Made by a program: the position numbers and the translations under genes. Of a stretch of DNA of 64,000 nt, positions 1 through 64,000 are shown in pieces. Positions within the stretch are counted from its first letter, which is position 1. The number at the start of each line of letters is the position of its first letter. The notes beneath the pieces were generated by a model, which saw only the letters and a program-made list of their open reading frames with translations, was not told the origin of the DNA and did no database searches. The DNA comes from Desulfovibrio desulfuricans (GTDB lineage Bacteria; Desulfobacterota; Desulfovibrionia; Desulfovibrionales; Desulfovibrionaceae). The stretch is from NCBI RefSeq assembly GCF_024460775.1, contig NZ_JANFYZ010000002.1, forward strand, positions 30,954 through 94,953, given 5' to 3'.

Positions 1-48
1 ACGCTGGACCGCGCCGCCAACGAAAAAGTGGGCCGCCGCCAGGGTTAA
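1..48 (+). CDS. 3-prime end of an upstream CDS (partial; identity unresolved, flagellar neighbourhood)
   Basis: Frame 1 is open from the window edge to TAA at 46-48. Only 15 codons are visible, so the product cannot be named. Confidence 0.3.
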   Translation, partial: TLDRAANEKVGRRQG

Positions 49-107
49 CCGGTGATGGTTTAGCAGCAACCGGCAGCCGCGCTGGTTATGTATAAGGAGA
101 AATTCCC

Positions 108-893
108 ATGATGCGATCGCTTTGGACAGGCGCCACCGGCATGGTGGCCCAACAGCTCAATATCGACGTGATTTCCAACAACCTGGCCAACGTCAACACC
201 ACGGGCTTTAAAAAGAGCAGGGCCGAGTTTGAAGATCTCATGTACCAGACCATGCGTATGGCCGGCGCCATCACCGAGGGTGACAACCGCCTGCCTGTCG
301 GTATTCAGGTCGGTATGGGCGCTCGTCCCACGGCTGTGCACAAGTTTTTTACGCAGGGCGATTTTCAGAACACCGGCAACACTCTCGACGTAGCCATTGA
401 AGGCGACGGCTTTTTCCAGGTGGATGTGAACGGCGAGCTCATGTACACGCGCGCCGGTTCCTTCAAGCTCAATCAGGACGGCACAGTGGTCACCGCCAAC
501 GGCTATATTCTGCAACCGCAGTTTGCCGTGCCCGCGCAAACCAAGACCATCTCCATTTCATCCTCGGGCCACATGGCGGCTCTGGATGCGCAGGGGCAGG
601 AACTGGCCGGGGCCGAATTGCCGCTCTACACCTTTATCAATCCGGCTGGCCTTGATGCCCGCGGGCGCAACCTCTACACGCCCACCCAGGCTTCGGGTGA
701 TGCCACAGAAGGCGTACCCGGCACAGACAATGTGGGCACCCTGGCTCAGGGTTTTCTGGAAATGTCCAACGTGGAAGTTGTGGACGAAATGGTGAATATG
801 ATTGTGGGTCAGCGCGCCTATGAAGTGAACTCGAAGTCCATCCAGACATCAGATTCCATGCTGGGCATCGCTGTGCAGCTCAAGCGCAGCTAG
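108..893 (+). CDS. flgG: flagellar basal-body rod protein FlgG
   Basis: 261 aa. The N-terminal motif SLWTGATGMVAQQLNIDVISNNLANVNTTGFKKSRAEFEDL and the C-terminal MVNMIVGQRAYEVNSKSIQTSD are canonical FlgG/FlgE rod-family motifs. AGGAG RBS 8 nt upstream of ATG. Confidence 0.93.
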   Translation: MMRSLWTGATGMVAQQLNIDVISNNLANVNTTGFKKSRAEFEDLMYQTMRMAGAITEGDNRLPVGIQVGMGARPTAVHKFFTQGDFQNTGNTLDVAIEGDGFFQVDVNGELMYTRAGSFKLNQDGTVVTANGYILQPQFAVPAQTKTISISSSGHMAALDAQGQELAGAELPLYTFINPAGLDARGRNLYTPTQASGDATEGVPGTDNVGTLAQGFLEMSNVEVVDEMVNMIVGQRAYEVNSKSIQTSDSMLGIAVQLKRS

Positions 894-1032
894 GGCTGAT
901 TATTGTTGAAAATGTCTGTGTTGCGCTGATTTTGAAAAAATCCGCGCCACGCAAGGCTTACTGGGAAATGGCAGCAATGCTGCCGTCGTCATGCAGGTAT
1001 TTGAGCGTGAAAAGATTTTAGGGGTATGCGTC

Positions 1033-2262
1033 ATGCGGTTTTTGCAGGTCATATGTGCAGTGCGGGATGGTCAGGTGCTGCCTTTGCGCGCGCTTCTGGC
1101 TGCGGCTCTGGTGTGCTGCCTGTGGGCTACGGCTTCCGTGGCGGCTCCGCAGGGCGGCGTCCCCAGCGCCACATGGCAGGATAATGACCGCAACCATCGC
1201 CGTTCGCCCAATCAGATAGTCACACAGTTGCGCACTCCGCAGGCGCAGGCAGGGCAAATGCCCCTTGCGGACGATGCGCAGGATCAGCGGGCCGCCAAGG
1301 CGCGCAACCAGCTTGCCGCAGGCGAAGCCCCCGTGGCGCAGGATGGACAGCTGAACATGCTTGGCCCTGACGATTGGCGGCTCAAAATCCTTTCAGCAGC
1401 GGTCACCAATTCAGATATGGTTTTGCTGGGTGATATTGCTGTTCCGCTGGGGCAGATGGGGCAGGATACCTGGGCGCAACTGCGCGCGCAGCAGCTTTGG
1501 CCTGCGCCCCCGGAAGAAGGCAAACCCTTGCAGATCAGTCATTCCCGCCTTTCTCAGGCTTTGCGGCAGGCCTTGGGCAAGGATGTTGCCGGGCGGTGCA
1601 TTTTACCATCTTCGCTGGTGATTCAGCGCGGGGGGCTGGTGTTTCATGAGGAAGACCTGCGCTCCTACGTGGTCAAAAGTCTGACGCCGCAATTGTCCGC
1701 CATGCCGGGGCAGGTGGAGCTGAGCGATTTTCGGCTGCCGGATTACATTTTTTTGGCCCATGCGCAGCAGCGGGTGCAGCTTGAACCGGGCAAACTGTCG
1801 CCCGGCCGCGTGCCCTTGCGCTTTGCTGTGCAGGAAGTGGACGGCAATGTGCTCCGGCGCATTTCCGGCACGGTCAACCTCACGCTCTGGATAACGGCTC
1901 CTGCGGCATCGCGCCCCATGAACAAAGGGGAAGCCCTGGCGGCAGAGTCCGTCACCTTTATGAAGGTCAACGCCAGCCAGTTGCGTGATCTGCCGTGGGA
2001 TGGGCGCGGCGGCCCCTGGCAGGTGAACCGCGCGCTGAATACCGGCGAGCCAATTTTGCAAAGCGACCTTGTGAGCCAGTTGATGGTAAGGCGCGGTGAT
2101 GTGGTCAACCTCATCTATATAAAGGGCAACCTGCGCATTGCCACGCAGGCCCAGGCCCTGGCCGACGGCGAGCCGGGGGCCACCATTGCGGTACGAAATC
2201 TGCAAACCAAAAAACAGGTATACGCCATTGTCAAAGATGGCAGCACCGTGGAAATCCACTAG
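1033..2262 (+). CDS. flgA: flagellar P-ring assembly chaperone FlgA (long N-terminal extension; start uncertain, ORF opens at 991)
   Basis: C-terminal SAF-like FlgA signature GDVVNLIYIKGNLRIATQAQALADGEPGATIAVRNLQTKKQVYAIVKDGSTVEI. Hydrophobic signal-like segment LRALLAAALVCCLWATASVAA. Sits between flgG and flgH. Confidence 0.8.
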   Translation: MRFLQVICAVRDGQVLPLRALLAAALVCCLWATASVAAPQGGVPSATWQDNDRNHRRSPNQIVTQLRTPQAQAGQMPLADDAQDQRAAKARNQLAAGEAPVAQDGQLNMLGPDDWRLKILSAAVTNSDMVLLGDIAVPLGQMGQDTWAQLRAQQLWPAPPEEGKPLQISHSRLSQALRQALGKDVAGRCILPSSLVIQRGGLVFHEEDLRSYVVKSLTPQLSAMPGQVELSDFRLPDYIFLAHAQQRVQLEPGKLSPGRVPLRFAVQEVDGNVLRRISGTVNLTLWITAPAASRPMNKGEALAAESVTFMKVNASQLRDLPWDGRGGPWQVNRALNTGEPILQSDLVSQLMVRRGDVVNLIYIKGNLRIATQAQALADGEPGATIAVRNLQTKKQVYAIVKDGSTVEIH

Positions 2263-2289
2263 CGTTTAAAGGTGGAAGGAGAGGAGCAT

Positions 2290-3009
2290 ATGCAGGCACG
2301 ATACATAATACCCGTTCTGGCGCTGAGCTATCTGTTCTGCGTCGCCTGCGGCGGCAGCCCAACCCGGCGACCTGCACTGCATCCGCCGGTAACACCGCCA
2401 CAGGAATATCGGCAGGAGGCCAATTCGGCCAACAATCCGGGGTCGATTTTTGCCGCCAGCGAAACAGATACCCTTTTTGAAGACAGCCGCGCCCGGCGCG
2501 TCGGTGATATTGTTGTGGTCAAACTGGTGGAAAATACCAAGGCCCAGAACAAGGCAGAAACCACAGCCAACAAGAAAGGCTCCAACGATTACGAAGTTTC
2601 CGCCATGTTCAACAAGGATCACGCAGGCTTCATTCCCTTTGTCGCTGTGGGGCCGCAACCAGCGGTGGGCTTGCCCATCCTGAATACGGGGTCTACCAGC
2701 GGTCTGACGGCCACGGGCAAGACCAAGCGTGAGAACTACGTGACCACCTCTCTGGCCACGCGTGTGCTCCGGGTGTTGCCGGGCGGCCTGATGGAGATTG
2801 AGGGCGCGCGTGAAATCCGCGTCAACGAAGAAACGGAATACATGGTCGTGCGCGGCATGATCCGTTCCAAGGACGTCAGCGCCGACAACAGCGTTCTTTC
2901 CACCCAGATTGCGGACGCAAGCATTGAATATTACGGCAAGGGCGTGCTGGCCGACAAGCAGAAGCCCGGCTGGTTCACACGGCTTATGGATAACGTCTGG
3001 CCCTTCTAG
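2290..3009 (+). CDS. flgH: flagellar L-ring lipoprotein FlgH
   Basis: Lipoprotein signal with lipobox (LFCVACGG). FlgH core FEDSRARRVGDIVVVKLVENT. GGAGGAGAGGAG RBS before ATG at 2290. Confidence 0.92.
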   Translation: MQARYIIPVLALSYLFCVACGGSPTRRPALHPPVTPPQEYRQEANSANNPGSIFAASETDTLFEDSRARRVGDIVVVKLVENTKAQNKAETTANKKGSNDYEVSAMFNKDHAGFIPFVAVGPQPAVGLPILNTGSTSGLTATGKTKRENYVTTSLATRVLRVLPGGLMEIEGAREIRVNEETEYMVVRGMIRSKDVSADNSVLSTQIADASIEYYGKGVLADKQKPGWFTRLMDNVWPF

Positions 3010-3304
3010 ACGCTTCATCCACCGTATGGGATGATACCTGCACACCCCGTCAGCGCTGCATGCGTTGGCGGGGTGTTTGCGTGAAGTCACCAGAAAACGG
3101 CAAATTAGGTCCTAGTTCCTGATTGCAAAGGGTTAAAAAATTATAGAAAAATAGTCGTTATTTTTTTACTATTATATTTAAATAGTTATCTGAGCGGATA
3201 AAAAGAAATGCGCAAAAAATATGTGAAAAATTGCGCAGCTCCTTGACCTAAGGATTCTTCCATTCTATGTTGATCGCAGTTCATTGAGCCCGTAGGCTGA
3301 AGAG

Positions 3305-3340
3305 CAGGGGCTTTGCGCCGAAGCCCCTTGTTTGTTTTGT
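3305..3340 (+). terminator. rho-independent terminator-like hairpin (CAGGGGCUU-UGCGCCG-AAGCCCCUG) followed by UGUUUGUUUUG
   Basis: Perfect 9-bp GC-rich stem plus T-rich tail read directly from the sequence. Lies ~300 nt after the flgH stop, inside an AT-rich island. Confidence 0.5.
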
Positions 3341-3560
3341 CTGTGCCCCGCGAGGGATTTTGTGGGCAAAAACAAAAAAGCTCCTGAATCTTGCGATCCA
3401 GGAGCCCCGGCGGAGAGTGGATTCAAACACCCGTCTGGCAATGCCAGTTTCGGAGTGTCCATATACAAGTGCCAGCGTCATAAGACGTTGACGTTCTTGT
3501 TTGTTTTTCCAGCCTCCTCCTGCGAACCAGACTGTTCTGCCGCAGTCTGGTTCCTATCCA

Positions 3561-3597
3561 AGCCCCTCCGTTACCCACGGGGGGCTTTTTTATTAGC
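3561..3597 (+). terminator. rho-independent terminator (GCCCCUCCG-uuaccca-CGGGGGGC + UUUUUUAUU)
   Basis: 8-9 bp GC stem with one G-U pair, followed by a U6 tract, read directly from the sequence. Confidence 0.55.
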
Positions 3598-3901
3598 ATG
3601 CTCACGGTAAAACGCCAAGCCCTGTCTTTTCTCTATTCCTTCTTTGATAAAAAAGTAACAATTTCATTCTTATAACGGTTTGGTTATCAAAAGCGCCGCA
3701 TTGCTGTCGTTTGCTTGGCGCAAAATGGCTTTGGACGGGCAGTACGAGGTATCTGCTGTTGCATTGGATTCAAAGTGCGGTGGGTTTGCGAGTATTGGGT
3801 TTGTATTTCCACTGGCGGCAGGCCCTCTGGCCGTATTGCGCACGGTGGACGCAGGGCGTATAGTAGAGGACGTTTGTCGTAACCTTCAACCCTGCGGCGG
3901 C

Positions 3902-4705
3902 ATGCCGCTTGATATGACTGTACATGAAATTCGCGCTCGGCTGGCGGCAGACAAGGCCACAGTTGGCACATGGCTGCAATTGCCCTCGCCTGACGTGGCC
4001 GAGCTTATGGCCCGCGCCGGTTATGACTGGGTTGCTGTTGATATGGAACACGGCTCTTTTGGCCGCACCGGGCTGCCGGATGTTTTCCGCGCCATCGAAT
4101 GCGGCGGCGCGGCGCCTTTCGCGCGCCTTGGCGAAGCCAGCAAAACCCAGATCAAGGCCGCGCTGGAAGCCGGGGCTCAGGGGCTTATCTTCCCCATGAT
4201 TGAAAGCCGCGCGCAGCTTGACCGGGCCATTGATCTTTCAGTGTACACGGGGCAGGACACCTGGCGAGCTGCGGGTGAAACCGCGCCCGAATACCGCGGC
4301 GTGGGCTACTGCCGGGCCAACGTGTTTGGCAAAAATTTTGACGAGTACCGCGCCAGCCGCGCGCCCGAGATATTTTTGGTGGCCCAGATCGAGCACATCC
4401 GTGCAGTAGAAAATCTGGAGGCCATTCTGGCGCATCCCCGTCTGGATGCCATCATGGTCGGCCCTTACGATCTTTCGGGTTCCATGGGGCTTACGGGCCA
4501 GTTTGACCACCCGGATTTCAAAGCTGCCATGGCGCGGATTGCCCAAGGTTGCGCCAAGGCAGGCGCTCGCATGGGCCTGCACATTGTGCAGCCTGACCCA
4601 GCGGAGCTTGCGCGGCAGATTGCCGCAGGCAGCCGTTTTATCGCTTATGGCATTGATTCGGTCTTTTTGTGGCGGGCGGCTGAACGCCCCAATTCGGGAG
4701 AATAA
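3902..4705 (+). CDS. HpcH/HpaI-family class II pyruvate aldolase (2-keto-3-deoxy-sugar-acid aldolase family); start uncertain (ORF opens at 3680)
   Basis: VGTWLQLPSPDVAELMARAGYDWVAVDMEHGS, GAQGLIFPMIES and DAIMVGPYDLSGSMG are diagnostic HpcH/HpaI aldolase motifs. The upstream 74 in-frame codons have no domain-like content. Confidence 0.8.
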   Translation: MPLDMTVHEIRARLAADKATVGTWLQLPSPDVAELMARAGYDWVAVDMEHGSFGRTGLPDVFRAIECGGAAPFARLGEASKTQIKAALEAGAQGLIFPMIESRAQLDRAIDLSVYTGQDTWRAAGETAPEYRGVGYCRANVFGKNFDEYRASRAPEIFLVAQIEHIRAVENLEAILAHPRLDAIMVGPYDLSGSMGLTGQFDHPDFKAAMARIAQGCAKAGARMGLHIVQPDPAELARQIAAGSRFIAYGIDSVFLWRAAERPNSGE

Positions 4706-4707
4706 CT

Positions 4708-5622
4708 GTGAATATTACCGTCTTTGGCGGGTCCGGTTTTCTGGGCTCGCATATCTGCGACAAGCTTTCTGAAGCCGGGCATGCGGTCACCATTGTTGAC
4801 CTGCATCCCTCGCCATTTCTGCGGCCCGACCAGACAATGCTTGCAGGCAATATTCTGGATGAAGAAACCGTCAACCGCGCCGTTGCCGGTGCGGATATGG
4901 TCTTCAACTATGCTGGCATTGCCGACATCGGCGAGGCCAACAACCGCCCGGTGGATACTGCGCGCATCAACGTGCTGGGCAACGTCATGGTGCTTGAGGC
5001 CTGCCGCAAGGCTGGCGTAAAGCGCTATGTTTTTGCCAGTTCCCTGTACGTGTACGGAAAGTCCGGCGGTTTTTACCGTTGCAGCAAACAGGCCTGCGAA
5101 CTGTATATCGAAAACTATCAGGCCATGCACAACCTGCCGTACACCATCCTGCGTTACGGCTCGCTGTACGGCCCGCGTTCCGACCGCCGCAACGCCATCA
5201 ACAGGTTTGTTTACGAGGCGCTTGCCAACGGCGCCATCACCTACTACGGCGCGCCCACGGCCCTGCGCGAATACGTGCACGTGGACGATGCCTCGGCAGC
5301 CACCCTGGCCGTGCTTGATCCCGAGTTTGAAAACCAGAACATCATCATCTCTGGCAACCAGCCCATGCGCGTGGGTGATCTGTTCAAGATGATCGGTGAA
5401 ATGCTCGGCAAGGAACTGACCATCAATTATCAGAATGATCCCAACAGCGGGCATTATCAGGTCACGCCTTATGCCTTTATGCCCAAGGTGGGCCGCAAGC
5501 TGGTGCCGCCGCTGACCGTTGATCTGGGGCAGGGCATCCTGCGCGTGATGGAAGAGGAACACAAGGAGCTGCACCCTGAACTGGCGTCTGAGGGCGGGTA
5601 CCTCGTATCCACTGACGACTAG
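4708..5622 (+). CDS. NAD-dependent sugar epimerase/dehydratase (SDR family), GTG start
   Basis: N-terminal Rossmann motif VFGGSGFLGSHICDKL and SDR catalytic region YxxxK (YRCSK). GGGAG RBS. Follows the aldolase gene after a 2-bp gap. Confidence 0.85.
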   Translation: MNITVFGGSGFLGSHICDKLSEAGHAVTIVDLHPSPFLRPDQTMLAGNILDEETVNRAVAGADMVFNYAGIADIGEANNRPVDTARINVLGNVMVLEACRKAGVKRYVFASSLYVYGKSGGFYRCSKQACELYIENYQAMHNLPYTILRYGSLYGPRSDRRNAINRFVYEALANGAITYYGAPTALREYVHVDDASAATLAVLDPEFENQNIIISGNQPMRVGDLFKMIGEMLGKELTINYQNDPNSGHYQVTPYAFMPKVGRKLVPPLTVDLGQGILRVMEEEHKELHPELASEGGYLVSTDD

Positions 5623-5727
5623 ACCTGGGAACGGCAGTTGCTGCCGCATGGGCCTGCGCCCGTTTGCGGCATGATTGGATGCAGTTTTTTACGTACACAA
5701 ATTATTGAGGCCACAAGGAGCCGTCAG

Positions 5728-6498
5728 ATGAACATCATTGCCATCATTCCCGCGCGTATGGGGTCCAGCCGTTACCCCGGCAAACCGCTCGCCCTTATCC
5801 ACAACGTTCCCATGGTAGGGCATGTGGCCTTTCGCACGGCCATGAGCAAGTGCCTTTCCGCCACCTATGTGGCCACCTGCGACGAGATCATTGAAAATTA
5901 CTGCAAGGACGCCGGACTCAAGAGCGTCATGACGGGCGACCATCACGTGCGCTGCTCAACGCGTACCGCAGAAGCCCTGCTGAAGATCGAAGCCGCCACC
6001 GGGCAGAAGGCCGATATCGTGGTCATGGTGCAGGGCGATGAACCCATGGTGCGCCCCGAAATGATCGATGCCGCCGTGGCCCCTATGCTGGCTGATCCTT
6101 CCATCAACGTGGTCAACCTCATGGCCGATATGGATACCCTTGAGGAATTTGAAGATCCCAACGAAGTCAAGGTCGTTGTGGACCACTTCAACAATGCGCT
6201 CTATTTCTCGCGCGAGCCCATTCCTTCGCGCAAAAAGGGGTCGGACAAGGTGCCCATGCGCAAGCAGGTCTGCATCATTCCCTTCCGCCGCGACTATCTG
6301 CTGCATTTCAACGAAATGCCCGAAAGCCCGCTGGAAATTTATGAATCCGTGGACATGATGCGCATCCTCGAACACGGCGAAAAGGTGCACATGGTGCCCA
6401 CCGACTGCCGTTCGTGGAGCGTGGACACCCCTGAAGATCTGGCCCGCGTGGCCCGCCTCATGGAAGGCGATGATCTTATGAAGGAATACCGCAAGTAA
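5728..6498 (+). CDS. KdsB/NeuA-family CMP-ulosonic acid cytidylyltransferase
   Basis: Recalled similarity across the whole length to E. coli KdsB (CMP-Kdo synthetase): IIPAR..S.R.PGKPL, VQGDEPM, NPN.VKVV.D...ALYFSR..IP, H.V......VDTPEDL. AGGAG RBS before ATG at 5728. Confidence 0.88.
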   Translation: MNIIAIIPARMGSSRYPGKPLALIHNVPMVGHVAFRTAMSKCLSATYVATCDEIIENYCKDAGLKSVMTGDHHVRCSTRTAEALLKIEAATGQKADIVVMVQGDEPMVRPEMIDAAVAPMLADPSINVVNLMADMDTLEEFEDPNEVKVVVDHFNNALYFSREPIPSRKKGSDKVPMRKQVCIIPFRRDYLLHFNEMPESPLEIYESVDMMRILEHGEKVHMVPTDCRSWSVDTPEDLARVARLMEGDDLMKEYRK

Positions 6499-7278
6499 AT
6501 GGCGGGCGAGTTTAATTCCGCCCCCGAGCAAGGGGACAAGGCCGCTGACGGTTCAACAAGCGCAAGCGCCGTGGGAGCACAGACCCACGGCGCTGCCGCC
6601 GAAACCTCGGCACCGGCAGGGCAGTCTGCCCAGTCCGAAGCCAAGGCCGCCCAGCCAAAGCCGCATGCAGGGCCCGGGTTGTTCAGCCGGGTGTCGGCGG
6701 CGCTTGAAGAATTATGGCTGGCCAGCTTTGCCTGGATCCCCACGCCGGTGGGTCTTGCCTTGCGCCTGTTTGCCTGGCGGTGGCTTTTCAAAAGTTGCGG
6801 TTCGGCGCGTTTTGGCACTGGCCTGAGCCTTGCGGGCTGCCGCAACATGCGCATTGGCAACGGTGTGCGCATGGGGCGCGGCTGTTTTGTTACCGCCTCT
6901 GACGGCGAGCTTGTGCTGCACGACTGCGTGGCCCTCTCGCCCAATGTGCATGTGGGGGCAGATGCGGGCCGCATAGAAATCGGGGCGCATACCGCCGTGG
7001 GGCCAGGAACGGTTATCCGCGCGGCCAACCACTGCATTGCGCGGCAAGATGTGCCAATCATGCATCAGGGACATGTTCCCGGCCAGATTATTATTGAAGA
7101 AGACGTGTGGATTGGCGCCAACTGCGTCGTTACGCCAGATGTGCGCATTGGCCGCGGGGCTGTGGTGGGCGCTGGCGCTGTGGTTACGCGCAATGTGGCC
7201 CCCTTCAGTATTGTGGGCGGCGTTCCGGCCAAGCTTATAGGCATGCGTGGGCAGGGCGGTCAGAAGCACTGGGATTAA
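6499..7278 (+). CDS. hexapeptide-repeat (left-handed beta-helix) sugar O/N-acetyltransferase with an N-terminal low-complexity and hydrophobic extension
   Basis: C-terminal half carries repeated [LIV]G.xxx[IV] hexapeptides (IGNGVRMG, IGANCVV, IGRGAVVGAGAVV) and HxGH-like HQGH. N-terminal 80 aa are Ala/Ser/Gln-rich, followed by a hydrophobic segment. Confidence 0.75.
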   Translation: MAGEFNSAPEQGDKAADGSTSASAVGAQTHGAAAETSAPAGQSAQSEAKAAQPKPHAGPGLFSRVSAALEELWLASFAWIPTPVGLALRLFAWRWLFKSCGSARFGTGLSLAGCRNMRIGNGVRMGRGCFVTASDGELVLHDCVALSPNVHVGADAGRIEIGAHTAVGPGTVIRAANHCIARQDVPIMHQGHVPGQIIIEEDVWIGANCVVTPDVRIGRGAVVGAGAVVTRNVAPFSIVGGVPAKLIGMRGQGGQKHWD

Positions 7279-7357
7279 TGGGAGCCTTTCATGCTGAAAT
7301 GCTCTGGCTAGCGGAGGCCATGCGGCCCCGGACTCGAACAGCTTTTCAAGGAATATT

Positions 7358-7993
7358 ATGTCACTGCAATGCCTTGTTTTTGACTGCGATGGCGTCATTC
7401 TTGACAGCGTGCCCGTGAAAACACGGGCCTTTGGCCGTCTGATGGAACCGTTTGGCCCCGAGGCGCGCGACCGCTTTTTGATGTACCACAAGGTGCACGG
7501 CGGCGTGAGCCGTTACAAGAAGTTTGAGTGGTTTTATGAAGAGGTGCTGGGCAAGACCATAACCCCTGAGGAATCAGAGGGACTTGGCAACCGCTTTGCC
7601 GAATATGTGCTGGACGAACTGCGCCGTTGCGAGCTGATACCCGGCATTCAGGAAACGCTTGATTCCTGGCGCGGCAAGCTGCCCATGTTTGTCTGCTCCG
7701 GCGCGCCGCACGAAGAAGTGCTGGCCGTGCTGCGCGAGCGCAAGCTGGATGGCTATTTTGACGCCATCCACGGCTCCCCGCCAGCCAAGGCAGTGCTGCT
7801 GGCGCAGATTGTGAACACGCAGAAGCTTGACCCCGCCGATGTGCTCATGGTGGGCGACGCCCCCACGGACAGGGACGCAGCCGAAACCGTGGGTACGCTG
7901 TTTTACGGCGTGGGGCCGGAACTCAAGGGCGGCTCGTTCCCCTGGGGCGAAGACCTCACGGGCCTGAACTCCTGGATAGCTGCCCGCGCCTAG
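7358..7993 (+). CDS. HAD-superfamily (subfamily IA) phosphatase
   Basis: Motif I FDCDGVILDS, motif II-like S/T, and VGDAPTDRDAA (motif IV DxxxD). Size and cap are consistent with beta-PGM/phosphoglycolate phosphatase-like enzymes. Confidence 0.8.
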   Translation: MSLQCLVFDCDGVILDSVPVKTRAFGRLMEPFGPEARDRFLMYHKVHGGVSRYKKFEWFYEEVLGKTITPEESEGLGNRFAEYVLDELRRCELIPGIQETLDSWRGKLPMFVCSGAPHEEVLAVLRERKLDGYFDAIHGSPPAKAVLLAQIVNTQKLDPADVLMVGDAPTDRDAAETVGTLFYGVGPELKGGSFPWGEDLTGLNSWIAARA

Positions 7994-8082
7994 GTATCCA
8001 GCCTGCGGGCAGATTTGCAACCACATGTAACCGCTACTGAACGTCCTGCCTTACAATGCGGGACGTTCGCTCATATACGCCG

Positions 8083-9081
8083 ATGAAAAAAATAGTTCTC
8101 GCTCTGCTGCTGGCCCTGAGTGTGGCCCTGCTTGTGACCGCCTGCGATTCCGGCAAAAAGGAAGAAGAAGGCGCAAACGGCAAGCCCGTTGCCGGATCTA
8201 CCTCCAGCGCGCCTAAGGCGGAAACTGCGGTTCAGGCACAAGCTGTGGAAGAAGCAACCCCGCCTCCCAGCCCTGAAGAACTGGACAGGGCAGACCGGCT
8301 GGTGGCTTTTTCCAACGCAGCTTCCATGGCGCTGGCAACAGGGCGCTATGCCCAGGCCGATGTGCTGGCGGCCTACACCAAGTATTATCTGGCAGAGTGG
8401 CAACTGGCCAAACGCCCGGAGCTGAATACGGATCAGGATGCCGCCCTTGCCCGCCGCCTGACGCCCCCGGTCAGCCTTTTTACTCCTGAACAGGCCCAAA
8501 AAATGGCCGCCTGCGTGCAGGATATGAATAAAGCCATCGTAGACATGCGGGCTGATTATCGCCTGCTCGAAAAGTACGTGTCCGACGAGAGCATTCAGGA
8601 TAACGGCGTCAAGGGCAAGGCCCTGGCTGCGGAAATACTCAAGGAACATGCGGCCTTTATTGTTGCCCGCGATGCCTATATGGCGATTGTGGAGGGCGAG
8701 GCTGCCCCGGCAGAAGATATCTTGCTGCGCAACCACCCGCTCAAACGGCAAATTCAGGCTGCGGAACGCATTTTCGCAGTGTTTGGCAAAACTGCAACCC
8801 TGCTTACACCCAGCAAGCCCGACAGAGATGCGCTGAAGGCCCAGCGTGACGAGCTTGCTGCAGCCATTGCAGACGGCGGGCGGCCTCCCTTTATGGCAGC
8901 GCCGGAACTGGAGCGCCAGTACCGTGCTTTTCTCAAGCAGGCAGGCAGCTACGCGCAGCTTTTTGACCAGGGGCTTGAAGAAGAATTTTACGTTCCTGTA
9001 CGGTTTGAAATGAATAAGGCCGCTCTGGCAAGTCGGGCCGCCTACAATGATTTTGTCAAGGTTGCCAATCAGATGCGCTGA
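8083..9081 (+). CDS. hypothetical lipoprotein
   Basis: MKKIVLALLLALSVALLVTAC is a classic signal peptide plus lipobox. No recognisable domain in the rest of the protein. Confidence 0.6.
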   Translation: MKKIVLALLLALSVALLVTACDSGKKEEEGANGKPVAGSTSSAPKAETAVQAQAVEEATPPPSPEELDRADRLVAFSNAASMALATGRYAQADVLAAYTKYYLAEWQLAKRPELNTDQDAALARRLTPPVSLFTPEQAQKMAACVQDMNKAIVDMRADYRLLEKYVSDESIQDNGVKGKALAAEILKEHAAFIVARDAYMAIVEGEAAPAEDILLRNHPLKRQIQAAERIFAVFGKTATLLTPSKPDRDALKAQRDELAAAIADGGRPPFMAAPELERQYRAFLKQAGSYAQLFDQGLEEEFYVPVRFEMNKAALASRAAYNDFVKVANQMR

Positions 9082-9223
9082 CGAGTCAATGTTCTGACTG
9101 AGCGCGTTGACTCTTTTGTAACGTGCTGTAATTTAATGATTAGGTTTGTTTGGCAAGGCCTTTGCAGTTTGAATGTAAACGGGTGTCAAATACCCGAACA
9201 TCCATCTGATCTGGAGGTTCAGC

Positions 9224-9643
9224 ATGTTTTTTTTGCTGGGAGGCCACGATAAAAAAAGCCGCAAGGCCGAGAGAACTGTGGGCATTTCTGACGCAAGCGC
9301 CAGGGTGCGTGAGGTTTTTCTGGCCGGGCGCTTTCCTGTGGTGACGACGCATCAGGTGGAGGGGAGGCGTATTGCCAAGGTGCTTGGCCTTGTCTGTTGC
9401 CGGGGGTTTGACTCGGAAGAAGCTTTTTTTGGCATGGCGGCAAGGGCCATGAACAAGGGCGCACAGGCTATTGTGGGCTATAATGAAAACGTGGCCTTTC
9501 ACCCCGATGGCAGCAAGTATTTTTCCTGCTTCGGCACTGCCGTGATGTTTGAGTATGACCCTGCCGACCCTGAATCATTGCCGCTCATGCTGCAACAGAA
9601 GTTCAAGGCGCAGGAACAATCCGGCCTCAGTGAAATCATCTGA
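9224..9643 (+). CDS. YbjQ/UPF0145 (DUF74) family protein
   Basis: Pattern VVTTHQVEGRRI..VLGLV...GFD...FFGM...A..GAQAIVGY.....F....GTAVMFE matches the YbjQ family. GGAGG RBS. Confidence 0.65.
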   Translation: MFFLLGGHDKKSRKAERTVGISDASARVREVFLAGRFPVVTTHQVEGRRIAKVLGLVCCRGFDSEEAFFGMAARAMNKGAQAIVGYNENVAFHPDGSKYFSCFGTAVMFEYDPADPESLPLMLQQKFKAQEQSGLSEII

Positions 9644-9661
9644 TCTGGCTGGTTTCTATAT

Positions 9662-9704
9662 ATGCAAAGCCCCCGCTCAATGTGAGCGGGGGCTTTGCAT
9701 TTGT
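9662..9704 (+). terminator. rho-independent terminator (17-bp near-perfect stem UGCAAAGCCCCCGCUCA-augu-GAGCGGGGGCUUUGCA, then UUUGU)
   Basis: Read directly from the sequence. Immediately downstream of the ybjQ-like gene. Confidence 0.7.
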
Positions 9705-9986
9705 AACAGGTGCAATGCTGAATGCTAGTTATGGGTGTCAGTTCAATTTTTTACTAATGGGTCTGAGCGCTGTACTACAAGGTTTGTGACTATTTTTGTG
9801 CATATCGTAATGGTGTGTTATGTATCATGTTGTTAAGACTAGATAAAAAATATTTTGAAATTATATAAAGTGTTGATAATGTTAAACGATAAGTATTATG
9901 AATGTTGCAGCCGTCTATAGAGAGTATATTCTTATACTTTGAATGGATAAACAGCGTAAATTTACAACAGTTTTGAGGGGCATATT

Positions 9987-11738
9987 ATGAGGCTTTCGAT
10001 AAAGCTCGTGTTTCTTGCAGTGTTATTAACGGCATTTTCGATAATTATTGGATTTTTTTCTGTTGCTGGGATGTCTTCTATAAATAAAGACGTCAAGGAT
10101 ATTTCTGAAAACTGGCTTCCAACAATCAAGGTTGCTGGTGAAATTAATAGCATGGTGAATGAATACAGGCGCAATGAGCTGGTTCACATTCTCACAACAG
10201 ATGAATCATTGATGCGTCAGTATGAAAACAAGATACAGAATTTGACCGGCAGTATTAATGAAAAAGTTAAAGAATATGAAAAACTAATCTCTGAGCCTGA
10301 AGAAAAAGTTGCATTCCCCAAGTTTCTTGCGGCATGGAAGACCTACACGGAAAATCACGCGAAGGTTGAGGCCCTATCCAAAAGCAACAATACCGAAGAA
10401 GCCGTCAAGTTGGTGCTTGGCCCGGCCAGAGCGCAGTATGTTGAAGCCCTTGATCAGCTAAAAGTTATTATTGATATCAATAACAAGGGGAGCAAGGCTT
10501 CAGCTGCTGACGCGGAAACTTCATACAAACGAGGGAAGCTGCTTACGATCTCGTTGATAATTGCGGTAATGCTCGCTGCCACAGCTATTTCCATTTTGAT
10601 TATCAGGGGTGTGACGAAGCAGCTTGGCGAGGATCCCGGTTATTTGCATCACGTGGCATCGGAAATAGCCGCCGGTCAGCTTGATCTGGCATTCAAGCCG
10701 TATTCCGGCGATGGCGGCGTTTACGGTGTGCTCATAAAAATGGTTGGCAACCTCAAAGCCAAAATTGCCGAAGCAGACAGCAAATCGCAGCAGGCCGCGC
10801 AACAGGCTAAAGCCGCGCAGGAAGCAACCGCTCTTGCCGAGGAGGCAACTCGCCGGGCAGAGCGGGCCAAGGCGGAAGGCATGCTCCAGGCTGCCCAGCA
10901 GCTTGAAGGGATTGTGCAGATCGTGTCGTCCGCGTCAGAAGCGCTTTCTGAACAGATTGTGCAGTCCAGCCGGGGGGCTGACGAGCAGTCTGGCCGTGTG
11001 CGTGAAACCGCAACGGCCATGGAGGAAATGAACGCCACTGTGCTGGAAGTGGCCAAGAATGCCCAGCAGGCAGCGGATGTTTCGCATCAGACCAGGGAAC
11101 AGGCCGTGGAAGGCTCGCAGATACTCGACGATGCTGTTAAGGGCATTGAATCCGTCCACACGCAGTCCATTGCCATCAAGGAAGATATGGATGCTCTGGG
11201 CAAGCAGGCGGAGAGCATCGGCCAGATTATGGGGGTCATTGCCGACATCGCCGACCAGACCAACCTGCTGGCGCTGAACGCCGCCATTGAGGCCGCTCGC
11301 GCGGGTGATGCTGGCAGAGGTTTTGCCGTCGTTGCGGATGAAGTGCGCAAACTGGCGGAAAAAACCATGTCTGCCACGCAAGAAGTGGGTCAGGCCATTA
11401 CGGGCATTCAGGCTGGCACCCGCAAGAATATCCAGAATGTCGAGCAGGTTGCCGTGACTATTGAAAGTGCAACCACCATGTCGGTACGTTCCGGCGAATC
11501 GCTCAAGAAAATCCTTGAGCTCGTCCATCTGGTCAACGATCAGGTTCAGTCCATTGCTACCGCCAGCGAGCAGCAATCCGCCGCCAGCGAAGAGATCAAT
11601 CAGTCTGTTGAGCAGGTGGCGACAATTTCTGTCCAAACCGCTCAAGCTATGGAGCAGGCTTCCGGTGCTGTTGCAGACCTGACGCAACAGGCTCAGTCAC
11701 TCCAGCGGGTTATAGAAAAAATGAAAAATCAGGCTTAG
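9987..11738 (+). CDS. methyl-accepting chemotaxis protein (4HB sensor-TM-HAMP-MCP signalling domain)
   Basis: Signal-anchor N-terminus, second TM at [25 protein letters not shown] region, and the highly conserved MCP signalling motif [35 protein letters not shown]. Confidence 0.93.
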
Positions 11739-11757
11739 TCAAAAGTCATTGGTAAAA

Positions 11758-11796
11758 GGAAAAGGCCGTTCAGAGATGGACGGCCTTTTGTATTTA
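11758..11796. terminator. bidirectional rho-independent terminator (AAAGGCCGU-ucagagaugg-ACGGCCUUUU) flanked by A/T runs on both sides
   Basis: Hairpin sits between the convergent MCP (+) and truA (-) genes. Confidence 0.6.
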
Positions 11797-11843
11797 TGGG
11801 CTTTTTGTTTGCGGCAGAGGGGGCACAACAATGTGTGCGGCTA

Positions 11844-12623
11844 TCAGGCCTCGGGGTACACCACGTTCACCAGTGCCAGCCCTTGCGGCGGCGCGGTGAC
11901 GGAGGGCACATCCCGGCGGTCGCGTGTGGCAAGCAGGGCGGGGATATCCTTTGGCTGCACCTTGCCTTGGCCGCAGGCAGCCAGCAAGCCCGCCATATTG
12001 CGCACCATCTGCTTGAGAAAGCCATCGGCAGTCACAATAAAGCGCAGCATGGGCGCGTGCGGCGGATAAAATTCGCAGGGGGGCATTGCGTGCAGCTCGG
12101 TTTGCAGCACCGTGCGCTCTGTGCTTTCCACATCCGTACCCACATTGCGTAGCGCGGCAAAGTCGTGCAGGCCCGTCAGGTGGGGCAGGGCGGCGCGCAT
12201 GGCCTCAATATTCATGGGGCCGCATTTCCACACAAAGGGTGTCAGTTGCGGCGGCATAAAGGTCTGTTCCAGCCAGAACTGATAGGCGTAAGTTTTGCGC
12301 AGGGCATCCTTGCGTGCGTGGAAGTCCGGCGCGGCCTGCATGGCTTCCAGCACGCGGATGTCGCGGGGCAAAACAGCGTTGAGGCTGCGCCGCCAGTCCA
12401 TGTTGGCCCGCGCATCGGGCACATCGCAGTGCACAACCTGCCCGTGGGCATGCACGCCGGAATCGGTGCGGCCCGAGCCGTGGGCGCGTATGTTCTGCCC
12501 TGTGATGGTGCGCAGGGCCTTTTCCATCTCGCCCTGAACTGTGGGCGGCGGGCTCGGCTTTTCCTGTATCTGCCAGCCGCTGTAGCAGGTGCCCACATAG
12601 GCGATCAAAAGCTTGAGGCGCAT
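11844..12623 (-). CDS. truA: tRNA pseudouridine(38-40) synthase TruA
   Basis: LLIAYVGTCYSGWQ.Q and the catalytic motif GSGRTDSGVHAHGQVVHCD (TruA RTDxGVHA signature). Confidence 0.9.
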   Translation of the reverse strand: MRLKLLIAYVGTCYSGWQIQEKPSPPPTVQGEMEKALRTITGQNIRAHGSGRTDSGVHAHGQVVHCDVPDARANMDWRRSLNAVLPRDIRVLEAMQAAPDFHARKDALRKTYAYQFWLEQTFMPPQLTPFVWKCGPMNIEAMRAALPHLTGLHDFAALRNVGTDVESTERTVLQTELHAMPPCEFYPPHAPMLRFIVTADGFLKQMVRNMAGLLAACGQGKVQPKDIPALLATRDRRDVPSVTAPPQGLALVNVVYPEA

Positions 12624-13852
12624 TAATCAGGTATCCTCATGCGGGTGATAAGCTCCGTAAGCTTGGCTGTCTTGGCCGGGGAAACGTAGGTGAGGATTTC
12701 GCCTGACTGCTTGGGCGACATGCCGGAAAGAATGCGGATGGCCACACGTTCGTCCATGCTTTCCAGAGCCTTGGCGGCTGCTTTGGGTTTCATCATGGAA
12801 TAGGTGAGAACCAGCCGGTGAACTTTTTCGTTTTCAATGCCCCTGGCCTCGCGGATCATGTCCTGCATTTTCTTTTCAGTTTCCTGAATGTCCTTGAGGC
12901 GCTGATCCATCTGCTGGCGCAGCACAAGAATATCCTGCTGCTGGCGCGCCAGTTCCTGGGCCTTGGTGTTGGGGTCGTTGGAATACGCGCCCTGAGGCTG
13001 CTGCACCGTGGGGACGGGCAGTGTGCCCGAGCTTTGCCCCTGCGGCAAGGGGGGCAAAAAGCCGTCGCTGTTGCCTGCCGCGCCGCGCGGCGGCAAAGGT
13101 GCGCCGTCCGTGCCCTGACCGCGCGGAATGTTTGCCGGTATGGGGGGGGCGCCGGGTATGGTCAGCGGGGCGGTTTGCTCTGCGGGAGCAAAGGGCGATT
13201 GCCCGCCAGTGGGCGTCTGGGGAACAGGCATGTCCAGCGCTGCCGCGTGTGCGGCCTGTACGCTGCCAAGGCCGGGGATGGGCAGATTGCTCAGGCCCAG
13301 GGCGTCCAGCCATTCGGATTCGCTGGCGCGGTTGGGTCTGGCAGAAACAATCAGGCTACCGGAAGGGGCGGATGTGCCCGGTTCCGCCTGTGGGGCAGGC
13401 AGGGCCTGCGGTTCGGGAAAATTTGGAGAAAATGTCTGGCTGGGAGCCTTGGAAGCCGCCGCAGTTTCAGGTGCGCCGCCTGAGGCCGTTGCACGGATAA
13501 GCGGTGCGGGCAGGGCGGCATCGGTCACGCTGGTGGTTTGATCAGCATGGGGTTTGACCGCTGCGGCCATGCGGGCGGCGGCAGAACCTTGCGGGTCGCT
13601 CTGGCTCTTTTCAGTTTTGTCCTTGATGTTGTCTACAACAGAATCAAGGGCCGAACCCATGGACGAAAGTGTAGAACTGACGCTTTGCGCCAGACCAGAG
13701 GGGGCCGCATCAGCAACAGGAGCCACGGTTTCAGCCTGCTCCTGCCCATTGCGCGGCTCGTTCACGGCTACCGTGGCATCCTTGGGCGATCCGCCAAGCC
13801 AGGAGGGCACGGGCACATCCAGCAGCAACAGGCCGAGGATGGTAAGCTTCAT
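12623..13852 (-). CDS. Pro/Ala/Gly-rich protein with a C-terminal MgtE-N-like (YlxF/MotE-like) flagellar domain; start uncertain (ORF extends to 13927, overlapping fliJ)
   Basis: C-terminal MKPKAAAKALESMDERVAIRILSGMSPKQSGEILTYVSPAKTAKLTELI resembles MgtE-N/YlxF-type domains. Position is immediately downstream of fliJ, as YlxF is in Bacillus. Long low-complexity P/A/Q/G linker. Confidence 0.55.
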   Translation of the reverse strand: MKLTILGLLLLDVPVPSWLGGSPKDATVAVNEPRNGQEQAETVAPVADAAPSGLAQSVSSTLSSMGSALDSVVDNIKDKTEKSQSDPQGSAAARMAAAVKPHADQTTSVTDAALPAPLIRATASGGAPETAAASKAPSQTFSPNFPEPQALPAPQAEPGTSAPSGSLIVSARPNRASESEWLDALGLSNLPIPGLGSVQAAHAAALDMPVPQTPTGGQSPFAPAEQTAPLTIPGAPPIPANIPRGQGTDGAPLPPRGAAGNSDGFLPPLPQGQSSGTLPVPTVQQPQGAYSNDPNTKAQELARQQQDILVLRQQMDQRLKDIQETEKKMQDMIREARGIENEKVHRLVLTYSMMKPKAAAKALESMDERVAIRILSGMSPKQSGEILTYVSPAKTAKLTELITRMRIPD

Positions 13853-13883
13853 AAAGCAGAGCACCGCCAGCCAGCGGAATAGC

Positions 13884-14321
13884 TTAGAGAGCCGGAGCTT
13901 TGTAGCGGAGTGTGGCTGTTTCGTCATTGACGCGTTGCTCCTTCAGTTGTTCCTCACGAATATACTGCTGGTTTTGGCGTTCCTTGAGCTTTTCCAGCAG
14001 TTTTTTTTCAATGGCGCGCGCAGCCAGCAGTTTGCGGGCTTCGTCAACAAGCTGTTCGTGCATGCGGGTCTGCAAGGCGGCATTGGCTACATCGCCCCGC
14101 AATCCTTTTACATACTGCTCCAGCAGCCAGCGTTCCGCCTGCGGCACAAGGGCTGATTCAAACAAACGGTCTTCGGTCTGTCGCAGTTCAGCCTTCAGGC
14201 GTTCAAAAAGTGCGCGCGCTTCTTCCAGGAGTTTCTGCTTGTTGGCCAGATCAACCTTGGCTTCTTCTTCAAGCTGTTCCCGGTAGTCGAGTATTTTCTG
14301 TAACTTGAAACGAAAAGGCAC
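13884..14321 (-). CDS. fliJ: flagellar export protein FliJ
   Basis: 145-aa coiled-coil protein. N-terminal FRFKLQKILDYREQLEEEAK is the characteristic FliJ opening. Confidence 0.8.
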   Translation of the reverse strand: MPFRFKLQKILDYREQLEEEAKVDLANKQKLLEEARALFERLKAELRQTEDRLFESALVPQAERWLLEQYVKGLRGDVANAALQTRMHEQLVDEARKLLAARAIEKKLLEKLKERQNQQYIREEQLKEQRVNDETATLRYKAPAL

Positions 14322-14441
14322 GCCGCACCGCCTTGATTTTGACGCCCTGAATATCCACAGGGGGAATCTGCAAACAGTGGGCCAATCCGCCTGCCATGCG
14401 GCGGCGGAAAAGGGCCCTGCGGCTGACAGGCGGGCAAATGC

Positions 14442-15245
14442 CTATTTGATGTTTAAATCCGCAGCGTGGTTTACCGGGCCGCAGCCCTTGCCGGGGGCAT
14501 AGCTTTTACGCAGGGCAAGATTAAGAAATTCCTGCGCCCGGGTTACAGCAACCTGTAGGGGCAAACCACGCCCAAGCCCTGTGGCGATGGCGGCAGAAAG
14601 CGTGCAGCCCGTGCCGTGGTTGTTTTCCGTCTCCACCTTGGCCTGAGGGAGGTGTTTGGGCTGTTCGCCGGGCACGCACAGGCAGTCTGTAACAACGATG
14701 GAGCTTTCCATGTGCCCGCCCTTGATGAGCACTGCGCGCGCACCCATGGCAAGCAGCTTCTGGCCTGCGGCCTCTGCGTCTTCAAGGCTGCTGATGCTCA
14801 TGCCGGTGAGCATTTCCGCCTCGGGGCGGTTGGGGGTCAGCAGGTCGCAGCCGGGCAGCATTTCTTCCACCAGTGCTGTCACGGCGTCTTCCTGCAACAG
14901 GCGGCTGCCGCTCTGGCTCACGGAAACAGGGTCAACCACAAGGGGGAAGTCGCGGTTGCGCAGTTCGTCCGCAACGGCGCGGATGATGGGGGCAGAAAAA
15001 AGCATGCCTGTTTTTGCGGCCTTGACGGAAAAACCTTCAAGCACCGTGCGCAGTTGCAAGCGCACAAAATCGGCATCCGGCGCATGAATTCCTGTAACGC
15101 CCAATCCGTTCTGCGCGGTAAGGGCGGTGATGACGCTCATGCCGTAACCGCCGAGCGCCATGATTGTTTTCAGGTCAGCCTGAATGCCGGCGCCGCCGCC
15201 GGAATCAGAACCGGCAATGGTGAGGATGTTGGCAGGGGTATGCAT
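14442..15245 (-). CDS. thiD: hydroxymethylpyrimidine/phosphomethylpyrimidine kinase ThiD
   Basis: ILTIAGSDSGGGAGIQADLKT (ThiD/PdxK N-terminal motif). ~267 aa ribokinase-fold kinase. Confidence 0.9.
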   Translation of the reverse strand: MHTPANILTIAGSDSGGGAGIQADLKTIMALGGYGMSVITALTAQNGLGVTGIHAPDADFVRLQLRTVLEGFSVKAAKTGMLFSAPIIRAVADELRNRDFPLVVDPVSVSQSGSRLLQEDAVTALVEEMLPGCDLLTPNRPEAEMLTGMSISSLEDAEAAGQKLLAMGARAVLIKGGHMESSIVVTDCLCVPGEQPKHLPQAKVETENNHGTGCTLSAAIATGLGRGLPLQVAVTRAQEFLNLALRKSYAPGKGCGPVNHAADLNIK

Positions 15246-15492
15246 AAAAAGCCTCTCATAAAAAACTGCGTACGAATTTGCCTACTATACCCCGCCGCCC
15301 GTTGGGGTGCAATGCGGGCAATGTCTGCCCCGTATCCAGAAACTCTCTGGAAAATGTCTTCACAGCGCAGGGAAGCAATGCTAGCATTTACGCGCAATAA
15401 ACGGAAATAATGGCTCGGTATGCCGTTTTTGCGGCGCTCAGGGCTGTACCCGTTGTGCCACGGCCCCATGCCTGCCGCATTAGGAGAATTTT

Positions 15493-16878
15493 ATGAAATT
15501 GGAAAAAAAGCCTCTGGACGTGCCGGACATTGTGAATATGCCCAAGCCCCGTCCCGCACGCGCGGGCGCGCGCAAGGCCGTGGTACTGGCGCTGCTGGCT
15601 GTTTTGGCGCTGGGCGGCGCGACCTACTGGCTTACACGCGATAAATCAACCCGCGACCAGTGGAAGGACAAAGCCGCCGACATCATAAACAATGCCACCA
15701 GCGGCACTCCGCTGGCCGGTGTGGGTGATGTGCTGCGCGATGCGCCGCCGCCCCCGCCCATTTCTGTTGTCAGCCCGCCCACCTCCCCCGGCACTCTGGC
15801 CGGGCAAACAGTGCAGGGCAGCGTGGGTGCGCCTGTAGATGGCTCAACGCCTGCCGGGATGTATCCGCAGCAGAACGGGGCGCAGATGCCCCAGAAGGTG
15901 ACGGAAGACAGCCACATCCGCATGGAATTTGTGGAAGATCTGGCGGCCTTTGTTGTGGCCCGGTTCAAGCCCGGCCCGCAGAGCGGCACGCTGAACGTTA
16001 GTGTGCAGGCGCTCAATCAGCGCTACGGTGCAAAGTTTGCCAATGTCACTGACGGCAAGGGCGGGCGCGAAGCCCTGCTGCGCTATGCCTTTCACCCCAC
16101 CATGCTGCGCGGGCTGTACACCCTCTATGCGGACCGCTTTCTGGACGCCGTCAACCGCGATGCTGCCTCCAAGGGCTTTACGCCAGAGCAGATCCGCCAG
16201 TTGCACATGGCGCTGGCCGGGCGTCTTGTGATTCTGGCTGGCGCGCTTGAAGGCGTGGCCACTGTTCCCAATCTTGATGCCCGCCTGCGCGAGCAGGACA
16301 AATCCGCGCAAGGGGTAGTGGAAATTAACGCCCAGATGGCCGAAGCCGTGTTTGCGGTAGACCAGTTGCGGGAGAGCAATGCTCCCGAAGCGCAGATATC
16401 CACAGCGCAACTGCGGGTGGACGGCCTGAGCGCCCGGTACCGCCGTGCGCTTGAGGAACGCGCCGCCTTGCAGCGCACCCTGGTTGCGGCCATACGCCAG
16501 AACGGCGGGCAGACGCTGGATGATGATTCCCTGCTGTTTGTGGCCCAGTGGGTTGACCGCCGCCTGCGCGCAGACGCTCAGGCCCTTGCCTCGGTGCAGG
16601 CCTCGGCGGGAGTGTTGCGCGATCTGGCGCGGCGCAGCGCACAGGCCGGAACAGGTACGCCGTTCCAGCCGCAAAGCCCCGCACCGGGGGCGATTCCTAA
16701 TGGCGCAGGCAATGCCGTGCCAAATGTGGCCCCTAATGCCGCACAAAACGCCGGGCATGTGCAGACCTCCCCGCAGCTGACCCCGCCGCAGGGGCATGCG
16801 GCCCCCGCGCTGCCTGCAGAAAACTCGCTTGGCGGCACAGAACGTGCGCCAGCCCCCCGCGTGGGCGGTCAGCAGTAA
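15493..16878 (+). CDS. hypothetical membrane-anchored Pro-rich protein
   Basis: AGGAG RBS. N-terminal TM anchor (AVVLALLAVLALGGATYWL). PPPPPP and Pro/Ala/Gly-rich C-terminal tail. No recognisable catalytic domain. Confidence 0.55.
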   Translation: MKLEKKPLDVPDIVNMPKPRPARAGARKAVVLALLAVLALGGATYWLTRDKSTRDQWKDKAADIINNATSGTPLAGVGDVLRDAPPPPPISVVSPPTSPGTLAGQTVQGSVGAPVDGSTPAGMYPQQNGAQMPQKVTEDSHIRMEFVEDLAAFVVARFKPGPQSGTLNVSVQALNQRYGAKFANVTDGKGGREALLRYAFHPTMLRGLYTLYADRFLDAVNRDAASKGFTPEQIRQLHMALAGRLVILAGALEGVATVPNLDARLREQDKSAQGVVEINAQMAEAVFAVDQLRESNAPEAQISTAQLRVDGLSARYRRALEERAALQRTLVAAIRQNGGQTLDDDSLLFVAQWVDRRLRADAQALASVQASAGVLRDLARRSAQAGTGTPFQPQSPAPGAIPNGAGNAVPNVAPNAAQNAGHVQTSPQLTPPQGHAAPALPAENSLGGTERAPAPRVGGQQ

Positions 16879-17441
16879 TGGGCGCAGCAGTTCTTTTTGT
16901 TGGCGGCACACGCAGCGGCAAAAGCGGTCTGGCACAGCGCTGGGCCGAGGCGCAAGCCCCGCAGCGGCTATATCTGGCCACGGGCCGCGCGGACGATGAA
17001 GAAATGGCGGCGCGTATTGCCCGGCACAAGCAGGAGCGCGGTCAGGGCTGGCATTGCCTTGAAGAGCCGCTTGACCCGGCTGGCGCTCTGGCATCGCAGA
17101 TGTCTGCGGCCCAGCCCGACGGCAAGGGGCCGGGGGTTGTGCTGTTTGACTGCGTGAGCCTGTGGGTAGCCAATCTTATGGCTGCGGACATGACGGAAAG
17201 GGATATTCTTGACCGCGTGGAGGCTCTGGCCGCCAGCATTGAGGCCTATCCCCTGCCGCTGGCGCTGGTGAGCGTGGAGGCTGGCCTTGGCATGGTTGCC
17301 ATGTCGAGCCTCGGACGTCGTTTTCAGGATACGCTGGGCCTTGCCAATCAGGCGCTGGCCCGCGTGTGCGGCACGGTACTTTTTGTAAGCTGCGGTCTGC
17401 CCCTTGTGCTCAAGGGCCAGTTGCCGGAGGAAATATGCTGA
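16878..17441 (+). CDS. cobU: adenosylcobinamide kinase / adenosylcobinamide-phosphate guanylyltransferase CobU
   Basis: P-loop GGTRSGKS, then LYLATG...DEEMAARIARHK, matches CobU/CobP along its length. Its start overlaps the previous stop (TAATG). Confidence 0.88.
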   Translation: MGAAVLFVGGTRSGKSGLAQRWAEAQAPQRLYLATGRADDEEMAARIARHKQERGQGWHCLEEPLDPAGALASQMSAAQPDGKGPGVVLFDCVSLWVANLMAADMTERDILDRVEALAASIEAYPLPLALVSVEAGLGMVAMSSLGRRFQDTLGLANQALARVCGTVLFVSCGLPLVLKGQLPEEIC

Positions 17442-18136
17442 ATTTTGTTGGGCGGACTGCCAGTGTGGAAGTGGGTGTAAAAGATGCGGGCTGCAGAGGC
17501 TTTGCTCGTGTGCCTTACCATTTCGCAGCGGCCCTGCTGTGGGCGGCGGTTGTGGTGCAGTCCGGCTTTGCCTTTGCCGCAAATGATCCGCGCCAGTGCA
17601 TTCTGGAAGCTGGCGGCGCTGTGGACAAGTCTGACGTGGCAGCTTTTGAGCGGCAGGTGGATGTGGACGCCATTCTTGAGCAGGCGCTGAATCTTTTTGT
17701 GCGCCGCGCGCAGGATCCGGAGGCGGCAAAGGATCTGCCGCCCATGGTTGCCTTGCTCTTTACGCAGGCGGCGTCCAAGGAGGGCAACGTGCGCTCCCTG
17801 TTGCTGAACGAAACCCGGGCCTTTGTGCTCAATGGCATTTCTTCCGGCGCATTTGCTGGCCGCAAGCCTTCGGGCAATACCGCGCAGGGGCTGCTTGCTC
17901 CGCTGTTTGCCGATGCCTCCACCGGGCGCAAGGAAATCAAAAACGTGGGGCAGGCCAGGCGCGATGGTGATGGCTGGCTTGTGCCCTTTGTGGTGCATGA
18001 CGGCGGCAACGGCGAATCCTATGACGTGACGGGCCGGGTGACATCCGCTAACGGCGAGATGCGCCTGACCTCTGTAGCCAATATGGAATCCCTGCTGCGC
18101 AAGGTGGCGGCAGAAAGCCGCGCTGTGGAGCCGTAG
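17435..18136 (+). CDS. hypothetical protein (start chosen at the ATG with GGAGG RBS; ORF opens at 17366)
   Basis: Overlaps the cobU stop by 7 nt (translational coupling). No recognised domain. Confidence 0.5.
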   Translation: MLNFVGRTASVEVGVKDAGCRGFARVPYHFAAALLWAAVVVQSGFAFAANDPRQCILEAGGAVDKSDVAAFERQVDVDAILEQALNLFVRRAQDPEAAKDLPPMVALLFTQAASKEGNVRSLLLNETRAFVLNGISSGAFAGRKPSGNTAQGLLAPLFADASTGRKEIKNVGQARRDGDGWLVPFVVHDGGNGESYDVTGRVTSANGEMRLTSVANMESLLRKVAAESRAVEP

Positions 18137-18180
18137 CAGATTCTGCTGACTTGGTGCACCAGGCACCAGCAAGGAATTAA

Positions 18181-18210
18181 AAAAGGGAGCCAGATGGCTC
18201 CCTTTTTTTA
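18181..18210. terminator. bidirectional rho-independent terminator (GGGAGCC-agau-GGCUCCC) flanked by A5 and U7
   Basis: Between the convergent hypothetical gene (+) and lon (-). Confidence 0.65.
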
Positions 18211-18240
18211 TCGCTGATTTTTTATCACTTTCGCCGTGCG

Positions 18241-20679
18241 CTACTGCGCAGGCTGATTCTTGTCGTCATCGTGCTTTTCGGGCCGCAGAATGCGGCTGAT
18301 GGGCAGCGCCGTGGCCCGGCCGGAGAAGATTTCTTCTGCCGTGGCGGCAAGGGCCTGAGGCAGCACTTCATCCACATGGTCAACAAAAACGATCTCCAGG
18401 TCGCGCAGCACTTCGTCCGGCACTTCCTTGAGGTCTTTTTCATTATCGCGGGGCATGATCACTTTTTTGATACCGCTGCGGCGCGCTGCCAGCAATTTCT
18501 CTCGCAGCCCGCCGATGGGCAGCACCCTGCCGCGCAAGGAGATTTCGCCGGTCATGGCTACATCGTTGCGCACGGGAATGCCCAGCAGGGCGGAGGTGAT
18601 GGACGTCGCCAGGGTGATGCCCGCCGAGGGGCCGTCCTTGGGCGTTGCGCCAGCAGGCACGTGCACGTGGATATCTATCTTGCGGTGGAAGCGGGGATCA
18701 AGGCCCAGCACTTCAGCCCGTGAACGCACATACGAAAGGGCCGCCTTGGCAGATTCCGTCATGACTTCGCCAAGCTGACCCGTAGTCACCACATGGCCGG
18801 AACCTGCCATGAGGCTGGTTTCGACCAGCAGAATTTCGCCGCCGCGCTGGTTATAGGCAAGGCCAGCGCACACACCCACCTGAGGTTCGCTTTCGCGTTC
18901 GTCATGGCGGTATTTTTTTACGCCCAGCATGGAAGGCAGGCTCTGGCGGGAGATGTTGACGCACTTTTCGGTGTCGTCGTCTTCCACAAGCTTGATGGCG
19001 GTTTTGCGGCACAGGGCGGCAATTTCGCGTTCAAGGTTACGCACCCCGGCCTCGCGCGTGTAGGAGCGGATGATCTCGAGAATGGCGTTGTCCGACACGC
19101 GGATGTTGCCTTCCTTGAGGCCGTGCTCCTCCAGCTGGCGGGGCAGCAGGAAGCGGCGGGCGATGTGGCGTTTTTCCGTTTCAAGGTAGCTGTTGAGCTC
19201 GATGATCTCCATGCGGTCAAGCAGCGGCACAGGGATGGAGTGCAGCGAGTTGGCCGTGGTGATAAAGAAAACTTTGGAAAGATCATACTCCAGATCAAGG
19301 TAGTGATCCATGAAGGTATTGTTCTGTTCCGGGTCGAGCACTTCCAGCAGGGCCGAGGCGGGGTCGCCACGGTAGTCGGAGGTCATCTTGTCCACTTCGT
19401 CCAGGCAGAAGAGGGGATTGTTGAACTTCACCCGCTTGAGGGACTGGATGATCTTGCCCGGCAGCGCGCCCACATAGGTGCGGCGGTGCCCCCGGATTTC
19501 GGCCTCGTCGCGCACGCCGCCAAGGGAGAGGCGCACAAAATCGCGCCCTGTGGCGCGGGCCACGGACTTGGCAAGCGAGGTTTTACCCACGCCGGGGGGG
19601 CCGACAAAGCAGAGGATGGGGCCTTTGAGCCCCTGGGAAAGCTTCTGCACGGCAAGGTATTCCAGAATGCGTTCCTTGGGCTTTTCAAGGCCAAAGTGGT
19701 CGCCGTCCAGAATTGCGCGCGCCTTTTCAAGGTTGATGTCTATCTGCTTGAGGTCGTTCCAGGGCAGATCCAGAATCCAGTCCACATAGTTGCGCACAAC
19801 CGTGTATTCCGCCGCAGAGGGCGGCATGCTGCGCAGCTTTCTGGCTTCGGAGAGCGCCTTTTCGCGCGCTTCTTCCGGCATATCGCGGGCCTTGAGCTTC
19901 TGCTCTATTTCGTCAACTTCGGCCTGGGGGTCGTCATCGCGCCCCATTTCCTTGTTGATGGCCTTGATCTGCTCATTGAGGTAATATTCGCGCTGGTTGC
20001 GCTCCATCTGCACCTTGACGCGGTTCTTGATGCGCTTTTCAACCGTGGCAAGGGCCACCTCGCCCTGCAAAAGCTCATAGGCAAGCTCAAGGCGCTGGGT
20101 GGCGTCGTCGATCTCAAGGGCTTCCTGCTTTTTGCGGTAATCAACCTTGAGGTGCGGGATGATGGCATCGGCCAGAGGGCCGATTTCCTGCAAGGCAAGA
20201 ATGGAGAGCACGGCCTCCTGCGAAATCTTTTTGTTGTTCTTGCCGTATTCTTCAAGCGCCTCGTGCACGGCGCGCACCAGAGCCTCGCGCTCTTCGGGGC
20301 GGCTCTGCTTTTCGGCGCGGCGGCGCACGCCCACCATGGCGCACTGCTCGTCTTCGTGCAGGTTTTCCCAAGTGGCGCGATATACGCCTTCAAACAGCAC
20401 CTTGATGGTGCCGTCGGGCAGGCGCAGCATCTGAAGCACCTTGCTGACCACGCCTACAGGCGAAAGATCCTGAGCATCGGGCTTTTCCAGCTCCGGCTCG
20501 CGCTGGGCCACAAGAAATATCTGCTTGCTGTAGGTGGCCTGTGCGGCTTCGATGGCCTTGATGGAGGCCTCGCGCCCCACAAAGAGCGGCATGATGGAGC
20601 GGGGGAACATGACCACCTCGCGCAAAGGCATGATGGGCAGTTCAATATAAGCGTCAGAGCCGCGCATTTCGTCTGTCAT
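18241..20679 (-). CDS. lon: ATP-dependent protease Lon (La)
   Basis: 812 aa. Lon N-terminal substrate domain. Walker [10 protein letters not shown]. Catalytic serine motif [14 protein letters not shown] and downstream lysine. Confidence 0.96.
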
Positions 20680-20979
20680 AATTCTCCCCTGAAAAAAAGC
20701 CGGACGGCGGCCTGCGCCGCCCGGCGGAACTTAGAGCTTTTTTGCCGTGAAATGCCTGCGTCAGGCGGGGTGTTTGCTGTTGCCCTGCGGCTGGCTGGCC
20801 GAAGAGCGCAAGGGTCGCCTTGCAGTCTATTCCACAGCGCGGATTTGAGGAAAACCCGCACGGTGCGCCGCAACTCTAATGTTGCCAACGCGCCAGCTTT
20901 AACCTGCGGGGTCAAGCCATTGGCGGTACCCCTTTACGTGCCTGCTGCATGGCAGAACGCGCGCAATTCAGGCGGCTGG

Positions 20980-22272
20980 CTAAGAGGCCTTGTCGCCCCC
21001 GGCCTGGGCCTTGGACGTATCGGCGTTTTCTGCCTTGTCGCCAAACAGCAGCACCGGTTCCTTGCCCTTGTCGATAACAGCCTGATTGATCAGGCATTCG
21101 CGCACATTGGGCAGGGAAGGCAGCTTGAACATGATGTCGAGCATGGTGCGTTCCATCACGTTGCGCAGGCCGCGAGCGCCCGTTTTGCGCTCAATGGCTT
21201 TGGCGGCAATGGCCTTGAGGGCATTGGGCGTAAAGCGCAGGTCAACATTCTCAAGCTCAAAAAGCTTCTGGTACTGGCGCACCAGAGCGTTCTTGGGTTC
21301 GGTGAGAATGCGCACCAGATCGGGTTCGTCCAATTCGTCCACATGGGTGATGATGGGGATACGGCCCACAAATTCGGGGATGAGGCCGAACTTCACCAGA
21401 TCTTGCGGATGCACCTTGTCGAGCAGTTCGCCAAGGGGCATTTCCTTGCTGGCGCGCACCTTGGCGCCAAACCCCATTGCGCCGCCGCTCATGCGGCCGC
21501 CCACGATCTTGTCCAGACCCACAAAAGCGCCGCCCACGATGAACAGGATGTTGCTCGTGTTCATGCGGATAAATTCCTGCTGGGGGTGCTTGCGCCCGCC
21601 CTTGGGAGGAATATTGGCCTCGGTGCCTTCGATGATCTTGAGCAGGGCCTGCTGCACGCCTTCGCCGGAGACGTCGCGCGTGATGGAGGGGCCATCGCCC
21701 TTGCGGGAAATCTTGTCGATTTCGTCAATATAAATGATGCCCTTGCTGGCGGCTTCCAGATCATAGTCCGCATTCTGGAGCAGTTGCACCAGGATGTTTT
21801 CCACGTCTTCGCCCACATAGCCAGCTTCCGTGAGGGTCGTGGCGTCGGCAATGGCAAAGGGCACGCGCAGAACGCGGGCCAAAGTTTTGGCAAGCAGGGT
21901 TTTACCGCTGCCCGAGGGGCCGACAAGGAGGATGTTGCTTTTTTCAAGCTCAACCTCGTCGCCCAGGGCGCTGGCGTAAAACACCCGCTTGTAGTGGTTG
22001 TGCACCGCTACAGAAAGGATTTTCTTGGCCTCGTTCTGTCCGATGACATACTGGTCAAGGCGATCCTTGATTTCCTGGGGCGAAAGAAGGCGTTCTTCGC
22101 TCTGGGGGCTTTCCATCTGGTCGCGGGCGATAATTTCGTTGCAGGCCTTGATGCATTTGTCGCAAATGCTGGCGCCGTCCTGCACGATGAGATTGCGAAC
22201 CTCAAGCTCGCTGCGCCCGCAAAAGGAGCAGCGCAGGGGTTCGCTCACCGTAGGTTTATCGTTCTTGGCCAT
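20980..22272 (-). CDS. clpX: ATP-dependent Clp protease ATP-binding subunit ClpX (start at MAKNDKP; ORF opens at 22326)
   Basis: N-terminal C4 zinc finger CSFCGRS...CDKC. Walker A GPSGSGKT. Signature IGFGA pore loop. Confidence 0.95.
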
Positions 22273-22273
22273 A

Positions 22274-22882
22274 TTACTCGCTCTTTTCCTGAGCCATTTC
22301 ATTGCGCGATACAAGCACGCGGTCAATGATGCCGAGTTCCTTGGCTTCCTCAGGAGTCAAAAAGTTATCGCGTTCGGTAGCTTTGACAATATCCTTGTAG
22401 GGACGGCCCGTGTTGTCGGCCAGCATGCGGTTGAGGCGTTCCTTGAGGCGCAGCACCTCGCGCGCGTGGATTTCAATATCCGTGGCCTGGCCCTGAAAAC
22501 CGCCCGAAGGCTGGTGAATCATGATCTGACTGTTGGGCAAAGCAAAACGCATGCCAGGCTTGCCAGCGGCCAGCAAGAATGCGCCCATGCTGGCGGCGCG
22601 GCCCATGCACACAGTCGCCACAGGCGAGGAGATAAAGCGCATGGTGTCATAAATGGCAAGCCCGGCGGTAACAGAGCCGCCGGGGGAATTTATGTAGAGA
22701 TAGATTTCTTTTTCGGGGTCTTGCGATTCAAGGAAGAGCAACTGGGCGCAGATGAGGGAAGCAACGGTATCGTTGACCTCGGAGCCAAGCAAAACGATGC
22801 GGTCCTTGAGCAGACGCGAATAGATGTCATAGGCCCGCTCGGAGCGGCCTGTGGTTTCAATAACCATGGGGACAAGCGACAT
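22274..22882 (-). CDS. clpP: ATP-dependent Clp protease proteolytic subunit ClpP (start at MSLVP; ORF opens at 22933)
   Basis: [12 protein letters not shown] (catalytic Ser region) and the ...MIHQPSGG... His region. Confidence 0.95.
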
Positions 22883-22979
22883 ATGAGCCTCTTGGCACGG
22901 CGTGTGGGCCGGTTGGGTGCGGTGTTGCCGCAAAATAAAACCAAAAGGCGGCCTTAAGGCCGCCTCCCTTATACTTCAG

Positions 22980-24323
22980 TTAGTCCTGAGCGCTGGCGGG
23001 TGCGCCCGGCGCGGCGTCGCCCTCGGCTGGCGCCTTGGGCTCCACTTCGGTCACCTTGGACTTGGCGTAGATCAGATCCATGGCCTTGTCGGCCAGCATG
23101 CGGTCACGCAGCACAAAGATCATTCCCGAGCGTTCATAGCTTTCACGCAGGGTCTTGAAATCTTCGCCAGTGCGCATGCTCATCTGGTAAATCTGAGTGT
23201 TGACCTCATTGTCGGTAACGTCAAGTGCTTCTTTCTTGGCGATGGAAAGCAGCAGAACCTGCGAGCGGGCCAGTTCGTCAGCCTGGGGCTGCACTTCGGC
23301 GCGCAGTTCGTCCATGCTTTTGCCAAGAGAATCAAGGCTGCGGCCCTGACGTTCAAAGCGGGCGGCCATGTCGCCCAGCAGGGTGCGCACCTGGGTGTCC
23401 ACAAGGCTGGGGGGCAGTTCAAATTCAACCATCTTCAGCAGACGGTCAAGCAGGGTCTTCTGCGCGGCGCTCTTGTTGAGGTTGACGCGGCTCTGGGTGT
23501 AGCTGCCGGTGATGGCTTCGCGCAGTTTTTCCACGCTTTCAAGGCCAACGGTCTTGGCGAGGTCGTCGTTCAGTTCAGGAAGCTTGCGCTCCTTGATGGC
23601 GTGCACGCGTACCTTCATGGTGACGGTTTTGCCTGCCAGATCCTTGGCAAGAAAATCTTCGGGGAAGGTGATCTGGCCTTCGCCTTCTTCGCCGTAGCGG
23701 ATGGTCTTCACCAGGGCTTCAAAATCTTCAAGAGCCTGACGTTCGCCAAGGGCGAGGTCAAAGCTTTCGGCCTTCACGCCTTCCAGGGGTTCGCCGTTTT
23801 CAAAGGCGGCAAAGTCGATGGTGGCAACCTGACCGTCCACAGCGGGGCCAGCGCCTTCAACGGGCACAAGCTCGCCACGGTCGCGGCGGATGCGGTCGAT
23901 AACTTCCTGCACTTCCTTTTCGTCCACGACCACTTTTTCCTGCTCCACTTCCATGCCTTCATAAGGAGGAAGGGTGAAGGAGGGCAGCACTTCAAATTCG
24001 ACGCTGTATTCGTAGCCCTGACCGCGTTCAAAGGTGCCCTTGGCGTCCACGTCAACGCCGGCGAGGGGCGAAACGTCGAGCTTCTGCATCACGTCGTTGA
24101 TGTGGACGTTGATCAGATCCTGGCGGGCTTCTTCATAAATCTTGTCGCGGAAGCGCTGCTCGATGACCGACGCCGGAACCTTGCCCTTGCGGAAACCGTC
24201 CAGCTGCACCGATGTTTTGTACAGCGCCACGGCGCCCATGATGGCTGCTTCCACTTCCTGGGCTTCGGTGGTGATGACGACCTTTTTTCTGACCGGCGAA
24301 ATGTCTTCTGCGCTATATTCCAC
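22980..24323 (-). CDS. tig: trigger factor (ribosome-associated PPIase chaperone)
   Basis: 447 aa. N-terminal ribosome-binding signature GFRKGKVP. Sits in the conserved position upstream of clpP-clpX-lon. Confidence 0.93.
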
Positions 24324-24351
24324 GAGGGACTCCTTTTCTTGGTGAGGTAGA

Positions 24352-24435
24352 TGGTGCGAGAGGGGGGACTTGAACCCCCATACCAGTGGTGCTGGATTCT
24401 AAGTCCAGTGCGTCTACCAATTCCGCCACTCTCGC
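24352..24435 (-). tRNA. tRNA-Leu (anticodon UAG)
   Basis: Hand-folded from the reverse complement: 7-bp acceptor GCGAGAG/CUCUCGC, U8, D-arm GGCGGAAUUGGUAGACGC, anticodon stem CUGGA/UCCAG with loop CU-UAG-AA, long variable arm, T-arm GGGGGUUCAAGUCCCCC, discriminator A plus CCA. Very similar to E. coli tRNA-Leu. Confidence 0.9.
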
Positions 24436-24680
24436 AAAGCGTGTTTCCATAGCACACTTGCCGGTGGGCTGCAAGCCGTGAGCGGCGCGCCTGATGCCGG
24501 GTCTGTGCCGGGCGGGAGGGCGTTAACCGAAAATCTCCGTCATAAATAAGTCGCAATGGCGGTACGGCAAGCAATTTTTTTTAAAAAACTGGCCGAAATT
24601 ACTATCCCGGTGCGGAGCGCGCGGCGCGTGGACGGCATGCGCCGCATATCCAGCTCAGACTCGGCCGCACCCGTGCGGCT

Positions 24681-25739
24681 TCAGCGCAGCACCAGGGCTG
24701 CGCCGTCAGGCCTTGGTGCAATAATCTCGCCCACCTCGCAGGCCAGATCACCCCCGGCCAGCAGCATTTCGCGGGCCTGCGGCACCAGCTCTGGCGGCAC
24801 GGCCAGCAGCAGCCCGCCGGAGGTCTGCGCGTCAAAGGCGAGGCTCGTGAGCGCTTCGTCCACGCCGTCTTCCACACGAGTGGAACAAGCCCAATATTTT
24901 CGGTTCAGGTGGCTGCCTGCGGGTATAAGCCCATCGCGCGCGTACTCAAGGGCCCGAGGCATGAGGGGCAGTGCCTCGGCATTCAAGACCACGGTAACGC
25001 CCGAGGCAAGGGCCATTTCAAGCGCGTGCCCGCCAAGGCCAAAGCCTGTTATGTCTGTGGCTGCGGCGATTTTGAGGTCGCGCACGACGCCTCCGGCAAC
25101 ACTGTTGAGGCGGGAGCACCAGCGTGTTACCTCGGCCTCGCTTTCTTCGGCTCCATCCCAGCGGGCCTTGACCGCAGTGGCGAGCACTCCCGTGCCCAGC
25201 GGTTTGGTCAGCAACAGGGTCTGGCCCGGTTTCAGGCCATCGTTGCGGGCCATGTGGGAGGGGTCTATGATGCCCGTGACCGCCAGACCGTACTTGAGTT
25301 CCTCGTCCTGCACCGTGTGGCCGCCAGCCAGCACGGCCCCGGCCTCATTCATGGCGTCAAGGCCGCCGCGCAAAATGTTTTCCAGTATGTGCTGCGGGTC
25401 GTCCTCTGCCAGAGCCTGCGGAAAAAAGGCCACGTTCATGGCGCTCCACGGCTGGCCGCCCATGGCGTAGACATCCGAAAGCGCGTTGGCGGCGGCAATG
25501 CGCCCAAAGGCAAAGGCATCGTTGACAATGGGCGCAAGAATATCCACGGTCTGCACCAGGGCGCAGCCAGGGGGAACGGTCAGCACCACGGCGTCTTCGT
25601 TCCGGGCGCGACCAGCCAGAACCCTGGCCTCAAGGTCAGGGCGCGTATCAGACGGCAGGCCGTGTAAAAGTCGCTCCAGGGCCCCTGGAGCCAGCTTGGC
25701 GGCTCAACCGGCCGCGCGGGCTTTTTCCAGCAGTTTCAT
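24681..25739 (-). CDS. selD: selenide, water dikinase (selenophosphate synthetase) SelD, a selenoprotein with in-frame UGA (Sec) at 25704-25706
   Basis: Hand translation upstream of the tracked ORF (24681-25589) stays in frame: AGGGAG RBS, ATG 25739, then MKLLEKARAAG-U-AAKLAPGALERLLHGLP... through a single TGA into ...VLTVPPGCALVQTVDILAPIVNDAFAFGRIAAANALSDVYAMGG and the rest of SelD (TDITGFGLGGH, DAQTSGGLLLAV). The UGA replaces the catalytic Cys of the E. coli GCGCK motif, as in Sec-type SelD. Confidence 0.85.
25660..25703 (-). promoter_or_regulatory. putative bacterial SECIS hairpin downstream of the selD UGA
   Basis: mRNA reads UGA GCC GCC AAG CUG GCU CCA GGG GCC CUG GAG CGA. That gives a GCUCCAG-GGGCC-CUGGAGC stem-loop starting ~10 nt after the UGA, with a G-rich apical loop ~20-25 nt downstream, the usual spacing for bacterial SECIS. 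Confidence 0.5.
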
Positions 25740-25906
25740 GCTGCGCTCCCTGGTATTTTTGTGTTCATCCGCCAAGTATGCCTTCTTGAAGGTAAAAGGT
25801 CAAAATGTGGCATATTGACGACTGAACCATTATAATGTGCAATGCCGAACTGGTGTAACGGGTTTTGCCGTCAGCGCAGGGTGCTGAAAAAATTAAGGAG
25901 ACGACC

Positions 25907-26608
25907 ATGATTGCGCGCCGTAAATGCGATCCGCTTCTTTTTTTGCAGATGTTGGTGCTGGCCTTGGGAATGCTGTTTCCTTGGCACGCGCAGGCGGCCA
26001 TGCACGATGGTTTTGTGCATGTCAGCGACAACTGCCAGAATATTATTCAGGAAATACGCTATTTTTCTTCCTATAACTTTGTTGGAGAGCGCATCAACGG
26101 ATATCTTGCGCCCCAGGCAATCTTGACCGAGCCTGCGGCGAATGCTCTGTGTAAGGCCGCAACTACGGCGGAAGAGAAAGGCTATACCCTGAAAATTTAT
26201 GACGCCTACCGCCCCCAGTCAGCAGTGGATCATTTTGTGCGCTGGGGCATGAACGCCGCCGACACCCGCATGAAGACGATTTTTTACCCGCAGGTGGACA
26301 AGGCGCGGGTTTTTGATCTGGGTTATGTTGCCACGCGCTCCGGGCATTCGCGCGGCAGCACGGTAGACCTCACCCTTGTTGACAGGCAGAGCGGCAAAGA
26401 GGTGGACATGGGCACCCCCTTTGACTTTTTTGGCGCGGCCTCGCACCACGGGGCCAAGGGGCTGAGCCCGCAGCAGGAGGCCAACCGGGCTGTGCTTCTG
26501 GGCCTTATGGAGAATGCCGGGTTCAAGCGCTATGAGGAAGAGTGGTGGCACTACACGCTTAAAAATGAGCCTTACACCGATACCTATTTCAATTTTCCGG
26601 TGGAATAA
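25907..26608 (+). CDS. VanX/DdpX-family D-alanyl-D-alanine dipeptidase (peptidase M15D)
   Basis: Signal-like N-terminus. M15D motifs YDAYRP, SGHSRGSTVDLTL (Zn-binding H/D) and EWWHY. AGGAG RBS before ATG at 25907 (ORF opens at 25865). Confidence 0.85.
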   Translation: MIARRKCDPLLFLQMLVLALGMLFPWHAQAAMHDGFVHVSDNCQNIIQEIRYFSSYNFVGERINGYLAPQAILTEPAANALCKAATTAEEKGYTLKIYDAYRPQSAVDHFVRWGMNAADTRMKTIFYPQVDKARVFDLGYVATRSGHSRGSTVDLTLVDRQSGKEVDMGTPFDFFGAASHHGAKGLSPQQEANRAVLLGLMENAGFKRYEEEWWHYTLKNEPYTDTYFNFPVE

Positions 26609-26703
26609 AATGAGGTACAGCGCATAACTACGGTAGATTTCTTCTTTTCATGCATAACCTTGCGGCGTAGCATGCTGGGCAATGTTCCTCGAAAGGATAT
26701 GCC

Positions 26704-27573
26704 GTGAAAGTTGTCGTTTGCGCGAAGAAGGATCTTGCAGGATGTGTCGCCCTTAACAGACTGCTGGCAGCCATTGCCCCCAGGCACGATGTTTTTGTGG
26801 TTCTTTCAGATTACGTGCTGGACGCGGAGTGCAGCAATGCCTATGCGGCAAGCCTTGTGGCCCATGAGCGGAACATGGTGCTTGAGCACATTCTGCCCTG
26901 GCTGGAAGCCCGCTTTCCCGAGGGCAATGAGGCGCAGTGTCAGACCTATGCGGGCCTGAAAAAGCGTTACGGCATTGATATGGAGATGTGGGGGCCCATG
27001 CGGTCGCCAGCCTCCCGGCAAGCCATGCGCGACCTTGCGCCTGACGTTGTCATCTCCTGCCGCTACGACTATGTTATTCCCACTGAAGTTATCGATATGC
27101 CCCGGCTTGGCACCTACGGCATGCATCCCGGCGCGCTGCCTGATCTGCAAGGTTTGTGCAGCCCTTTTCGGGCGATGGAGCATGGCAATGAACGCTCTGG
27201 CTGCACGCTTTTCCACCTTGACGCAGGGCTGGATACCGGCCCCATAGTGGAGATCGGCTGGTGGCCCATCAACTATGACCGCTCCCTGCTGTGGAACTTT
27301 GTGCATACCTATTTTGCGGGTATAGACGCCCTGCTGCGCCATCTGCCGGAACTGGAGGCGGGGCGCGAGCTGACAACCCATGTGCAGAGCAGCGAAGGGC
27401 GAAAATACTTCAGCTATCCCACCGAAGACGAGTTCCGCAGGTTTATCCGGAAGGGCGGGCAAATCGTCCTGCCCGAAGATTATCATGAAGTGCTGTCATG
27501 GTTTCTGCCCGGGGGCCTGGCAGATCCCGCCATGCCCGAACTGCGGGCGCTGGTCAGTTCGCTGGAGTCCTGA
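26704..27573 (+). CDS. Fmt-like formyltransferase (formyl_trans_N + C-terminal domain), GTG start
   Basis: Core SCRYDYVIPTEVIDMPRLGTYGMHPGALPDLQG..TLFHLDAGLDTGPIV matches the N10-formyl-THF-dependent formyltransferase fold (HxSLLPxxRG-like region and DxGxI). AGGA RBS. Confidence 0.75.
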   Translation: MKVVVCAKKDLAGCVALNRLLAAIAPRHDVFVVLSDYVLDAECSNAYAASLVAHERNMVLEHILPWLEARFPEGNEAQCQTYAGLKKRYGIDMEMWGPMRSPASRQAMRDLAPDVVISCRYDYVIPTEVIDMPRLGTYGMHPGALPDLQGLCSPFRAMEHGNERSGCTLFHLDAGLDTGPIVEIGWWPINYDRSLLWNFVHTYFAGIDALLRHLPELEAGRELTTHVQSSEGRKYFSYPTEDEFRRFIRKGGQIVLPEDYHEVLSWFLPGGLADPAMPELRALVSSLES

Positions 27574-29956
27574 GCCGCCACATCAGGTGGAACAGCAAGG
27601 AAAGCGCGCAGACGATGCCGCCCATGAGCAGCAGCGCGCTGGCTGGAGCCATGACGGTTACGGCAATGCCAAACACCACAGGCCCCGCTACCTGCCCCAT
27701 GCGCTCCAGGCCACGGTAAATCGAGGCTGTCTTTTCGCGGCCCAGGGTTTGCGCCGAAGCAAGAGTGAGAACGCAGATCATGGATGCCGGGGCAGCCAGA
27801 CACTGGGCCAGCCCCAGGGAGATGACCGCAGCGGCCGCCCCGGCCATATTTGTAGCCGTTGCCGCAATGAGCAGCGTAATGCCGGAGAGCAGGCCCGTGA
27901 GCGTCAGGAACAGGGATTTGTCTTTTCTGCGATCTATCCATTTGCCAAGCAATGGCCCCGCCGTAATAAAACACAGGCCGTAGAGCATGAATATGCGGCC
28001 GATATCCGACTGATCCACATGGGCGTTTGCCAGCCTCAACGGCAGCAGATAGTGCAAAAATCCGGTCAGACACATGGCGGCGGGTATGCCCACCAGCCAG
28101 AGTATCATGTGCATGCGCGGGTCTTGCAGCAATTGCATGCAGCCTGAAAACATGTGCCCCTGTGCGGCTGTTTGCGCACCAGACCCCTGACAGGCCGCGT
28201 TGCCGGCACTGCCTGCTGCGGCCTCCGCGGGTTCCTTGCCAAGCATCACGGTGAACAGAGCCAGCAAGATGGTGCAGGCCCCGGTCGCCAGCACCGCCTG
28301 AAACGAAACATGATCCGCCAGCATGGCCCCCGCTGCTGAGCCGCAGATGCTGCCGGAAAATATGCCTGCGAATACGCTGGTGAGCCCTGCCCCGGCATTG
28401 GCCTTGCCCAGTGTGCCGATCTGCCCGGCCATGAGCACAAGGCCAAAGCCGAAGCCTGTGGCAACGCGCCCCAGAATGAGCAGAAGCAGGCTGTTGGCCA
28501 TGCCGCCCATCATCAGCCCCACGGCCGCAGCCAGAGTGCCTGCGGCAAAGACCTTTCGCCAGCCGTAGCGCAATGAAAATCCGCCGGAAAACAGCAGGGC
28601 AAAGCCCGCGCTGACCATCTCTGCCGAGATGGGCAGGCCAATGGCCACATCACGGCTCAGGCCCATGAACGGCTCGTACAGCTGGCGGGCCAGCAGGGGA
28701 ATGAACGATATGCCCATGTCGTAGCCCAAAAAGAACACAAAGCCCGCTGCCCGCAAGGCCTGCACGGCGAGGGAGTGGTGGCTGCTTCCAAGGGCGTTCG
28801 CCGCAGCATCTGGCGGGAGGTTGCGTTGCGCGATAAGGCCCAGCAGTTTTGAGAGTTCCAGCAGCAGCAAAAAGCTGATGAGCAGTGAGGCCCCAAGGTC
28901 AAGGGCCAGCGCCGATATGCGGGTTGTGATGGCCTGGGGCTGCACGGCCAGTTGCAGGCGCAGCACTTCCTGTTTTTGGCGGAAGCGGCTGGGCCAGTAG
29001 GTGCTCAGTGATTTTTCAACTGTGAGCGCCGGGTCGGGCACGTGCCCGGCAGAGGCCACAGACTTGCCTTCAGGCGTCAGCAGCTGCGCGCCCGCAAGCT
29101 CGCTGTTGGCCGCAAGCAGCTGCTCAAGCGCCTGATCCTTGCCGCGCAGGCTGGCGATATCCACGCCTTTGTGGATAAGGTATTCAAAATCGCGCCCTGT
29201 GCCCTCGGCGAGGATGTCTGCCTTGGTGCGTACGGCCTGCTTGACGAAGGTATCGAACAGCACCAGCGTGCCGCAGGCGTAGAGCAATTGCGATGTGCCG
29301 ATGATGACGAGCAGCATTCTGGTCATGCCCGAAAGGCTTGTGCCCACAGCGCGTTGCCCGGTCAAGAGGCCAAGACGCCCGGCCAGAATCAGCCCCGCCA
29401 CAAGGCAGGCCGCTGCCAGCAACAGGGATGACAGCCGCAGAAAATCTTCTGTAGCCGCATTGATGGGCTTGCCGTCAATGTCCACCAGCAGTTGGCCCAC
29501 AGGCGTTTTGTTCCTCAGGGGGATGCTCAGGCGATAACCATCAGCGGTTTTGATCGCGCCTTGCGGCCCGTCTTTGCCCTCTCTGGTTTGGGATGCCGCA
29601 CCGGGGGGCAACGTGCTATCAGCCTTTGAATCTTGGGCAGGCTGTTCATAGAGAGTGGAACCCCTGGCATCAATAATGGTCACACGCCTGATGCCCGCCG
29701 CGCTCTGACCCAGTTCCGCCAGCATCTCGTCCATTCCGGCGAACGAAGCCAGCGGTTTGCCAAAGCGCATGCCGCGTTCAATATCACGGGCCAGACGTTC
29801 AGCACCGCTGCGATAGCCGGAAAGCACCATGTCGGTTGCCAGCGTATTCAGCGTGGAAACCGAGAGCAGCACGTTAAAGCCCAGGGTGACCAGCAGGACT
29901 CCAAGCCCGAGCAGCAGGGCATTGATGCGCAGTTTGCGCGTGGCGCGGATAAGCAC
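27554..29956 (-). CDS. MFS transporter (12-TM, C-terminal ~420 aa) fused to a ~330-aa N-terminal extracytoplasmic/sensor-like domain bounded by two TM helices
   Basis: C-terminal half shows alternating hydrophobic helices and MFS signature-like loops (GRVATGFGFG, LGREKTASIYRGLERMGQVAGP). N-terminal TM1 LLLGLGVLLVTLGF and TM2 after a long soluble segment. Overlaps the formyltransferase 3-prime end by 20 nt (convergent). Confidence 0.7.
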   Translation of the reverse strand: MLIRATRKLRINALLLGLGVLLVTLGFNVLLSVSTLNTLATDMVLSGYRSGAERLARDIERGMRFGKPLASFAGMDEMLAELGQSAAGIRRVTIIDARGSTLYEQPAQDSKADSTLPPGAASQTREGKDGPQGAIKTADGYRLSIPLRNKTPVGQLLVDIDGKPINAATEDFLRLSSLLLAAACLVAGLILAGRLGLLTGQRAVGTSLSGMTRMLLVIIGTSQLLYACGTLVLFDTFVKQAVRTKADILAEGTGRDFEYLIHKGVDIASLRGKDQALEQLLAANSELAGAQLLTPEGKSVASAGHVPDPALTVEKSLSTYWPSRFRQKQEVLRLQLAVQPQAITTRISALALDLGASLLISFLLLLELSKLLGLIAQRNLPPDAAANALGSSHHSLAVQALRAAGFVFFLGYDMGISFIPLLARQLYEPFMGLSRDVAIGLPISAEMVSAGFALLFSGGFSLRYGWRKVFAAGTLAAAVGLMMGGMANSLLLLILGRVATGFGFGLVLMAGQIGTLGKANAGAGLTSVFAGIFSGSICGSAAGAMLADHVSFQAVLATGACTILLALFTVMLGKEPAEAAAGSAGNAACQGSGAQTAAQGHMFSGCMQLLQDPRMHMILWLVGIPAAMCLTGFLHYLLPLRLANAHVDQSDIGRIFMLYGLCFITAGPLLGKWIDRRKDKSLFLTLTGLLSGITLLIAATATNMAGAAAAVISLGLAQCLAAPASMICVLTLASAQTLGREKTASIYRGLERMGQVAGPVVFGIAVTVMAPASALLLMGGIVCALSLLFHLMWRLRTPAN

Positions 29957-29965
29957 GGAAAATCC

Positions 29966-31111
29966 TTAGGGTGTACCGGGGTGCGGCTGGCTGATGGTTT
30001 CGTGCAGTTCGTCCGCCGTTACCAGCACGTCAAAGGGAAAATCAAAGCCGATGGCCTTGGCGGTGGCAAGGTTCAGGGCGATGGAAGGCTCGGACTGGTC
30101 AAGCATGGGCAGGGTGCGCGGCTGCGTGCCGCCCAGTATGGCGTGGGCCTGCCCGGCAAGAGCTATGCCGCTGGGGCCGAAATTCCAGGTGGAAAAGCCC
30201 ATGAGCGCTCCGGCTTTGACATATTCCGACCCATCACGCGCAAAGGTGGGGATTTTCCACTGATTCAGCTTTTGCAGCAGCGGGGCCATGCCCTCGCCGC
30301 CGATATCAAAGCAGTTCAGCGGGCCGATAAAAAAGGCGTCCATGCCCTGTTTGCGCAGGTCGTCCAGCCCCTTGCGGCATTCCTCAGCACTTTCGGCGGA
30401 GGAAAGGCCATCGTAGAGTACAAGGGAAAATCCCAGCTCCGAGGCAATGGCCTGGGCATCGCCAAGTGCGGCGTACACGCGGCCTTCCTGACTGTTCTGG
30501 AACATGATGCCCATTTTGTGAAAGCGCACCACATCGTAAAAAACGCGGAACATGGAAGACCAGCGGTCAACTTCCACCCGGCAGGTGAAGTTGTCCACGC
30601 CGGAATCCTGCGCGCTTTTGACAACCCCGGCAGCCACAGGGTCAGCCATGCCCATGCCCAGAATGGGCAAACGGCCATCGTTGACTGCCAGCAGCGCCTT
30701 GACCGCCGCCGTGCCCATGCCCACCACAAGGTCGAGATCCTTGCGCTGCAAAAGCTGTTTTGCCATTTCAGGCAGGCGGCGCATCTGCGCTGGTTCCCAG
30801 CCGGGGCTGAAGCGCGCGTCAGATGGATATTCGCAGCGTATGTCGTCATACTTGCCCATACCATCGCGAAAGGCGTTCCAGGTGTTGTCAAACAGCCAGA
30901 ACGGCCCGGCTTCGAGATAGCCAATGCGTTTTACGGGCGGATTGGCGCAGGCGGGCTGGCAGAAGACGAAAAACAGGCCGCCCAGTAAAAGCATGGTAAG
31001 AATCAGCGTGGTCAGGCGCTGCAGAAATGCGCTTGCATGGGGCCGTTGCCCCTGGTTTTTCTGCGGGCGCAGCAAAAGACATGGGCCATTGGCTGTAATT
31101 GGAAAAAGCAT
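29966..31111 (-). CDS. periplasmic ABC-type substrate-binding protein, PF04392 (ABC_sub_bind/BMP-like) family; start uncertain
   Basis: DLVVGMGTAAVKALLAVNDGRLPILGMGMADPVAAGVV matches the PF04392 core. Signal-anchor LLTMLLLGGLFFVFCQPACA. Confidence 0.7.
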   Translation of the reverse strand: MLFPITANGPCLLLRPQKNQGQRPHASAFLQRLTTLILTMLLLGGLFFVFCQPACANPPVKRIGYLEAGPFWLFDNTWNAFRDGMGKYDDIRCEYPSDARFSPGWEPAQMRRLPEMAKQLLQRKDLDLVVGMGTAAVKALLAVNDGRLPILGMGMADPVAAGVVKSAQDSGVDNFTCRVEVDRWSSMFRVFYDVVRFHKMGIMFQNSQEGRVYAALGDAQAIASELGFSLVLYDGLSSAESAEECRKGLDDLRKQGMDAFFIGPLNCFDIGGEGMAPLLQKLNQWKIPTFARDGSEYVKAGALMGFSTWNFGPSGIALAGQAHAILGGTQPRTLPMLDQSEPSIALNLATAKAIGFDFPFDVLVTADELHETISQPHPGTP

Positions 31112-31165
31112 GCCTACTGCGCCGCGTGAAAGAGTGTGTTCATCAGAACCGTATCCCTATGCAGC

Positions 31166-31333
31166 CTAGCAGCGAGTGGGCTTTTTGGGGCTCGAGGCTA
31201 TGACAAGCAGCAGCCCCACCAGGGGGGTCAGCAGAACACTGGCAAAAAAATTGCCCCAGAATCCCAGCCGGGAATTGATGCCCAAAAACCCGACCAGCAG
31301 GCTCATGCCCAGTATGAGAGCGAACAGTAGCAC
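31166..31333 (-). CDS. small hydrophobic protein (55 aa, two predicted TM helices); below the ORF-track length cutoff
   Basis: GGGAGG RBS 7 nt upstream of a GTG start. Translation MLLFALILGMSLLVGFLGINSRLGFWGNFFASVLLTPLVGLLLVIASSPKKPTRC. Lies between the SPFH and SBP genes on the same strand. Confidence 0.35.
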   Translation of the reverse strand: MLLFALILGMSLLVGFLGINSRLGFWGNFFASVLLTPLVGLLLVIASSPKKPTRC

Positions 31334-31345
31334 AGCGGGCCTCCC

Positions 31346-32656
31346 TTACTGTCTGACAGCGCCGCCACGGTGCGGTTGCAGCAGTGTTTTATTCAACCTC
31401 TGGATATAATCCGATACATTTTCTCCGGGGGCGATCCAGCCAGCCCCGGCGGGTGTTTGGGCTTCGGCAGACGCGGCAGAATCCTGCTTTGCTGAGTCGC
31501 TACGCGGCCCGTACTTCGGCGCATACTGCGCCCCGGATTGGGAATCGTACTGGATTTGGGGGCGCAGGCCGGAATGTGAATTGGGGCGGAACGGGGGCGT
31601 TCTGCCGGGTTCGGGCCGCATCTGCCCTGGCTGAATTTGGCCAGGCCGCATATCCTCGGGCCGCTTCTGGTCTGGGCTGACCGAATCTGTTCCCGACATA
31701 TCTGGTTTGGCAGGCGTCTGCTGGGTGCCTTGCACGGGAGCCTTGGGGGCCGCCCCCTGATTGGCCGCCTTGCCAGCGTTTGCGGTATCTGGCGCGGCTG
31801 CGCCTGTGGGCGAATCTGCATTGAGGATAACAGGCAGGCCGTCCTTGCCGCCGATCACAACCACCTTGGCATTGGGCGACGTGGCAAGCTCCTTGGTGGC
31901 CTGAATACCTTCATAGCGCAAGAAGTTCTGCGTCATGTTCTCGTTGACAAGCGTCTGGTAGGCCTTGATGCCTTCGCCTTCAATTGTCTTGCGGCGGGCC
32001 TCCTGCTGGGCTTCAAGCAGAATGTACTTGTAGCGCAGGTAGTCCTGCTCCGCTATGAGCTTGCGTTCAATGGCCTCGCGCAGCACTTCGGGCAGGGTGA
32101 TGCTCTTGACCACAAAACCCTGAATAAGAACGGGGATGCGCCCCATTTCTTCCACTGCGTCCACCAGCATCTGGTCTTGCAGTTCCTGCCGCGCCGTGGA
32201 GTAGAGGTCGTCTGGCCGATAGCTGCCGATTGTTTGCCGCACGGCGGAATTCATGATGGGGATCACGACCTTGTCGCGGTAGTTCGGCCCGATTTCCTGA
32301 TGCAGGTTGGGCAGGCGGTCGCGGATGATCTGAAAACGCAGCGAAATCTGCACGTTGATGGTCAGGCCGTCCACGGTCAGCACATCGATGTTCTGGGTTT
32401 CTTCCTGCACGCGCACATCATAGATATACATGATGTTCCACGGCTGGATGAAATGTATGCCTTCCTCGTAGGTGTGCTGCAACTGTGTGCCGCCGCGAAA
32501 GCGCGCGTACAGCACGCCCAGCTCGCCGGGCTTGATGGAAATGACAATACTCGGCCAGAGAAACAGGAGCAGCAGCGTTGCAACAACGCCCGCGACTATG
32601 ATCCGCAGACGGTTGCGGCGCAACACTTCCCGTATATTTGCACAGACGCTTTTCAT
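31346..32656 (-). CDS. SPFH/band-7 (prohibitin/flotillin-like) membrane protein with a Pro/Gln/Ala-rich C-terminal tail
   Basis: N-terminal TM. SPFH core GELGVLYARFRGG...IHFIQPWNIMYIYDVRVQE...LTVDGLTINVQISLRFQI. Confidence 0.8.
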   Translation of the reverse strand: MKSVCANIREVLRRNRLRIIVAGVVATLLLLFLWPSIVISIKPGELGVLYARFRGGTQLQHTYEEGIHFIQPWNIMYIYDVRVQEETQNIDVLTVDGLTINVQISLRFQIIRDRLPNLHQEIGPNYRDKVVIPIMNSAVRQTIGSYRPDDLYSTARQELQDQMLVDAVEEMGRIPVLIQGFVVKSITLPEVLREAIERKLIAEQDYLRYKYILLEAQQEARRKTIEGEGIKAYQTLVNENMTQNFLRYEGIQATKELATSPNAKVVVIGGKDGLPVILNADSPTGAAAPDTANAGKAANQGAAPKAPVQGTQQTPAKPDMSGTDSVSPDQKRPEDMRPGQIQPGQMRPEPGRTPPFRPNSHSGLRPQIQYDSQSGAQYAPKYGPRSDSAKQDSAASAEAQTPAGAGWIAPGENVSDYIQRLNKTLLQPHRGGAVRQ

Positions 32657-33144
32657 TGATCCAACCGGTAGGTTTGCTGTGTATATTGCGCGGAGCCGCG
32701 CCAGAACATATCAAGCGTATAGTCTATGCACTGCCTTTCAAACAGAATGCAGCGTTCTTTGTCGTCTTCCGTCTGGCCCATGCAGATATTGTAAAGAATG
32801 GGGCACATATCAACATTGAGCACAAATTCGCCAAGACTGGGGCGCGAATGGATTCCTTTGCGGGCGTGGCGCACGAGGCTCTTGACATATTTGTTATTGC
32901 AAATCTGGATGCGCTGCCCGTAATCGTGGTTTTCTTCGTAGCACTTCAGCCTGTTCTGAATGGTCTGCGTGTTTTCCGCAGCATTCACTTCAGAGGGCAT
33001 GGTGTCGCGCACATTGTTGTACAGTTGGCGCACAAGCTGGATATTGGTATTTCCCGTAAGATCCTTGCCTTCTACCTTGGGTGCGGCGCACAGGCACAGC
33101 AGGGCCGTCAGGGGGAGGGCAAGCCGCAGAAAATGATCGGTCAT
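32653..33144 (-). CDS. secreted Cys-rich small protein of unknown function
   Basis: Signal peptide LALPLTALLCLCAAPKVEG. Mature ~140 aa with 7 Cys and an N/Y/K/Q-rich composition atypical for this genome. Overlaps SPFH (ATGA) and the ABC exporter (4 nt): operonic. Confidence 0.55.
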   Translation of the reverse strand: MTDHFLRLALPLTALLCLCAAPKVEGKDLTGNTNIQLVRQLYNNVRDTMPSEVNAAENTQTIQNRLKCYEENHDYGQRIQICNNKYVKSLVRHARKGIHSRPSLGEFVLNVDMCPILYNICMGQTEDDKERCILFERQCIDYTLDMFWRGSAQYTQQTYRLDQ

Positions 33145-34823
33145 GCCTGCGCCCCTTCGCCTGAGGGTTCTTCCACAAAGCCGCCTTCGCGCATGGTCAG
33201 CACCCTGTCGGCCACATGGAAATAGCGGTCGTCATGGGATATGGCCAGTATTGTGCCGCCCTGACGGATGATGTCAGGCAGCAGTTCTTCGTAAAAATAA
33301 CGGCGGAAAACAGGGTCGAAGTCTGCGGCCACTTCGTCAAACAGGTAGATATGGCGCTTTTCAAGCAGCGCACAGGCCAGGGCAAGGCGTTTGCGCTGCC
33401 CGGCGGAGAGATCAAGCGTGGAGAACGTGCCGTCTTCCAGCAGGCTCACCTTGGTTTCCATGTGCAGGGTGCGCAGCACGTCCGTGAGCTGGGCCGGGGT
33501 GATGTTCAGGCCGAGGGGCCGCGAAAACAGGTGGTAGTCTGTGGGCACAATGGTGAAGAGGTTGCGGTAGGATTCCATGTTAACATCGGAAAGCATGACG
33601 TTGTTCAGGAACATTTCTCCGCTCTCGGGCGCATACAACCCGGCCAGCACCTTCATGAAGGTGGACTTTCCCGATCCGTTGCCACCGCGAATGAACACCA
33701 GTTCGCCTTTGCGCAGCTCAAAGCTGTCTACAGCAATGCCAAAAAGCCGCATGCCGTTGCGGTCATGGTAGTCAAAACGCACATCGCGCAGAGCGATGGA
33801 GTCAAAATCCGGCACAGTGGGGTCGGCCTGCTGCCAGCGCGCCTTGACCCCCGCGTTTTCAAATGGCTCCGTCACGGCGTCTATCTGCGATTCCACGGCT
33901 GCAAGTTCCTGCAGGCTCATTTCTACCTTTGCCATCATGGGAACCGAGGTGATAAGGCTGATGAGCGGGCTCAGGCTGAACATACACAGTACCAGCAGCG
34001 AGGAAGTTTCCGACGTTTCGAGGTTCAGAACCTTGGGCATGATAAAAAGTATCAGCCCAAGAATCAGCAGATTGAACATGGCAAAAAATGATATGCCAAG
34101 GGCGTGCCTGTGCTCTGTGGCATCGCGGGCTTCTGATGCCACAGAAAGGTCAGGGATGATCTGCTCGCCAAACAGCGCCGTTGTCCTTGGCTTGTGCATC
34201 TTGAGTTGCAGCAGCCCGGCGTAAAGGTCGCGCAGCCCCGCGCAGAAGCGCTGGTCGGCCTGCATGGCTGGCCCCATGTGGGCATGCACCTTGTTGATAA
34301 GGTGCAGAAAAATCCAGAACCCCATAGCAAGAAAAAGAAAAACGCCCAGCGTACCGGGAATGGAGACCGTTGCCATCTTGGCAAACGAGAGCACAACCAT
34401 CACCGTATTGGCCGAGGCCGCAACCAGCATTCGGGCCGCTTCAACCACCATTTCGCGCCCGTCCAGCAGGGCGGACTGAATACGGTTTTTATCCAGCTTT
34501 TCATATTCCAGCAGAGAAACGCCGCGCAGCTTGGCGGCAATGCGCATGCGCCATTCCATGATGCCGCGCAGGGCAATCTGCGCCGAGCGCCCTGTGATGT
34601 AGCGGAAGAGAAAATAAAAGGAGGCGAGGCTCACCAGAAAAGCAAGAAAGGTGCTGAATTCCAGCCCGTCTTCAGAAAGCTGCTGCAAGCCCTGAAGCAC
34701 CGAAAATACGGCAAGCCCCTGCATGATGCCTGAGCCGAGGCACGCGGCGGCAATTTTTTTGCCTTCCTCGCCGGCCTGTTCCCACAGAAGTTTCAGAAAA
34801 AGAGATTCTTTCAGTTGCAGCAT
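33141..34823 (-). CDS. ABC transporter, fused permease/ATPase of the cyclic-peptide exporter type (SyrD/YojI-like)
   Basis: 560 aa. Six-TM N-terminal half. Walker A GGNGSGKST. ABC signature LSAGQRKRLALACALL. Walker B IYLFDEVAADFD. Size and architecture match the cyc_pep_trnsptr family. Confidence 0.8.
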   Translation of the reverse strand: MLQLKESLFLKLLWEQAGEEGKKIAAACLGSGIMQGLAVFSVLQGLQQLSEDGLEFSTFLAFLVSLASFYFLFRYITGRSAQIALRGIMEWRMRIAAKLRGVSLLEYEKLDKNRIQSALLDGREMVVEAARMLVAASANTVMVVLSFAKMATVSIPGTLGVFLFLAMGFWIFLHLINKVHAHMGPAMQADQRFCAGLRDLYAGLLQLKMHKPRTTALFGEQIIPDLSVASEARDATEHRHALGISFFAMFNLLILGLILFIMPKVLNLETSETSSLLVLCMFSLSPLISLITSVPMMAKVEMSLQELAAVESQIDAVTEPFENAGVKARWQQADPTVPDFDSIALRDVRFDYHDRNGMRLFGIAVDSFELRKGELVFIRGGNGSGKSTFMKVLAGLYAPESGEMFLNNVMLSDVNMESYRNLFTIVPTDYHLFSRPLGLNITPAQLTDVLRTLHMETKVSLLEDGTFSTLDLSAGQRKRLALACALLEKRHIYLFDEVAADFDPVFRRYFYEELLPDIIRQGGTILAISHDDRYFHVADRVLTMREGGFVEEPSGEGAQA

Positions 34824-35106
34824 GTGGTTCTGTGGCCCCGGTGTTCAGGTGCGCCGCGCATTACAGCATGCCCGGCGGTCTTGTATGCGCCCCTTTGCAG
34901 TGCAGGGGGCCTGGTAAATCAAGCGTCAACGCTGCCGCAGCGGCAGCCACGGCCTTTGCCAAGGCCTGAAAGTTATGCTCTGTCAGCCAATTTGGGCATA
35001 AGCGCGGCTGGGTACGGCGAGCGTAATAGCCAACACTTCCGTAAGGGCCAGTTGCCCGGCCCATACGGAAGGCTCCGATTCCCGAAACCGCCAGAGGTCG
35101 CCGATA

Positions 35107-35730
35107 TTAGGCCGCGCTGGTGTCCGCTTCTTTGGCGGGGGCTTCAGCGGCGGCTTCGTCCTTGGTTTCTTTTTTCATCTTGTTCTTGATCTTGCCGACC
35201 AATGTTTTGCCTTCCTCAACCTTTTCCTTGAAGTAGGTCTTGGCTTCTTCGGCATTGAAATCAATCAGGTTGCCGCCCTTTCTGAAATGGCGGTCAAAAA
35301 CCCAGCCAAGGGCATAGGTACTGGCGCCGCCCATAATGCTGATGGTGGCCGCGCCCGCGGTGAAGCCAATGACCGGAATGCTTTTCAGCAGCGAGGCGGC
35401 CAGGGGCACGCTTGCCGTGGTCAGAAAACCGCCGCAGAGCGAAGAAACGATGGATTTGACGCGTTCTTTTTTGAATTCAACGCCGTGAGCCTCGGCCAGT
35501 GCGTGGATAAGCTCAATCTGGAGGGCGGAGAGACCCAGAAAATCTACAAGGGGCACCGGCACAAAGCCAATGCCGATAGCGCCGTATACGCGCTTGCGGA
35601 TGATGGCGTCCACCACTTCTTCCGAAGGGCAGGCGCGTTCGCACGTTTCTGCTTCAGCAGCGGTTTCGGCCTGGCAGGCCATCTGATCTTCAACGCCGTC
35701 GACCTTGTTTTCCAACGTATCTTTTGTCAT
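35107..35730 (-). CDS. DUF697-like membrane-associated protein (start at MTKDT; ORF opens at 35817)
   Basis: Core VPVPLVDFLGLSALQIELIHALAEAHGV...SIPVIGFTAGAATISIMGGASTYALG resembles DUF697 (YcjF-type) domains. Lys/Glu-rich tail. Confidence 0.5.
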   Translation of the reverse strand: MTKDTLENKVDGVEDQMACQAETAAEAETCERACPSEEVVDAIIRKRVYGAIGIGFVPVPLVDFLGLSALQIELIHALAEAHGVEFKKERVKSIVSSLCGGFLTTASVPLAASLLKSIPVIGFTAGAATISIMGGASTYALGWVFDRHFRKGGNLIDFNAEEAKTYFKEKVEEGKTLVGKIKNKMKKETKDEAAAEAPAKEADTSAA

Positions 35731-35770
35731 GTGCAACCTCGTTGTGGCCGGTTTCAGGGTTACGGGAATT

Positions 35771-36904
35771 CTATTGGGGAACGGCCGTTTTATCAACGCC
35801 CGCCAGTGTGACGTCAAAGAGTTCGTCTGCCGAAATGAGCAGAATCAGCGGCAAATCCATGCCCATCTTCTGGGCAGTCACCAGATTCAGTGCAATCTTG
35901 GGCGTGTAGGCCGCTGTTTCAAGCTGGGTATTTGGCGGCAACAGGCCAAGCTGGGTGGCAATATGGTCAGCATAAAATTTGCCAAGAGGAACATAATCAA
36001 GGGTCGAAAGCCCCATGAGCGCGCCTCTGCGCACATGAACGCTGCCGTCGCGCGCAAAGGTCTTGATGTGGTGGGCGTTGAGCGTGTCAAAGATGGCCTG
36101 GGGGTTGGCCTGCGTCCAGTCAAAGCAGTTGAGGGCCGAAATGTAAAAGGCATCCACGCCAGCGGTCAGCAGCCTGTCCACGCCCTTGGTGCACGATTCC
36201 ATGCTCTCCGCTTTGTCCAGAAAGGGGTATTCCACAAGGGTAAAGCCACGCTCGCGCGCAACTTCGCGCGCTTCCCGCACATTGGAGTATGAAAGGCCCT
36301 CGGGGCTGTCGTGATACATGATGCCAAGGCGAAGAAAGGGCAGCGCCTCATGAAACAGGGCAAAGACCTTGAACCATTTATCCTTGGTGTAGCGGATTGT
36401 CAGGTTGGCCGCGCCCTTGCCAGTGGCGCGATCCACAATGCCGGCGCCTGCCGGGTCGGCCACGTCAACGCTCATGATGGGCGTTTTGCCGTTGTTTTCA
36501 GCCAGCAGGGCCTTGGTGGCCTCTGTTCCCATGCTTATGATGACGTCGATATCCGGATTTTGCATCAGTTTGCGTGCCTCTGCGCGGTAAACGCTCTCAG
36601 AGGCATCCCAGCCGGGGCTGATGTACAGTTCGTCCGGCAGGGTGATGCGGTCGGCAACCCCGCGTTGCCGCAGGGCCTTGATGATTTCTTTTTGCAGCAG
36701 GGTAAATTCCCAGTACGGCCCGGCTTCAAAATAGGCCGCAACCTTGGGGCGCGAGGGTTTGGGCTGGGAGGACGCCGGGGCAGGCGCTGCCATCTGTTCC
36801 ACAGGCGCGCGCGGGGGGGCTGCCTGCACATTTGCGCACAGGCATACTGCGCAGCAAAGTGCTGCGGCAAGTGCGGGGAAGAACGATCCGAGGCTGCTGC
36901 TCAT
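35771..36904 (-). CDS. periplasmic ABC-type substrate-binding protein, PF04392 family (second copy; start at MSSSLG, ORF opens at 36994)
   Basis: Signal peptide FFPALAAALCCAVCLCANVQA. DIDVIISMGTEATKALLAENNGKTPIMSVDVADPAGAGIV is the same family as 29966-31111, but only recognisably paralogous (about 35-40% identity by eye). Confidence 0.7.
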   Translation of the reverse strand: MSSSLGSFFPALAAALCCAVCLCANVQAAPPRAPVEQMAAPAPASSQPKPSRPKVAAYFEAGPYWEFTLLQKEIIKALRQRGVADRITLPDELYISPGWDASESVYRAEARKLMQNPDIDVIISMGTEATKALLAENNGKTPIMSVDVADPAGAGIVDRATGKGAANLTIRYTKDKWFKVFALFHEALPFLRLGIMYHDSPEGLSYSNVREAREVARERGFTLVEYPFLDKAESMESCTKGVDRLLTAGVDAFYISALNCFDWTQANPQAIFDTLNAHHIKTFARDGSVHVRRGALMGLSTLDYVPLGKFYADHIATQLGLLPPNTQLETAAYTPKIALNLVTAQKMGMDLPLILLISADELFDVTLAGVDKTAVPQ

Positions 36905-37185
36905 GGAACAAAATACCCTATGATGCGTTCTTGGTGACACAGAGTGTCCGCCGCTCGGCGGTTCTACCCCAAAACTGGAGTGGAGTTCTTCCAAAATCCG
37001 TGCAGAGCAGACAAACGTTTTTTTATGGTAATCTGCGCTATTGGCGGCGTTGGGCCATCCGGATTTTCACACGGGCGCAAAACCATGCGCGCATGTTTCA
37101 ACATATCAGAGGAAAAGCGGTATCGTCCACATGAATTTGGGGCGCGCATCGGCATTTCTGCATGTTTTTTGGCGGGTTGCAGGGA

Positions 37186-37929
37186 TCAACAGGCAAGGTG
37201 GACCACGACGTCCAGGCAGGGGCTATGGGCCGCAACGCTGCACTGGTAACCATCTGTTGTTCTGATGTCGCGGCTTGTCCACTGCCCGCCACCCTCAAGC
37301 ATTGCAGCCATGCCGTGAACAGCATTTGCAGTGAAGGATGCTATCCAGCCGCTCTCTTGCGGCCCGGTGTGCACGCTGAAGCTTTGCAAGGGCATGCTCA
37401 GGCCCATGCCCACAGCCTTGATTACGGCCTCCTTGCGCGTCCAGCAGCGGTAAAAGGCCGCTTGCAGTTCCCCAGGGGGCAGGGACAGCAGGTCTTTTTG
37501 CTCCTGCGGATGCAGCTGGCTGGTCAGCTCCGCCGCATCGGGCAGAGGGCGCATCCTTTCCACATCAATGCCCACGCTTGCGCAGCGGCAAAGGGCCACC
37601 CACACCATGCTGCCCGAATGGCTGATGGAAAAATCAGCGGATATTCCGGGGCAAAAGGGCTTGCCGTAAGGGGAGCGGGCTAACTCTGCGGCACTGTTCT
37701 GCCCAAAGGCGGCGAGCAGCAAACGCCGCGCCAAAGCTCTGCCTGCCAGATGCCGCGCCGCATCTTCTATGCGTACGTAGCGCCCGGCCTCCTGCTGCTC
37801 CTGCGGGGAGGTGTGGGGCGCGCACTTGCTGGGCCAGTCCGCAATATTTTCAAGCTCCAGGCCAACGCACAAAATGGATTTTTCCGGGGCGGACGGCGCG
37901 CGCCAGTTGCAAAAACGTTGCGCCAGCAC
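37186..37929 (-). CDS. Sfp-type 4-phosphopantetheinyl transferase
   Basis: Motifs SPYGKP, FSISHSGSMVWVAL, GIDVERM (PPTase GxDxE) and WTRKEAVIKAVG (W/KEA.xK). Confidence 0.85.
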   Translation of the reverse strand: MLAQRFCNWRAPSAPEKSILCVGLELENIADWPSKCAPHTSPQEQQEAGRYVRIEDAARHLAGRALARRLLLAAFGQNSAAELARSPYGKPFCPGISADFSISHSGSMVWVALCRCASVGIDVERMRPLPDAAELTSQLHPQEQKDLLSLPPGELQAAFYRCWTRKEAVIKAVGMGLSMPLQSFSVHTGPQESGWIASFTANAVHGMAAMLEGGGQWTSRDIRTTDGYQCSVAAHSPCLDVVVHLAC

Positions 37930-37932
37930 CGC

Positions 37933-38649
37933 CTAATCCGTTGTTTGAAGGGTGCGGGTCATGTGGTCTGCCAGTTCCTGCCAGTGGTCCTGAACGTAAA
38001 AATGGCCGCCGCTGAAGGTGCGTACCGTGCATTGCGCGTCTGTCAGGTTTTGCCACTGCAGGGCGTCAGCCTCGGTAACGAGGTCGTGGCTGCCGATGGT
38101 GGTGTGGATAGGCAAGGGCAATGGGCTGTAGGGGGCGGGCTGCCAGCCCTCGATGGCCATAAAATCAGCGCAGAGCACAGGTTCAAGGTAGTTTCTGAAA
38201 TCCTGCGACTGCGCAATCTCGGGCGGGATGCCGCCCATGCGGGCCACGTAGTCCCACAGCGCGCCTGGGGGAAGCTGATCAACAGGGCGTGAAATCCCGG
38301 TGCGCATCAGCCCTGGCGTGGTGGCGGACGAAATGAACAGGGCCTTGGGCAAGGGCAGTGCCGCATCGCAGGCGAAGCGCGCGCAAAGAAAGGCCAGCAG
38401 GCCGCCCATGCTGTGGCCAAAAAGGGCGTAAGGGCCAGTGTGGGCGGCGGGGTGTATCTGCTCAAGCAGGTCGCGCCCCATGCTTTCCATGTTGGTAAGC
38501 AGCCGCTCCCGGCAGCGGCGGCCTTTGCCCGGCAGTTCCAGAGGTCTTGTAGTGATCCATGCCGGAAAAAGCTCGTTGAACCTCGCATAAAAGGCGGTAT
38601 TGCCTCCGGCGTGGGGAATGCAGAAAAGTGTTGTAGCCGAGTGTTGCAT
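37933..38649 (-). CDS. type II thioesterase (alpha/beta hydrolase, editing TE)
   Basis: LFCIPHAGGNTAFY, GHSMGGLLAFLCA (GxSxG) and C-terminal His. 238 aa, typical TEII size. Confidence 0.85.
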   Translation of the reverse strand: MQHSATTLFCIPHAGGNTAFYARFNELFPAWITTRPLELPGKGRRCRERLLTNMESMGRDLLEQIHPAAHTGPYALFGHSMGGLLAFLCARFACDAALPLPKALFISSATTPGLMRTGISRPVDQLPPGALWDYVARMGGIPPEIAQSQDFRNYLEPVLCADFMAIEGWQPAPYSPLPLPIHTTIGSHDLVTEADALQWQNLTDAQCTVRTFSGGHFYVQDHWQELADHMTRTLQTTD

Positions 38650-38658
38650 GTGTTGCGC

Positions 38659-39795
38659 CTACAGTTCAACCCATCCGGCATCGTCAGCAAGCTTTTGGAT
38701 GATGATGCGCGAGGCCTGTTCTTCGTGTCCGATGCGGGCATGCATCTGTTTGAGAACAATATTGCCCTCGCTGATGCCGCAGATTTCCAGTTTGCCGATG
38801 TCGTGCCCGATTATGTACTTGAAGCGTTTTCCATAGCCGCTGAGTTGCGCCTTGGCCTTATCCACAATGGCAATGCCCTGCTTGAGAGGCAGTTGAAAAT
38901 GGTGCCGTACCCGCGAAACAGGCATGCACTGGTACAGATAATACGGGTTCACCCCAATGGAAAGCAGGCGGTTCATAAGTTCGACAATGTCTTCCACACT
39001 GTCGTTGACGCCGCGCAGCAGCACCGCCTGATTGTTGATGGTGGCCCCGCACAGGCGCAGCCTCTTGATGGCCTCGGTCGAGGTGAGCGTGATCTCTCGC
39101 GCATGGTTGTAGTGCGTGGCAATGTACAGAGCCTTGCGCTCGGCAAAGGCGCGCAGGGCGTCCATGAGGGCGTCTTCAAAGATGCGCAGCGGGTAGGTGA
39201 CAGGAATGCGCGTACCGATACGCACAAAATCCACATGGTCGATCTCGGCCAGCCCCTCCAGCATTTTTTGCAGCACCGGGGTTGCCAGAGTCAGTGGATC
39301 GCCGCCGGAAAGAATGACGTTGTTGATCTTGGGATTGTCGGCAATGTATTGCAGCGCCCCGGCAAAGTTGCGCAAGGTCTGCTGGCTGGAGTGCCCCACA
39401 ATACGGCGGCGAAAGCAGTGGCGGCAGTGCATGGCGCAGCATTCTGTTGTGATCAGCAGTGCAGTGCAGTCGTATTTATGCAGTACGCCATTGCCCTTGT
39501 CGTGCTTGTCATCACCGTAGGGATCGGCAGTAGTCGCGCCCATGGATCCGGCAACCACCAGTTCTTCCGCATCAGGAAAGCACATGCGACGGATGGGATC
39601 ATTGGGATCGTTTTTATCTATAAGGCTCAGATAATAGCGGGGAATGTTGACCGGGTGCACCTTGGCGACTTCACGAAGCGTTGCTTCCTCTTGTGGACTG
39701 AAGGTGGCGTATTGCTTCAACTGGTCGATGGTGACGACGTTGTTTGCAAGTTCCTTTTTCCAGTCAAGGCATTTCCAGCAAGGTTCAGCGTCCAT
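38659..39795 (-). CDS. KamA-family radical-SAM amino acid 2,3-aminomutase (lysine 2,3-aminomutase-like; start at MDAEPCWK with GAGG RBS, ORF opens at 39891)
   Basis: CxxxCxxC cluster CAMHCRHCFRRR. Recalled similarity to lysine 2,3-aminomutase over ~350 aa: RYYLSLIDKNDPNDPIR, ALLITTECCAMHC, ILSGGDPLTL, VRIGTRIPV, LLRGVNDSVE, NPYYLYQC. Confidence 0.85.
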   Translation of the reverse strand: MDAEPCWKCLDWKKELANNVVTIDQLKQYATFSPQEEATLREVAKVHPVNIPRYYLSLIDKNDPNDPIRRMCFPDAEELVVAGSMGATTADPYGDDKHDKGNGVLHKYDCTALLITTECCAMHCRHCFRRRIVGHSSQQTLRNFAGALQYIADNPKINNVILSGGDPLTLATPVLQKMLEGLAEIDHVDFVRIGTRIPVTYPLRIFEDALMDALRAFAERKALYIATHYNHAREITLTSTEAIKRLRLCGATINNQAVLLRGVNDSVEDIVELMNRLLSIGVNPYYLYQCMPVSRVRHHFQLPLKQGIAIVDKAKAQLSGYGKRFKYIIGHDIGKLEICGISEGNIVLKQMHARIGHEEQASRIIIQKLADDAGWVEL

Positions 39796-40032
39796 TATTC
39801 CGGCCTCTGTTTGCGGATGGATTTTCTGTTGTTCAGGTGTGTTGGACGTTCCAGAACAACCGGATACAGAGTTATTGTTGAGGAAATGCATTCAATATCC
39901 GGTTTGCGTTCTGTTTGTGAATTTACGGCAAAAACTGCCCAAAGTATATGTAAAACTTGCTAATATACAGGCCGTGAGCTATTTTGCCCACCATATTGCA
40001 CTAAGCGCATTAAAGCCGCAGTGGGGGACGGA

Positions 40033-43000
40033 ATGGCAAAGATTGTGCCTTTAACCGGTTGTCAAAAAGAACTGTGGCTCTCGGCAAAAGCGGCGCTGTC
40101 CGACTATGCCGAAACCTCCATTCGGGGCTGTTATCACATTGACGCCCTGCTTGATCCCGATTTGTTGCGCCAGGCCATCAAGCGCACCCTGCATTTCACG
40201 CCTCTGCCCGCCGCCTCCCTGTGTCAGGATGAAGCCGAACCGTACTTTCTTGTGGGTGAACCGCAGGAACCTGATTTCAGGGTCCTGGACGCCGCTACGC
40301 AGCCGGACCCCGATGCCGCTGCCGACCGCATGATCGACGAGTTTTTTGAAGAACCGGTCGAAAATCCCCTTATGCGTTATGCCCTTGTCATCACTGGCGA
40401 GGCAAGCTGCATCGTTGCCATGAAGTGCTCGCACGTGGTGCTGGACGGGCTGGCATTCTTTTTTCACATAGCTGTTATTGCGGACGTTTACACAGCACTC
40501 GCACGTGGTGAAACGCCAGAACTTGGCGAGCCGTGCTCCTGCGAAGAAGCCTACCTTGAAGATCAGGCGCACTGCGCTTCGCCGCGGTTTCAGAAAGACA
40601 TGACCTTTTGGCAGGAGCACCTTGCCCGCCTGCCAGAAAAGCGCCTGCTGCGCGCCCTGCCGGGGCGGCCCGATGTGCTTGGCGAGAGCCGCCACCAGAA
40701 GTTTGTGCTGTCAGAAAAAACCTCGAGTGAAACGTCCGCGCTCATTGCCGCCCACAAGGTCAGCCCTGCGGTGTTTTTTACAGGCATCTACGCACTCATC
40801 GTGTCGTTCATGAGCGGAGAAAAGGACATTGTGGCTCTTGCCCCAGTGGCCTATGGGGAGCGCAAGGTGCTGTACCGGCGGCAGGGGGCCATGATGTCGC
40901 TGCCGCCACTGCTGGTAAACGTGGCCGCGCACGATACCTTTGCAGGGCTGCTGGAGGCCGTCAGCGCCCAGAACGGATCCTTTTACCGCCATGTGCGCAC
41001 GCCTTACCAACTGGCTGCCCGCCAGCTTGAAGGCAAAAATTTTGCCTTTCTGGCAGATACCTTTGTCAATTTTCTGCCCAATACACCTCCCGGCACGCCA
41101 GAATTCCCGATTGTCGAGGCGGAGCAGCGGCACAGCGCCAAGGAGCCGATCCTTTTCGGTACCCTGGTCATGCAGGAGCTGCGCTCGGGCTGCTTTTCGC
41201 TCACGGTGCGCAACAGCCGCAACCACCTGAGCGACAGGGATGTGGAGCGTTTTGTCGCCCGCGTTGAGAGCGTGGTGGCCCAGCTTGCCGCTGGCATTGA
41301 GCCGCCGCAGCTTGATTATCTGCTGGAAGAAGAAAAGCGGGAACTCGCGCAATGGCGCAGCGGCCCTGCCAGAAAGTATGATATCCGTTCCCTGCCCGAA
41401 CTTTTTGACGCGGCGGCGGATGCCTTTGCCGGGCGCGTTGCAGTCAGGGACGAATGGGGCAACTCCCTTTCGTACGCGCAGGTGCGCGAAAATTCCCTGC
41501 GTTGCGCCTCGTGGCTGGCAGGGCAGGGCGTTGCACGGGGCGGCATTGTGGCTGTGGCGGCGCAGCGCACGGCCAATCTGCCCGAAGTTGTTCTGGGCAT
41601 ACAGCGGCTTGGCGCGGTCTATCTGCCCATAGACCCCAAGGCCGCACCCGACCGCATGGCCTATATTGTGGAAGACGCCGGGGCAGACATCACGCTTGAC
41701 CTTGCCGATCTTGCCTACCGCCAAGCCCCCATAAGTCCCTTGCCGCAAGCACCCCGGGCAGAGGATGGGGCCTACCTGATCTACACCTCCGGCTCCACAG
41801 GCAAGCCCAAGGGCGTGCTGGCTCCGCACGGCGGCTTTGCCAACATGATCCAGGGGCAGATCGAGCTTTTTGGCGTGCAGGCCGATGACCATGTGCTGCA
41901 GTTTGCGCCGCCCATTTTTGACGCCTCGCTGTCGGAAATGTTCATGGCTCTGCTGGCAGGGGCCGCCCTGTATCCGGTGAGCGACCAGTGCCGCAACGCC
42001 CCCTGGACGTTGCGGCAGTACATGATCGATAACGACATCAGCATTGTCACCCTGCCGCCCTCGTACCTCAATCTTTTTGAGGGAGAGCCCTTTCCCGGAT
42101 TGCGCGTGCTCATAACGGCGGGCGAGCCGCCGGTGGTGGGCGATGCCCTGCACTATGCCAAGGGCCTGCGTTATTTCAACGCCTACGGCCCTACGGAAAC
42201 CTGCGTCTGCGCGGCAATGAAGGAAGTTTCGCCCTTTGAGCCGCAACCCATTGGCGTGGGCAGCCCCATCCCCAACGTGACGCTTTCCATCCGCAATGCC
42301 GAGGGGCGCGAGCTGCCCGCAGGCATGGCGGGCGAACTGTGGATAGGCGGGGCCAGCCTTGCCCTTGGCTACCACAACAAGCCTGAAATGACGGAGCAGC
42401 GTTTTGTCCATCTGCCGCAGGAAGGAAACGCCCGCTTTTACGCGTCCGGCGATCTGGCCTTGTGGTCGGACAAGGGTGAGATTCTGCTGCTGGGCCGCGC
42501 AGACGATCAGGTGAAGATTCGCGGCAACCGGGTGGAGCTGGCCGAGGTGGCCTGCCTGCTTGAGAGCTGCGAAAGCGTCAGTCAGGCGGCGGTGCTGGCC
42601 GTCAAGGATGCGGGCGGTCAGGCCAGCCTTGCGGCGTTTTTTGTGCTGCGGCCCGGCGCATCCATAGAAGCGGTGGTTTCGTGGAGCAGAACAAGCCTGC
42701 CGCCCTACATGGTGCCCTCAGCCTGGCATGTGCTGGAAGCTATGCCTCTTGCCCCCACAGGCAAGATAGACCGCAAGGCACTGCAAAGCCTTGCACGGCG
42801 GGGCGATGCTCAGGGCGGCAGTGTCCGCAAGCCCCATGCTGGCCTTCTGGAGATATTTGAGCGCGTGCTTGGCCGGGCCTATGATCCCGAAAAGAGCTTT
42901 TTTGCCCAGGGCGGCAACAGCCTTAACGCCATGTCGTTGCTGCACGCCATCCGAAAAACCTTTGACGTTGATATTTCCTTCCGCAGTTTTGTCAGCTGTG

Positions 43001-46000
43001 AAACGCTGTTTGATGTGGAATCCCTGCTTGGCGGCGTCCGTGCGGAGTCGGCCCTTGCAGGCATTGAAAGCGCGCCGCTCAGCACCGGGCAGTTCCGCAT
43101 CTGGGCCTACCAGCAGGTTAACGAAGGCTCCATTGACTACAATATGCCCCTGCTGCTTGAACTGCGGGGCGACAAAACTGCGGATTTTCTGGAAGGCCTG
43201 CGCAGGGCTGCCAACGCGCAGGAGCTTTTTCACTGCACGGTGGCGGGCGATATAGACAATCCCCATTTTGCGCGGGGCAAGGGCGAGGTCTACCTGTGCA
43301 GCGTGGCCATTGCCGATGCGCGCGAAGCGGCGGTATTTTTTGACCAGCAGATACACACGCCTTTTGACCTGCGTGTGGAGCCGCCTGTGCGCCTTGTGGC
43401 CGCTGTTTTGCCGCAGTGCGTTCAGGTGCTTGTGCTGGTGCACCATGTGGCGGGCGATGGCGAAACCCTTGAAATCCTGCTGCAAAATGCCTTGCGCTAT
43501 TTGCGCGGCGAGCCGCCCGCGTGCGGTCTGCTGGCTGTGCAGGAGGCTTTTTGCCGCAGGCAGGCCGCCTATGCGGCATCGCCAGCCTGCGCAGATGATG
43601 CGGCCTACTGGCAGGAGGTGCTTACGCCGCCCGTGCCCACTGTGAATCCGGCCACAGGGGCCGCCAGCCGCAAAGGCGCCATGATCGGCGTTGATCTTGA
43701 TGCGGAAACCGCGCAGGGATTTGAAATTCTGGCAAGAAATTCTGGCGCGAGCGTGCTGGCCTGCTTTGTGGCCTTGGCGGGGCGCGCACTCTGCCGCCGC
43801 TTTGACAGAAAAGAACTGTTGCTGGGCGTGCCTATGGGGCTGCGCGAAACGCAGGACGAATTTTGCGCTGCCGGATTCTACGTCAACACCGTCCCCCTGC
43901 GTGTGCGCCTTGACGGCCTTGAAGACAGCGCCGCAGTGGCCGATGCCGCCCGGCAGATGCGGCAGGCCATTGAACACAGCCGTTACTGCGCTGCGGATAT
44001 TGTACCCGAATTTCTGGCAACGCATGCGCATTTTGAACCTGTGGGAGTTCCGGGGCTTGAACTGAACAGGCTGGAGCTGGAATTGCGGGCCAGCAAGCTC
44101 ACAGCCAGCTTTACCCTCGTAACAGGCACGGCTTCGCGCATTGTGCTGGAGTACGACGCGGGTTGCATAGCCGATGCCCCGGCTTTGCTGGATGATCTGG
44201 CGCAGAGCATGCGACGTGCCTGCGAAGGCCTTGCCCGCCGCAATCCCCGGCAGGTACTGGCCGATGCCTGGCGCGAGATTCTGCACCCCGGCAGTTCCAG
44301 CGCAGTGCAGGAAGAAAGCGACTTTTTCCGCGATGGCGGTGATTCCATCAAGGCTATCCAGATAACGGGCATTCTGCGCCGCAGCGGCATAACCGCCTTG
44401 AGCGCGCCGGATTTTTTGCGCAAGCCCCACTTTGGCGACCTCTGCACCCTGCTGGAAAGCGCCGACAGCGAGCTTTCTGCCGCGCAGGCGATGGACTACA
44501 CGCCTGTTGCCCCTGGCGAGCAGGTTCCCTTGCTGCCATTTGCCCGCTATTTTCTGGGTGCGCATCCCAGTCACTGGCGGCAGTTCTTCATGCTGCTGCC
44601 GCTGGAAATTCGCTCGGATGTGCCAACGGCAAGCATTGAAGCATGGCTGCAAACCCTGCCGGAAAATCACGAATCCCTGCGCATGGCCTTTGCGCCGGAT
44701 CATGCCGTGCTGCTGGCCGAACCGCAAAAAATAACCCTGCACTGCCGCGATTTCGCCGACACTGTGGAGCAGACAAGCCTGCTGCGCAAGGCGGTGGCGG
44801 AGATCACAGAGGGCCTTGATGCGGCATGCGGCAAAACTCTGGGGGCCATGCTGGCCCGGCAGGGCGAGAGGCGCTTCTTGCTGCTGGTGGGGCATCACCT
44901 TGCGCTGGACGCGCTTTCGCTTGAAACCCTGCGGCAGGGCTTGCTCCATTACTGCCGCACAGGCAAAGCCCAGTGCGAAGCGCACGGCCTTGCCCTGCGC
45001 GCCCGCGAGGTTGAGCGGCTGCGCGCCGCCGGGGTATTCCCGTCTGAGGAACAGCGCGCCTTGTGGCGGGCTGCCTGCGCCGAACCATGCGAACCCTTGC
45101 GGGCTCTTTTGCCCCAGAGCAGGGACAGGGGCCGGGACAGCGCCGCCAGCCGTGCCCGTCTGTCCGCGCAGCTTGAGGGCTTCCGGCAGGAATACAGCAC
45201 CGATGCCAAGGCCGATCTGCTGGCCGCGCTTGCCTGCGCCCTGCACGCCCAGGGGCAGAAGGCGGCGGTGCGCGTAACACTTGAAAGCCACGGGCGCGAT
45301 GAACTTTTGTCGGGCTTTGACGCCAGCCGCAGCCTTGGCTGGTTTACGGCGGTCTGCCCCATGCCGCTTGGGCCTTCCCTGAACTACGCGCAGGCCCGCG
45401 AAGCCCTCGGCCCGTGGCTTGCGCAGCATTTCAGCCCGGAAAACTGCAATGCCTATGGGTATCTGCGGCAGGAAAATCCGGCTGAATTTGGCTATGCGGC
45501 CCAGATTGCCTTTAACTATCTGGGGCGTTTGACGGGTCAGCCTGACGAAGAGGCCTCCCTGATGCTCTCGGCTCTGGCTCCGGGGCTTATCCCCGAGCTT
45601 GTCCACGCCGACATGGAGGCGGATGCTCCGCTGGAGCTTTCGGTTTTTTTTGACCAGCAGGGCATCCTGCATCTCGGGGCGTGGTTCAGCCCGCAGTGCC
45701 TGCCGCAGGATTGGGTTTCCGGCTTGCTCCAGAGTTGGCGTGCCGCCCTGAAAACCCTGCCCGCCTATCTGCCGCAGCAGACCCTGGATGCCATTTTTGC
45801 CGCCTGCGGCTGCCATGCGGAGGATGTGGAGCGCATCGCACAGCCGGATGCAGGGCATGCGCCCTTGCTGTATCAGTCCCTGCTTGCGCAATCTGGGGTT
45901 TACACCCAGCAGGTGGAATTTCATTTTCGCGGCCCGGTGGATGTTTTTGCGCTCATGCGCGCGTGGGAAGCGCTCACCGCGCGGCACGAAAGCCTGCGTT

Positions 46001-49000
46001 CGCTCTTTCCCATGCCGGTGGAGGGCGAGTTTTACCGCGTGGTGTTGCTCAAGGGCCGCACCAGCCTTGAGTTCCACGACTTTTCCCATTTGCCGGAGGC
46101 CGAGGCCGAGGCGGAAGCACAGGCCCTGCTGCGCGCGGAGCGGCAGCGCGGCTTTGACGTGCAGCGCGGCCCTCTGCTGCGGGCGCGCTTTTTCCGCCGG
46201 GGTGCCGACCGCGTGGTCATGAGCTGGTGCTTCCACCACCTGCTTATGGACGGCTGGTGCATGGGCGTGCTGCTGCGGGAGCTTTTTGCCCTGGCCGGGG
46301 CCAAGGGTGGGCCGGAAAACAGCCGTTTGCCGGAGCCTTTCCCGCTGGAGACCTATTCCCGCTGGCGCGCGCAATTTGATGAGCGTGCGGCGCGGGCCTA
46401 CTGGGCTGGATTGTTGCAGGATTTCAGCGGGCCAACCGGGGTTGAGCTGGCCCAACCGGCTCCCCGCGCTGCCGCCCCCGGGGAATTTGACGAACCGCTG
46501 ACAGTGGAACTGGAGCTGGACGCCGCCCTGAGCGCCAGCCTGCAAGAACTGGCAAAAACAGAGGCGGTGACGCTCTCCGCCCTTGTTCAGATGCTGTGGG
46601 CCATTGTGCTCGGCAATGCCAACAATGGCTGCCGCGATGTGGTCTTTGGCGTGGTTACTTCGGGCCGTCCGGCGGAGCTGGCGGGCATTGAGTCCGCCGT
46701 GGGGCTGTTCATCCAGACCTTGCCCCTGCGGGCGCGCTGGACAGCCAGCGACTCCCTCGGCGCGCTGCTGGCCCAGGTGAAAGAGCAGAATCTGCAACAG
46801 ATGCGCTATGGCTATGTGCCCCTGTCGACACTGGGCAGAAACCTGCTCGACCACCTGATGGTCTTTGAAAATTATCCTGTGGACACGAGTTTTGATCACA
46901 ATCGTGTTGAACTGCGCGACATGCGCGGTTTTGAAAAGCTGCCTTACGCCCTGGGCATTTCGGTTATTCCTGGCGTGAATCTGCGTTTCCGCTTTTTATA
47001 TGATCCCGAGCGCTTGCCCGAAGAGAGGGCGCTTGCCCTGCGCAATGGGCTGCATGCCGTGCTTGCGGCAGCAGCCTCAGGGCGCGCGCGTACCTGCCTT
47101 GCGCTGGAAGAAGCGGCGAACAACGCTGGGGCAGGCGCAGAAAGGCCCGCAGGAGAACATGGCGGCGCAGAACTGGGCGGGGCAGAAAATGCGCCCGGTG
47201 ACGCTGCCGCCGCAACCGGGCAAGCCCAGGTCCCGCAGGGGCCGGATGTGGCGGCTCTGGCGGAAACCGTGCGCGCTGCCTATGCCGCCGTGCTTGGTTG
47301 CCCTGTGGATTCTGTGGATGCGGATTTTTTCCAGCTTGGAGGGCACAGCCTGATAGCCATGAGTCTGCTCTCGCAGTTGAGCAAAAGCCTCTCCGTGGCA
47401 GTGGGCATAGAGGATGTGATGGGCTACCCCAGCCCGCGCGCCCTTGCCGCCCGCATTGGCAGTCTGGCAAAGCCGGATGCTGTTATTCCGCGAGTGGAAG
47501 AGCTTGCAGCCTACCCCCTGTCGCCAGCCCAGCAGCGCATCTGGTTTCTGCAAAAGCTGCATGAGGGCGGTCAGGTTTATGTGATTCCCTTTGCGGCCCG
47601 GTTGCGCGGCCCCGTGGATGCAGTGGCCCTGCAAAAGGCCCTGACATTGCTTGAGGAAAGGCACGATGCCCTGCGCCTGCGCGTGGCGCTGGATGCACCG
47701 GAGCAAAGCCTTGCCCCTGCTGGCGGTCTGCGGCTTGAAAGCTACGATACGCCCCTGACTGATGCAGCCTACCTAGGCATGAGCCTGCCTCTGGGGCCGG
47801 AAAGGCCCTTGGTGCGCGTGGCCCTGTTCCGGCAGGAGGACGGCAGCCATGCGCTGGTGTTCTGCTTCCATCACATCATATTTGACGGCTGGTCGGCGGA
47901 AGTTATCACCCGCGAACTCAACGAAGCCTACGGCGCGGTGTTGCAAGGCCGTGTGCCGCAGTGGCGGCCTCTGGATCTGGATTTTGCAAGCTACGCCCTG
48001 TGGGAATCGCAGCGGGAGGCGGAAGGGCTTGAGCAGATATGCAGCGACCTCGCGCCCCTGCCGGAGCGTTTGCGCCTGCCGCTGGATTACCCCCGCCCGG
48101 CGGTACAGCGTTTTGAAGGGGCCGTGCAGAGTTTTGATCTGGGGCTTGAGCGCAGCCACGCCCTCAAGGACTGGGCCCAGCGGGCCGGGGTAACGGTATT
48201 TCCCGTGCTGCTTGCGCTGGTGGATGCCTTTTTGCTCCGCCATACCGGGCAGGACGACATTATTGTGGGTTGCCCTGCGGCAAACAGGGAGCATGAGCAG
48301 GTTCAGGGCGTTGTGGGCCTCTTTGTCAACACCCTCGCAGTGCGGGCGCGCATGAACGCGCAGGGCGGCTTTGCCGAGTTGGCAGGCACGGTGGATGCCG
48401 CATTCAGAAAATCTTTGGCCGTGCAAAGCTGCCCCTTTGAAAAAGTTATCGAAGCCGTGGGGGTGGAGAGAAATGCCGCGCGCAATCCCGTATTTGACGT
48501 GTTTGCCGCGCTGGAAGACGCAAGCTGGAACAATTTTGGCCGTGCGCCCCTGTGCATGGAGCCTCTGCCCCTGCCGCACCAGAGCAGCAAGTTTGACCTG
48601 AGTTTTTACTTCAAGGAGCGGGCGGACGGCGGCTATACGGTGGATGTGGAATACTGCACCGAGCTGTTCAGCCCGCAGACAGTCCGCCGCATGGCGGAGC
48701 GCCTGCTGACCCTTGCGGACGCCGTGCTGGCTGATGATGCAAAACCCTTGGCCGAACTGGATATTCTGCCAGCGCGGGAGCGCGCAGAACTTGCCAGCTT
48801 TAATGATACGGCGGAACCGCTGGATGTCGCCGCCGACATGGACAGCCGTTTTCGCGCTCAGGCTGCCCGCACTCCCCATGCTCCGGCAGTGCTGGACGCC
48901 GCAGGCACGGCTGTTTCCTATACGCAGTTCAACGCGCAGGTGGATGCCGTGTGCGCATGGCTGCAAGGGCAGGGCGTGGAGCGCGGGCAGTATGTGTGCA

Positions 49001-52000
49001 TGTGTTTTGAACGCTCGCCCGCTATGCTGGCCTGCATTTTTGCAGTTTTGCGGCTTGGGGCAGTCTATGTGCCGCTTGCCGCCACTTTGCCCGCCGAGCG
49101 CATGCGGTCTGTGTTTGAAGACCTCGGGCAGTGCGTGGTGCTGTGCGAAGCGCGCTTTGCGGAGGCCTTCCGCAAAAATTTGCAGGACGGGCAGAATGGG
49201 CAGTACGGCCAGCGCGTGCTCTCGCCTGATTTTGAGGCGCTGGTCGCTGGCGCGCAGGTGCCGGGCGCTGTTCCTCATTATGAAGCGGACCCCTTGCCGC
49301 CGGATTCCCCGGCCTACGTGATCTTTACTTCCGGTTCCACCGGGCGGCCCAAGGGCGTGCCTATCGGACACGCCAGCGTTGCCAACCGTCTGTTGTGGAT
49401 GCAGTCGCGCTTTCCCATCGGGCAGGGCGACGTGGTGCTGCAAAAAACCACCATCACCTTTGACGTGTCGGTATGGGAGCTGTTCTGGTGGTCGTGGCAG
49501 GGCGCTGGCATTGCCCTGCTGGAACCGAATGCGGAGAAAAATCCTGCCCTTATTGTGCAGGCCATAGAGAGCCGCCGGGTCACGGTGCTGCATTTTGTGC
49601 CGTCCATGCTGCGGGCCTTTCTGGATCATCTTGAGGCGCATCCCGGCGATGTGCGCAGACTGCGGTCATTACGCTATGTGTTCACCAGCGGCGAGGCCTT
49701 GCCCCGCGAGCTTGTGGCGCGGTGGAACGCCCTGACGCATGCGGATCAGTTGCAGGTGGAACTGCACAATCTCTACGGCCCCACCGAGGCTACCGTGGAC
49801 GTCTCTTGGCAGCCCTGCCTGAACACGCCGCCCCATGCGGTACCCATTGGCCGCCCGGTCAGCAATACCCGGCTATACGTGCTGGATGCCTGCAAGAACC
49901 CTGTGCCGCTGGGCGTAACGGGTGAGATTTATATCTCGGGCATACAGGTTGCCAGAGGTTATCTGAATAGGCCCGACCTCACGGCCCAGCGTTTTATGGA
50001 TGATCCTTTTGCCCACGGCAGCCGTATGTACCGCACGGGCGATCTGGGGCGATGGCTGACTGATGGCAGCATTGAATACCTCGGGCGCAACGATGATCAG
50101 GTGAAAATTCGCGGCTACCGCATTGAGCTTGGCGAGGTCGAGGCGGCGCTTGGGCGCTGCCGGGGCGTCTCGCAGGCGGTGGTGAGGATGGGGCGCATTG
50201 GCGAATACGCGGCGCTTGAGGCCTTTTTGCTGCCGCAGGGCGGCGCGCGGCTTGATCTGGCAGGCATCCGCGCGGAGCTTGCGGCCCTGCTGCCCAACTA
50301 CATGTGTCCGTCCCGCTTTTTTGTGGTGCAAGACATCCCGCTGAGTCCCTCGGGCAAGGCAGACCGCAAGCGCTTGCAGGGCCAGCCCCTGCTGGCGGGT
50401 GGAGAAAGGAGCGCCGTCCCTGAGCATGCCCCGGATGCATTGCAGTCTGGCCCTCAGTCTGGTCTGGAATCCGGCCTCTCCCCCACATTGATCGAAGCCG
50501 TGCGCGAAGTGTGGCGGCAGGTTATGCCAGAAGTGGAAGCGGGTTCTGATTTGGGATTTTTTGACGCGGGGGGCAATTCGCTCCTGCTGGTGCGGCTGCA
50601 CACCCTGCTGGACAAGCAGTGGCCGGGAGTATTCACGCTGGCCGGGCTTTTTTCAGAAAGCACCATCCGCGCGCAGGCCACCTTTATTGCGCGTGTGCAG
50701 CAGGTTGGCAGCACGGTTGCAACCCGCCATGCAACCACAGCGCCCATAGCCATTATCGGTATGGCCGTGCGCCTTGGCGATTATGCCGATGTGCAGAGCT
50801 TCTGGCGCGATCTTGCCAGAGGCGCGGACAAGAATATTCCCATGCCCGAAAAAAGGCGCGGCGAAACGCGGCAGATATTTGATGCCGTGGGCCTTGCCTT
50901 TGACAAGGCCCGCCTGCGCGAGGCCGCCTATCTTTCGGACATTTCCTCCTTTGATTACCGGCGGTTCGGTCTTTCGCCCAACGATGCCAGCCTGCTTGAC
51001 CCGGCCCAGCGCGTGTTTCTTGAAACAGCCCTGCGTGCCCTGGACGATGCGGGCTACGGCGGCAGCGCCCTGGAAAACGCCGATGTGGGCGTTTTTGTGG
51101 GCGCAAGCCCGGTGCGCCTGTTCCAGACTGCCGTGACGCGGGCCTTTCCCGATCTGGCGGAGCAGACCTACCTGCTCAATGTGCCTTCCAACGTGCTGGC
51201 CCGTCTGAGCTACATGAAAAACTGGCACGGCCCTGCGGCCAGCGTCGATACGGCCTGTTCGTCTGTGCTGGCGGCCCTGCATCAGGCCTGCCGCAGCCTG
51301 CACGAGGGCGAGTGCGCCGTGGCCCTTGTGGGCGGCGCGCATGTTATTGATCTGCCTGTAAAGGCCGATGCGGCCTTTGCCATCGAGTCTGTCTCTGGCC
51401 GTACAAGAACCTTTGACGCCGAGGCCGAAGGCGTTGGCGCGGGCGAAGGGGCGGCGGTATTTCTGCTCAAGCCGCTGGATGCCGCACTGCGCGATCATGA
51501 TGCCATACATGCGGTGATCCCCGGCAGCGCCGTCAATCAGGACGGCAAGTCCTCCAGCATGGCCGCGCCCAATCCCGAGGCGCAGGCCGAGGTCATTGAC
51601 CGCGCTGCACGGAACGCGGGCGTCTCACTGGCGGACATCCAGTTTTTTGAGGCCCACGGCACGGCTACTGTTCTGGGCGACCCGGTGGAAATCGAGGGCC
51701 TGCGCAGGGCCTTTGCGCGGCAGGGCGCGCGGCGGGAGCACAAGGCACTTATCGGTTCGGTCAAGGGTAATCTGGGGCATCTGGATGCCGCCGCTGGCGC
51801 TGCCGGCCTTGCCAAGGCCGTGCTCTGCCTTGAAAACGGCCTTGTGCCGCCGCAGCCGCATTTTGAGCGGCCCAATCCCCATATCGATTTTGAGGCCGCG
51901 CCCGTGCGCGTGGCGCAGATGCTTGAGCCGTTGCCTCCGCAGGAGCGCCCCTGGCGTTGCGGCGTCAGTTCCTTTGGCCTCAGCGGCGTAAATACCCATG

Positions 52001-55000
52001 TGATTGTGGCGGAGCATCAGGCGCAGCCTTTGCCGCAGGACGACGGGCACTGGCAGTGCGTTGTGTTTTCCGCCCCGGACGAAACCTCGTTGCAGGACTA
52101 CGCCAAGGCGGTCGCGGCGGCTGTGGCGCGCAACGAGGGCTGGCCCCTGCATGCCATTGCCGCCACCCTCATGACCGGGCGGGATGCCCTGCCTGTGCGT
52201 GCGGCTCTTGTGGCGCGTTCCCGGCAGGAGCTACTTGAGCAGCTTGAGGCCGGACTCACGGGCGTTGCCGCGGGCAATGCGGCACGCCATGACAGCCGGA
52301 GCAGTATGGAAAATCCGCTCCCCGGCGCATTCTTTGCCTCGCAGGAAGCGGCGCAGGCAGCCGCCAGCGCCTACCTTGCCGGGGCAAGGATTGCGTGGCC
52401 CGCAGAAAAGCCCGTCTACAGGGTGCATCTGCCCGCAGCCCCCCTCGCCGCCGCTACGTTGTGGCCGCGTTTTGCAGCGCACTTTCTTTCCGAACCCGTC
52501 ATAACGCCTGCCGGAAAGGCCTTTGCCCTTGCCGTGGACAGGCCGGATTTCTGGCCTGCGGCGGAGCACAGGCTTGAGGGCACCCCCTTGCTGGTGGGCA
52601 TGAGCCTGCTGGATTGTCTTGGATGGATCGGCGGAGCCGCCCCCCTGAGCCTGCACGACCTGCGCTGGCGCAAGCCAGTAACCTGCGGCCCAGGACGCCG
52701 CGTGGTGCTGCTGGCGCAGGAGCAGGGCGATGCCCTTGCCGTGGAACTGCACCATTTTGAGCCTGCCGACCACAAGGCTGGCGAGACTTCTACTAAGTGG
52801 CAGGCCACTGGCACGTGGAGCGTGGCCGCCAGCGGCCTTGTGCGCGGCGGGACTGCCCGCCCTGCGGCGTTGAATCTGGCTACAGTGCGCGAAAGTCTGC
52901 GCGAAATTGCGCAGCAAGATACGCCGGAAGATTCGCCGCTCATGGTCAGCGGGCGCTGGCAGTGCCGCAAGGCGCTCTGGGTGGCGGAGGACGGCAATAC
53001 CCTGCTGGCAGAGCTGTGCCTGCCCGAGGCCTATCGTGCGGATTTCAATACCTTCCGCTGGCATCCGGCCATGATGGATATTGCCGCAAGCCTTGCCCTG
53101 CGCGACGCTTACGGGTTTGTGCCCGCTGGTTGCCGCATGGCGCGGCTCCACAGCCCCCTGACCGCGCAGGCCTTTGCGCTGGTGCGTATCACTGACCGTC
53201 AGCAGGGCATGATTGTGGCCGACTGCGCGGTGACGGACGCCTCGGGCCAGATTGTTGCGGAGCTTGAAGGAATGACCTTTATGGCCCTTCGCAAGGGACA
53301 GGCCGTTGGCAAATCCGGCCCGGATACGCCGCAGATTCATTCTTTGCATAGTGACCAGCCTCAGTCGGAACTGTACGCCATTGGGTGGAAGCAGGCCGAT
53401 CTGGAAGGCTCTGTTGCCGGGCCGCAAAACATCATCTTGCTTGGCGGGCAGGGGAGCCTTTTGGGTGAAACCCTGGAGCCGCTTGCGCACGCGCACCGTC
53501 CCTTGCCCTTGCTGGCGGATGAAGCCCGCGCTCTGGCGCGTGAAATCCTTGCTGGCCCCACAGATCATCTGCTCTGGCTGCCTGCATCACAGTCTGCTGG
53601 ACAGCATGGCGGGCAAAACGACACGTGGCCGCTCTGCGCCCTGCTGCAAGAGATTTGCAGCGGTGGTCTGCGCCGCCCCCTGCGCGTCACCGTTGTGGGC
53701 AGGGGGGCCTTTGTGGCAGGCGGTTCTACCCCTGAACCGCATCAGGAATGTTTGCCGCAGGGTGCGTTGTACATGGGGCCGCTTCTCTGCCTGCCGTGGG
53801 AAGAACCCAGAATTTCCTGCGCCTATGTGGAGCTTGAGGAGCAGAACGCAGCTTCCGTAGCGGCCTTTGCGGCCAGCCTCGGGCTGGTTGACGGGCCGTA
53901 TGTGGCGGCACACGATGGCACGGTGCGTGTGCGTGAGCTGGTCAAGCTGCCATCTGCGCCTGCGCTAACCACTATGCCCGTTATAACAAAGAACGGTTGC
54001 GTGGTGATCACCGGCGGCCTCGGAGGCATGGGCCAGACGCTGGCGCGCCAGATTTATGAGCGCCACGGCGCGCACGTGGTTTTGCTGCACAGAAGCAGCC
54101 AGTTGCCGCCCCATGCGCTGGAGGGCGTGCCCTTTGTCGCCTTCCGCTGCGATGTCGCGGACGCCGCGCAGGTTGAAGAGGTTTTTGCAAAAATCCGGCG
54201 CGAGGTCGGCCCGGTGCAGGGCGTCATTCATACGGCTGGCGTGGCTGGCAGGGGCTATCTGCTGACCAGCGACAGGCAGGGATATGAATCCGTACTGGCC
54301 CCCAAGGTGGCTGGCACCTGGAATCTGCACAAGGCAACCCTTGGCGATGATCTGGCCTTCTTTGTGCTGGCTTCATCGCGCACGGCCCTTGTGGGTGCGC
54401 CGGGGCAGAGCGACTACACCGCCGCCAATGCCTTTTTGAACGCTTTTGCCCGGTATCGCCGCCGCCTTGGGCTGCCCGCGCTTTCCATTAACTGGAACAC
54501 ATGGTCGGGCGTGGGCATGGCCGTTCGCGAGGGGCTTGGCAACGGGCCGGAGGCCGCAAACATGCTTGCGCCGCAGCAGGCCCTTGCCGTGCTTGAAGCC
54601 GCACTTGCCAGCGGTGAGGAACTTGTGGCTGTGGGCATGACGGGCGAAAGCGTAGAGGATTTTGCCCTTAACGGCCTGCCCGGGAGCGAGTTGCCCGGCA
54701 GCATGTTGGGCAGCGCGTCAATCAGCAGCAGTGCGGCGAAGGGCAATGCCACGCAGGCGCAACCCGGCGTTAATGCCGACAGTCTTGATGGGGCGGCCCT
54801 GCTTGAGATTATCCGCGATTGCCTTGGATATGACAGACCGCTGACCAGAGAGGACGACTTTTTTGATCTGGGCGGTGATTCCATTGCCGCAACGCGCATT
54901 GTGAACAGGCTGGACAAGGAGGCGGGGCTTGCCCTCGCTGTGGCGGATCTGCTGGAAAGCGACACCCTCGGCGATATTGTTGACTGCGCCCTTGCCTCGT

Positions 55001-56853
55001 GCAAGCCAACGCAGCCGCTGCAACAAACCGAGGAAACAACGCCAGTTCTGGATAAGTACCCCGTGGGCAACGAGCAGCTTGCCATCCTGTATGCCGACAT
55101 GGTCAGCGAGGGTGATCTGGGTTTCAACCTGCCAGCATTCCTTGTGATGCCGCCTGATGCGGACGCGGCGCGGCTTGAAAAGGCCCTTGCCCAGATTGTG
55201 GAACGGCACGAGGCGTTGCGCACGAGCTTCTGCGATTTTGAGGCCGAGCGTCCGGCCATGATTATTCATCCCTTTACGGGATTTACCCTTGAAGAAAGGC
55301 GCATCCCAGATCTTGCGCACAAGGATGACATTATCCGGCCCTTTAACCTGCGGAACGAAACGGGCTTTCGCGCCTGCCTGCTTGTGACCGATGCGGGTGA
55401 AAAGGTGTTGTTCATTGATCTGCACCACGCCCTTGGGGACGGCAGAACCATGTCGCTGCTCAATGTGGAGCTGTACCGCCTGTATCACGGGCTGGAGCTT
55501 GCGCCTGTGACCGCGCAGATGAAGGATATTGCCTGGCGGCAGGTCATGCATCCCGATGCCGAAGCCGCAGCCTACTGGCAGAATATTTACAAGGACGAAT
55601 TGCCCCGGTTGGACCTGCCCGCATCGCATCCCCGCCCCCGGGTTCATACCGGCAGGGGCGGCACGTATGAATTTGATCTCGCACCGGAGCTTGTACAGGC
55701 CATCAAGAGCCTGGCCCGCAGGGAAGGGCTGACCAACTATCAGGTTTCGCTCTGCGCCTGGAGCCTGCTGGCGCAGGCCTACACCGGCTCGCAGGATATC
55801 GTGGTCGCTGTTTCGATGGACGCGCGGGGCGAACATCTCAACACCGCGGGCATGCTGGCGTCAGTGCTGCCGCTGCGTTTCAGCGTAGATCCCGACAAGC
55901 CTCTTTCCGCCCTGCTGCGCGCCACGCGGCAGGTAAGCAACGAAGGCATGCGCCACCGTGCCTACATTCTGAACAGCCTGCTGGCGGACCTCCGGCAGAC
56001 CGCATGGCCGGACAGATCGCCCCTGTCGGAGATCATTCTCTCATACATGAACTTTGAATTTGCCGCCGAAGGGCAGGGCCTGTTTGAATCCCTGCGGTTC
56101 AGCAAATTTTCCAGCAAGACGGATCTTTCCATCTTTGTGAGCGATATTGGCGAGAGCATAAGCATTGCCATTGAATACTACGCAGATCTGTTCAGTGAGG
56201 CCGATGTGCTGCGCATGGCCCGCGACTATGTGCGCATGCTTGAACTCATGACCTCCGCGCCTGTGGACGCGCCGCTGCGCTTTATGCCCACTGATTTGCC
56301 GTGCGCCGCTGGCGGCGCGGTAAGCCTCGAGCAGTGCGAAGCCTTGGCCCCGGCAGCCTTGCAACAGGGCATTGAAGCCTTGGCTGCGGGCAAGGGAGCA
56401 TCTGCCGAAGCGGTGCTGCTGACGGTGTTTGCCGTACTGATGGGCAAGGTGACCCAGCAGGAGCAATTTGTGGTGGAAGTGCCGCCAGAGTGCGCCATCA
56501 GGTTCAGCATTGACGACAATATGGAGTTTGATGAACTGCTGGCCTTCACGCAAAAGAGGCTGACGGAAAAGGCTGGTATGGGGGGGGCTGACCACGGTGA
56601 TTCTGGCCCTGCCGATACTGACATGCCCGCCATGCAAAGCGGCCTGCGTTTGGGCTTTGCTTTGGCAGAGGGGAGTATCTCCACACCTGCGCAGGGCAAG
56701 GGTTACGGCCTGTTCTGCTCGGTTCGGGAACAGGAGGAAGGTCTGGCCCTTTATTTTGCGTATGATCCGCAGCAGGTTGGCGCGGAAACAGCTCAGGACT
56801 GGCTGACCTATTACGGGAATTTTCTTGAAGGCATAATTGAAGGGGCGGCATGA
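40033..56853 (+). CDS. hybrid NRPS / AT-less PKS megasynthase (~5606 aa): Cstarter-A-T, C-T-E, C-T, C-A-T, KS-DH-KR-ACP, C, plus a ~170-aa C-terminal tail
   Basis: Single uninterrupted ORF (opens at GTG 40021; ATG 40033 has a GGGGGA RBS). Domain motifs were read directly (see domain entries below). The stop overlaps the next NRPS start (ATGATGA). Confidence 0.9.
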   Translation: MAKIVPLTGCQKELWLSAKAALSDYAETSIRGCYHIDALLDPDLLRQAIKRTLHFTPLPAASLCQDEAEPYFLVGEPQEPDFRVLDAATQPDPDAAADRMIDEFFEEPVENPLMRYALVITGEASCIVAMKCSHVVLDGLAFFFHIAVIADVYTALARGETPELGEPCSCEEAYLEDQAHCASPRFQKDMTFWQEHLARLPEKRLLRALPGRPDVLGESRHQKFVLSEKTSSETSALIAAHKVSPAVFFTGIYALIVSFMSGEKDIVALAPVAYGERKVLYRRQGAMMSLPPLLVNVAAHDTFAGLLEAVSAQNGSFYRHVRTPYQLAARQLEGKNFAFLADTFVNFLPNTPPGTPEFPIVEAEQRHSAKEPILFGTLVMQELRSGCFSLTVRNSRNHLSDRDVERFVARVESVVAQLAAGIEPPQLDYLLEEEKRELAQWRSGPARKYDIRSLPELFDAAADAFAGRVAVRDEWGNSLSYAQVRENSLRCASWLAGQGVARGGIVAVAAQRTANLPEVVLGIQRLGAVYLPIDPKAAPDRMAYIVEDAGADITLDLADLAYRQAPISPLPQAPRAEDGAYLIYTSGSTGKPKGVLAPHGGFANMIQGQIELFGVQADDHVLQFAPPIFDASLSEMFMALLAGAALYPVSDQCRNAPWTLRQYMIDNDISIVTLPPSYLNLFEGEPFPGLRVLITAGEPPVVGDALHYAKGLRYFNAYGPTETCVCAAMKEVSPFEPQPIGVGSPIPNVTLSIRNAEGRELPAGMAGELWIGGASLALGYHNKPEMTEQRFVHLPQEGNARFYASGDLALWSDKGEILLLGRADDQVKIRGNRVELAEVACLLESCESVSQAAVLAVKDAGGQASLAAFFVLRPGASIEAVVSWSRTSLPPYMVPSAWHVLEAMPLAPTGKIDRKALQSLARRGDAQGGSVRKPHAGLLEIFERVLGRAYDPEKSFFAQGGNSLNAMSLLHAIRKTFDVDISFRSFVSCETLFDVESLLGGVRAESALAGIESAPLSTGQFRIWAYQQVNEGSIDYNMPLLLELRGDKTADFLEGLRRAANAQELFHCTVAGDIDNPHFARGKGEVYLCSVAIADAREAAVFFDQQIHTPFDLRVEPPVRLVAAVLPQCVQVLVLVHHVAGDGETLEILLQNALRYLRGEPPACGLLAVQEAFCRRQAAYAASPACADDAAYWQEVLTPPVPTVNPATGAASRKGAMIGVDLDAETAQGFEILARNSGASVLACFVALAGRALCRRFDRKELLLGVPMGLRETQDEFCAAGFYVNTVPLRVRLDGLEDSAAVADAARQMRQAIEHSRYCAADIVPEFLATHAHFEPVGVPGLELNRLELELRASKLTASFTLVTGTASRIVLEYDAGCIADAPALLDDLAQSMRRACEGLARRNPRQVLADAWREILHPGSSSAVQEESDFFRDGGDSIKAIQITGILRRSGITALSAPDFLRKPHFGDLCTLLESADSELSAAQAMDYTPVAPGEQVPLLPFARYFLGAHPSHWRQFFMLLPLEIRSDVPTASIEAWLQTLPENHESLRMAFAPDHAVLLAEPQKITLHCRDFADTVEQTSLLRKAVAEITEGLDAACGKTLGAMLARQGERRFLLLVGHHLALDALSLETLRQGLLHYCRTGKAQCEAHGLALRAREVERLRAAGVFPSEEQRALWRAACAEPCEPLRALLPQSRDRGRDSAASRARLSAQLEGFRQEYSTDAKADLLAALACALHAQGQKAAVRVTLESHGRDELLSGFDASRSLGWFTAVCPMPLGPSLNYAQAREALGPWLAQHFSPENCNAYGYLRQENPAEFGYAAQIAFNYLGRLTGQPDEEASLMLSALAPGLIPELVHADMEADAPLELSVFFDQQGILHLGAWFSPQCLPQDWVSGLLQSWRAALKTLPAYLPQQTLDAIFAACGCHAEDVERIAQPDAGHAPLLYQSLLAQSGVYTQQVEFHFRGPVDVFALMRAWEALTARHESLRSLFPMPVEGEFYRVVLLKGRTSLEFHDFSHLPEAEAEAEAQALLRAERQRGFDVQRGPLLRARFFRRGADRVVMSWCFHHLLMDGWCMGVLLRELFALAGAKGGPENSRLPEPFPLETYSRWRAQFDERAARAYWAGLLQDFSGPTGVELAQPAPRAAAPGEFDEPLTVELELDAALSASLQELAKTEAVTLSALVQMLWAIVLGNANNGCRDVVFGVVTSGRPAELAGIESAVGLFIQTLPLRARWTASDSLGALLAQVKEQNLQQMRYGYVPLSTLGRNLLDHLMVFENYPVDTSFDHNRVELRDMRGFEKLPYALGISVIPGVNLRFRFLYDPERLPEERALALRNGLHAVLAAAASGRARTCLALEEAANNAGAGAERPAGEHGGAELGGAENAPGDAAAATGQAQVPQGPDVAALAETVRAAYAAVLGCPVDSVDADFFQLGGHSLIAMSLLSQLSKSLSVAVGIEDVMGYPSPRALAARIGSLAKPDAVIPRVEELAAYPLSPAQQRIWFLQKLHEGGQVYVIPFAARLRGPVDAVALQKALTLLEERHDALRLRVALDAPEQSLAPAGGLRLESYDTPLTDAAYLGMSLPLGPERPLVRVALFRQEDGSHALVFCFHHIIFDGWSAEVITRELNEAYGAVLQGRVPQWRPLDLDFASYALWESQREAEGLEQICSDLAPLPERLRLPLDYPRPAVQRFEGAVQSFDLGLERSHALKDWAQRAGVTVFPVLLALVDAFLLRHTGQDDIIVGCPAANREHEQVQGVVGLFVNTLAVRARMNAQGGFAELAGTVDAAFRKSLAVQSCPFEKVIEAVGVERNAARNPVFDVFAALEDASWNNFGRAPLCMEPLPLPHQSSKFDLSFYFKERADGGYTVDVEYCTELFSPQTVRRMAERLLTLADAVLADDAKPLAELDILPARERAELASFNDTAEPLDVAADMDSRFRAQAARTPHAPAVLDAAGTAVSYTQFNAQVDAVCAWLQGQGVERGQYVCMCFERSPAMLACIFAVLRLGAVYVPLAATLPAERMRSVFEDLGQCVVLCEARFAEAFRKNLQDGQNGQYGQRVLSPDFEALVAGAQVPGAVPHYEADPLPPDSPAYVIFTSGSTGRPKGVPIGHASVANRLLWMQSRFPIGQGDVVLQKTTITFDVSVWELFWWSWQGAGIALLEPNAEKNPALIVQAIESRRVTVLHFVPSMLRAFLDHLEAHPGDVRRLRSLRYVFTSGEALPRELVARWNALTHADQLQVELHNLYGPTEATVDVSWQPCLNTPPHAVPIGRPVSNTRLYVLDACKNPVPLGVTGEIYISGIQVARGYLNRPDLTAQRFMDDPFAHGSRMYRTGDLGRWLTDGSIEYLGRNDDQVKIRGYRIELGEVEAALGRCRGVSQAVVRMGRIGEYAALEAFLLPQGGARLDLAGIRAELAALLPNYMCPSRFFVVQDIPLSPSGKADRKRLQGQPLLAGGERSAVPEHAPDALQSGPQSGLESGLSPTLIEAVREVWRQVMPEVEAGSDLGFFDAGGNSLLLVRLHTLLDKQWPGVFTLAGLFSESTIRAQATFIARVQQVGSTVATRHATTAPIAIIGMAVRLGDYADVQSFWRDLARGADKNIPMPEKRRGETRQIFDAVGLAFDKARLREAAYLSDISSFDYRRFGLSPNDASLLDPAQRVFLETALRALDDAGYGGSALENADVGVFVGASPVRLFQTAVTRAFPDLAEQTYLLNVPSNVLARLSYMKNWHGPAASVDTACSSVLAALHQACRSLHEGECAVALVGGAHVIDLPVKADAAFAIESVSGRTRTFDAEAEGVGAGEGAAVFLLKPLDAALRDHDAIHAVIPGSAVNQDGKSSSMAAPNPEAQAEVIDRAARNAGVSLADIQFFEAHGTATVLGDPVEIEGLRRAFARQGARREHKALIGSVKGNLGHLDAAAGAAGLAKAVLCLENGLVPPQPHFERPNPHIDFEAAPVRVAQMLEPLPPQERPWRCGVSSFGLSGVNTHVIVAEHQAQPLPQDDGHWQCVVFSAPDETSLQDYAKAVAAAVARNEGWPLHAIAATLMTGRDALPVRAALVARSRQELLEQLEAGLTGVAAGNAARHDSRSSMENPLPGAFFASQEAAQAAASAYLAGARIAWPAEKPVYRVHLPAAPLAAATLWPRFAAHFLSEPVITPAGKAFALAVDRPDFWPAAEHRLEGTPLLVGMSLLDCLGWIGGAAPLSLHDLRWRKPVTCGPGRRVVLLAQEQGDALAVELHHFEPADHKAGETSTKWQATGTWSVAASGLVRGGTARPAALNLATVRESLREIAQQDTPEDSPLMVSGRWQCRKALWVAEDGNTLLAELCLPEAYRADFNTFRWHPAMMDIAASLALRDAYGFVPAGCRMARLHSPLTAQAFALVRITDRQQGMIVADCAVTDASGQIVAELEGMTFMALRKGQAVGKSGPDTPQIHSLHSDQPQSELYAIGWKQADLEGSVAGPQNIILLGGQGSLLGETLEPLAHAHRPLPLLADEARALAREILAGPTDHLLWLPASQSAGQHGGQNDTWPLCALLQEICSGGLRRPLRVTVVGRGAFVAGGSTPEPHQECLPQGALYMGPLLCLPWEEPRISCAYVELEEQNAASVAAFAASLGLVDGPYVAAHDGTVRVRELVKLPSAPALTTMPVITKNGCVVITGGLGGMGQTLARQIYERHGAHVVLLHRSSQLPPHALEGVPFVAFRCDVADAAQVEEVFAKIRREVGPVQGVIHTAGVAGRGYLLTSDRQGYESVLAPKVAGTWNLHKATLGDDLAFFVLASSRTALVGAPGQSDYTAANAFLNAFARYRRRLGLPALSINWNTWSGVGMAVREGLGNGPEAANMLAPQQALAVLEAALASGEELVAVGMTGESVEDFALNGLPGSELPGSMLGSASISSSAAKGNATQAQPGVNADSLDGAALLEIIRDCLGYDRPLTREDDFFDLGGDSIAATRIVNRLDKEAGLALAVADLLESDTLGDIVDCALASCKPTQPLQQTEETTPVLDKYPVGNEQLAILYADMVSEGDLGFNLPAFLVMPPDADAARLEKALAQIVERHEALRTSFCDFEAERPAMIIHPFTGFTLEERRIPDLAHKDDIIRPFNLRNETGFRACLLVTDAGEKVLFIDLHHALGDGRTMSLLNVELYRLYHGLELAPVTAQMKDIAWRQVMHPDAEAAAYWQNIYKDELPRLDLPASHPRPRVHTGRGGTYEFDLAPELVQAIKSLARREGLTNYQVSLCAWSLLAQAYTGSQDIVVAVSMDARGEHLNTAGMLASVLPLRFSVDPDKPLSALLRATRQVSNEGMRHRAYILNSLLADLRQTAWPDRSPLSEIILSYMNFEFAAEGQGLFESLRFSKFSSKTDLSIFVSDIGESISIAIEYYADLFSEADVLRMARDYVRMLELMTSAPVDAPLRFMPTDLPCAAGGAVSLEQCEALAPAALQQGIEALAAGKGASAEAVLLTVFAVLMGKVTQQEQFVVEVPPECAIRFSIDDNMEFDELLAFTQKRLTEKAGMGGADHGDSGPADTDMPAMQSGLRLGFALAEGSISTPAQGKGYGLFCSVREQEEGLALYFAYDPQQVGAETAQDWLTYYGNFLEGIIEGAA
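40036..41330 (+). other. NRPS condensation domain, N-terminal (starter-type position)
   Basis: HHxxxDG core as SHVVLDGLAFF at ~40423-40455. First domain of the protein, preceding A1. Confidence 0.7.
41380..42790 (+). other. NRPS adenylation domain A1
   Basis: A3 LIYTSGSTGKPKGV (41776-41817), A5 NAYGPTETC, A7 YASGDLA, A8 GRADDQVKIRGNRVEL, A10 PLAPTGKIDRKAL. Confidence 0.85.
42830..43030 (+). other. thiolation (PCP) domain T1
   Basis: FFAQGGNSLNAMSL with phosphopantetheine-attachment serine. Confidence 0.8.
43070..44290 (+). other. condensation domain C2
   Basis: C1-like LSTGQFRIWAYQQ and HHVAGDGETL at ~43441. Confidence 0.75.
44290..44480 (+). other. thiolation domain T2 (directly after C2, no A domain)
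   Basis: DFFRDGGDSIKAIQITGIL. Confidence 0.75.
44500..45770 (+). other. epimerization-type domain (E), C-domain superfamily
   Basis: Position after a T domain. E1-like PLLPFARYFLG (cf. PxxPxQxWF) and E2-like HHLALDALSLE (HHxxxDxxS) at ~44887. Confidence 0.5.
45800..47090 (+). other. condensation domain C4
   Basis: HHLLMDGWCMGVLL at ~46231. C-domain length and secondary motifs (YPLS/NYLGRL-type). Confidence 0.7.
47250..47460 (+). other. thiolation domain T3 (after Ala/Gly-rich linker; no A domain in this module)
   Basis: FFQLGGHSLIAMSLLSQL at ~47329. Confidence 0.8.
47490..48790 (+). other. condensation domain C5
   Basis: YPLSPAQQRIWFLQ (C1) and HHIIFDGWS (C3) at ~47866. Confidence 0.8.
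48800..50380 (+). other. adenylation domain A2
   Basis: A3 VIFTSGSTGRPKGV (49321-49359), A5 NLYGPTEAT, A7 YRTGDLG, A8 GRNDDQVKIRGYRIELGEVE, A10 LSPSGKADRKRL. Confidence 0.85.
50480..50700 (+). other. thiolation domain T4
   Basis: FFDAGGNSLLLVRLH at ~50557. Confidence 0.8.
50737..52030 (+). other. ketosynthase (KS) domain
   Basis: PIAIIGMAVRL. Active-site DTACSSVLAAL (Cys). Catalytic His motifs EAHGTATVLGDPVE and GSVKGNLGHLDAAAGAAG. Confidence 0.9.
52470..53300 (+). other. dehydratase-like (DH) domain; no AT domain between KS and DH
   Basis: HxxxGxxxxP-like HRLEGTPLLVGMSLLD (~52563) and downstream D-motif region DIAASLALRD. No GHSxG acyltransferase motif anywhere in the 52030-53990 interdomain region. 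Confidence 0.5.
53990..54540 (+). other. ketoreductase (KR) domain
   Basis: Rossmann motif VVITGGLGGMGQTLAR, then the SDR catalytic region ending ...NWNTWSGVGMA. Confidence 0.8.
54790..54990 (+). other. acyl carrier protein (ACP/T) domain
   Basis: FFDLGGDSIAATRIVNRL. Confidence 0.8.
55030..56330 (+). other. condensation domain C6 (pairs with the A-T-TE of the next protein)
   Basis: HHALGDGRTM at ~55423. C6/C7-like SKTDLSIFV and IEYYADLF. Confidence 0.8.
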
Positions 56854-59800
56854 TGAAGCTATCGGATTTTTCCTTTGCCGCTCCTGCAAAAAATTCTGCA
56901 AGGCCTGAATCTGCCGGTATTTCAGGTTCTGGCCCGCAGACAGCGGGCACCACGCAGGCAGAGCAGGACTTTGTCAGCCTTGAGCACCTGTTCCGCAGCA
57001 TTGCCGACGCAAGGCCAGAGGTCCAAGCCCTGACCGGGGGCGGCCTGGGGCTGACCTTCAGGGAACTGGACGTTCTTTCGGAGCGTATTGCCCGTTTTAT
57101 CCTTACGCAGGGGTATGGGCACGAGGCTGTGGTGGGCGTGCTGTGTGCGCGCGGCGCGGTGTATCTGGCTGCGGCCCTTGGCGTCATGCGGGCCGGGGCG
57201 GTGTATCTGCCCGTGGAGCGCGAGCAGCCGCAAAGCCGCAAAGAGGCCATGCTGCGGCCCGCAAGCCTGATTATTGCCGACAGCGCCTGCCTGCGCGAGG
57301 CCGAGTATTTTCATTACAGAAATCCCGGCATCCGGCACGTACTCTGCCTTGATGCGCAGGAGTATGACGATGCCGCCGAAAAAGGCACAGGCCTTGTAAG
57401 CACGGAATACTGGGAGCAGGTGGCGCAGGCGGGCAGCGACATGGGCTGGAAGAGCGATTTTGACGCCGCCCCCTGCCCGCAAAGCGAGCTTGCTGCCTTG
57501 GCCGCTGCCGTGCTTGAAAAATGCGGGCTGGCTCGCAAAGCAGAGGCTTACAGTGCAAAGGCATTTGCGGCAGGCCGCAAGGTGCTGGATGTGGGCAGCG
57601 GGTCTGGCTGCGTGGCGCAGGCGCTTGCCGGGGCCGCGCAGGAATATGCGGCCGTGGATCTGGCCCGCAATGAACTCAGCCGCCTTGCCGGTTTTGACGC
57701 TGCCGCCAGGGTGACGCCGTATCGTATGGAGGCGGCGGACATACATTTTCTTGAAGGCCAGACCTTTGACGTGGTGGTCATGAACGGCGTGGTGGAAAAT
57801 TTCCCCGGCTACAATTATCTGCGCAGGGTGCTGAATCACGCCGTACAGATGCTCACGCCAGAAGGTCTGGTTTTTGTGGGTGCTGTGCGCGATCTGGATT
57901 GCCGCAATGATCTGCGGGCAGCCTTGCAGGCCCATGCCCTTGCCACCGGCGATCAAACCGGCCTGCTGCGGCTTGATGCCTCTGCCGAGCTGTTTGTTCC
58001 CCGGCAGTTTTTTATGGAGTGGGCGGCGCGCTGCCCTGTGCCGGTGGAAGTGACGTTCTCCCCCTGCGGTCTGGGGCAAAACTCTAGCCAGAGCGCGGGG
58101 CAGACCTGCCCGGAGAGCGAAAGCCAGCATGGAGTGCAGGCCTTCCGCTATGATGTGGTCATCCGCCCCGGCGGCAGCCGTCCTCAGGTTCCGGTTTCGC
58201 TCTCGCGTTTTGGCGCGCAGCATCTGCCGCCTGCGGGCGGGCAAGCCCTGCCCCCATGCGATCCCGCCCAGGCTGCCTATATCGTCTATACCAGCGGTTC
58301 AACGGGCACTCCCAAGGGGGTGGTGGTAGAGCACCGCAACCTCATGCACATTTTGCGCGCCCTGCGGCCCTATGCGGCGGGCTGCGAGAGGGTGGGGCTG
58401 GTTGCGCCCCTGTCGTTTGACGCTTCTGTGCAGCAGTTGGCCGTGTCTGTCTTCAGCGGCAAAAGCCTGCATGTGCTGTCAGACGAAGAACGCAAGAACC
58501 CCTCGCTTTTTTGCGCCTGCGCGCGTGAGCGCGGGCTTGACCTGTGCGACATGACACCCGCGTTTTTCAACGTGCTTACAGACTGGCTTGCCGGGCAGCG
58601 CCAGCCGTTGCCGCTCAAGGCGTTGCTGCTGGCGGGCGAGGTGCTGCGGCCCGATGTTATCCGCAAATTTTACGCCATCCCCGGCAACGAGGGCGTGGTG
58701 CTGTTCAATGTGTACGGCCCCACGGAATGCACGGTGGACAGCAGCGCCTTTCGCATAGATGTGGGCAACCATCAGGATTTTACCGCCTATCCCATTGGCA
58801 GGCCTCTTGAAGGCGTGCGCATCTGCGCGATGGACAAAAATTGTCAGGAGTTGCCCGATTCCGTCACTGGCGAACTGTGGATTTTTGGCGATGGCGTGTC
58901 GCGCGGCTACCTGAACAACGCCAGCCCCGGTGCGTTTGTGGAAAAAAACGGCCAGCCCTGCTATCGCACGGGTGACAACGGTTATGTGCAAAATGGCCTT
59001 GTTTTTTACCGTGGACGCGAAGACCAGCAGGTGAAGATACGCGGCAACCGGGTGGAGCTTGGCGAGGTGGAAAAAGCCGTTGCGGGTTTTCCCGGCGTGC
59101 GTCAGGTGGCGGTGGTGGCGGATACATTTCGCGCCGGGGAGGAAAAGACCCTTGCGGCCTATGTGGTGGGCACTATCGATATGGCCGTGCTGCGCGGGTA
59201 TCTTGAGCAACACCTGCCGCCGTACTGCGTGCCCGCTTATTTTGTCCCCATGATGGAACTGCCGTTTTCGCTCAACCGCAAGATAGACAAAAAGGCTCTG
59301 CCGTCACCCCTGGGCGGGGTGGAAATTCAGCGTGGGCGCATGCCTGCCGGGCCTGTGGAAGAAAAACTGGCCGAGATATGGAAGCGCCTGCTGGGCGTTG
59401 ATATTACCGATGCCGATGCTGGTTTCTTCAGTCTGGGAGGTCACAGCATTCTTTCCATCAGGCTTATTGCCATGATTGAAAAGGAAATGGGCGTGCATGT
59501 GGCTGTGAACGAGCTGGTCACGCATTCAAGCATCGCGCAGCTTGCGGCCCTGCTGGCCGGAAAGACCGAAAAGCGCGAAAGCCCTGTTATCCAACTGCAA
59601 CACTGCGAGGGCGGCAAGAACCTTGTGCTGTTTCACCCTGTTGGCGGCAGCGTGTTCTGCTACAGCGACCTCGCGCGCCTGCTTGGCGGCAAATATACGG
59701 TCTACGCTGTTGAGGCGGCGGGATTCAGTCAGCGCCGCACATCGCTTACCACAGAGCTGCACACGGTTGAAAGTCTGTCGGAGTATTATCTGGACGAAAT

Positions 59801-60401
59801 GCTCAAGGTCGAGAGCCGGGATATCATCTGGGGCGGCTGGAGTTTCGGCGGCCTGCTGGCCTATGAATGCTCCCGGCGGTATGCGGCGATGGGCAACCGC
59901 AGCGAGCCTGTCATCATTCTCGATACCGTGGCCGACAATACCCGCGCAAAACAGATGGCGGCCAAGGATGACATCGAACTCTTGCAGCTCATTTTGCAGC
60001 AAGGTATGGCCTTTGACCCCGTAAAGCTGCGCGCCATGCCGCGTGAGCAGCAACTGGGCTATCTTGTGGAGTGCGGGGAGAAAAGCGGATTGTTGCCTGC
60101 CGGGTTCAGCGCCGTGCAGATGGACAACCTGCTGCTGACCTATCGCGGCAATACCCTGGCGGCTGCACGCTATGAGCGGCCAAGCCCTTCCGACTGCAAT
60201 CTGTTGCTGGTGCGCGCGCTGGATTTTGCAAGCAACCCGCAGATAATAATGAATGACGACTATCAGGGTTGGGGCCGCTTTTTGAAAAAGGAAAACATCT
60301 CGCTGCGCTGGACGCAAGGCACCCATGAAACCATGCTTTCTGCTGGCCTTGCCGCAAATGTGGCCCAGCTCATACTGGAATATCTTGAATGTGAAAAATA
60401 G
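56850..60401 (+). CDS. NRPS termination module: adenylation domain interrupted by a SAM-dependent methyltransferase (between A2 and A3), T domain, thioesterase (TE)
   Basis: ATG overlaps the stop of the upstream megasynthase (ATGATGA). A1 LTFRELD, A2 MRAGAVYLPVE, MT motif I VLDVGSGSGCVAQAL, A3 AYIVYTSGSTGTPKGV, A8 GREDQQVKIRGNRVELGEVE, A10 NRKIDKKAL, T FFSLGGHSILSIRL, TE GWSFGG (GxSxG). Confidence 0.9.
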   Translation: MMKLSDFSFAAPAKNSARPESAGISGSGPQTAGTTQAEQDFVSLEHLFRSIADARPEVQALTGGGLGLTFRELDVLSERIARFILTQGYGHEAVVGVLCARGAVYLAAALGVMRAGAVYLPVEREQPQSRKEAMLRPASLIIADSACLREAEYFHYRNPGIRHVLCLDAQEYDDAAEKGTGLVSTEYWEQVAQAGSDMGWKSDFDAAPCPQSELAALAAAVLEKCGLARKAEAYSAKAFAAGRKVLDVGSGSGCVAQALAGAAQEYAAVDLARNELSRLAGFDAAARVTPYRMEAADIHFLEGQTFDVVVMNGVVENFPGYNYLRRVLNHAVQMLTPEGLVFVGAVRDLDCRNDLRAALQAHALATGDQTGLLRLDASAELFVPRQFFMEWAARCPVPVEVTFSPCGLGQNSSQSAGQTCPESESQHGVQAFRYDVVIRPGGSRPQVPVSLSRFGAQHLPPAGGQALPPCDPAQAAYIVYTSGSTGTPKGVVVEHRNLMHILRALRPYAAGCERVGLVAPLSFDASVQQLAVSVFSGKSLHVLSDEERKNPSLFCACARERGLDLCDMTPAFFNVLTDWLAGQRQPLPLKALLLAGEVLRPDVIRKFYAIPGNEGVVLFNVYGPTECTVDSSAFRIDVGNHQDFTAYPIGRPLEGVRICAMDKNCQELPDSVTGELWIFGDGVSRGYLNNASPGAFVEKNGQPCYRTGDNGYVQNGLVFYRGREDQQVKIRGNRVELGEVEKAVAGFPGVRQVAVVADTFRAGEEKTLAAYVVGTIDMAVLRGYLEQHLPPYCVPAYFVPMMELPFSLNRKIDKKALPSPLGGVEIQRGRMPAGPVEEKLAEIWKRLLGVDITDADAGFFSLGGHSILSIRLIAMIEKEMGVHVAVNELVTHSSIAQLAALLAGKTEKRESPVIQLQHCEGGKNLVLFHPVGGSVFCYSDLARLLGGKYTVYAVEAAGFSQRRTSLTTELHTVESLSEYYLDEMLKVESRDIIWGGWSFGGLLAYECSRRYAAMGNRSEPVIILDTVADNTRAKQMAAKDDIELLQLILQQGMAFDPVKLRAMPREQQLGYLVECGEKSGLLPAGFSAVQMDNLLLTYRGNTLAAARYERPSPSDCNLLLVRALDFASNPQIIMNDDYQGWGRFLKKENISLRWTQGTHETMLSAGLAANVAQLILEYLECEK
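57420..58060 (+). other. embedded class I SAM-dependent methyltransferase domain inside the A domain
   Basis: Motif I VLDVGSGSGCV (57583-57612), post-I acidic residue (AAVDLA), motif II-like VVVMNGVVENFP, motif III-like LTPEGLVFVG. Located between A2 (LPVE) and A3 (YTSGSTG). Confidence 0.7.
59340..59560 (+). other. thiolation domain (terminal T)
   Basis: FFSLGGHSILSIRLIAMIEKE. Confidence 0.8.
59600..60398 (+). other. type I thioesterase (TE) release domain
   Basis: LVLFHPVGGSVFCYSDLA and the nucleophile motif GWSFGG. alpha/beta-hydrolase length. Confidence 0.8.
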
Positions 60402-61258
60402 CCTGAAATATTTTCTATAAAAAGTCTAGATATCGTCCTGGAGAATTTCTTAACAATGTTGTAAAACTGTTGTTGGTTAAAAATGAGAGTTGTTTCTATT
60501 TAGAGTAAGTGTGACGCCCGTTTTACAAAGTGCTTTTGCACGTCATTTGTGCCAAGAAATGCTTTTTCTGATTCAGCGAAAGTTTTTTTTTATTTTCCCC
60601 TAAAGTTTTTGCTTGAATTTTATGTTCCGGAATGAAACAGTCGTCCTTACGCTTGCAAGGCTGTTTTTTTCCGGTATTTTTTTTATTTTGTCGCCCTCCA
60701 GGCATGGATGGCGTGCGGCCACGCGCAGAAGTTGCCCCTTGAACTCAAAATGTCTGTTAAGGCAACAGCCTGTCAGGCAAGCAGAATTGTGCTGATGTGT
60801 TTTTTCGCCCCCCTTTTGCTAAGTGCGCATCGGGGACTTGCTTTGCTGGTACATGTGCAGCGTTGAAGTTGTGTCTGTATATATTGGTGCGTAATTGTAA
60901 TTGTTTATTCTTGCACAACAGTATTCATATAATCGTTTTATGTGTGTTGTGGGGTTTGCCTTTTATTTTGCATCAAGGCTCTTATTTTTATTCAGTTCTT
61001 TTGTCTGATTATTGCAGGATATGGCATTAAGGAGTGTGGTCTCGTATTGATACCTTCTTGTTGCCAATAAATAAATATCTACTTTTATATTAAGCTGCGC
61101 CGATTTTAAGGTTCATTTGGTATTAGTTATTAAAGATTACAGGCTATTGTCTTTGTTCCGGGTTTTCGTATATGAGAGGCTTTGAGTTCAGGCATCTGCC
61201 TGGGCAAGTTGTGTTACCGTGCGCAGGGGCAGTGCAAACCCTAGCTCAGGATTTTGCC

Positions 61259-62164
61259 ATGCAATCTCAAAAAGAGTCCAGGCTGTTTTTGCAAAAGCTT
61301 TTGCAAAATCCGCCGACGCTTCCGTTTGAACCCAAGCTGCTTCCCCTGCTGTTTGCGGTTACCCAGGAAGGCTCCAATGCCTCGGTGCGCTCGGTCGTTG
61401 CACTGATTGAAAAAAGCCCACGGCTCGCAACACGTGTGCTCACAGTGGCCAATTCGGCTGCATATGGGCTTGAATTCAAGGTTTCTACCCTGCAAAGAGC
61501 CATCAGCATCATGGGCCTGCGCGAAGTGCGCCTGCTTGTGCTCATGGTGGGCATGTCGTCGTTTATACGCGAGGCCCAGCTTCCCAAGAGTTTTGATACT
61601 GCTGCATTCTGGAAACACCTGCTTTTTGTGGCAACCATTGCCCGAACCCTGGCGGATGTGCTTGGCGGAGATAACGGCGTATGCGGAGCCTCTGCCTGCG
61701 CTGGCGAGCGCCTGGTTATGGTGCCGGACGAGGCATATATAGCTGGCTTGCTGCACGATGTGGGCAAGATTTTTTTTGCTGCCGCACGCCCAGACCTCTG
61801 GGAAAAGACGGCAGAAATGGAACAGGCCGAAAATTGCGGCAGTTCCGAGGCTGAAACCGCGCAGCTTGGCATGGACCACGGGCTTATTGGGGCGGCAGTG
61901 ATGCACCAGTGGAAGCTGCCTCTGGTGCTTACCGAACCCATAAACCTGCACCACTCGCCCGAGCTTGCCACAACGTACAAAATGGAGGCGCGCCTGCTTG
62001 CTGCGGCCAACGCCCTGGCGCATTGCAGCCACGATGCGCTCATACTGAGGAGCAAGGCGGGCGAACACCTGCCCGAGGGGTGTGATCTTGATGCCGTGAG
62101 CGCGGCTGTGCTTGAAAGTATGGTCAGAATACAGGAAACCGGTTTTGCTGAGCTTGATGCATAG
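61259..62164 (+). CDS. HDOD-domain signalling protein (start uncertain; ORF opens at 61172)
   Basis: HDOD hallmarks: LP.LP..FAVTQEGSNASVRSVVALIEKSPRLATRVLTVANSAAYG, ISIMGLREVRLLV, and a HD-like LLHDVGKIFF. Confidence 0.75.
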   Translation: MQSQKESRLFLQKLLQNPPTLPFEPKLLPLLFAVTQEGSNASVRSVVALIEKSPRLATRVLTVANSAAYGLEFKVSTLQRAISIMGLREVRLLVLMVGMSSFIREAQLPKSFDTAAFWKHLLFVATIARTLADVLGGDNGVCGASACAGERLVMVPDEAYIAGLLHDVGKIFFAAARPDLWEKTAEMEQAENCGSSEAETAQLGMDHGLIGAAVMHQWKLPLVLTEPINLHHSPELATTYKMEARLLAAANALAHCSHDALILRSKAGEHLPEGCDLDAVSAAVLESMVRIQETGFAELDA

Positions 62165-62234
62165 CCCGTGCGTGGGCCTGATGCCGCATCTGTTTTTTTC
62201 AACTTTTCTTGAGGCTCACACTTGAGGCGCGCAC

Positions 62235-63893
62235 ATGGATATTGAAACCGGCCTTGATAATCTGCTGCGCGGGCAATTCGACGCTGCGCTGGCTGAATTT
62301 GAAGGCTGCGGGCAGCAGCCCACAGCAGAGAAACTGTGCGAGCTCACGCGGGCCTGCGCTGATCTTTCTGCCTACGCAGCAGCACTGGCAGAGGGGGATC
62401 TGTCTGTCCGCCCGCCCAAATCCTGCCGTCACTTTTCCATGCACCTTGAAAGCCTGCACGCCAAGCTCAAGCGTCTGGCGCGGCAACTGCTCATATTCAG
62501 CGCGGGGTACCCCATGCCTGCGGTTGACGATATGGGTGACCTCTCTGACGGACTGACCTTTCTTATCAATCAGGCGCAGACCTGCAAAAAGCAGGTCGAG
62601 CACGACCAGAATCACGATGTGGAAACCGGCCTCATGAACCGCCGGGCCTTTGTTCGCGGCGTGCGCGAAGCCTTGCAGATGCAGCCCGGCAAATTTGGCG
62701 TGCTGCTTTCGTGCGGTCTGGATAATCTCAAGTACGTAAATGAGTCGCATGGATACGATGGGGGCGATCTGTACATAAGCAAGGTGGTCGAAGCCTTGCA
62801 GATGTGCGAAAATGACGCAGTGTTGCTGGCTCGCACGGCAGGCAGCGAATTTGCAGTGTTTGCCCACGGTTTTGATAATGAAGAAAGCGCCTTGCGCTTT
62901 GCGCAGGATAACCGCAAGACCCTGCTGAACACCACCATTGAACTGCCCAACGAGATAGTGCGTATACGCGCCTCGCTCGGGGTGGCCGTGTATCCCAGCG
63001 ATGCCATGACCGGCGATGTGCTCATGAATTACGCCAGCCACGCCATGTTTGAAGTGCAGAACTTCAATCGCGGCACGCTCATGCGGTTCAATCCTGAAGT
63101 TTACCGGGCCAAGGCCAATATCCTGAGCCGGCAGGAACGCCTGGACGAATTGCTTGAAGGCCAGTTGATCCGCTTTGCCTTTCAGCCCATCGTGAGCCTG
63201 AAAGATGGCGCCATTTATGGCTATGAGGCGCTCATGCGCTCCACAACGCCGCATTTTGCCTCGCCGCTTGATGTGCTGCAACTGGCAGAGGCGCAGTCAA
63301 AACTGCCCCAGCTGGAGTATCTGACGTTCAGGATGATTTTTGACTGGATGGGCAAAAACTTCCCTTCGCTCGGCGCCAGAAAGATATTTTTCAACGCCAT
63401 TTCCGCCCAGTATCTGGATGCTCGGGAGCTGCGCACCATGCACCCGCGCTATGAAGACATATGCCGCAACATGGTGTTTGAAATCATAGAAACCGCCAGC
63501 AGCGAGGAGGGCCTTGCCCAAAAGGTGCGCGAGCTGCGCACGGAGCTGGCGGCCTTTATCGCCATTGACGATTTTGGCTGCGCCCATTCAAATGCGCTGC
63601 GGCTTTTGAATATTTCGCCCGAAATTCTCAAGATCGACAGTTTTTTTATCCGCGCCATCCACAAGGCCCCCGCATCCAAGAGGGAATTTCTTTCAAATAT
63701 TCTTGTATATTGCCGTTCAAAGGGCATTCTCACCGTGGCGGAGGGAGTGGAAACCCGCGAGGAACTTGCCAGCGTGGTTGCTCTGGGTTTTGATCTTGCG
63801 CAGGGCTTTTATCTGGCAAGGCCGGAATTTGCCCTGCAAGAGCTTACACAAAGCCAGATTGAAGAAATCACCGCGCTCAGGCGCACAGTTTGA
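62235..63893 (+). CDS. GGDEF (degenerate A-site, AGSEF)-EAL domain protein, c-di-GMP phosphodiesterase-type
   Basis: GGDEF-fold region ETGLMNRRAF...LDNLKYVNESHGYDGGD...ARTAGSEFAVF, with the RxGGDEF motif altered. EAL domain with YEALMR, NAIS, EIIE, DDFGCAHSN and KIDSFFI motifs intact. Confidence 0.8.
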   Translation: MDIETGLDNLLRGQFDAALAEFEGCGQQPTAEKLCELTRACADLSAYAAALAEGDLSVRPPKSCRHFSMHLESLHAKLKRLARQLLIFSAGYPMPAVDDMGDLSDGLTFLINQAQTCKKQVEHDQNHDVETGLMNRRAFVRGVREALQMQPGKFGVLLSCGLDNLKYVNESHGYDGGDLYISKVVEALQMCENDAVLLARTAGSEFAVFAHGFDNEESALRFAQDNRKTLLNTTIELPNEIVRIRASLGVAVYPSDAMTGDVLMNYASHAMFEVQNFNRGTLMRFNPEVYRAKANILSRQERLDELLEGQLIRFAFQPIVSLKDGAIYGYEALMRSTTPHFASPLDVLQLAEAQSKLPQLEYLTFRMIFDWMGKNFPSLGARKIFFNAISAQYLDARELRTMHPRYEDICRNMVFEIIETASSEEGLAQKVRELRTELAAFIAIDDFGCAHSNALRLLNISPEILKIDSFFIRAIHKAPASKREFLSNILVYCRSKGILTVAEGVETREELASVVALGFDLAQGFYLARPEFALQELTQSQIEEITALRRTV

Positions 63894-64000
63894 TTCTGTT
63901 CTTTTCTTTCTCCGCCTCCTTCTTCTCCCCATTCTTCTTTTTCCCCGTTTCCTGCCTGCTCAGCCTGCAAGCTGGCTGCTTCCGTCCGCTCTCATTCCGC

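Follow-up and report, generated by a model that had tools for sequence, protein, structure and literature searches.

The 64-kb window analysed here (a 64,000-nucleotide stretch of a Desulfovibrio desulfuricans contig) contains an open reading frame (ORF) of 5610 aa at positions 40021-56853 (+), which encodes a megasynthase with the domain order Cstarter-A1-T1-C2-T2-E-C4-T3-C5-A2-T4-KS-DH-KR-T5-C6 (Table 1). A second protein, A3(MT)-T6-TE, adjoins its 3' end, and the ATG of this protein overlaps the megasynthase stop codon (ATGA). By Pfam and alignment, the MT domain of A3 is inserted between a2 and a3, ahead of the TSGSTG motif. The best solved-structure matches of C1 are 7c1k/7c1h/7c1p and CDA-PSI C1 (4jn3), which we take to be starter C domains. 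The assembly line is a lipopeptide NRPS/trans-AT-PKS of a Desulfovibrio. A gene for a KamA-family aminomutase is transcribed divergently from the megasynthase; its product matches 2A5H (E 3.5e-70), with Met aligned with D293. The type II thioesterase and Sfp-type phosphopantetheinyl transferase (PPTase) are kept in related loci, better than the overlapping + strand ORFs.

Table 1. Features of the megasynthase locus, with positions in the 64-kb window.
Feature	Position	Strand	Basis
Sfp-type phosphopantetheinyl transferase	37186-37929	-	Pfam
Type II thioesterase	37933-38649	-	Pfam
KamA-family radical-SAM 2,3-aminomutase	38659-39891	-	NCBIfam TIGR00238, 260 bits, cutoff 199
C1, starter (lipo-initiation) condensation domain	40036-41346	+	Pfam Condensation, aa 6-442
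A1, adenylation domain; proposed loader of T1 and T2	41386-42795	+	Pfam AMP-binding; code DASTIAAVCK
T1, carrier domain, GGNSL	42844-43011	+	Pfam PP-binding; motif position
C2, condensation domain, A-less module 2	43069-44235	+	Pfam Condensation, 93 bits, aa 1017-1330+
T2, carrier domain, A-less module 2	44254-44454	+	Pfam PP-binding, aa 1412-1478
E, epimerisation domain	44518-45855	+	Pfam Condensation, aa 1524-1783+
C4, DCL-type condensation domain	45874-47100	+	Pfam Condensation, aa 1952-2353
C4-T3 linker, Ala/Gly/Glu-rich, poorly conserved	47101-47262	+	Sequence
T3, carrier domain, A-less module 3 (LGGHSL)	47263-47457	+	Pfam PP-binding, 59 bits, aa 2415-2479
C5-A2-T4, serine module	47509-50688	+	Pfam; A2 code DVWHFSLVDK
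KS-(no AT)-DH-KR-T5, trans-AT PKS module	50740-54987	+	Pfam ketoacyl-synt, RhiE-like linker, PS-DH, KR, PP-binding
C6 and ~186-aa tail with weak partial Condensation fragment	55051-56850	+	Pfam
A3(MT)-T6-TE termination protein	56850-60401	+	Pfam, alignment; A3 code DAQDLAVVDK

Between T1 and C5 the megasynthase runs C-T-E-C-T without an adenylation (A) domain, as an earlier note on this DNA had correctly described. All motif strings quoted there lie in frame in the 5610-aa ORF: DFFRDGGDSIKAIQ at aa 1434-1447 (nt 44320-44361), PLLPFARYFLG (nt 44527-44559), HHLALDALS (nt 44893-44919), HHLLMDGWC (nt 46234-46260) and FFQLGGHSLIAMS (nt 47326-47364). Pfam detects AMP-binding domains in this ORF only at aa 462-915 and 2944-3446, a regular-expression search for the A3, A5, A7, A8 and A10 motifs found none within aa 1005-2490, and phmmer searches with the three A domains of the window as queries revealed no A-like similarity between T1 and C5 at E 1e-3. 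Cryptic A motifs are thus not found in the interval, and the claim stands. Inter-domain gaps are only ~10-60 aa, far too short for a ~500-aa A domain. It is scarcely conceivable that an A domain was lost through an assembly deletion or lies in the interval in degenerate, cryptic form: in addition to the short spacers, the architecture recurs in >10 independent assemblies, and this recurrence in related loci together with the phmmer result refutes an artefact. Six-frame translation of the 64-kb window yields no further A-, C- or T-like ORFs. The window does lack A domains other than A1, A2 and the MT-interrupted A3, but A3 is not free-standing, as had been stated; it heads the A(MT)-T-TE protein.

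Typing of the domains gives the succession LCL-like C2, E-feeding T2, E, DCL-type C4, ordinary carrier T3 and LCL-like C5. C2 carries HHVAGDG at nt 43441-43461, LCL domains, TycC6 (2jgp) for example, are among its solved-structure matches, and it is, judged from sequence, a divergent LCL-like domain. T2 bears GGDSIKAIQ, which typifies carriers feeding into E domains, whereas T3 has the GGHSL of an ordinary carrier; the phosphopantetheine-attachment serine is retained in both. The domain after T2 contains all E motifs (PLLPF, HHLALDALS, LESHGRD, GWFT, NAYGYL and FNYLGR) and its solved-structure matches are E domains in 10 of 10 cases (BacC, PvdL, TycB, TycA, GrsA), so it is typed as a true epimerase rather than an ordinary LCL domain, as the earlier note proposed. 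It also aligns with the E region of PRK05691, with a TIGR01720 match below cutoff. The top solved-structure matches of C4, at 180-223 bits, are BacC 498-883, PvdL 572-970, SrfA-C and TycB1, which follow E domains or accept D-donors, compared with <=107 bits for other C types, and C4 aligns with the post-E C domain of PRK05691. The DCL typing of C4 and the GGDSI of T2 reinforce the D-configured residue implied by the E typing. Among solved structures, T2 weakly matches the HMWP2 PCP (5u3h), and CmnI (9uay) is a weak match of both C2 and C4.

The A-less order is kept in 11 related loci with 46-94% identity (L001-L012, of which L010 and L012 come from a single MAG as two contigs) from three genera, Desulfovibrio, Pseudodesulfovibrio and Magnetospirillum, with the most distant relatives at 46-53% identity. 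Invariant motifs in the relatives are HHxxGD (C2, conserved in all), GGDSIKAI (T2, unchanged across 10 relatives), HHLxLD..S, LESHGRD, GWFT, HHLLMDGW and LGGHSL, and T3 is conserved in all long forms. Ratios of dN/dS for C2, T2, E, C4 and T3 are 0.08-0.24 against L001 and L004 (0.10-0.13 for C2 and 0.11-0.16 for T2), which resembles A-containing modules. The C4-T3 linker has only 31-65% amino-acid identity, with dN/dS of 0.55-0.65 against L001 and L004 and 0.30-0.45 against L009 and L011, distant loci for which dS is near saturation. Invariant catalytic residues and low dN/dS indicate that C2-T2-E and C4-T3 are two complete elongation modules without an A domain that are predicted to be functional. 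Module skipping is known in related systems that include thalassospiramide, so one may ask whether these modules are evolutionary remnants, bypassed as the chain passes from T1 straight to C5, or mere passive way-stations. This is very unlikely: C2, T2, E, C4 and T3 keep every catalytic residue even in relatives of only 46% identity, selection is as strong as on A-containing modules, the placing of a DCL domain after E makes coherent subtype logic, and the same domains form an entire stand-alone synthetase.

That stand-alone C-A-T-C-T-E-C enzyme occurs in marine metagenomes (P0001, P0002 and P0003) and combines two T domains with a single A domain. C4 is the final domain of these short forms, which stop just before the C4-T3 linker, and the A1 code DASTIAAVCK is the same in every relative, of the long as well as the short form. 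On two independent contigs, no second AMP-binding gene occurs around the short forms within ~10 kb upstream and <3 kb downstream. Homology to TtmA of the thalassospiramide assembly line of Tistrella mobilis KA081020-065 (Ttm; TtmA and TtmB on pTM1) begins just after the linker: TtmA is collinear from T3 onwards, in a single HSP that starts inside T3 and covers 2051 aa at 41.5% identity. The linker is a probable fusion junction, as far as sequence comparison can tell. A self-contained C-A-T-C-T-E-C cassette would have been joined here to a thalassospiramide-type T-C-A(Ser)-T-KS... part, and the fusion would have deprived T3 of its original A domain.

The codes of A1 (DASTIAAVCK) and A3 (DAQDLAVVDK) are presumably Tyr-like and Gln-like, respectively. 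The code of A2 (DVWHFSLVDK) is identical to that of TtmA A3, the counterpart of which in the Thalassospira line (Ttc) has been shown experimentally to load serine (bioRxiv 10.1101/560987). Inactivation experiments in Ttc further point to loading of the upstream carrier T1a by the Ser-specific A3 (bioRxiv 10.1101/560987). We consider with moderate confidence that the conserved, functional A-less modules are charged by neighbours, with A1 most likely loading both T1 and T2 (L-Tyr and then D-Tyr) and T3 probably being loaded by A2 (Ser) or A1. A1 would aminoacylate its own T1 plus T2 of the next module, C2 would join acyl-L-Tyr with Tyr-S-T2, E would epimerise the T2-bound residue to D, and C4 would hand the chain to the amino acid on T3. 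The downstream Ser-specific A2 would be the most likely source of the latter, with A1 as the alternative; A2 is favoured because its Ttc counterpart supplies serine to an upstream carrier according to mutagenesis. Later steps would be thalassospiramide-like: incorporation of Ser, extension by a malonyl unit with action of KR and DH, addition of a Gln-like residue that is methylated, and release by TE.

The earlier note expected T2 and T3 to be loaded in trans or by an unusual route. The loading A domain does lie outside each module, but a separate trans enzyme is not the best reading, since the short form has one A for two T domains and the TtmA part is collinear; both favour loading by A domains from adjacent modules in the line. 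A stand-alone A (or A-T) protein dedicated to charging T2 and/or T3, with its gene beyond the 64-kb window, is somewhat unlikely, yet merits consideration. Such enzymes are documented for A-less modules (PMC7539972), proteins that consist only of C-T repeats in other genomes (P0076, P0097, P0107) must be trans-loaded, and the search covered the 64-kb window of this genome. In that window there is no other A-like ORF, none was found around the short forms within ~10 kb upstream and <3 kb downstream, and the cluster-conserved accessory genes (PPTase, type II thioesterase, transporters, aminomutase) lack an A domain. Charging of T3 in trans by A3, with A1 still serving T2, is a doubtful alternative that would possibly involve a beta-amino acid made by the KamA-like enzyme. 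The aminomutase is conserved upstream of the synthetase wherever the locus extends far enough (L001-L004, L007-L009 and L011), is missing in L019 and L020, and co-occurs only with the long form, that is, where T3 and the back half are present. Its conservation implies a putative beta-amino acid building block, for which T3 could be the entry point. T3 is nearest among the window carriers to T6 (36% identity; score 110 versus 51-80 for the other carriers) rather than T1 or T4, and T6 is the cognate carrier of A3 and also the best match to the T3 position in L009; A3 is on a separate polypeptide. However, the T3/T6 similarity is weak and may merely reflect two ordinary GGHS-type carriers, the A3 code retains D235 and looks suited to an alpha-amino acid (Gln-like), and the homologue of T3 in TtmA is T2, which belongs to a normal C-A-T module.

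Loading by neighbouring A domains has parallels in other systems. In yersiniabactin HMWP2 (ArCP-Cy-A-PCP-Cy-PCP), a single A domain serves its own carrier as well as that of the A-less module that comes next in the same polypeptide, and mannopeptimycin assembly takes up the same residue twice, as L and then D. The proposed loading of T1 and T2 by A1 resembles the single A of HMWP2 serving two carriers, which has been cited as a precedent for shared loading (bioRxiv 10.1101/560987, ref. 10), although HMWP2 has cyclisation domains, uses cysteine, makes a siderophore and has no E domain, whereas the window line has an E domain and is a lipopeptide system. The NRPSs for mannopeptimycin, viomycin/capreomycin (VioI/CmnI) and bleomycin have A-less modules as in the window, presumably loaded by the A domain of another module (bioRxiv 10.1101/560987, refs 6-9), but their products and organisms are unrelated. 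WS9326A also has A-less modules within a multimodular NRPS, but these are loaded by discrete cluster-encoded trans A proteins, Cal22 and Cal23 (PMC7539972), and no such genes occur in the 64-kb window or next to short-form relatives. The description of this arrangement as uncommon was overstated: A-less modules are an established class that includes yersiniabactin, viomycin/capreomycin, mannopeptimycin, bleomycin and thalassospiramide (bioRxiv 10.1101/560987), and other proteins of C-T-C-T type are among the database matches.

The closest likeness in detail is to the thalassospiramide lines, which also have a starter C domain. The Ttm line and the window enzyme share a C-A(Ser)-T-KS-DH-KR-T block that is collinear, lacks AT and has the same Ser code, and in which KS-DH-KR-T5 corresponds to TtmA module 4. 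In both, the big protein ends with the last C domain, and A(MT between a2/a3)-T-TE comes next as a protein of its own. TtmB is the best and only full-length plasmid match of A3(MT)-T6-TE, and TtcC and TtmB are both listed with MT insertion of the a2/a3 type (PMC11355689, table 2). A-less C-T modules also occur in Ttm (C1-T1 and C5-T5 in our mapping; A1 and A5 missing according to bioRxiv 10.1101/560987), for which the authors' model is that A2 loads the A-less T1 and T5 (bioRxiv 10.1101/560987). The related locus L004 has a tandem T5-T5, comparable to the Ttc tandem T4a/T4b. In contrast, the front half C1-A1-T1-C2-T2-E-C4 is only paralogous to TtmA, non-collinear, with 28-32% identity; Ttm lacks an E domain in our mapping, and the window line has no counterpart of the Ttm Val module 5, which separates the PKS module from the terminal one. 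The terminal A codes differ (DAQDLAVVDK versus DAIDVGAVGK in TtmB), the KamA-type aminomutase conserved with the window line is not seen within ~7 kb upstream of ttmA or ~4 kb downstream of ttmB, and the host is an anaerobic sulfate reducer, unlike those of Ttm and Ttc. The window synthetase is an uncharacterised nonlinear NRPS of a known class, and its proposed mechanism is not new.

The megasynthase contains two consecutive nonribosomal peptide synthetase (NRPS) modules that lack adenylation (A) domains, C2-T2-E and C4-T3. Pfam, run on the full-length protein and separately on ten slices, gave the domain order, and the same approach resolves ORF2 into a methyltransferase-interrupted A domain followed by T and TE domains (see table). 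An earlier note had proposed a stretch without A domains between T1 and C5; this is confirmed by Pfam, regular expressions and phmmer, and every motif string quoted in that note lies at its expected position. No A signal was detected in aa 1005-2490 by Pfam, by regular expressions for A-domain core motifs, or by phmmer with the three A domains of the window itself as queries. The regular expressions and phmmer thus revealed neither cryptic A motifs nor A remnants in the interval. Spacers between its domains are only 10-60 aa long, which is too short for a hidden A domain to be plausible. The interval has the composition of elongation modules, with C and T domains, with or without E, and no A between them; by domain typing, the A-less modules look like ordinary modules minus the A domain alone. 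No other A-, C- or T-like ORF occurs in the 64-kb window, in which A-like sequence is limited to the three integrated A domains.

Genes and domains of the biosynthetic region (nucleotide positions refer to the window, aa positions to the megasynthase)
Feature	Position	Strand	Remarks
Long ORFs of 1178, 482 and 304 aa	within 18793-25470	+	no Pfam match
D-Ala-D-Ala dipeptidase (Peptidase_M15, VanX-like) and formyltransferase-domain protein	25865-27573	+	just beyond the MFS gene
Accessory operon	27554-38649	-	type II thioesterase, Sfp-type PPTase, two ABC_sub_bind proteins, DUF697, ABC ATPase/permease, small ORF, SPFH/Band 7, long MFS protein
KamA-family radical-SAM 2,3-aminomutase	38659-39891	-	divergent from megasynthase
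Megasynthase ORF	40021-56853	+	5610 aa; contains the studied interval
C1	aa 6-442	+	Pfam
A1	aa 462-915	+	Pfam
T1	aa 942-997	+	Pfam
C2	aa 1017 to ~1405	+	Pfam
T2	aa 1412-1478	+	Pfam
E-like domain	aa ~1500-1945	+	Pfam
C4	aa 1952-2353	+	Pfam
T3	aa 2415-2479	+	Pfam
C5	aa 2497-2924	+	Pfam
A2	aa 2944-3446	+	Pfam
T4	aa 3492-3556	+	Pfam
KS, linker, DH, KR	between T4 and T5	+	without AT domain; Pfam
T5	aa 4926-4989	+	Pfam
C6	aa 5011-5414	+	Pfam
Tail after C6 (~186 aa)	56293-56850	+
ORF2	56850-60401	+	1183 aa; ATG overlaps stop of megasynthase ORF (ATGA)

The domain after T2 had been proposed to be of the E type, and its motifs and structural matches bear this out. All 10 of its solved-structure matches are epimerisation domains (bacitracin synthase 3, PvdL, TycB, TycA and GrsA), it aligns with the E region of NCBIfam model PRK05691, and the E core motifs PLLPF, HHLALDALS, LESHGRD, GWFT, NAYGYL and FNYLGR are all present and conserved, with the catalytic His of HHxxxD and the Glu of the EGHGRE-type motif in place; the match to TIGR01720 is sub-threshold (30.7 bits; cutoff 74.2). 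Its surroundings are those of an E domain, with a GGDSI-type carrier before it and a DCL-type C domain after it. T2 carries GGDSIKAIQ and T3 carries GGHSL, which we take to be the signatures of E-feeding and C-feeding carriers, respectively. C-domain subtypes are best-hit assignments here, and on this basis C4 is typed as DCL: its matches to C domains located after an E domain or taking D-donors (BacC 498-883, PvdL 572-970, McyB, SrfA-C and TycB1) reach 180-223 bits, whereas those to other C types stay at 107 bits or less. C2 is likewise assigned as a divergent LCL-like domain carrying HHVAGDG. Truncation of C2, suspected from Pfam coverage of profile positions 4-337 alone, was rejected on visual inspection, in which the other 75 aa aligned well with those of relatives and showed the C-terminal pattern typical of C domains. 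The solved structures nearest to C1 are 7c1k/7c1h and CDA C1, presumably starter C domains.

A homologue scan with one genome per species finds the same protein in Desulfovibrio genomes and metagenome-assembled genomes (MAGs; 76-94% identity), Magnetospirillum fulvum (53%), a Pseudodesulfovibrio MAG (48%) and an unclassified MAG (46%). These identities place the window in Desulfovibrio, with D. desulfuricans as its nearest named relative; an origin in Thalassospira or Tistrella was considered and rejected, and the homology to the Tistrella thalassospiramide line (Ttm), though genuine, is partial. Full-length architectures were taken from genome loci, onto which the window domains were mapped to obtain domain orders; homologues found in the protein database are all no longer than about 2,600 aa. 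Every locus, as far as its contig reaches, keeps this domain order and lacks an A domain between T1 and C5. An alignment of ten sequences (the window and nine relatives) shows invariant catalytic motifs in C2, T2, E, C4 and T3, among them HHxxxD in C2, E and C4 and the attachment serines of T2 and T3. Relative to two related loci, L001 and L004, dN/dS is 0.08-0.24 for these five domains, similar to values for the A-containing modules, and 0.55-0.65 for the C4-T3 linker. By these sequence measures the C and T domains of the A-less modules are catalytically intact and under selection; the conserved order, invariant catalytic motifs and low dN/dS together make relic, skipped-module and artefact readings very unlikely.

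Short forms of the synthetase bear on loading. Three metagenomic proteins from the protein database (P0001-P0003; 44-46% identity) have the order C-A-T-C-T-E-C and end directly after C4. Their gene is the sole NRPS gene on two independent marine metagenome contigs (L019 and L020), and no other AMP-binding gene lies near it within ~10 kb upstream and <3 kb downstream. With a single AMP-binding gene in that span, one A domain appears to serve two carriers in the short forms. The A1 code, DASTIAAVCK, is identical across all short forms and all long forms (relatives with the full megasynthase); we take it to differ from a published Tyr code by no more than one residue and read it as Tyr-like. PPTase, DUF697, ABC transporter and Band 7 genes are neighbours common to the window and both short-form contigs, and L019 additionally shares the type II thioesterase, ABC substrate-binding protein and MFS genes with the window. 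Most of the conserved accessory operon accompanies the short-form synthetase on L019 and L020.

The aminomutase is kept beside every long form whose locus extends far enough upstream, with 67% identity in the alphaproteobacterial Magnetospirillum, and is absent from short-form loci. Asp293 of lysine 2,3-aminomutase (2A5H) aligns with Met in this KamA-like enzyme, a substitution by which its predicted pocket differs from that of lysine 2,3-aminomutase. The KamA-like aminomutase reaches no NCBIfam equivalog cutoff by which a substrate could be assigned. The long plus-strand ORFs across 37162-39963 show lower conservation and probably do not represent genes. In 18793-25470 the long ORFs are overlapped by minus-strand ORFs of comparable length and are tentative gene calls.

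These observations suggest a model in which the front cassette, C1-A1-T1-C2-T2-E-C4, is one evolutionary unit that would have become joined to the T-C-A(Ser)-T-KS... portion of a line of the thalassospiramide type, with the weakly conserved C4/T3 linker as the junction. The domain logic is visible in the sequence, and from it we infer the loading steps: A1 would load T1 and T2 to give acyl-L-Tyr and then D-Tyr, while T3, orphaned by the fusion, would be loaded by A2 (Ser) or by A1. The predicted product is then acyl-L-Tyr-D-Tyr-X, continued by a Ser-derived enoyl unit and a (Me)Gln-like residue, and the short form would be expected to release acyl-L-Tyr-D-Tyr to a free nucleophile. In the Ttc line of Thalassospira, which makes thalassospiramides, domain-inactivation experiments point to loading of an upstream carrier by the Ser-specific A3, and in the authors' model for the Ttm line of Tistrella mobilis A2 loads the A-less T1 and T5 (bioRxiv 10.1101/560987). 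T2 and T3 could instead be loaded by a stand-alone A domain encoded elsewhere in the genome, as in the WS9326A NRPS, in which stand-alone A domains load A-less modules (PMC7539972). That system has stand-alone A genes in its cluster, whereas the A domains of the window are the three integrated ones.

Alternatively, T3 could be loaded by the A3(MT)-T6-TE protein, which is a separate polypeptide; in favour of this, the nearest paralogue of T3 is T6, but the similarity signal is too weak to decide the T3 loader. A product of the KamA-type aminomutase might be involved in such loading. A broader reading joins these elements: C-A-T-C-T-E-C would be a mobile unit in which one A domain supplies two carriers, for a residue in L and then in D form. 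In Desulfovibrio, Pseudodesulfovibrio and Magnetospirillum this unit would have been attached to a warhead-forming back end of the thalassospiramide type, and T3, the carrier orphaned at that junction, would receive a beta-amino acid made by the aminomutase from a loader on another polypeptide, either A3(MT)-T6-TE or another trans loader. We regard this combination as improbable. If true, it would represent a new way to feed a beta-amino acid into an A-less module and would predict a protease-inhibitor-like lipopeptide from sulfate reducers.

A-less modules served by the A domain of another module are an established class, with precedents in yersiniabactin HMWP2, viomycin, capreomycin, mannopeptimycin, bleomycin and thalassospiramide (bioRxiv 10.1101/560987), and the Desulfovibrio system, as modelled from its domains, works alike. 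A-domain borrowing is already established elsewhere, so the present case is a further instance of a known principle and not the discovery of another. Further consecutive A-less modules occur in four Streptomyces and Micromonospora proteins annotated as "condensation domain-containing proteins" (P0076, P0097, P0107 and P0114), which have the order C-T-C-T-C(-T) and no A domain. Literature searches, including those for Desulfovibrio NRPS-PKS products, found no paper on this cluster or its product. The cluster represents an uncharacterised hybrid lipopeptide pathway in Desulfovibrio, possibly with a bioactive product, and its value for specialists lies mainly in this pathway and in a natural case of module fusion. 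The pair of adjacent A-less modules, of which the first includes an E domain, has stayed functional over deep divergence and constitutes a natural experiment for NRPS engineering, with the likely fusion point visible as the C4/T3 linker; the case bears on how far A-T pairing can be relaxed in module recombination.

Thalassospiramide assembly lines are the closest comparison for the back half of the megasynthase, which shares homology with the section in which the unsaturated warhead of thalassospiramides, inhibitors of calpain, is built. Window aa 2432-4435 align with TtmA aa 1519-3473 in one HSP (41.5% identity over 2051 aa) that spans T3 through C5-A2-T4-KS into DH, and A2 has the same code as the serine domain A3 of TtmA. 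Among 72,556 plasmids, the sole full-length match to ORF2 (>80% coverage) is at the start of pTM1 of Tistrella mobilis KA081020-065 (TtmB); the adjoining 15.6-kb gene fits ttmA as described (bioRxiv 10.1101/560987). The ORF2 methyltransferase lies between a2 and a3, the rare position that is also given for TtcC and TtmB (PMC11355689, table 2). With these lines the window shares a trans-AT block in the collinear order C-A(Ser)-T-KS-DH-KR-T and a terminal A(MT)-T-TE protein encoded separately. In the L004 locus, from a Desulfovibrio MAG, a tandem T5-T5 after KR (protein aa 4897-5071) mirrors the tandem T4a/T4b of TtcB. The tail after C6 is conserved in Desulfovibrio relatives and is without a TtmA counterpart; its Condensation match is weak and partial (27 bits, profile positions 230-277), and it may represent what is left of a C domain or serve in docking. 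TtmA likewise has A-less modules, but a small A remnant precedes its T5, whereas none was found in the A-less interval here. The full thalassospiramide module set, with module 2 (C-A-T) and module 5 (C-(A)-T), is absent: no module lies between T5-C6 and ORF2, where Ttc and Ttm have module 5 between the PKS and terminal modules, and C-A-T-C-T-E-C takes the place of the thalassospiramide front. The terminal A code also differs, being DAQDLAVVDK in ORF2 (read as Gln-like) and DAIDVGAVGK in TtmB. Given its different front half with an E domain, its lack of module 5, its different terminal A code and its added aminomutase, the Desulfovibrio line is, on sequence grounds, a partial relative of the thalassospiramide lines and not a member of their family.

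Follow-up and report, generated by a model that had tools for sequence, protein, structure and literature searches.

The PKS module at 50737-54990 of the DNA analyzed here, a 64-kb stretch (the window) from a Desulfovibrio desulfuricans-like bacterium, contains no acyltransferase (AT) domain. It is probably a functional elongation module of the AT-less (trans-AT) type, set in an NRPS line and malonylated in trans, with FabD as the most likely enzyme; the hybrid peptide-polyketide cluster would then depend on an AT outside the cluster. AT-less modules of this kind have precedents in other bacteria, and the present one is a conserved, uncharacterized example that leaves current concepts unchanged.

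Module architecture of the megasynthase

The PKS module, part of a 5610-aa megasynthase (Table 1), is composed of a KS, a KS-AT linker domain (LD), a DH, a KR with its structural subdomain, and a carrier, and is followed by a C domain. Pfam recovers KS, PS-DH, KR, and PP-binding across the module, in line with the KS-DH-KR-carrier content proposed in an earlier note on this DNA, and the motifs quoted there all lie in frame in the megasynthase ORF: DTACSS (Cys3746), HGTATVLGDPVE (His3879), GHLDAAAG (His3920), VVITGGLGGMG, and LGGDSIA (Ser4954). The ~640 aa that separate KS from KR had been described as DH-like and devoid of an AT motif. The second part of this description stands; as to the first, only ~280 aa form a double-hotdog DH, the remainder being the LD with the post-AT-linker motif (~150 aa) and the KR structural subdomain (~210 aa). 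Pfam linker matches (KAsynt_C_assoc and RhiE-like/CurL-like KS-AT linker) span 51871-52257, and the post-AT-linker motif, YRVHLPAAPLAAATLW, occupies 52417-52464. An AlphaFold model of the KS-KR interval comprises the LD and the double-hotdog DH, with the core of a trans-AT bimodule (PDB 7zsk) as its best Foldseek match.

Together with the C-A-T module directly upstream, the PKS module makes up a conserved bimodule. Two NRPS modules of the same megasynthase have no loading (A) domain of their own (self-BLAST domain map, Pfam).

Table 1. Features of the megasynthase locus, by position in the window
Feature	Position	Strand	Evidence
Accessory cassette: ABC substrate-binding proteins, Band_7, ABC ATPase, DUF697	29966..36994	-	Pfam
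Sfp-type PPTase	37186-37929	-	Translation, Pfam
Type II thioesterase	37933-38649	-	Translation, Pfam
KamA-family radical-SAM aminomutase	38659-39891	-	Translation, Pfam, NCBIfam TIGR00238 260 bits (cut-off 199)
Megasynthase gene, 5610 aa, C-A-T-C-T-C-C-T-C-A-T-KS-LD-DH-KR-T-C	40021..56853	+	ORF list, Pfam, self-BLAST domain map
A domain of the module upstream of KS, 10-residue code DVWHFSLVDK (Ser-like)	48850..50370	+	Code from sequence
Carrier (T) domain upstream of KS, proposed donor of the peptidyl-Ser chain to KS	50494..50688	+	Pfam PP-binding
KS, Cys3746-His3879-His3920 triad intact	50740..51867	+	Pfam PF00109/PF02801
KS-AT linker domain (flanking subdomain), then directly post-AT-linker motif; site where an AT would insert	51871..52464	+	Pfam KAsynt_C_assoc, RhiE-like_linker, CurL-like_PKS_C; alignment; Foldseek
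DH, double-hotdog fold	52480..53295	+	Pfam PS-DH, PDB sequence matches, AlphaFold model/Foldseek
KR, structural then catalytic subdomain	53341..54660	+	Pfam KR/adh_short, Pfam KR at 53995-54507
PKS-module carrier domain, Ser4954 in LGGDSI	54796..54987	+	Pfam PP-binding
Condensation domain (to 56262) and ~195-aa tail; split module with next gene	55051..56850	+	Pfam Condensation 55051-56262
Terminal NRPS protein: A domain interrupted by methyltransferase, then T, TE; code DAQDLAVVDK (Gln-like)	56850..60401	+	Pfam, code from sequence

Absence of an acyltransferase

At E<=1, Pfam detects no Acyl_transf_1 (PF00698) domain across 51868-54000 or the tail (55999-56850), and the stretch from KS to KR lacks any G-x-S-x-G motif. 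The narrower interval 52030-53990, to which the earlier note had pointed for a Pfam scan, matches PS-DH and not Acyl_transf_1; an AT HMM match there or in the C-terminal tail had been named as evidence against an AT-less module, and neither region contains one. Assignment as a cis-AT type I PKS module was considered and rejected, as neither Acyl_transf_1 nor GHSxG is present between the KS and the processing domains.

The window as a whole is likewise devoid of a detectable AT gene, as had been claimed. On either strand, no large ORF taken to be a gene is an AT by Pfam, and six-frame phmmer searches (--max) with two AT probes detect no AT in the 64 kb or in the 10 kb past its right end; as a positive control, the E. 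coli FabD probe recovers the cis-AT of a related locus (L001) at E=4e-27. The cluster thus has no free-standing AT within these limits, and neither do the related loci within 10 kb of the module. Alignment with the cis-AT module of L001 reveals that the LD and the post-AT-linker motif are retained, with ~310 aa of AT lying opposite ~26 aa of the present module.

Conservation and ketosynthase lineage

The arrangement KS-LD-DH-KR-T-C without an AT is present in all related loci, 12/12 from genomes and 2/2 from metagenomes, and its hosts include Desulfovibrio, Halodesulfovibrio, Rhodospirillales, and Chlorobiaceae. The sole AT in these 14 loci belongs to a separate FAAL-T-KS-AT-T module of L001. 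Desulfovibrio desulfuricans SFAD67 (NZ_CP176628.1) is the closest reference genome, at 93% identity, and makes the description of the host as a sulfate reducer a fair one. Calling the module unusual, as the earlier note did, goes too far: it is kept in every relative found, and AT-less fragments with no detected trans-AT are common enough that the term transAT-PKS-like turns up in 52 papers of the literature searched. This term is the antiSMASH category for trans-AT PKS fragments found without a trans-AT. This label covers an AT-less KS module with no detectable AT in the region, as here; it is an annotation label and not a biochemical family, and it is silent on the source of the AT. The literature yielded no product for the cluster family.

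The catalytic triad of the KS (Cys3746, His3879, and His3920) is present and kept in the family alignment, and with this Cys-His-His set the domain is predicted to be elongation-competent and not a non-elongating KS0. Among the 35 KS domains most similar to it, every one is AT-less. In a neighbor-joining tree of 220 KS domains, sampled as the matches of one search, the module's KS falls within a clade of 48 KSs (bootstrap 96%) that holds 0/55 of the AT-bearing KSs, and its nearest relatives are AT-less in 100/100 replicates. This affinity, the missing AT domain, the retained linkers flanking a ~310-aa gap, and the structural match to 7zsk all agree with the trans-AT type proposed previously.

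Trans-AT PKS/NRPS hybrids such as bacillaene PksJ/PksL and the Brevibacillus brevis K3DAK4 bimodule (PDB 7zsk) share with this module a KS that leads into a flanking LD and then straight into the processing domains, without an integrated AT. The likeness extends to the placement of the KS among AT-less KSs and to the LD-DH model, for which 7zsk is the best match. The present system differs in that a single PKS module sits inside an NRPS in place of a multimodular PKS, in that neither the cluster nor its vicinity contains a free-standing AT, and in the NRPS-type GGDS signature of the carrier.

Processing domains, carrier, and selection

The DH retains His4183 (52567-52569) and Asp4353 (53077-53079), which correspond to the invariant H206/D376 of family alignment A1. 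Its motifs are atypical, with HxxxGxxxxV in place of HxxxGxxxxP, DxxxS in place of DxxxQ/H, and no GYxYGPxF, so the outcome of dehydration is uncertain. Assignment as a DH draws on PDB sequence matches to the CurF/CurK DH and on TM scores of 0.71-0.76 between the AlphaFold model and PKS DH domains (Foldseek); beside Pfam PS-DH, the PKS_DH_N match is weak. The KR carries the Rossmann motif GGLGGMG and conserved K, S, Y, and N (family alignment). In the carrier, the LGGDSIA motif reported earlier is present, and its signature is the NRPS-type GGDS rather than the G-x-DS usual for PKS carriers. GGDS is kept across the family, and GG also occurs in 15/82 other KR-following carriers, making it a minority feature among carriers after a KR.

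All catalytic residues (KS C-H-H, DH His/Asp, KR K-S-Y-N, and carrier Ser) are kept in relatives at 36-93% identity. dN/dS ranges from 0.04 to 0.38 overall, with values of 0.04-0.08 for KS, 0.06-0.17 for T, 0.11-0.23 for KR, and 0.17-0.35 for DH; of all domains in the region, the KS is under the tightest constraint, its dN/dS lying below that of the neighboring A domain. Given residue conservation down to 36% identity and dN/dS of 0.04-0.38, the module is not a relic, and the cluster is intact and under selection.

These data bear on the possibility that a cis-AT module lost its AT recently and is now inactive or skipped, leaving the line to make a pure peptide. An AT-sized deletion in comparison with a related cluster's cis-AT module would fit such a loss, as would the atypical DH motifs. 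We consider it extremely improbable: relatives from different phyla and down to 36% identity share the AT-less state, every catalytic residue is conserved, the KS is under the strongest constraint in the region, and it groups with AT-less and not with cis-AT KSs.

Source of the extender unit

With no AT in the module, the cluster, or the 64-kb window, the carrier would have to be malonylated in trans by an AT encoded elsewhere, for which the housekeeping malonyl-CoA:ACP transacylase FabD is the most likely source. Translations and Pfam identify no AT among the accessory genes at 37186..39891 (-). The cluster supplies a PPTase, a type II thioesterase, and a KamA-family aminomutase of its own yet lacks an AT, so its extender most likely comes from a distant AT, probably FabD.

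The FK228 (romidepsin) dep cluster of Chromobacterium violaceum offers a precedent: its AT-less hybrid modules are served by the FabD of fatty acid synthase, and the cluster, which contains no AT gene, depends on primary metabolism for this activity and also needs an Sfp-type PPTase (PMC12994790). The present cluster is similarly a hybrid NRPS-PKS with an AT-less module, no AT, and an Sfp-type PPTase gene. FabD involvement is demonstrated for FK228 and inferred here, and the two differ in domain order, product, and organism. By analogy, housekeeping FabD probably loads the PKS carrier.

Classical trans-AT systems use dedicated ATs, and a free-standing enzyme (PksC/LnmG-like, AT-AT or AT-ER) far off or in another cluster of the genome could take the place of FabD. 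A distant gene is compatible with all the data, and the KS lineage is shared with large multi-module AT-less PKSs of Paenibacillus. At least some lineages should keep a dedicated AT next to the cluster, and its absence counts against this explanation: a discrete AT lies within 10 kb of the module in 0/14 related loci from several phyla. The cluster is also otherwise self-sufficient, with its own PPTase and type II thioesterase, and we regard a dedicated trans-AT as unlikely.

Loading might also bypass a FabD-fold AT altogether, through self-malonylation of the carrier, an adenylating enzyme, or an alpha/beta-hydrolase (for example the thioesterase-like protein of the cluster). The PCP-like carrier (GGDS) and the lack of an accompanying AT in most relatives are consistent with such a route, as are the two A-less NRPS modules, which suggest that trans-loading is a general trait of this assembly line. 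We know of no such route to a malonyl-carrier established for modular PKSs, and by its PF00975 match and GHSMGG motif the thioesterase-like protein is a type II thioesterase of the ordinary kind. FabD recruitment, by contrast, is directly precedented in FK228, and loading by a non-AT route is accordingly very unlikely. Under the favored FabD reading, an AT, probably fabD, must be supplied when the cluster is expressed or mined.

Predicted substrate and chemistry

The A domain of the upstream module carries a code, DVWHFSL(V/I)DK, that is invariant in all relatives, and its best single-domain PDB matches are Txo2 and the Ser-activating EntF. We take the code to be Ser-like from its resemblance to that of EntF, and the domain is predicted to activate Ser or a Ser-like substrate.

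Domain content suggests a four-step route. The KS would accept the peptidyl-Ser thioester and condense it with malonyl on the downstream carrier, after which the KR would reduce the beta-keto group. Dehydration by the DH would yield a 4-amino-5-hydroxypent-2-enoyl (vinylogous serine) unit, which the next C domain would couple to a (methylated) Gln-like residue on the A(MT)-T-TE protein. From a serine residue, the PKS step most likely makes an unsaturated gamma-amino acid, a possible Michael acceptor.

The APD bimodule of the rakicidin, BE-43547, and vinylamycin type, in which a Ser NRPS module is followed by a PKS module (KR, DH) and an NRPS module, converts Ser and a C2 unit into an unsaturated gamma-amino acid (PMC13110770, PMC5075396). 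The defining traits of the APD family are an integrated AT and the atypical placement of KR before DH (PMC13110770). The present line resembles it in placing a module whose A domain is predicted to be Ser-specific directly before one PKS module with KR and DH, followed by an NRPS module, and L001 starts with a FAAL-type lipid loading module, a further likeness to APD cyclolipodepsipeptides. It differs in its DH-KR order, lack of AT, initial C domain, single PKS module, and non-actinobacterial host, and the likeness is best read as a functional analogy only. It is conceivable, though not likely, that the conserved pairing of the putative Ser module with the AT-less KS-DH-KR module and its atypical DH does the work of the actinomycete APD machinery independently and without an AT, installing a serine-derived electrophilic enoyl/dienoyl (4-amino-2,4-pentadienoate-like) warhead in a peptide of Desulfovibrio and other anaerobes. 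It would then run wholly on borrowed loaders, with FabD charging the PKS carrier and the two A-less NRPS modules relying on shared A domains.

Related loci and flanking genes

The relatives are single-module, AT-free hybrids from a broad range of lineages and could be used to probe how FabD or other ATs recognize PCP-like carriers. One of them (L011) has tandem carrier domains, which are common in trans-AT systems. Many metagenome contigs carry a nearly identical copy of the locus. The accessory genes at 37186..39891 (-) are transcribed divergently from the megasynthase, and the cassette families of 29966..36994 also adjoin homologous megasynthases in L001 and a second related locus, L002.

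Domain architecture of the megasynthase and its surroundings

The 5610-aa megasynthase has the order C-A-T-C-T-C-C-T-C-A-T-KS-LD-DH-KR-T-C (C, condensation; A, adenylation; T, carrier; LD, linker domain between ketosynthase (KS) and acyltransferase (AT)) and is followed by a 1183-aa protein composed of an A domain split by a methyltransferase, a T, and a TE. The motifs from which an earlier note had read a PKS module without an AT all lie in frame within the 5610-aa ORF. The line contains six carrier domains versus three A domains, and trans or shared amino-acid loading therefore seems to be needed in its NRPS portion as well. The specificity code of the terminal A domain is DAQDLAVVDK (Gln-like). 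Its methyltransferase insert precedes the a3 motif YTSGSTGTPKG (~aa 470); a position before a3 is the N-terminal insertion site, the rarer kind. Two A-less NRPS modules, C(HHVAGDG)-T and C(HHLALDA)-C(HHLLMDG)-T, are present at window 43018-47520 (+), the C domain with HHLALDA being possibly E-like.

Features of the cluster and of the AT-less module, in window positions; dN/dS was computed against four Desulfovibrio relatives
Feature	Position	Strand	Evidence or description	dN/dS
ABC ATPase, DUF697, small unknown protein, Band_7/SPFH, ABC substrate-binding proteins	29966-36994	-	Pfam	
Sfp-type PPTase	37186-37929	-	upstream of megasynthase	
Type II thioesterase	37933-38649	-	PF00975, GHSMGG, 238 aa	
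KamA-family radical-SAM aminomutase	38659-39891	-	TIGR00238, 260 bits vs cut-off 199	
Megasynthase ORF	40021-56853	+	5610 aa	
Ketosynthase (KS)	50740-51867	+	Pfam	0.04-0.08
KS C-terminal extension and RhiE-like/CurL-like KS-AT linker (LD)	51871-52257	+	Pfam	0.22-0.38 (linker)
PKS dehydratase (DH)	52480-53295	+	Pfam PS-DH; PKS_DH_N match weak	0.17-0.35
KR	53995-54507	+	Pfam	0.11-0.23
Carrier (T)	54796-54987	+	Pfam	0.06-0.17
Condensation domain	55051-56262	+	Pfam	
Terminal NRPS ORF	56850-60401	+	1183 aa; 4-base overlap with 5610-aa ORF	

The PPTase, type II thioesterase, and KamA-family genes lie directly upstream of the megasynthase and diverge from it, providing the cluster with its own PPTase and editing thioesterase and no AT. 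The KamA-family 2,3-aminomutase matches the subfamily model only, with no equivalog (Lys, Arg, or Glu), and suggests a beta-amino acid as a building block. An equivalent of the ABC/DUF697/Band_7 cassette is found beside homologous megasynthases of distant taxa (22221-27428 and 14672-19938 in the related loci L001 and L002, respectively), and the cassette may serve the cluster in export or immunity. Long plus-strand ORFs at 18793-22329 and 37162-39963 (1178, 173, 180, and 516 aa) are not genes but spurious antisense readings, in GC-rich DNA, of the real minus-strand lon, clpX, PPTase, thioesterase, and KamA-like genes. Elsewhere in the window, genes at 3680-7993 (+) for an HpcH-type aldolase, NAD-dependent epimerase/dehydratase, CMP-sugar cytidylyltransferase, hexapeptide acyltransferase, and HAD phosphatase adjoin flagellar flgG and flgA (108-2262) and an MCP gene; they look like a nonulosonic-acid pathway, perhaps with a role in flagellin glycosylation.

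Absence of an acyltransferase

The AT is missing from the module, as established by five independent checks. With a threshold of E<=1, Pfam detected no Acyl_transf_1 in the KS-KR interval or in the previously unexamined C-terminal tail, which comprises the end of the C domain only, and no AT among the large ORFs taken as genes on either strand of the window. All stop-to-stop ORFs of at least 40 aa from a six-frame translation of the window were searched by phmmer --max with two probes, E. coli FabD and the integrated AT of a related cluster, and none scored better than E=0.5 against either. The FabD probe recovers the integrated AT at E=4e-27, demonstrating that the test works. No G-x-S-x-G motif is present between KS and KR, and GHSxG occurs in real window genes only in the type II thioesterase and an M15 dipeptidase. 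The GHSMGG of the 238-aa protein was rejected as an AT signature because the protein is a PF00975 thioesterase, as were two further GHSxG strings among the six-frame ORFs, belonging to the M15 dipeptidase and an out-of-frame ORF. The 10 kb past the right end of the window, taken from metagenome contigs identical to it, carry signalling genes, a molybdopterin oxidoreductase, and nuo genes, and no AT. The Pfam, phmmer, motif, and flank checks thus confirm that the module is AT-less and that the window encodes no AT.

Loading by a non-AT route is very unlikely. The NRPS-like GGDS signature of the carrier, which might seem to speak against AT loading, was rejected as such evidence because it recurs in 15 of the 82 other carriers located after a KR in the homologue set; it is therefore a minor oddity, a minority rather than a unique feature. 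The plus-strand ORFs (173, 180, and 516 aa; no Pfam match) at 37162-39963, directly upstream of the megasynthase, were rejected as a novel loader, being low-quality translations with the real genes on the minus strand.

Anatomy of the KS-KR interval

Global alignment, with ends penalised, of the KS-to-DH stretch against the cis-AT module (KS-LD-AT-T) of L001 matched both the linker domain (RAALVARSRQELLEQLEAG in the window module, RRALVASTPEEAATALRAG in L001) and the post-AT linker motif (YRVHLPAAPLAAATLW and RRVPLPGYPFQRLRLW, respectively), with ~310 AT residues of L001 opposite only ~26 residues in the window module. An AlphaFold model of residues 3978-4445 (mean pLDDT 73), for which ten family sequences were aligned, shows the linker domain and, after it, a complete double-hotdog. 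The top Foldseek match of the model in the PDB is 7zsk, the Brevibacillus brevis trans-AT bimodule core, followed by many PKS dehydratase domains with TM 0.71-0.76. Alignment and model therefore resolve the ~640 aa from KS to KR into linker (~150 aa), DH (~280 aa), and KR structural subdomain (~210 aa), leaving neither an AT remnant nor space for an AT.

KS lineage

Ranking of the KS against PDB sequences was rejected as a test of cis-AT versus trans-AT origin, since EryAIII, PksJ, CurL, and several AT-less KSs all score ~290-310 bits; a KS tree was therefore built from the homologue set. In the neighbor-joining tree of 220 KS domains from the homologue list, 55 of them followed by an AT, the window KS belongs to a 48-member clade with no AT-bearing KS, and the 35 closest KS domains are all AT-less. 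Bootstrapping on 72 KS sequences recovered a monophyletic family in 100% of replicates and a wider AT-less clade in 96%, with the nearest relatives outside the family AT-less in 100/100. The module thus has the architecture and phylogeny of trans-AT PKS modules, supporting the trans-AT interpretation in the earlier note.

Conservation of the bimodule

Several metagenome contigs match the window at 100% identity, and D. desulfuricans SFAD67 matches it at 93% nucleotide identity. Each of the 12 genome loci recovered (Desulfovibrio MAGs, Halodesulfovibrio, Rhodospirillales, Chlorobiaceae, and Ancalomicrobiaceae) carries KS-LD-DH-KR-T-C without an AT, as do two loci reached via homologous proteins. 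Among all these loci an AT occurs only in L001, where it is part of a separate loading-type module, FAAL-T-KS-AT-T. The module, which had been called unusual, is a conserved, uncharacterised example of a known AT-less PKS type; "unusual" is overstated, given its presence in all relatives found and how commonly AT-less PKS fragments are met with no trans-AT detected: the label "transAT-PKS-like" occurs in 52 papers of the literature set searched. No study or characterised product of the cluster emerged from literature searches.

The A domain partnering the AT-less KS carries the code DVWHFSL(V/I)DK, identical in every relative and retained even where the domains fall to 48-50% identity. We read it as the code for Ser known from EntF; in keeping with this, EntF and Txo2 rank highest among the single-domain PDB matches. 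Invariance of the code points to a bimodule, NRPS(Ser-like) plus AT-less KS-DH-KR, as the conserved unit, with Ser as the predicted substrate. Two carriers in tandem follow the KR in a Desulfovibrio MAG (L011, 13967-14470) versus one in the window. In a Chlorobiaceae MAG (L016, 3234-14152), the KS-DH-KR gene comes after the Ser-code A domain and the A(MT)-T-TE unit; this permuted order makes the cluster not collinear with the window.

Functional integrity of the module

By all sequence criteria, the module is functional rather than a relic. The KS triad (Cys3746, His3879, and His3920), DH His4183 and Asp4353, the KR Lys, Ser, Tyr, and Asn, and carrier Ser4954 are kept in relatives from 93% to 36% identity, and dN/dS indicates stronger constraint on the KS than on the adjoining A domain. 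The DH departs from the canonical pattern in every family member: HxxxGxxxxV/A replaces ...P, DxxxS/G replaces DxxxQ/H, and the GYxYGPxF motif is missing. An inactive or skipped module, to which such a DH might point, is scarcely credible beside the retained catalytic residues. The DH of the family may have an altered activity, such as a second dehydration step that acts on the Ser side chain.

Proposed chemistry and source of the acyltransferase

The following chemistry is inferred, as are Ser as the substrate and the identity of the AT. The KS would take up the peptidyl-Ser chain and condense it with malonyl on the downstream carrier. This malonyl has to come, in trans, from an AT whose gene lies outside the cluster. 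KR and DH would yield a 4-amino-5-hydroxypent-2-enoyl unit, which the next C domain would hand to the (methylated) Gln-like residue before TE-mediated release. The bimodule resembles, in function only, the APD-forming NRPS(Ser)-PKS logic of rakicidin-type lipodepsipeptides. The APD-forming family is defined by KR-DH order and an integrated AT (PMC13110770), whereas the window module has neither.

Trans-AT PKS clusters usually include a free-standing AT, whereas this cluster lacks one, and a dedicated but distant trans-AT could fill that place; we consider this unlikely, as none of the lineages covered has a dedicated AT accompanying the cluster. The most economical choice of AT is FabD, both for this reason and because the cluster is otherwise self-sufficient and recruitment has a precedent: in FK228 biosynthesis, which likewise lacks an in-cluster free-standing AT, FabD was shown experimentally to be recruited by AT-less hybrid modules (PMC12994790).
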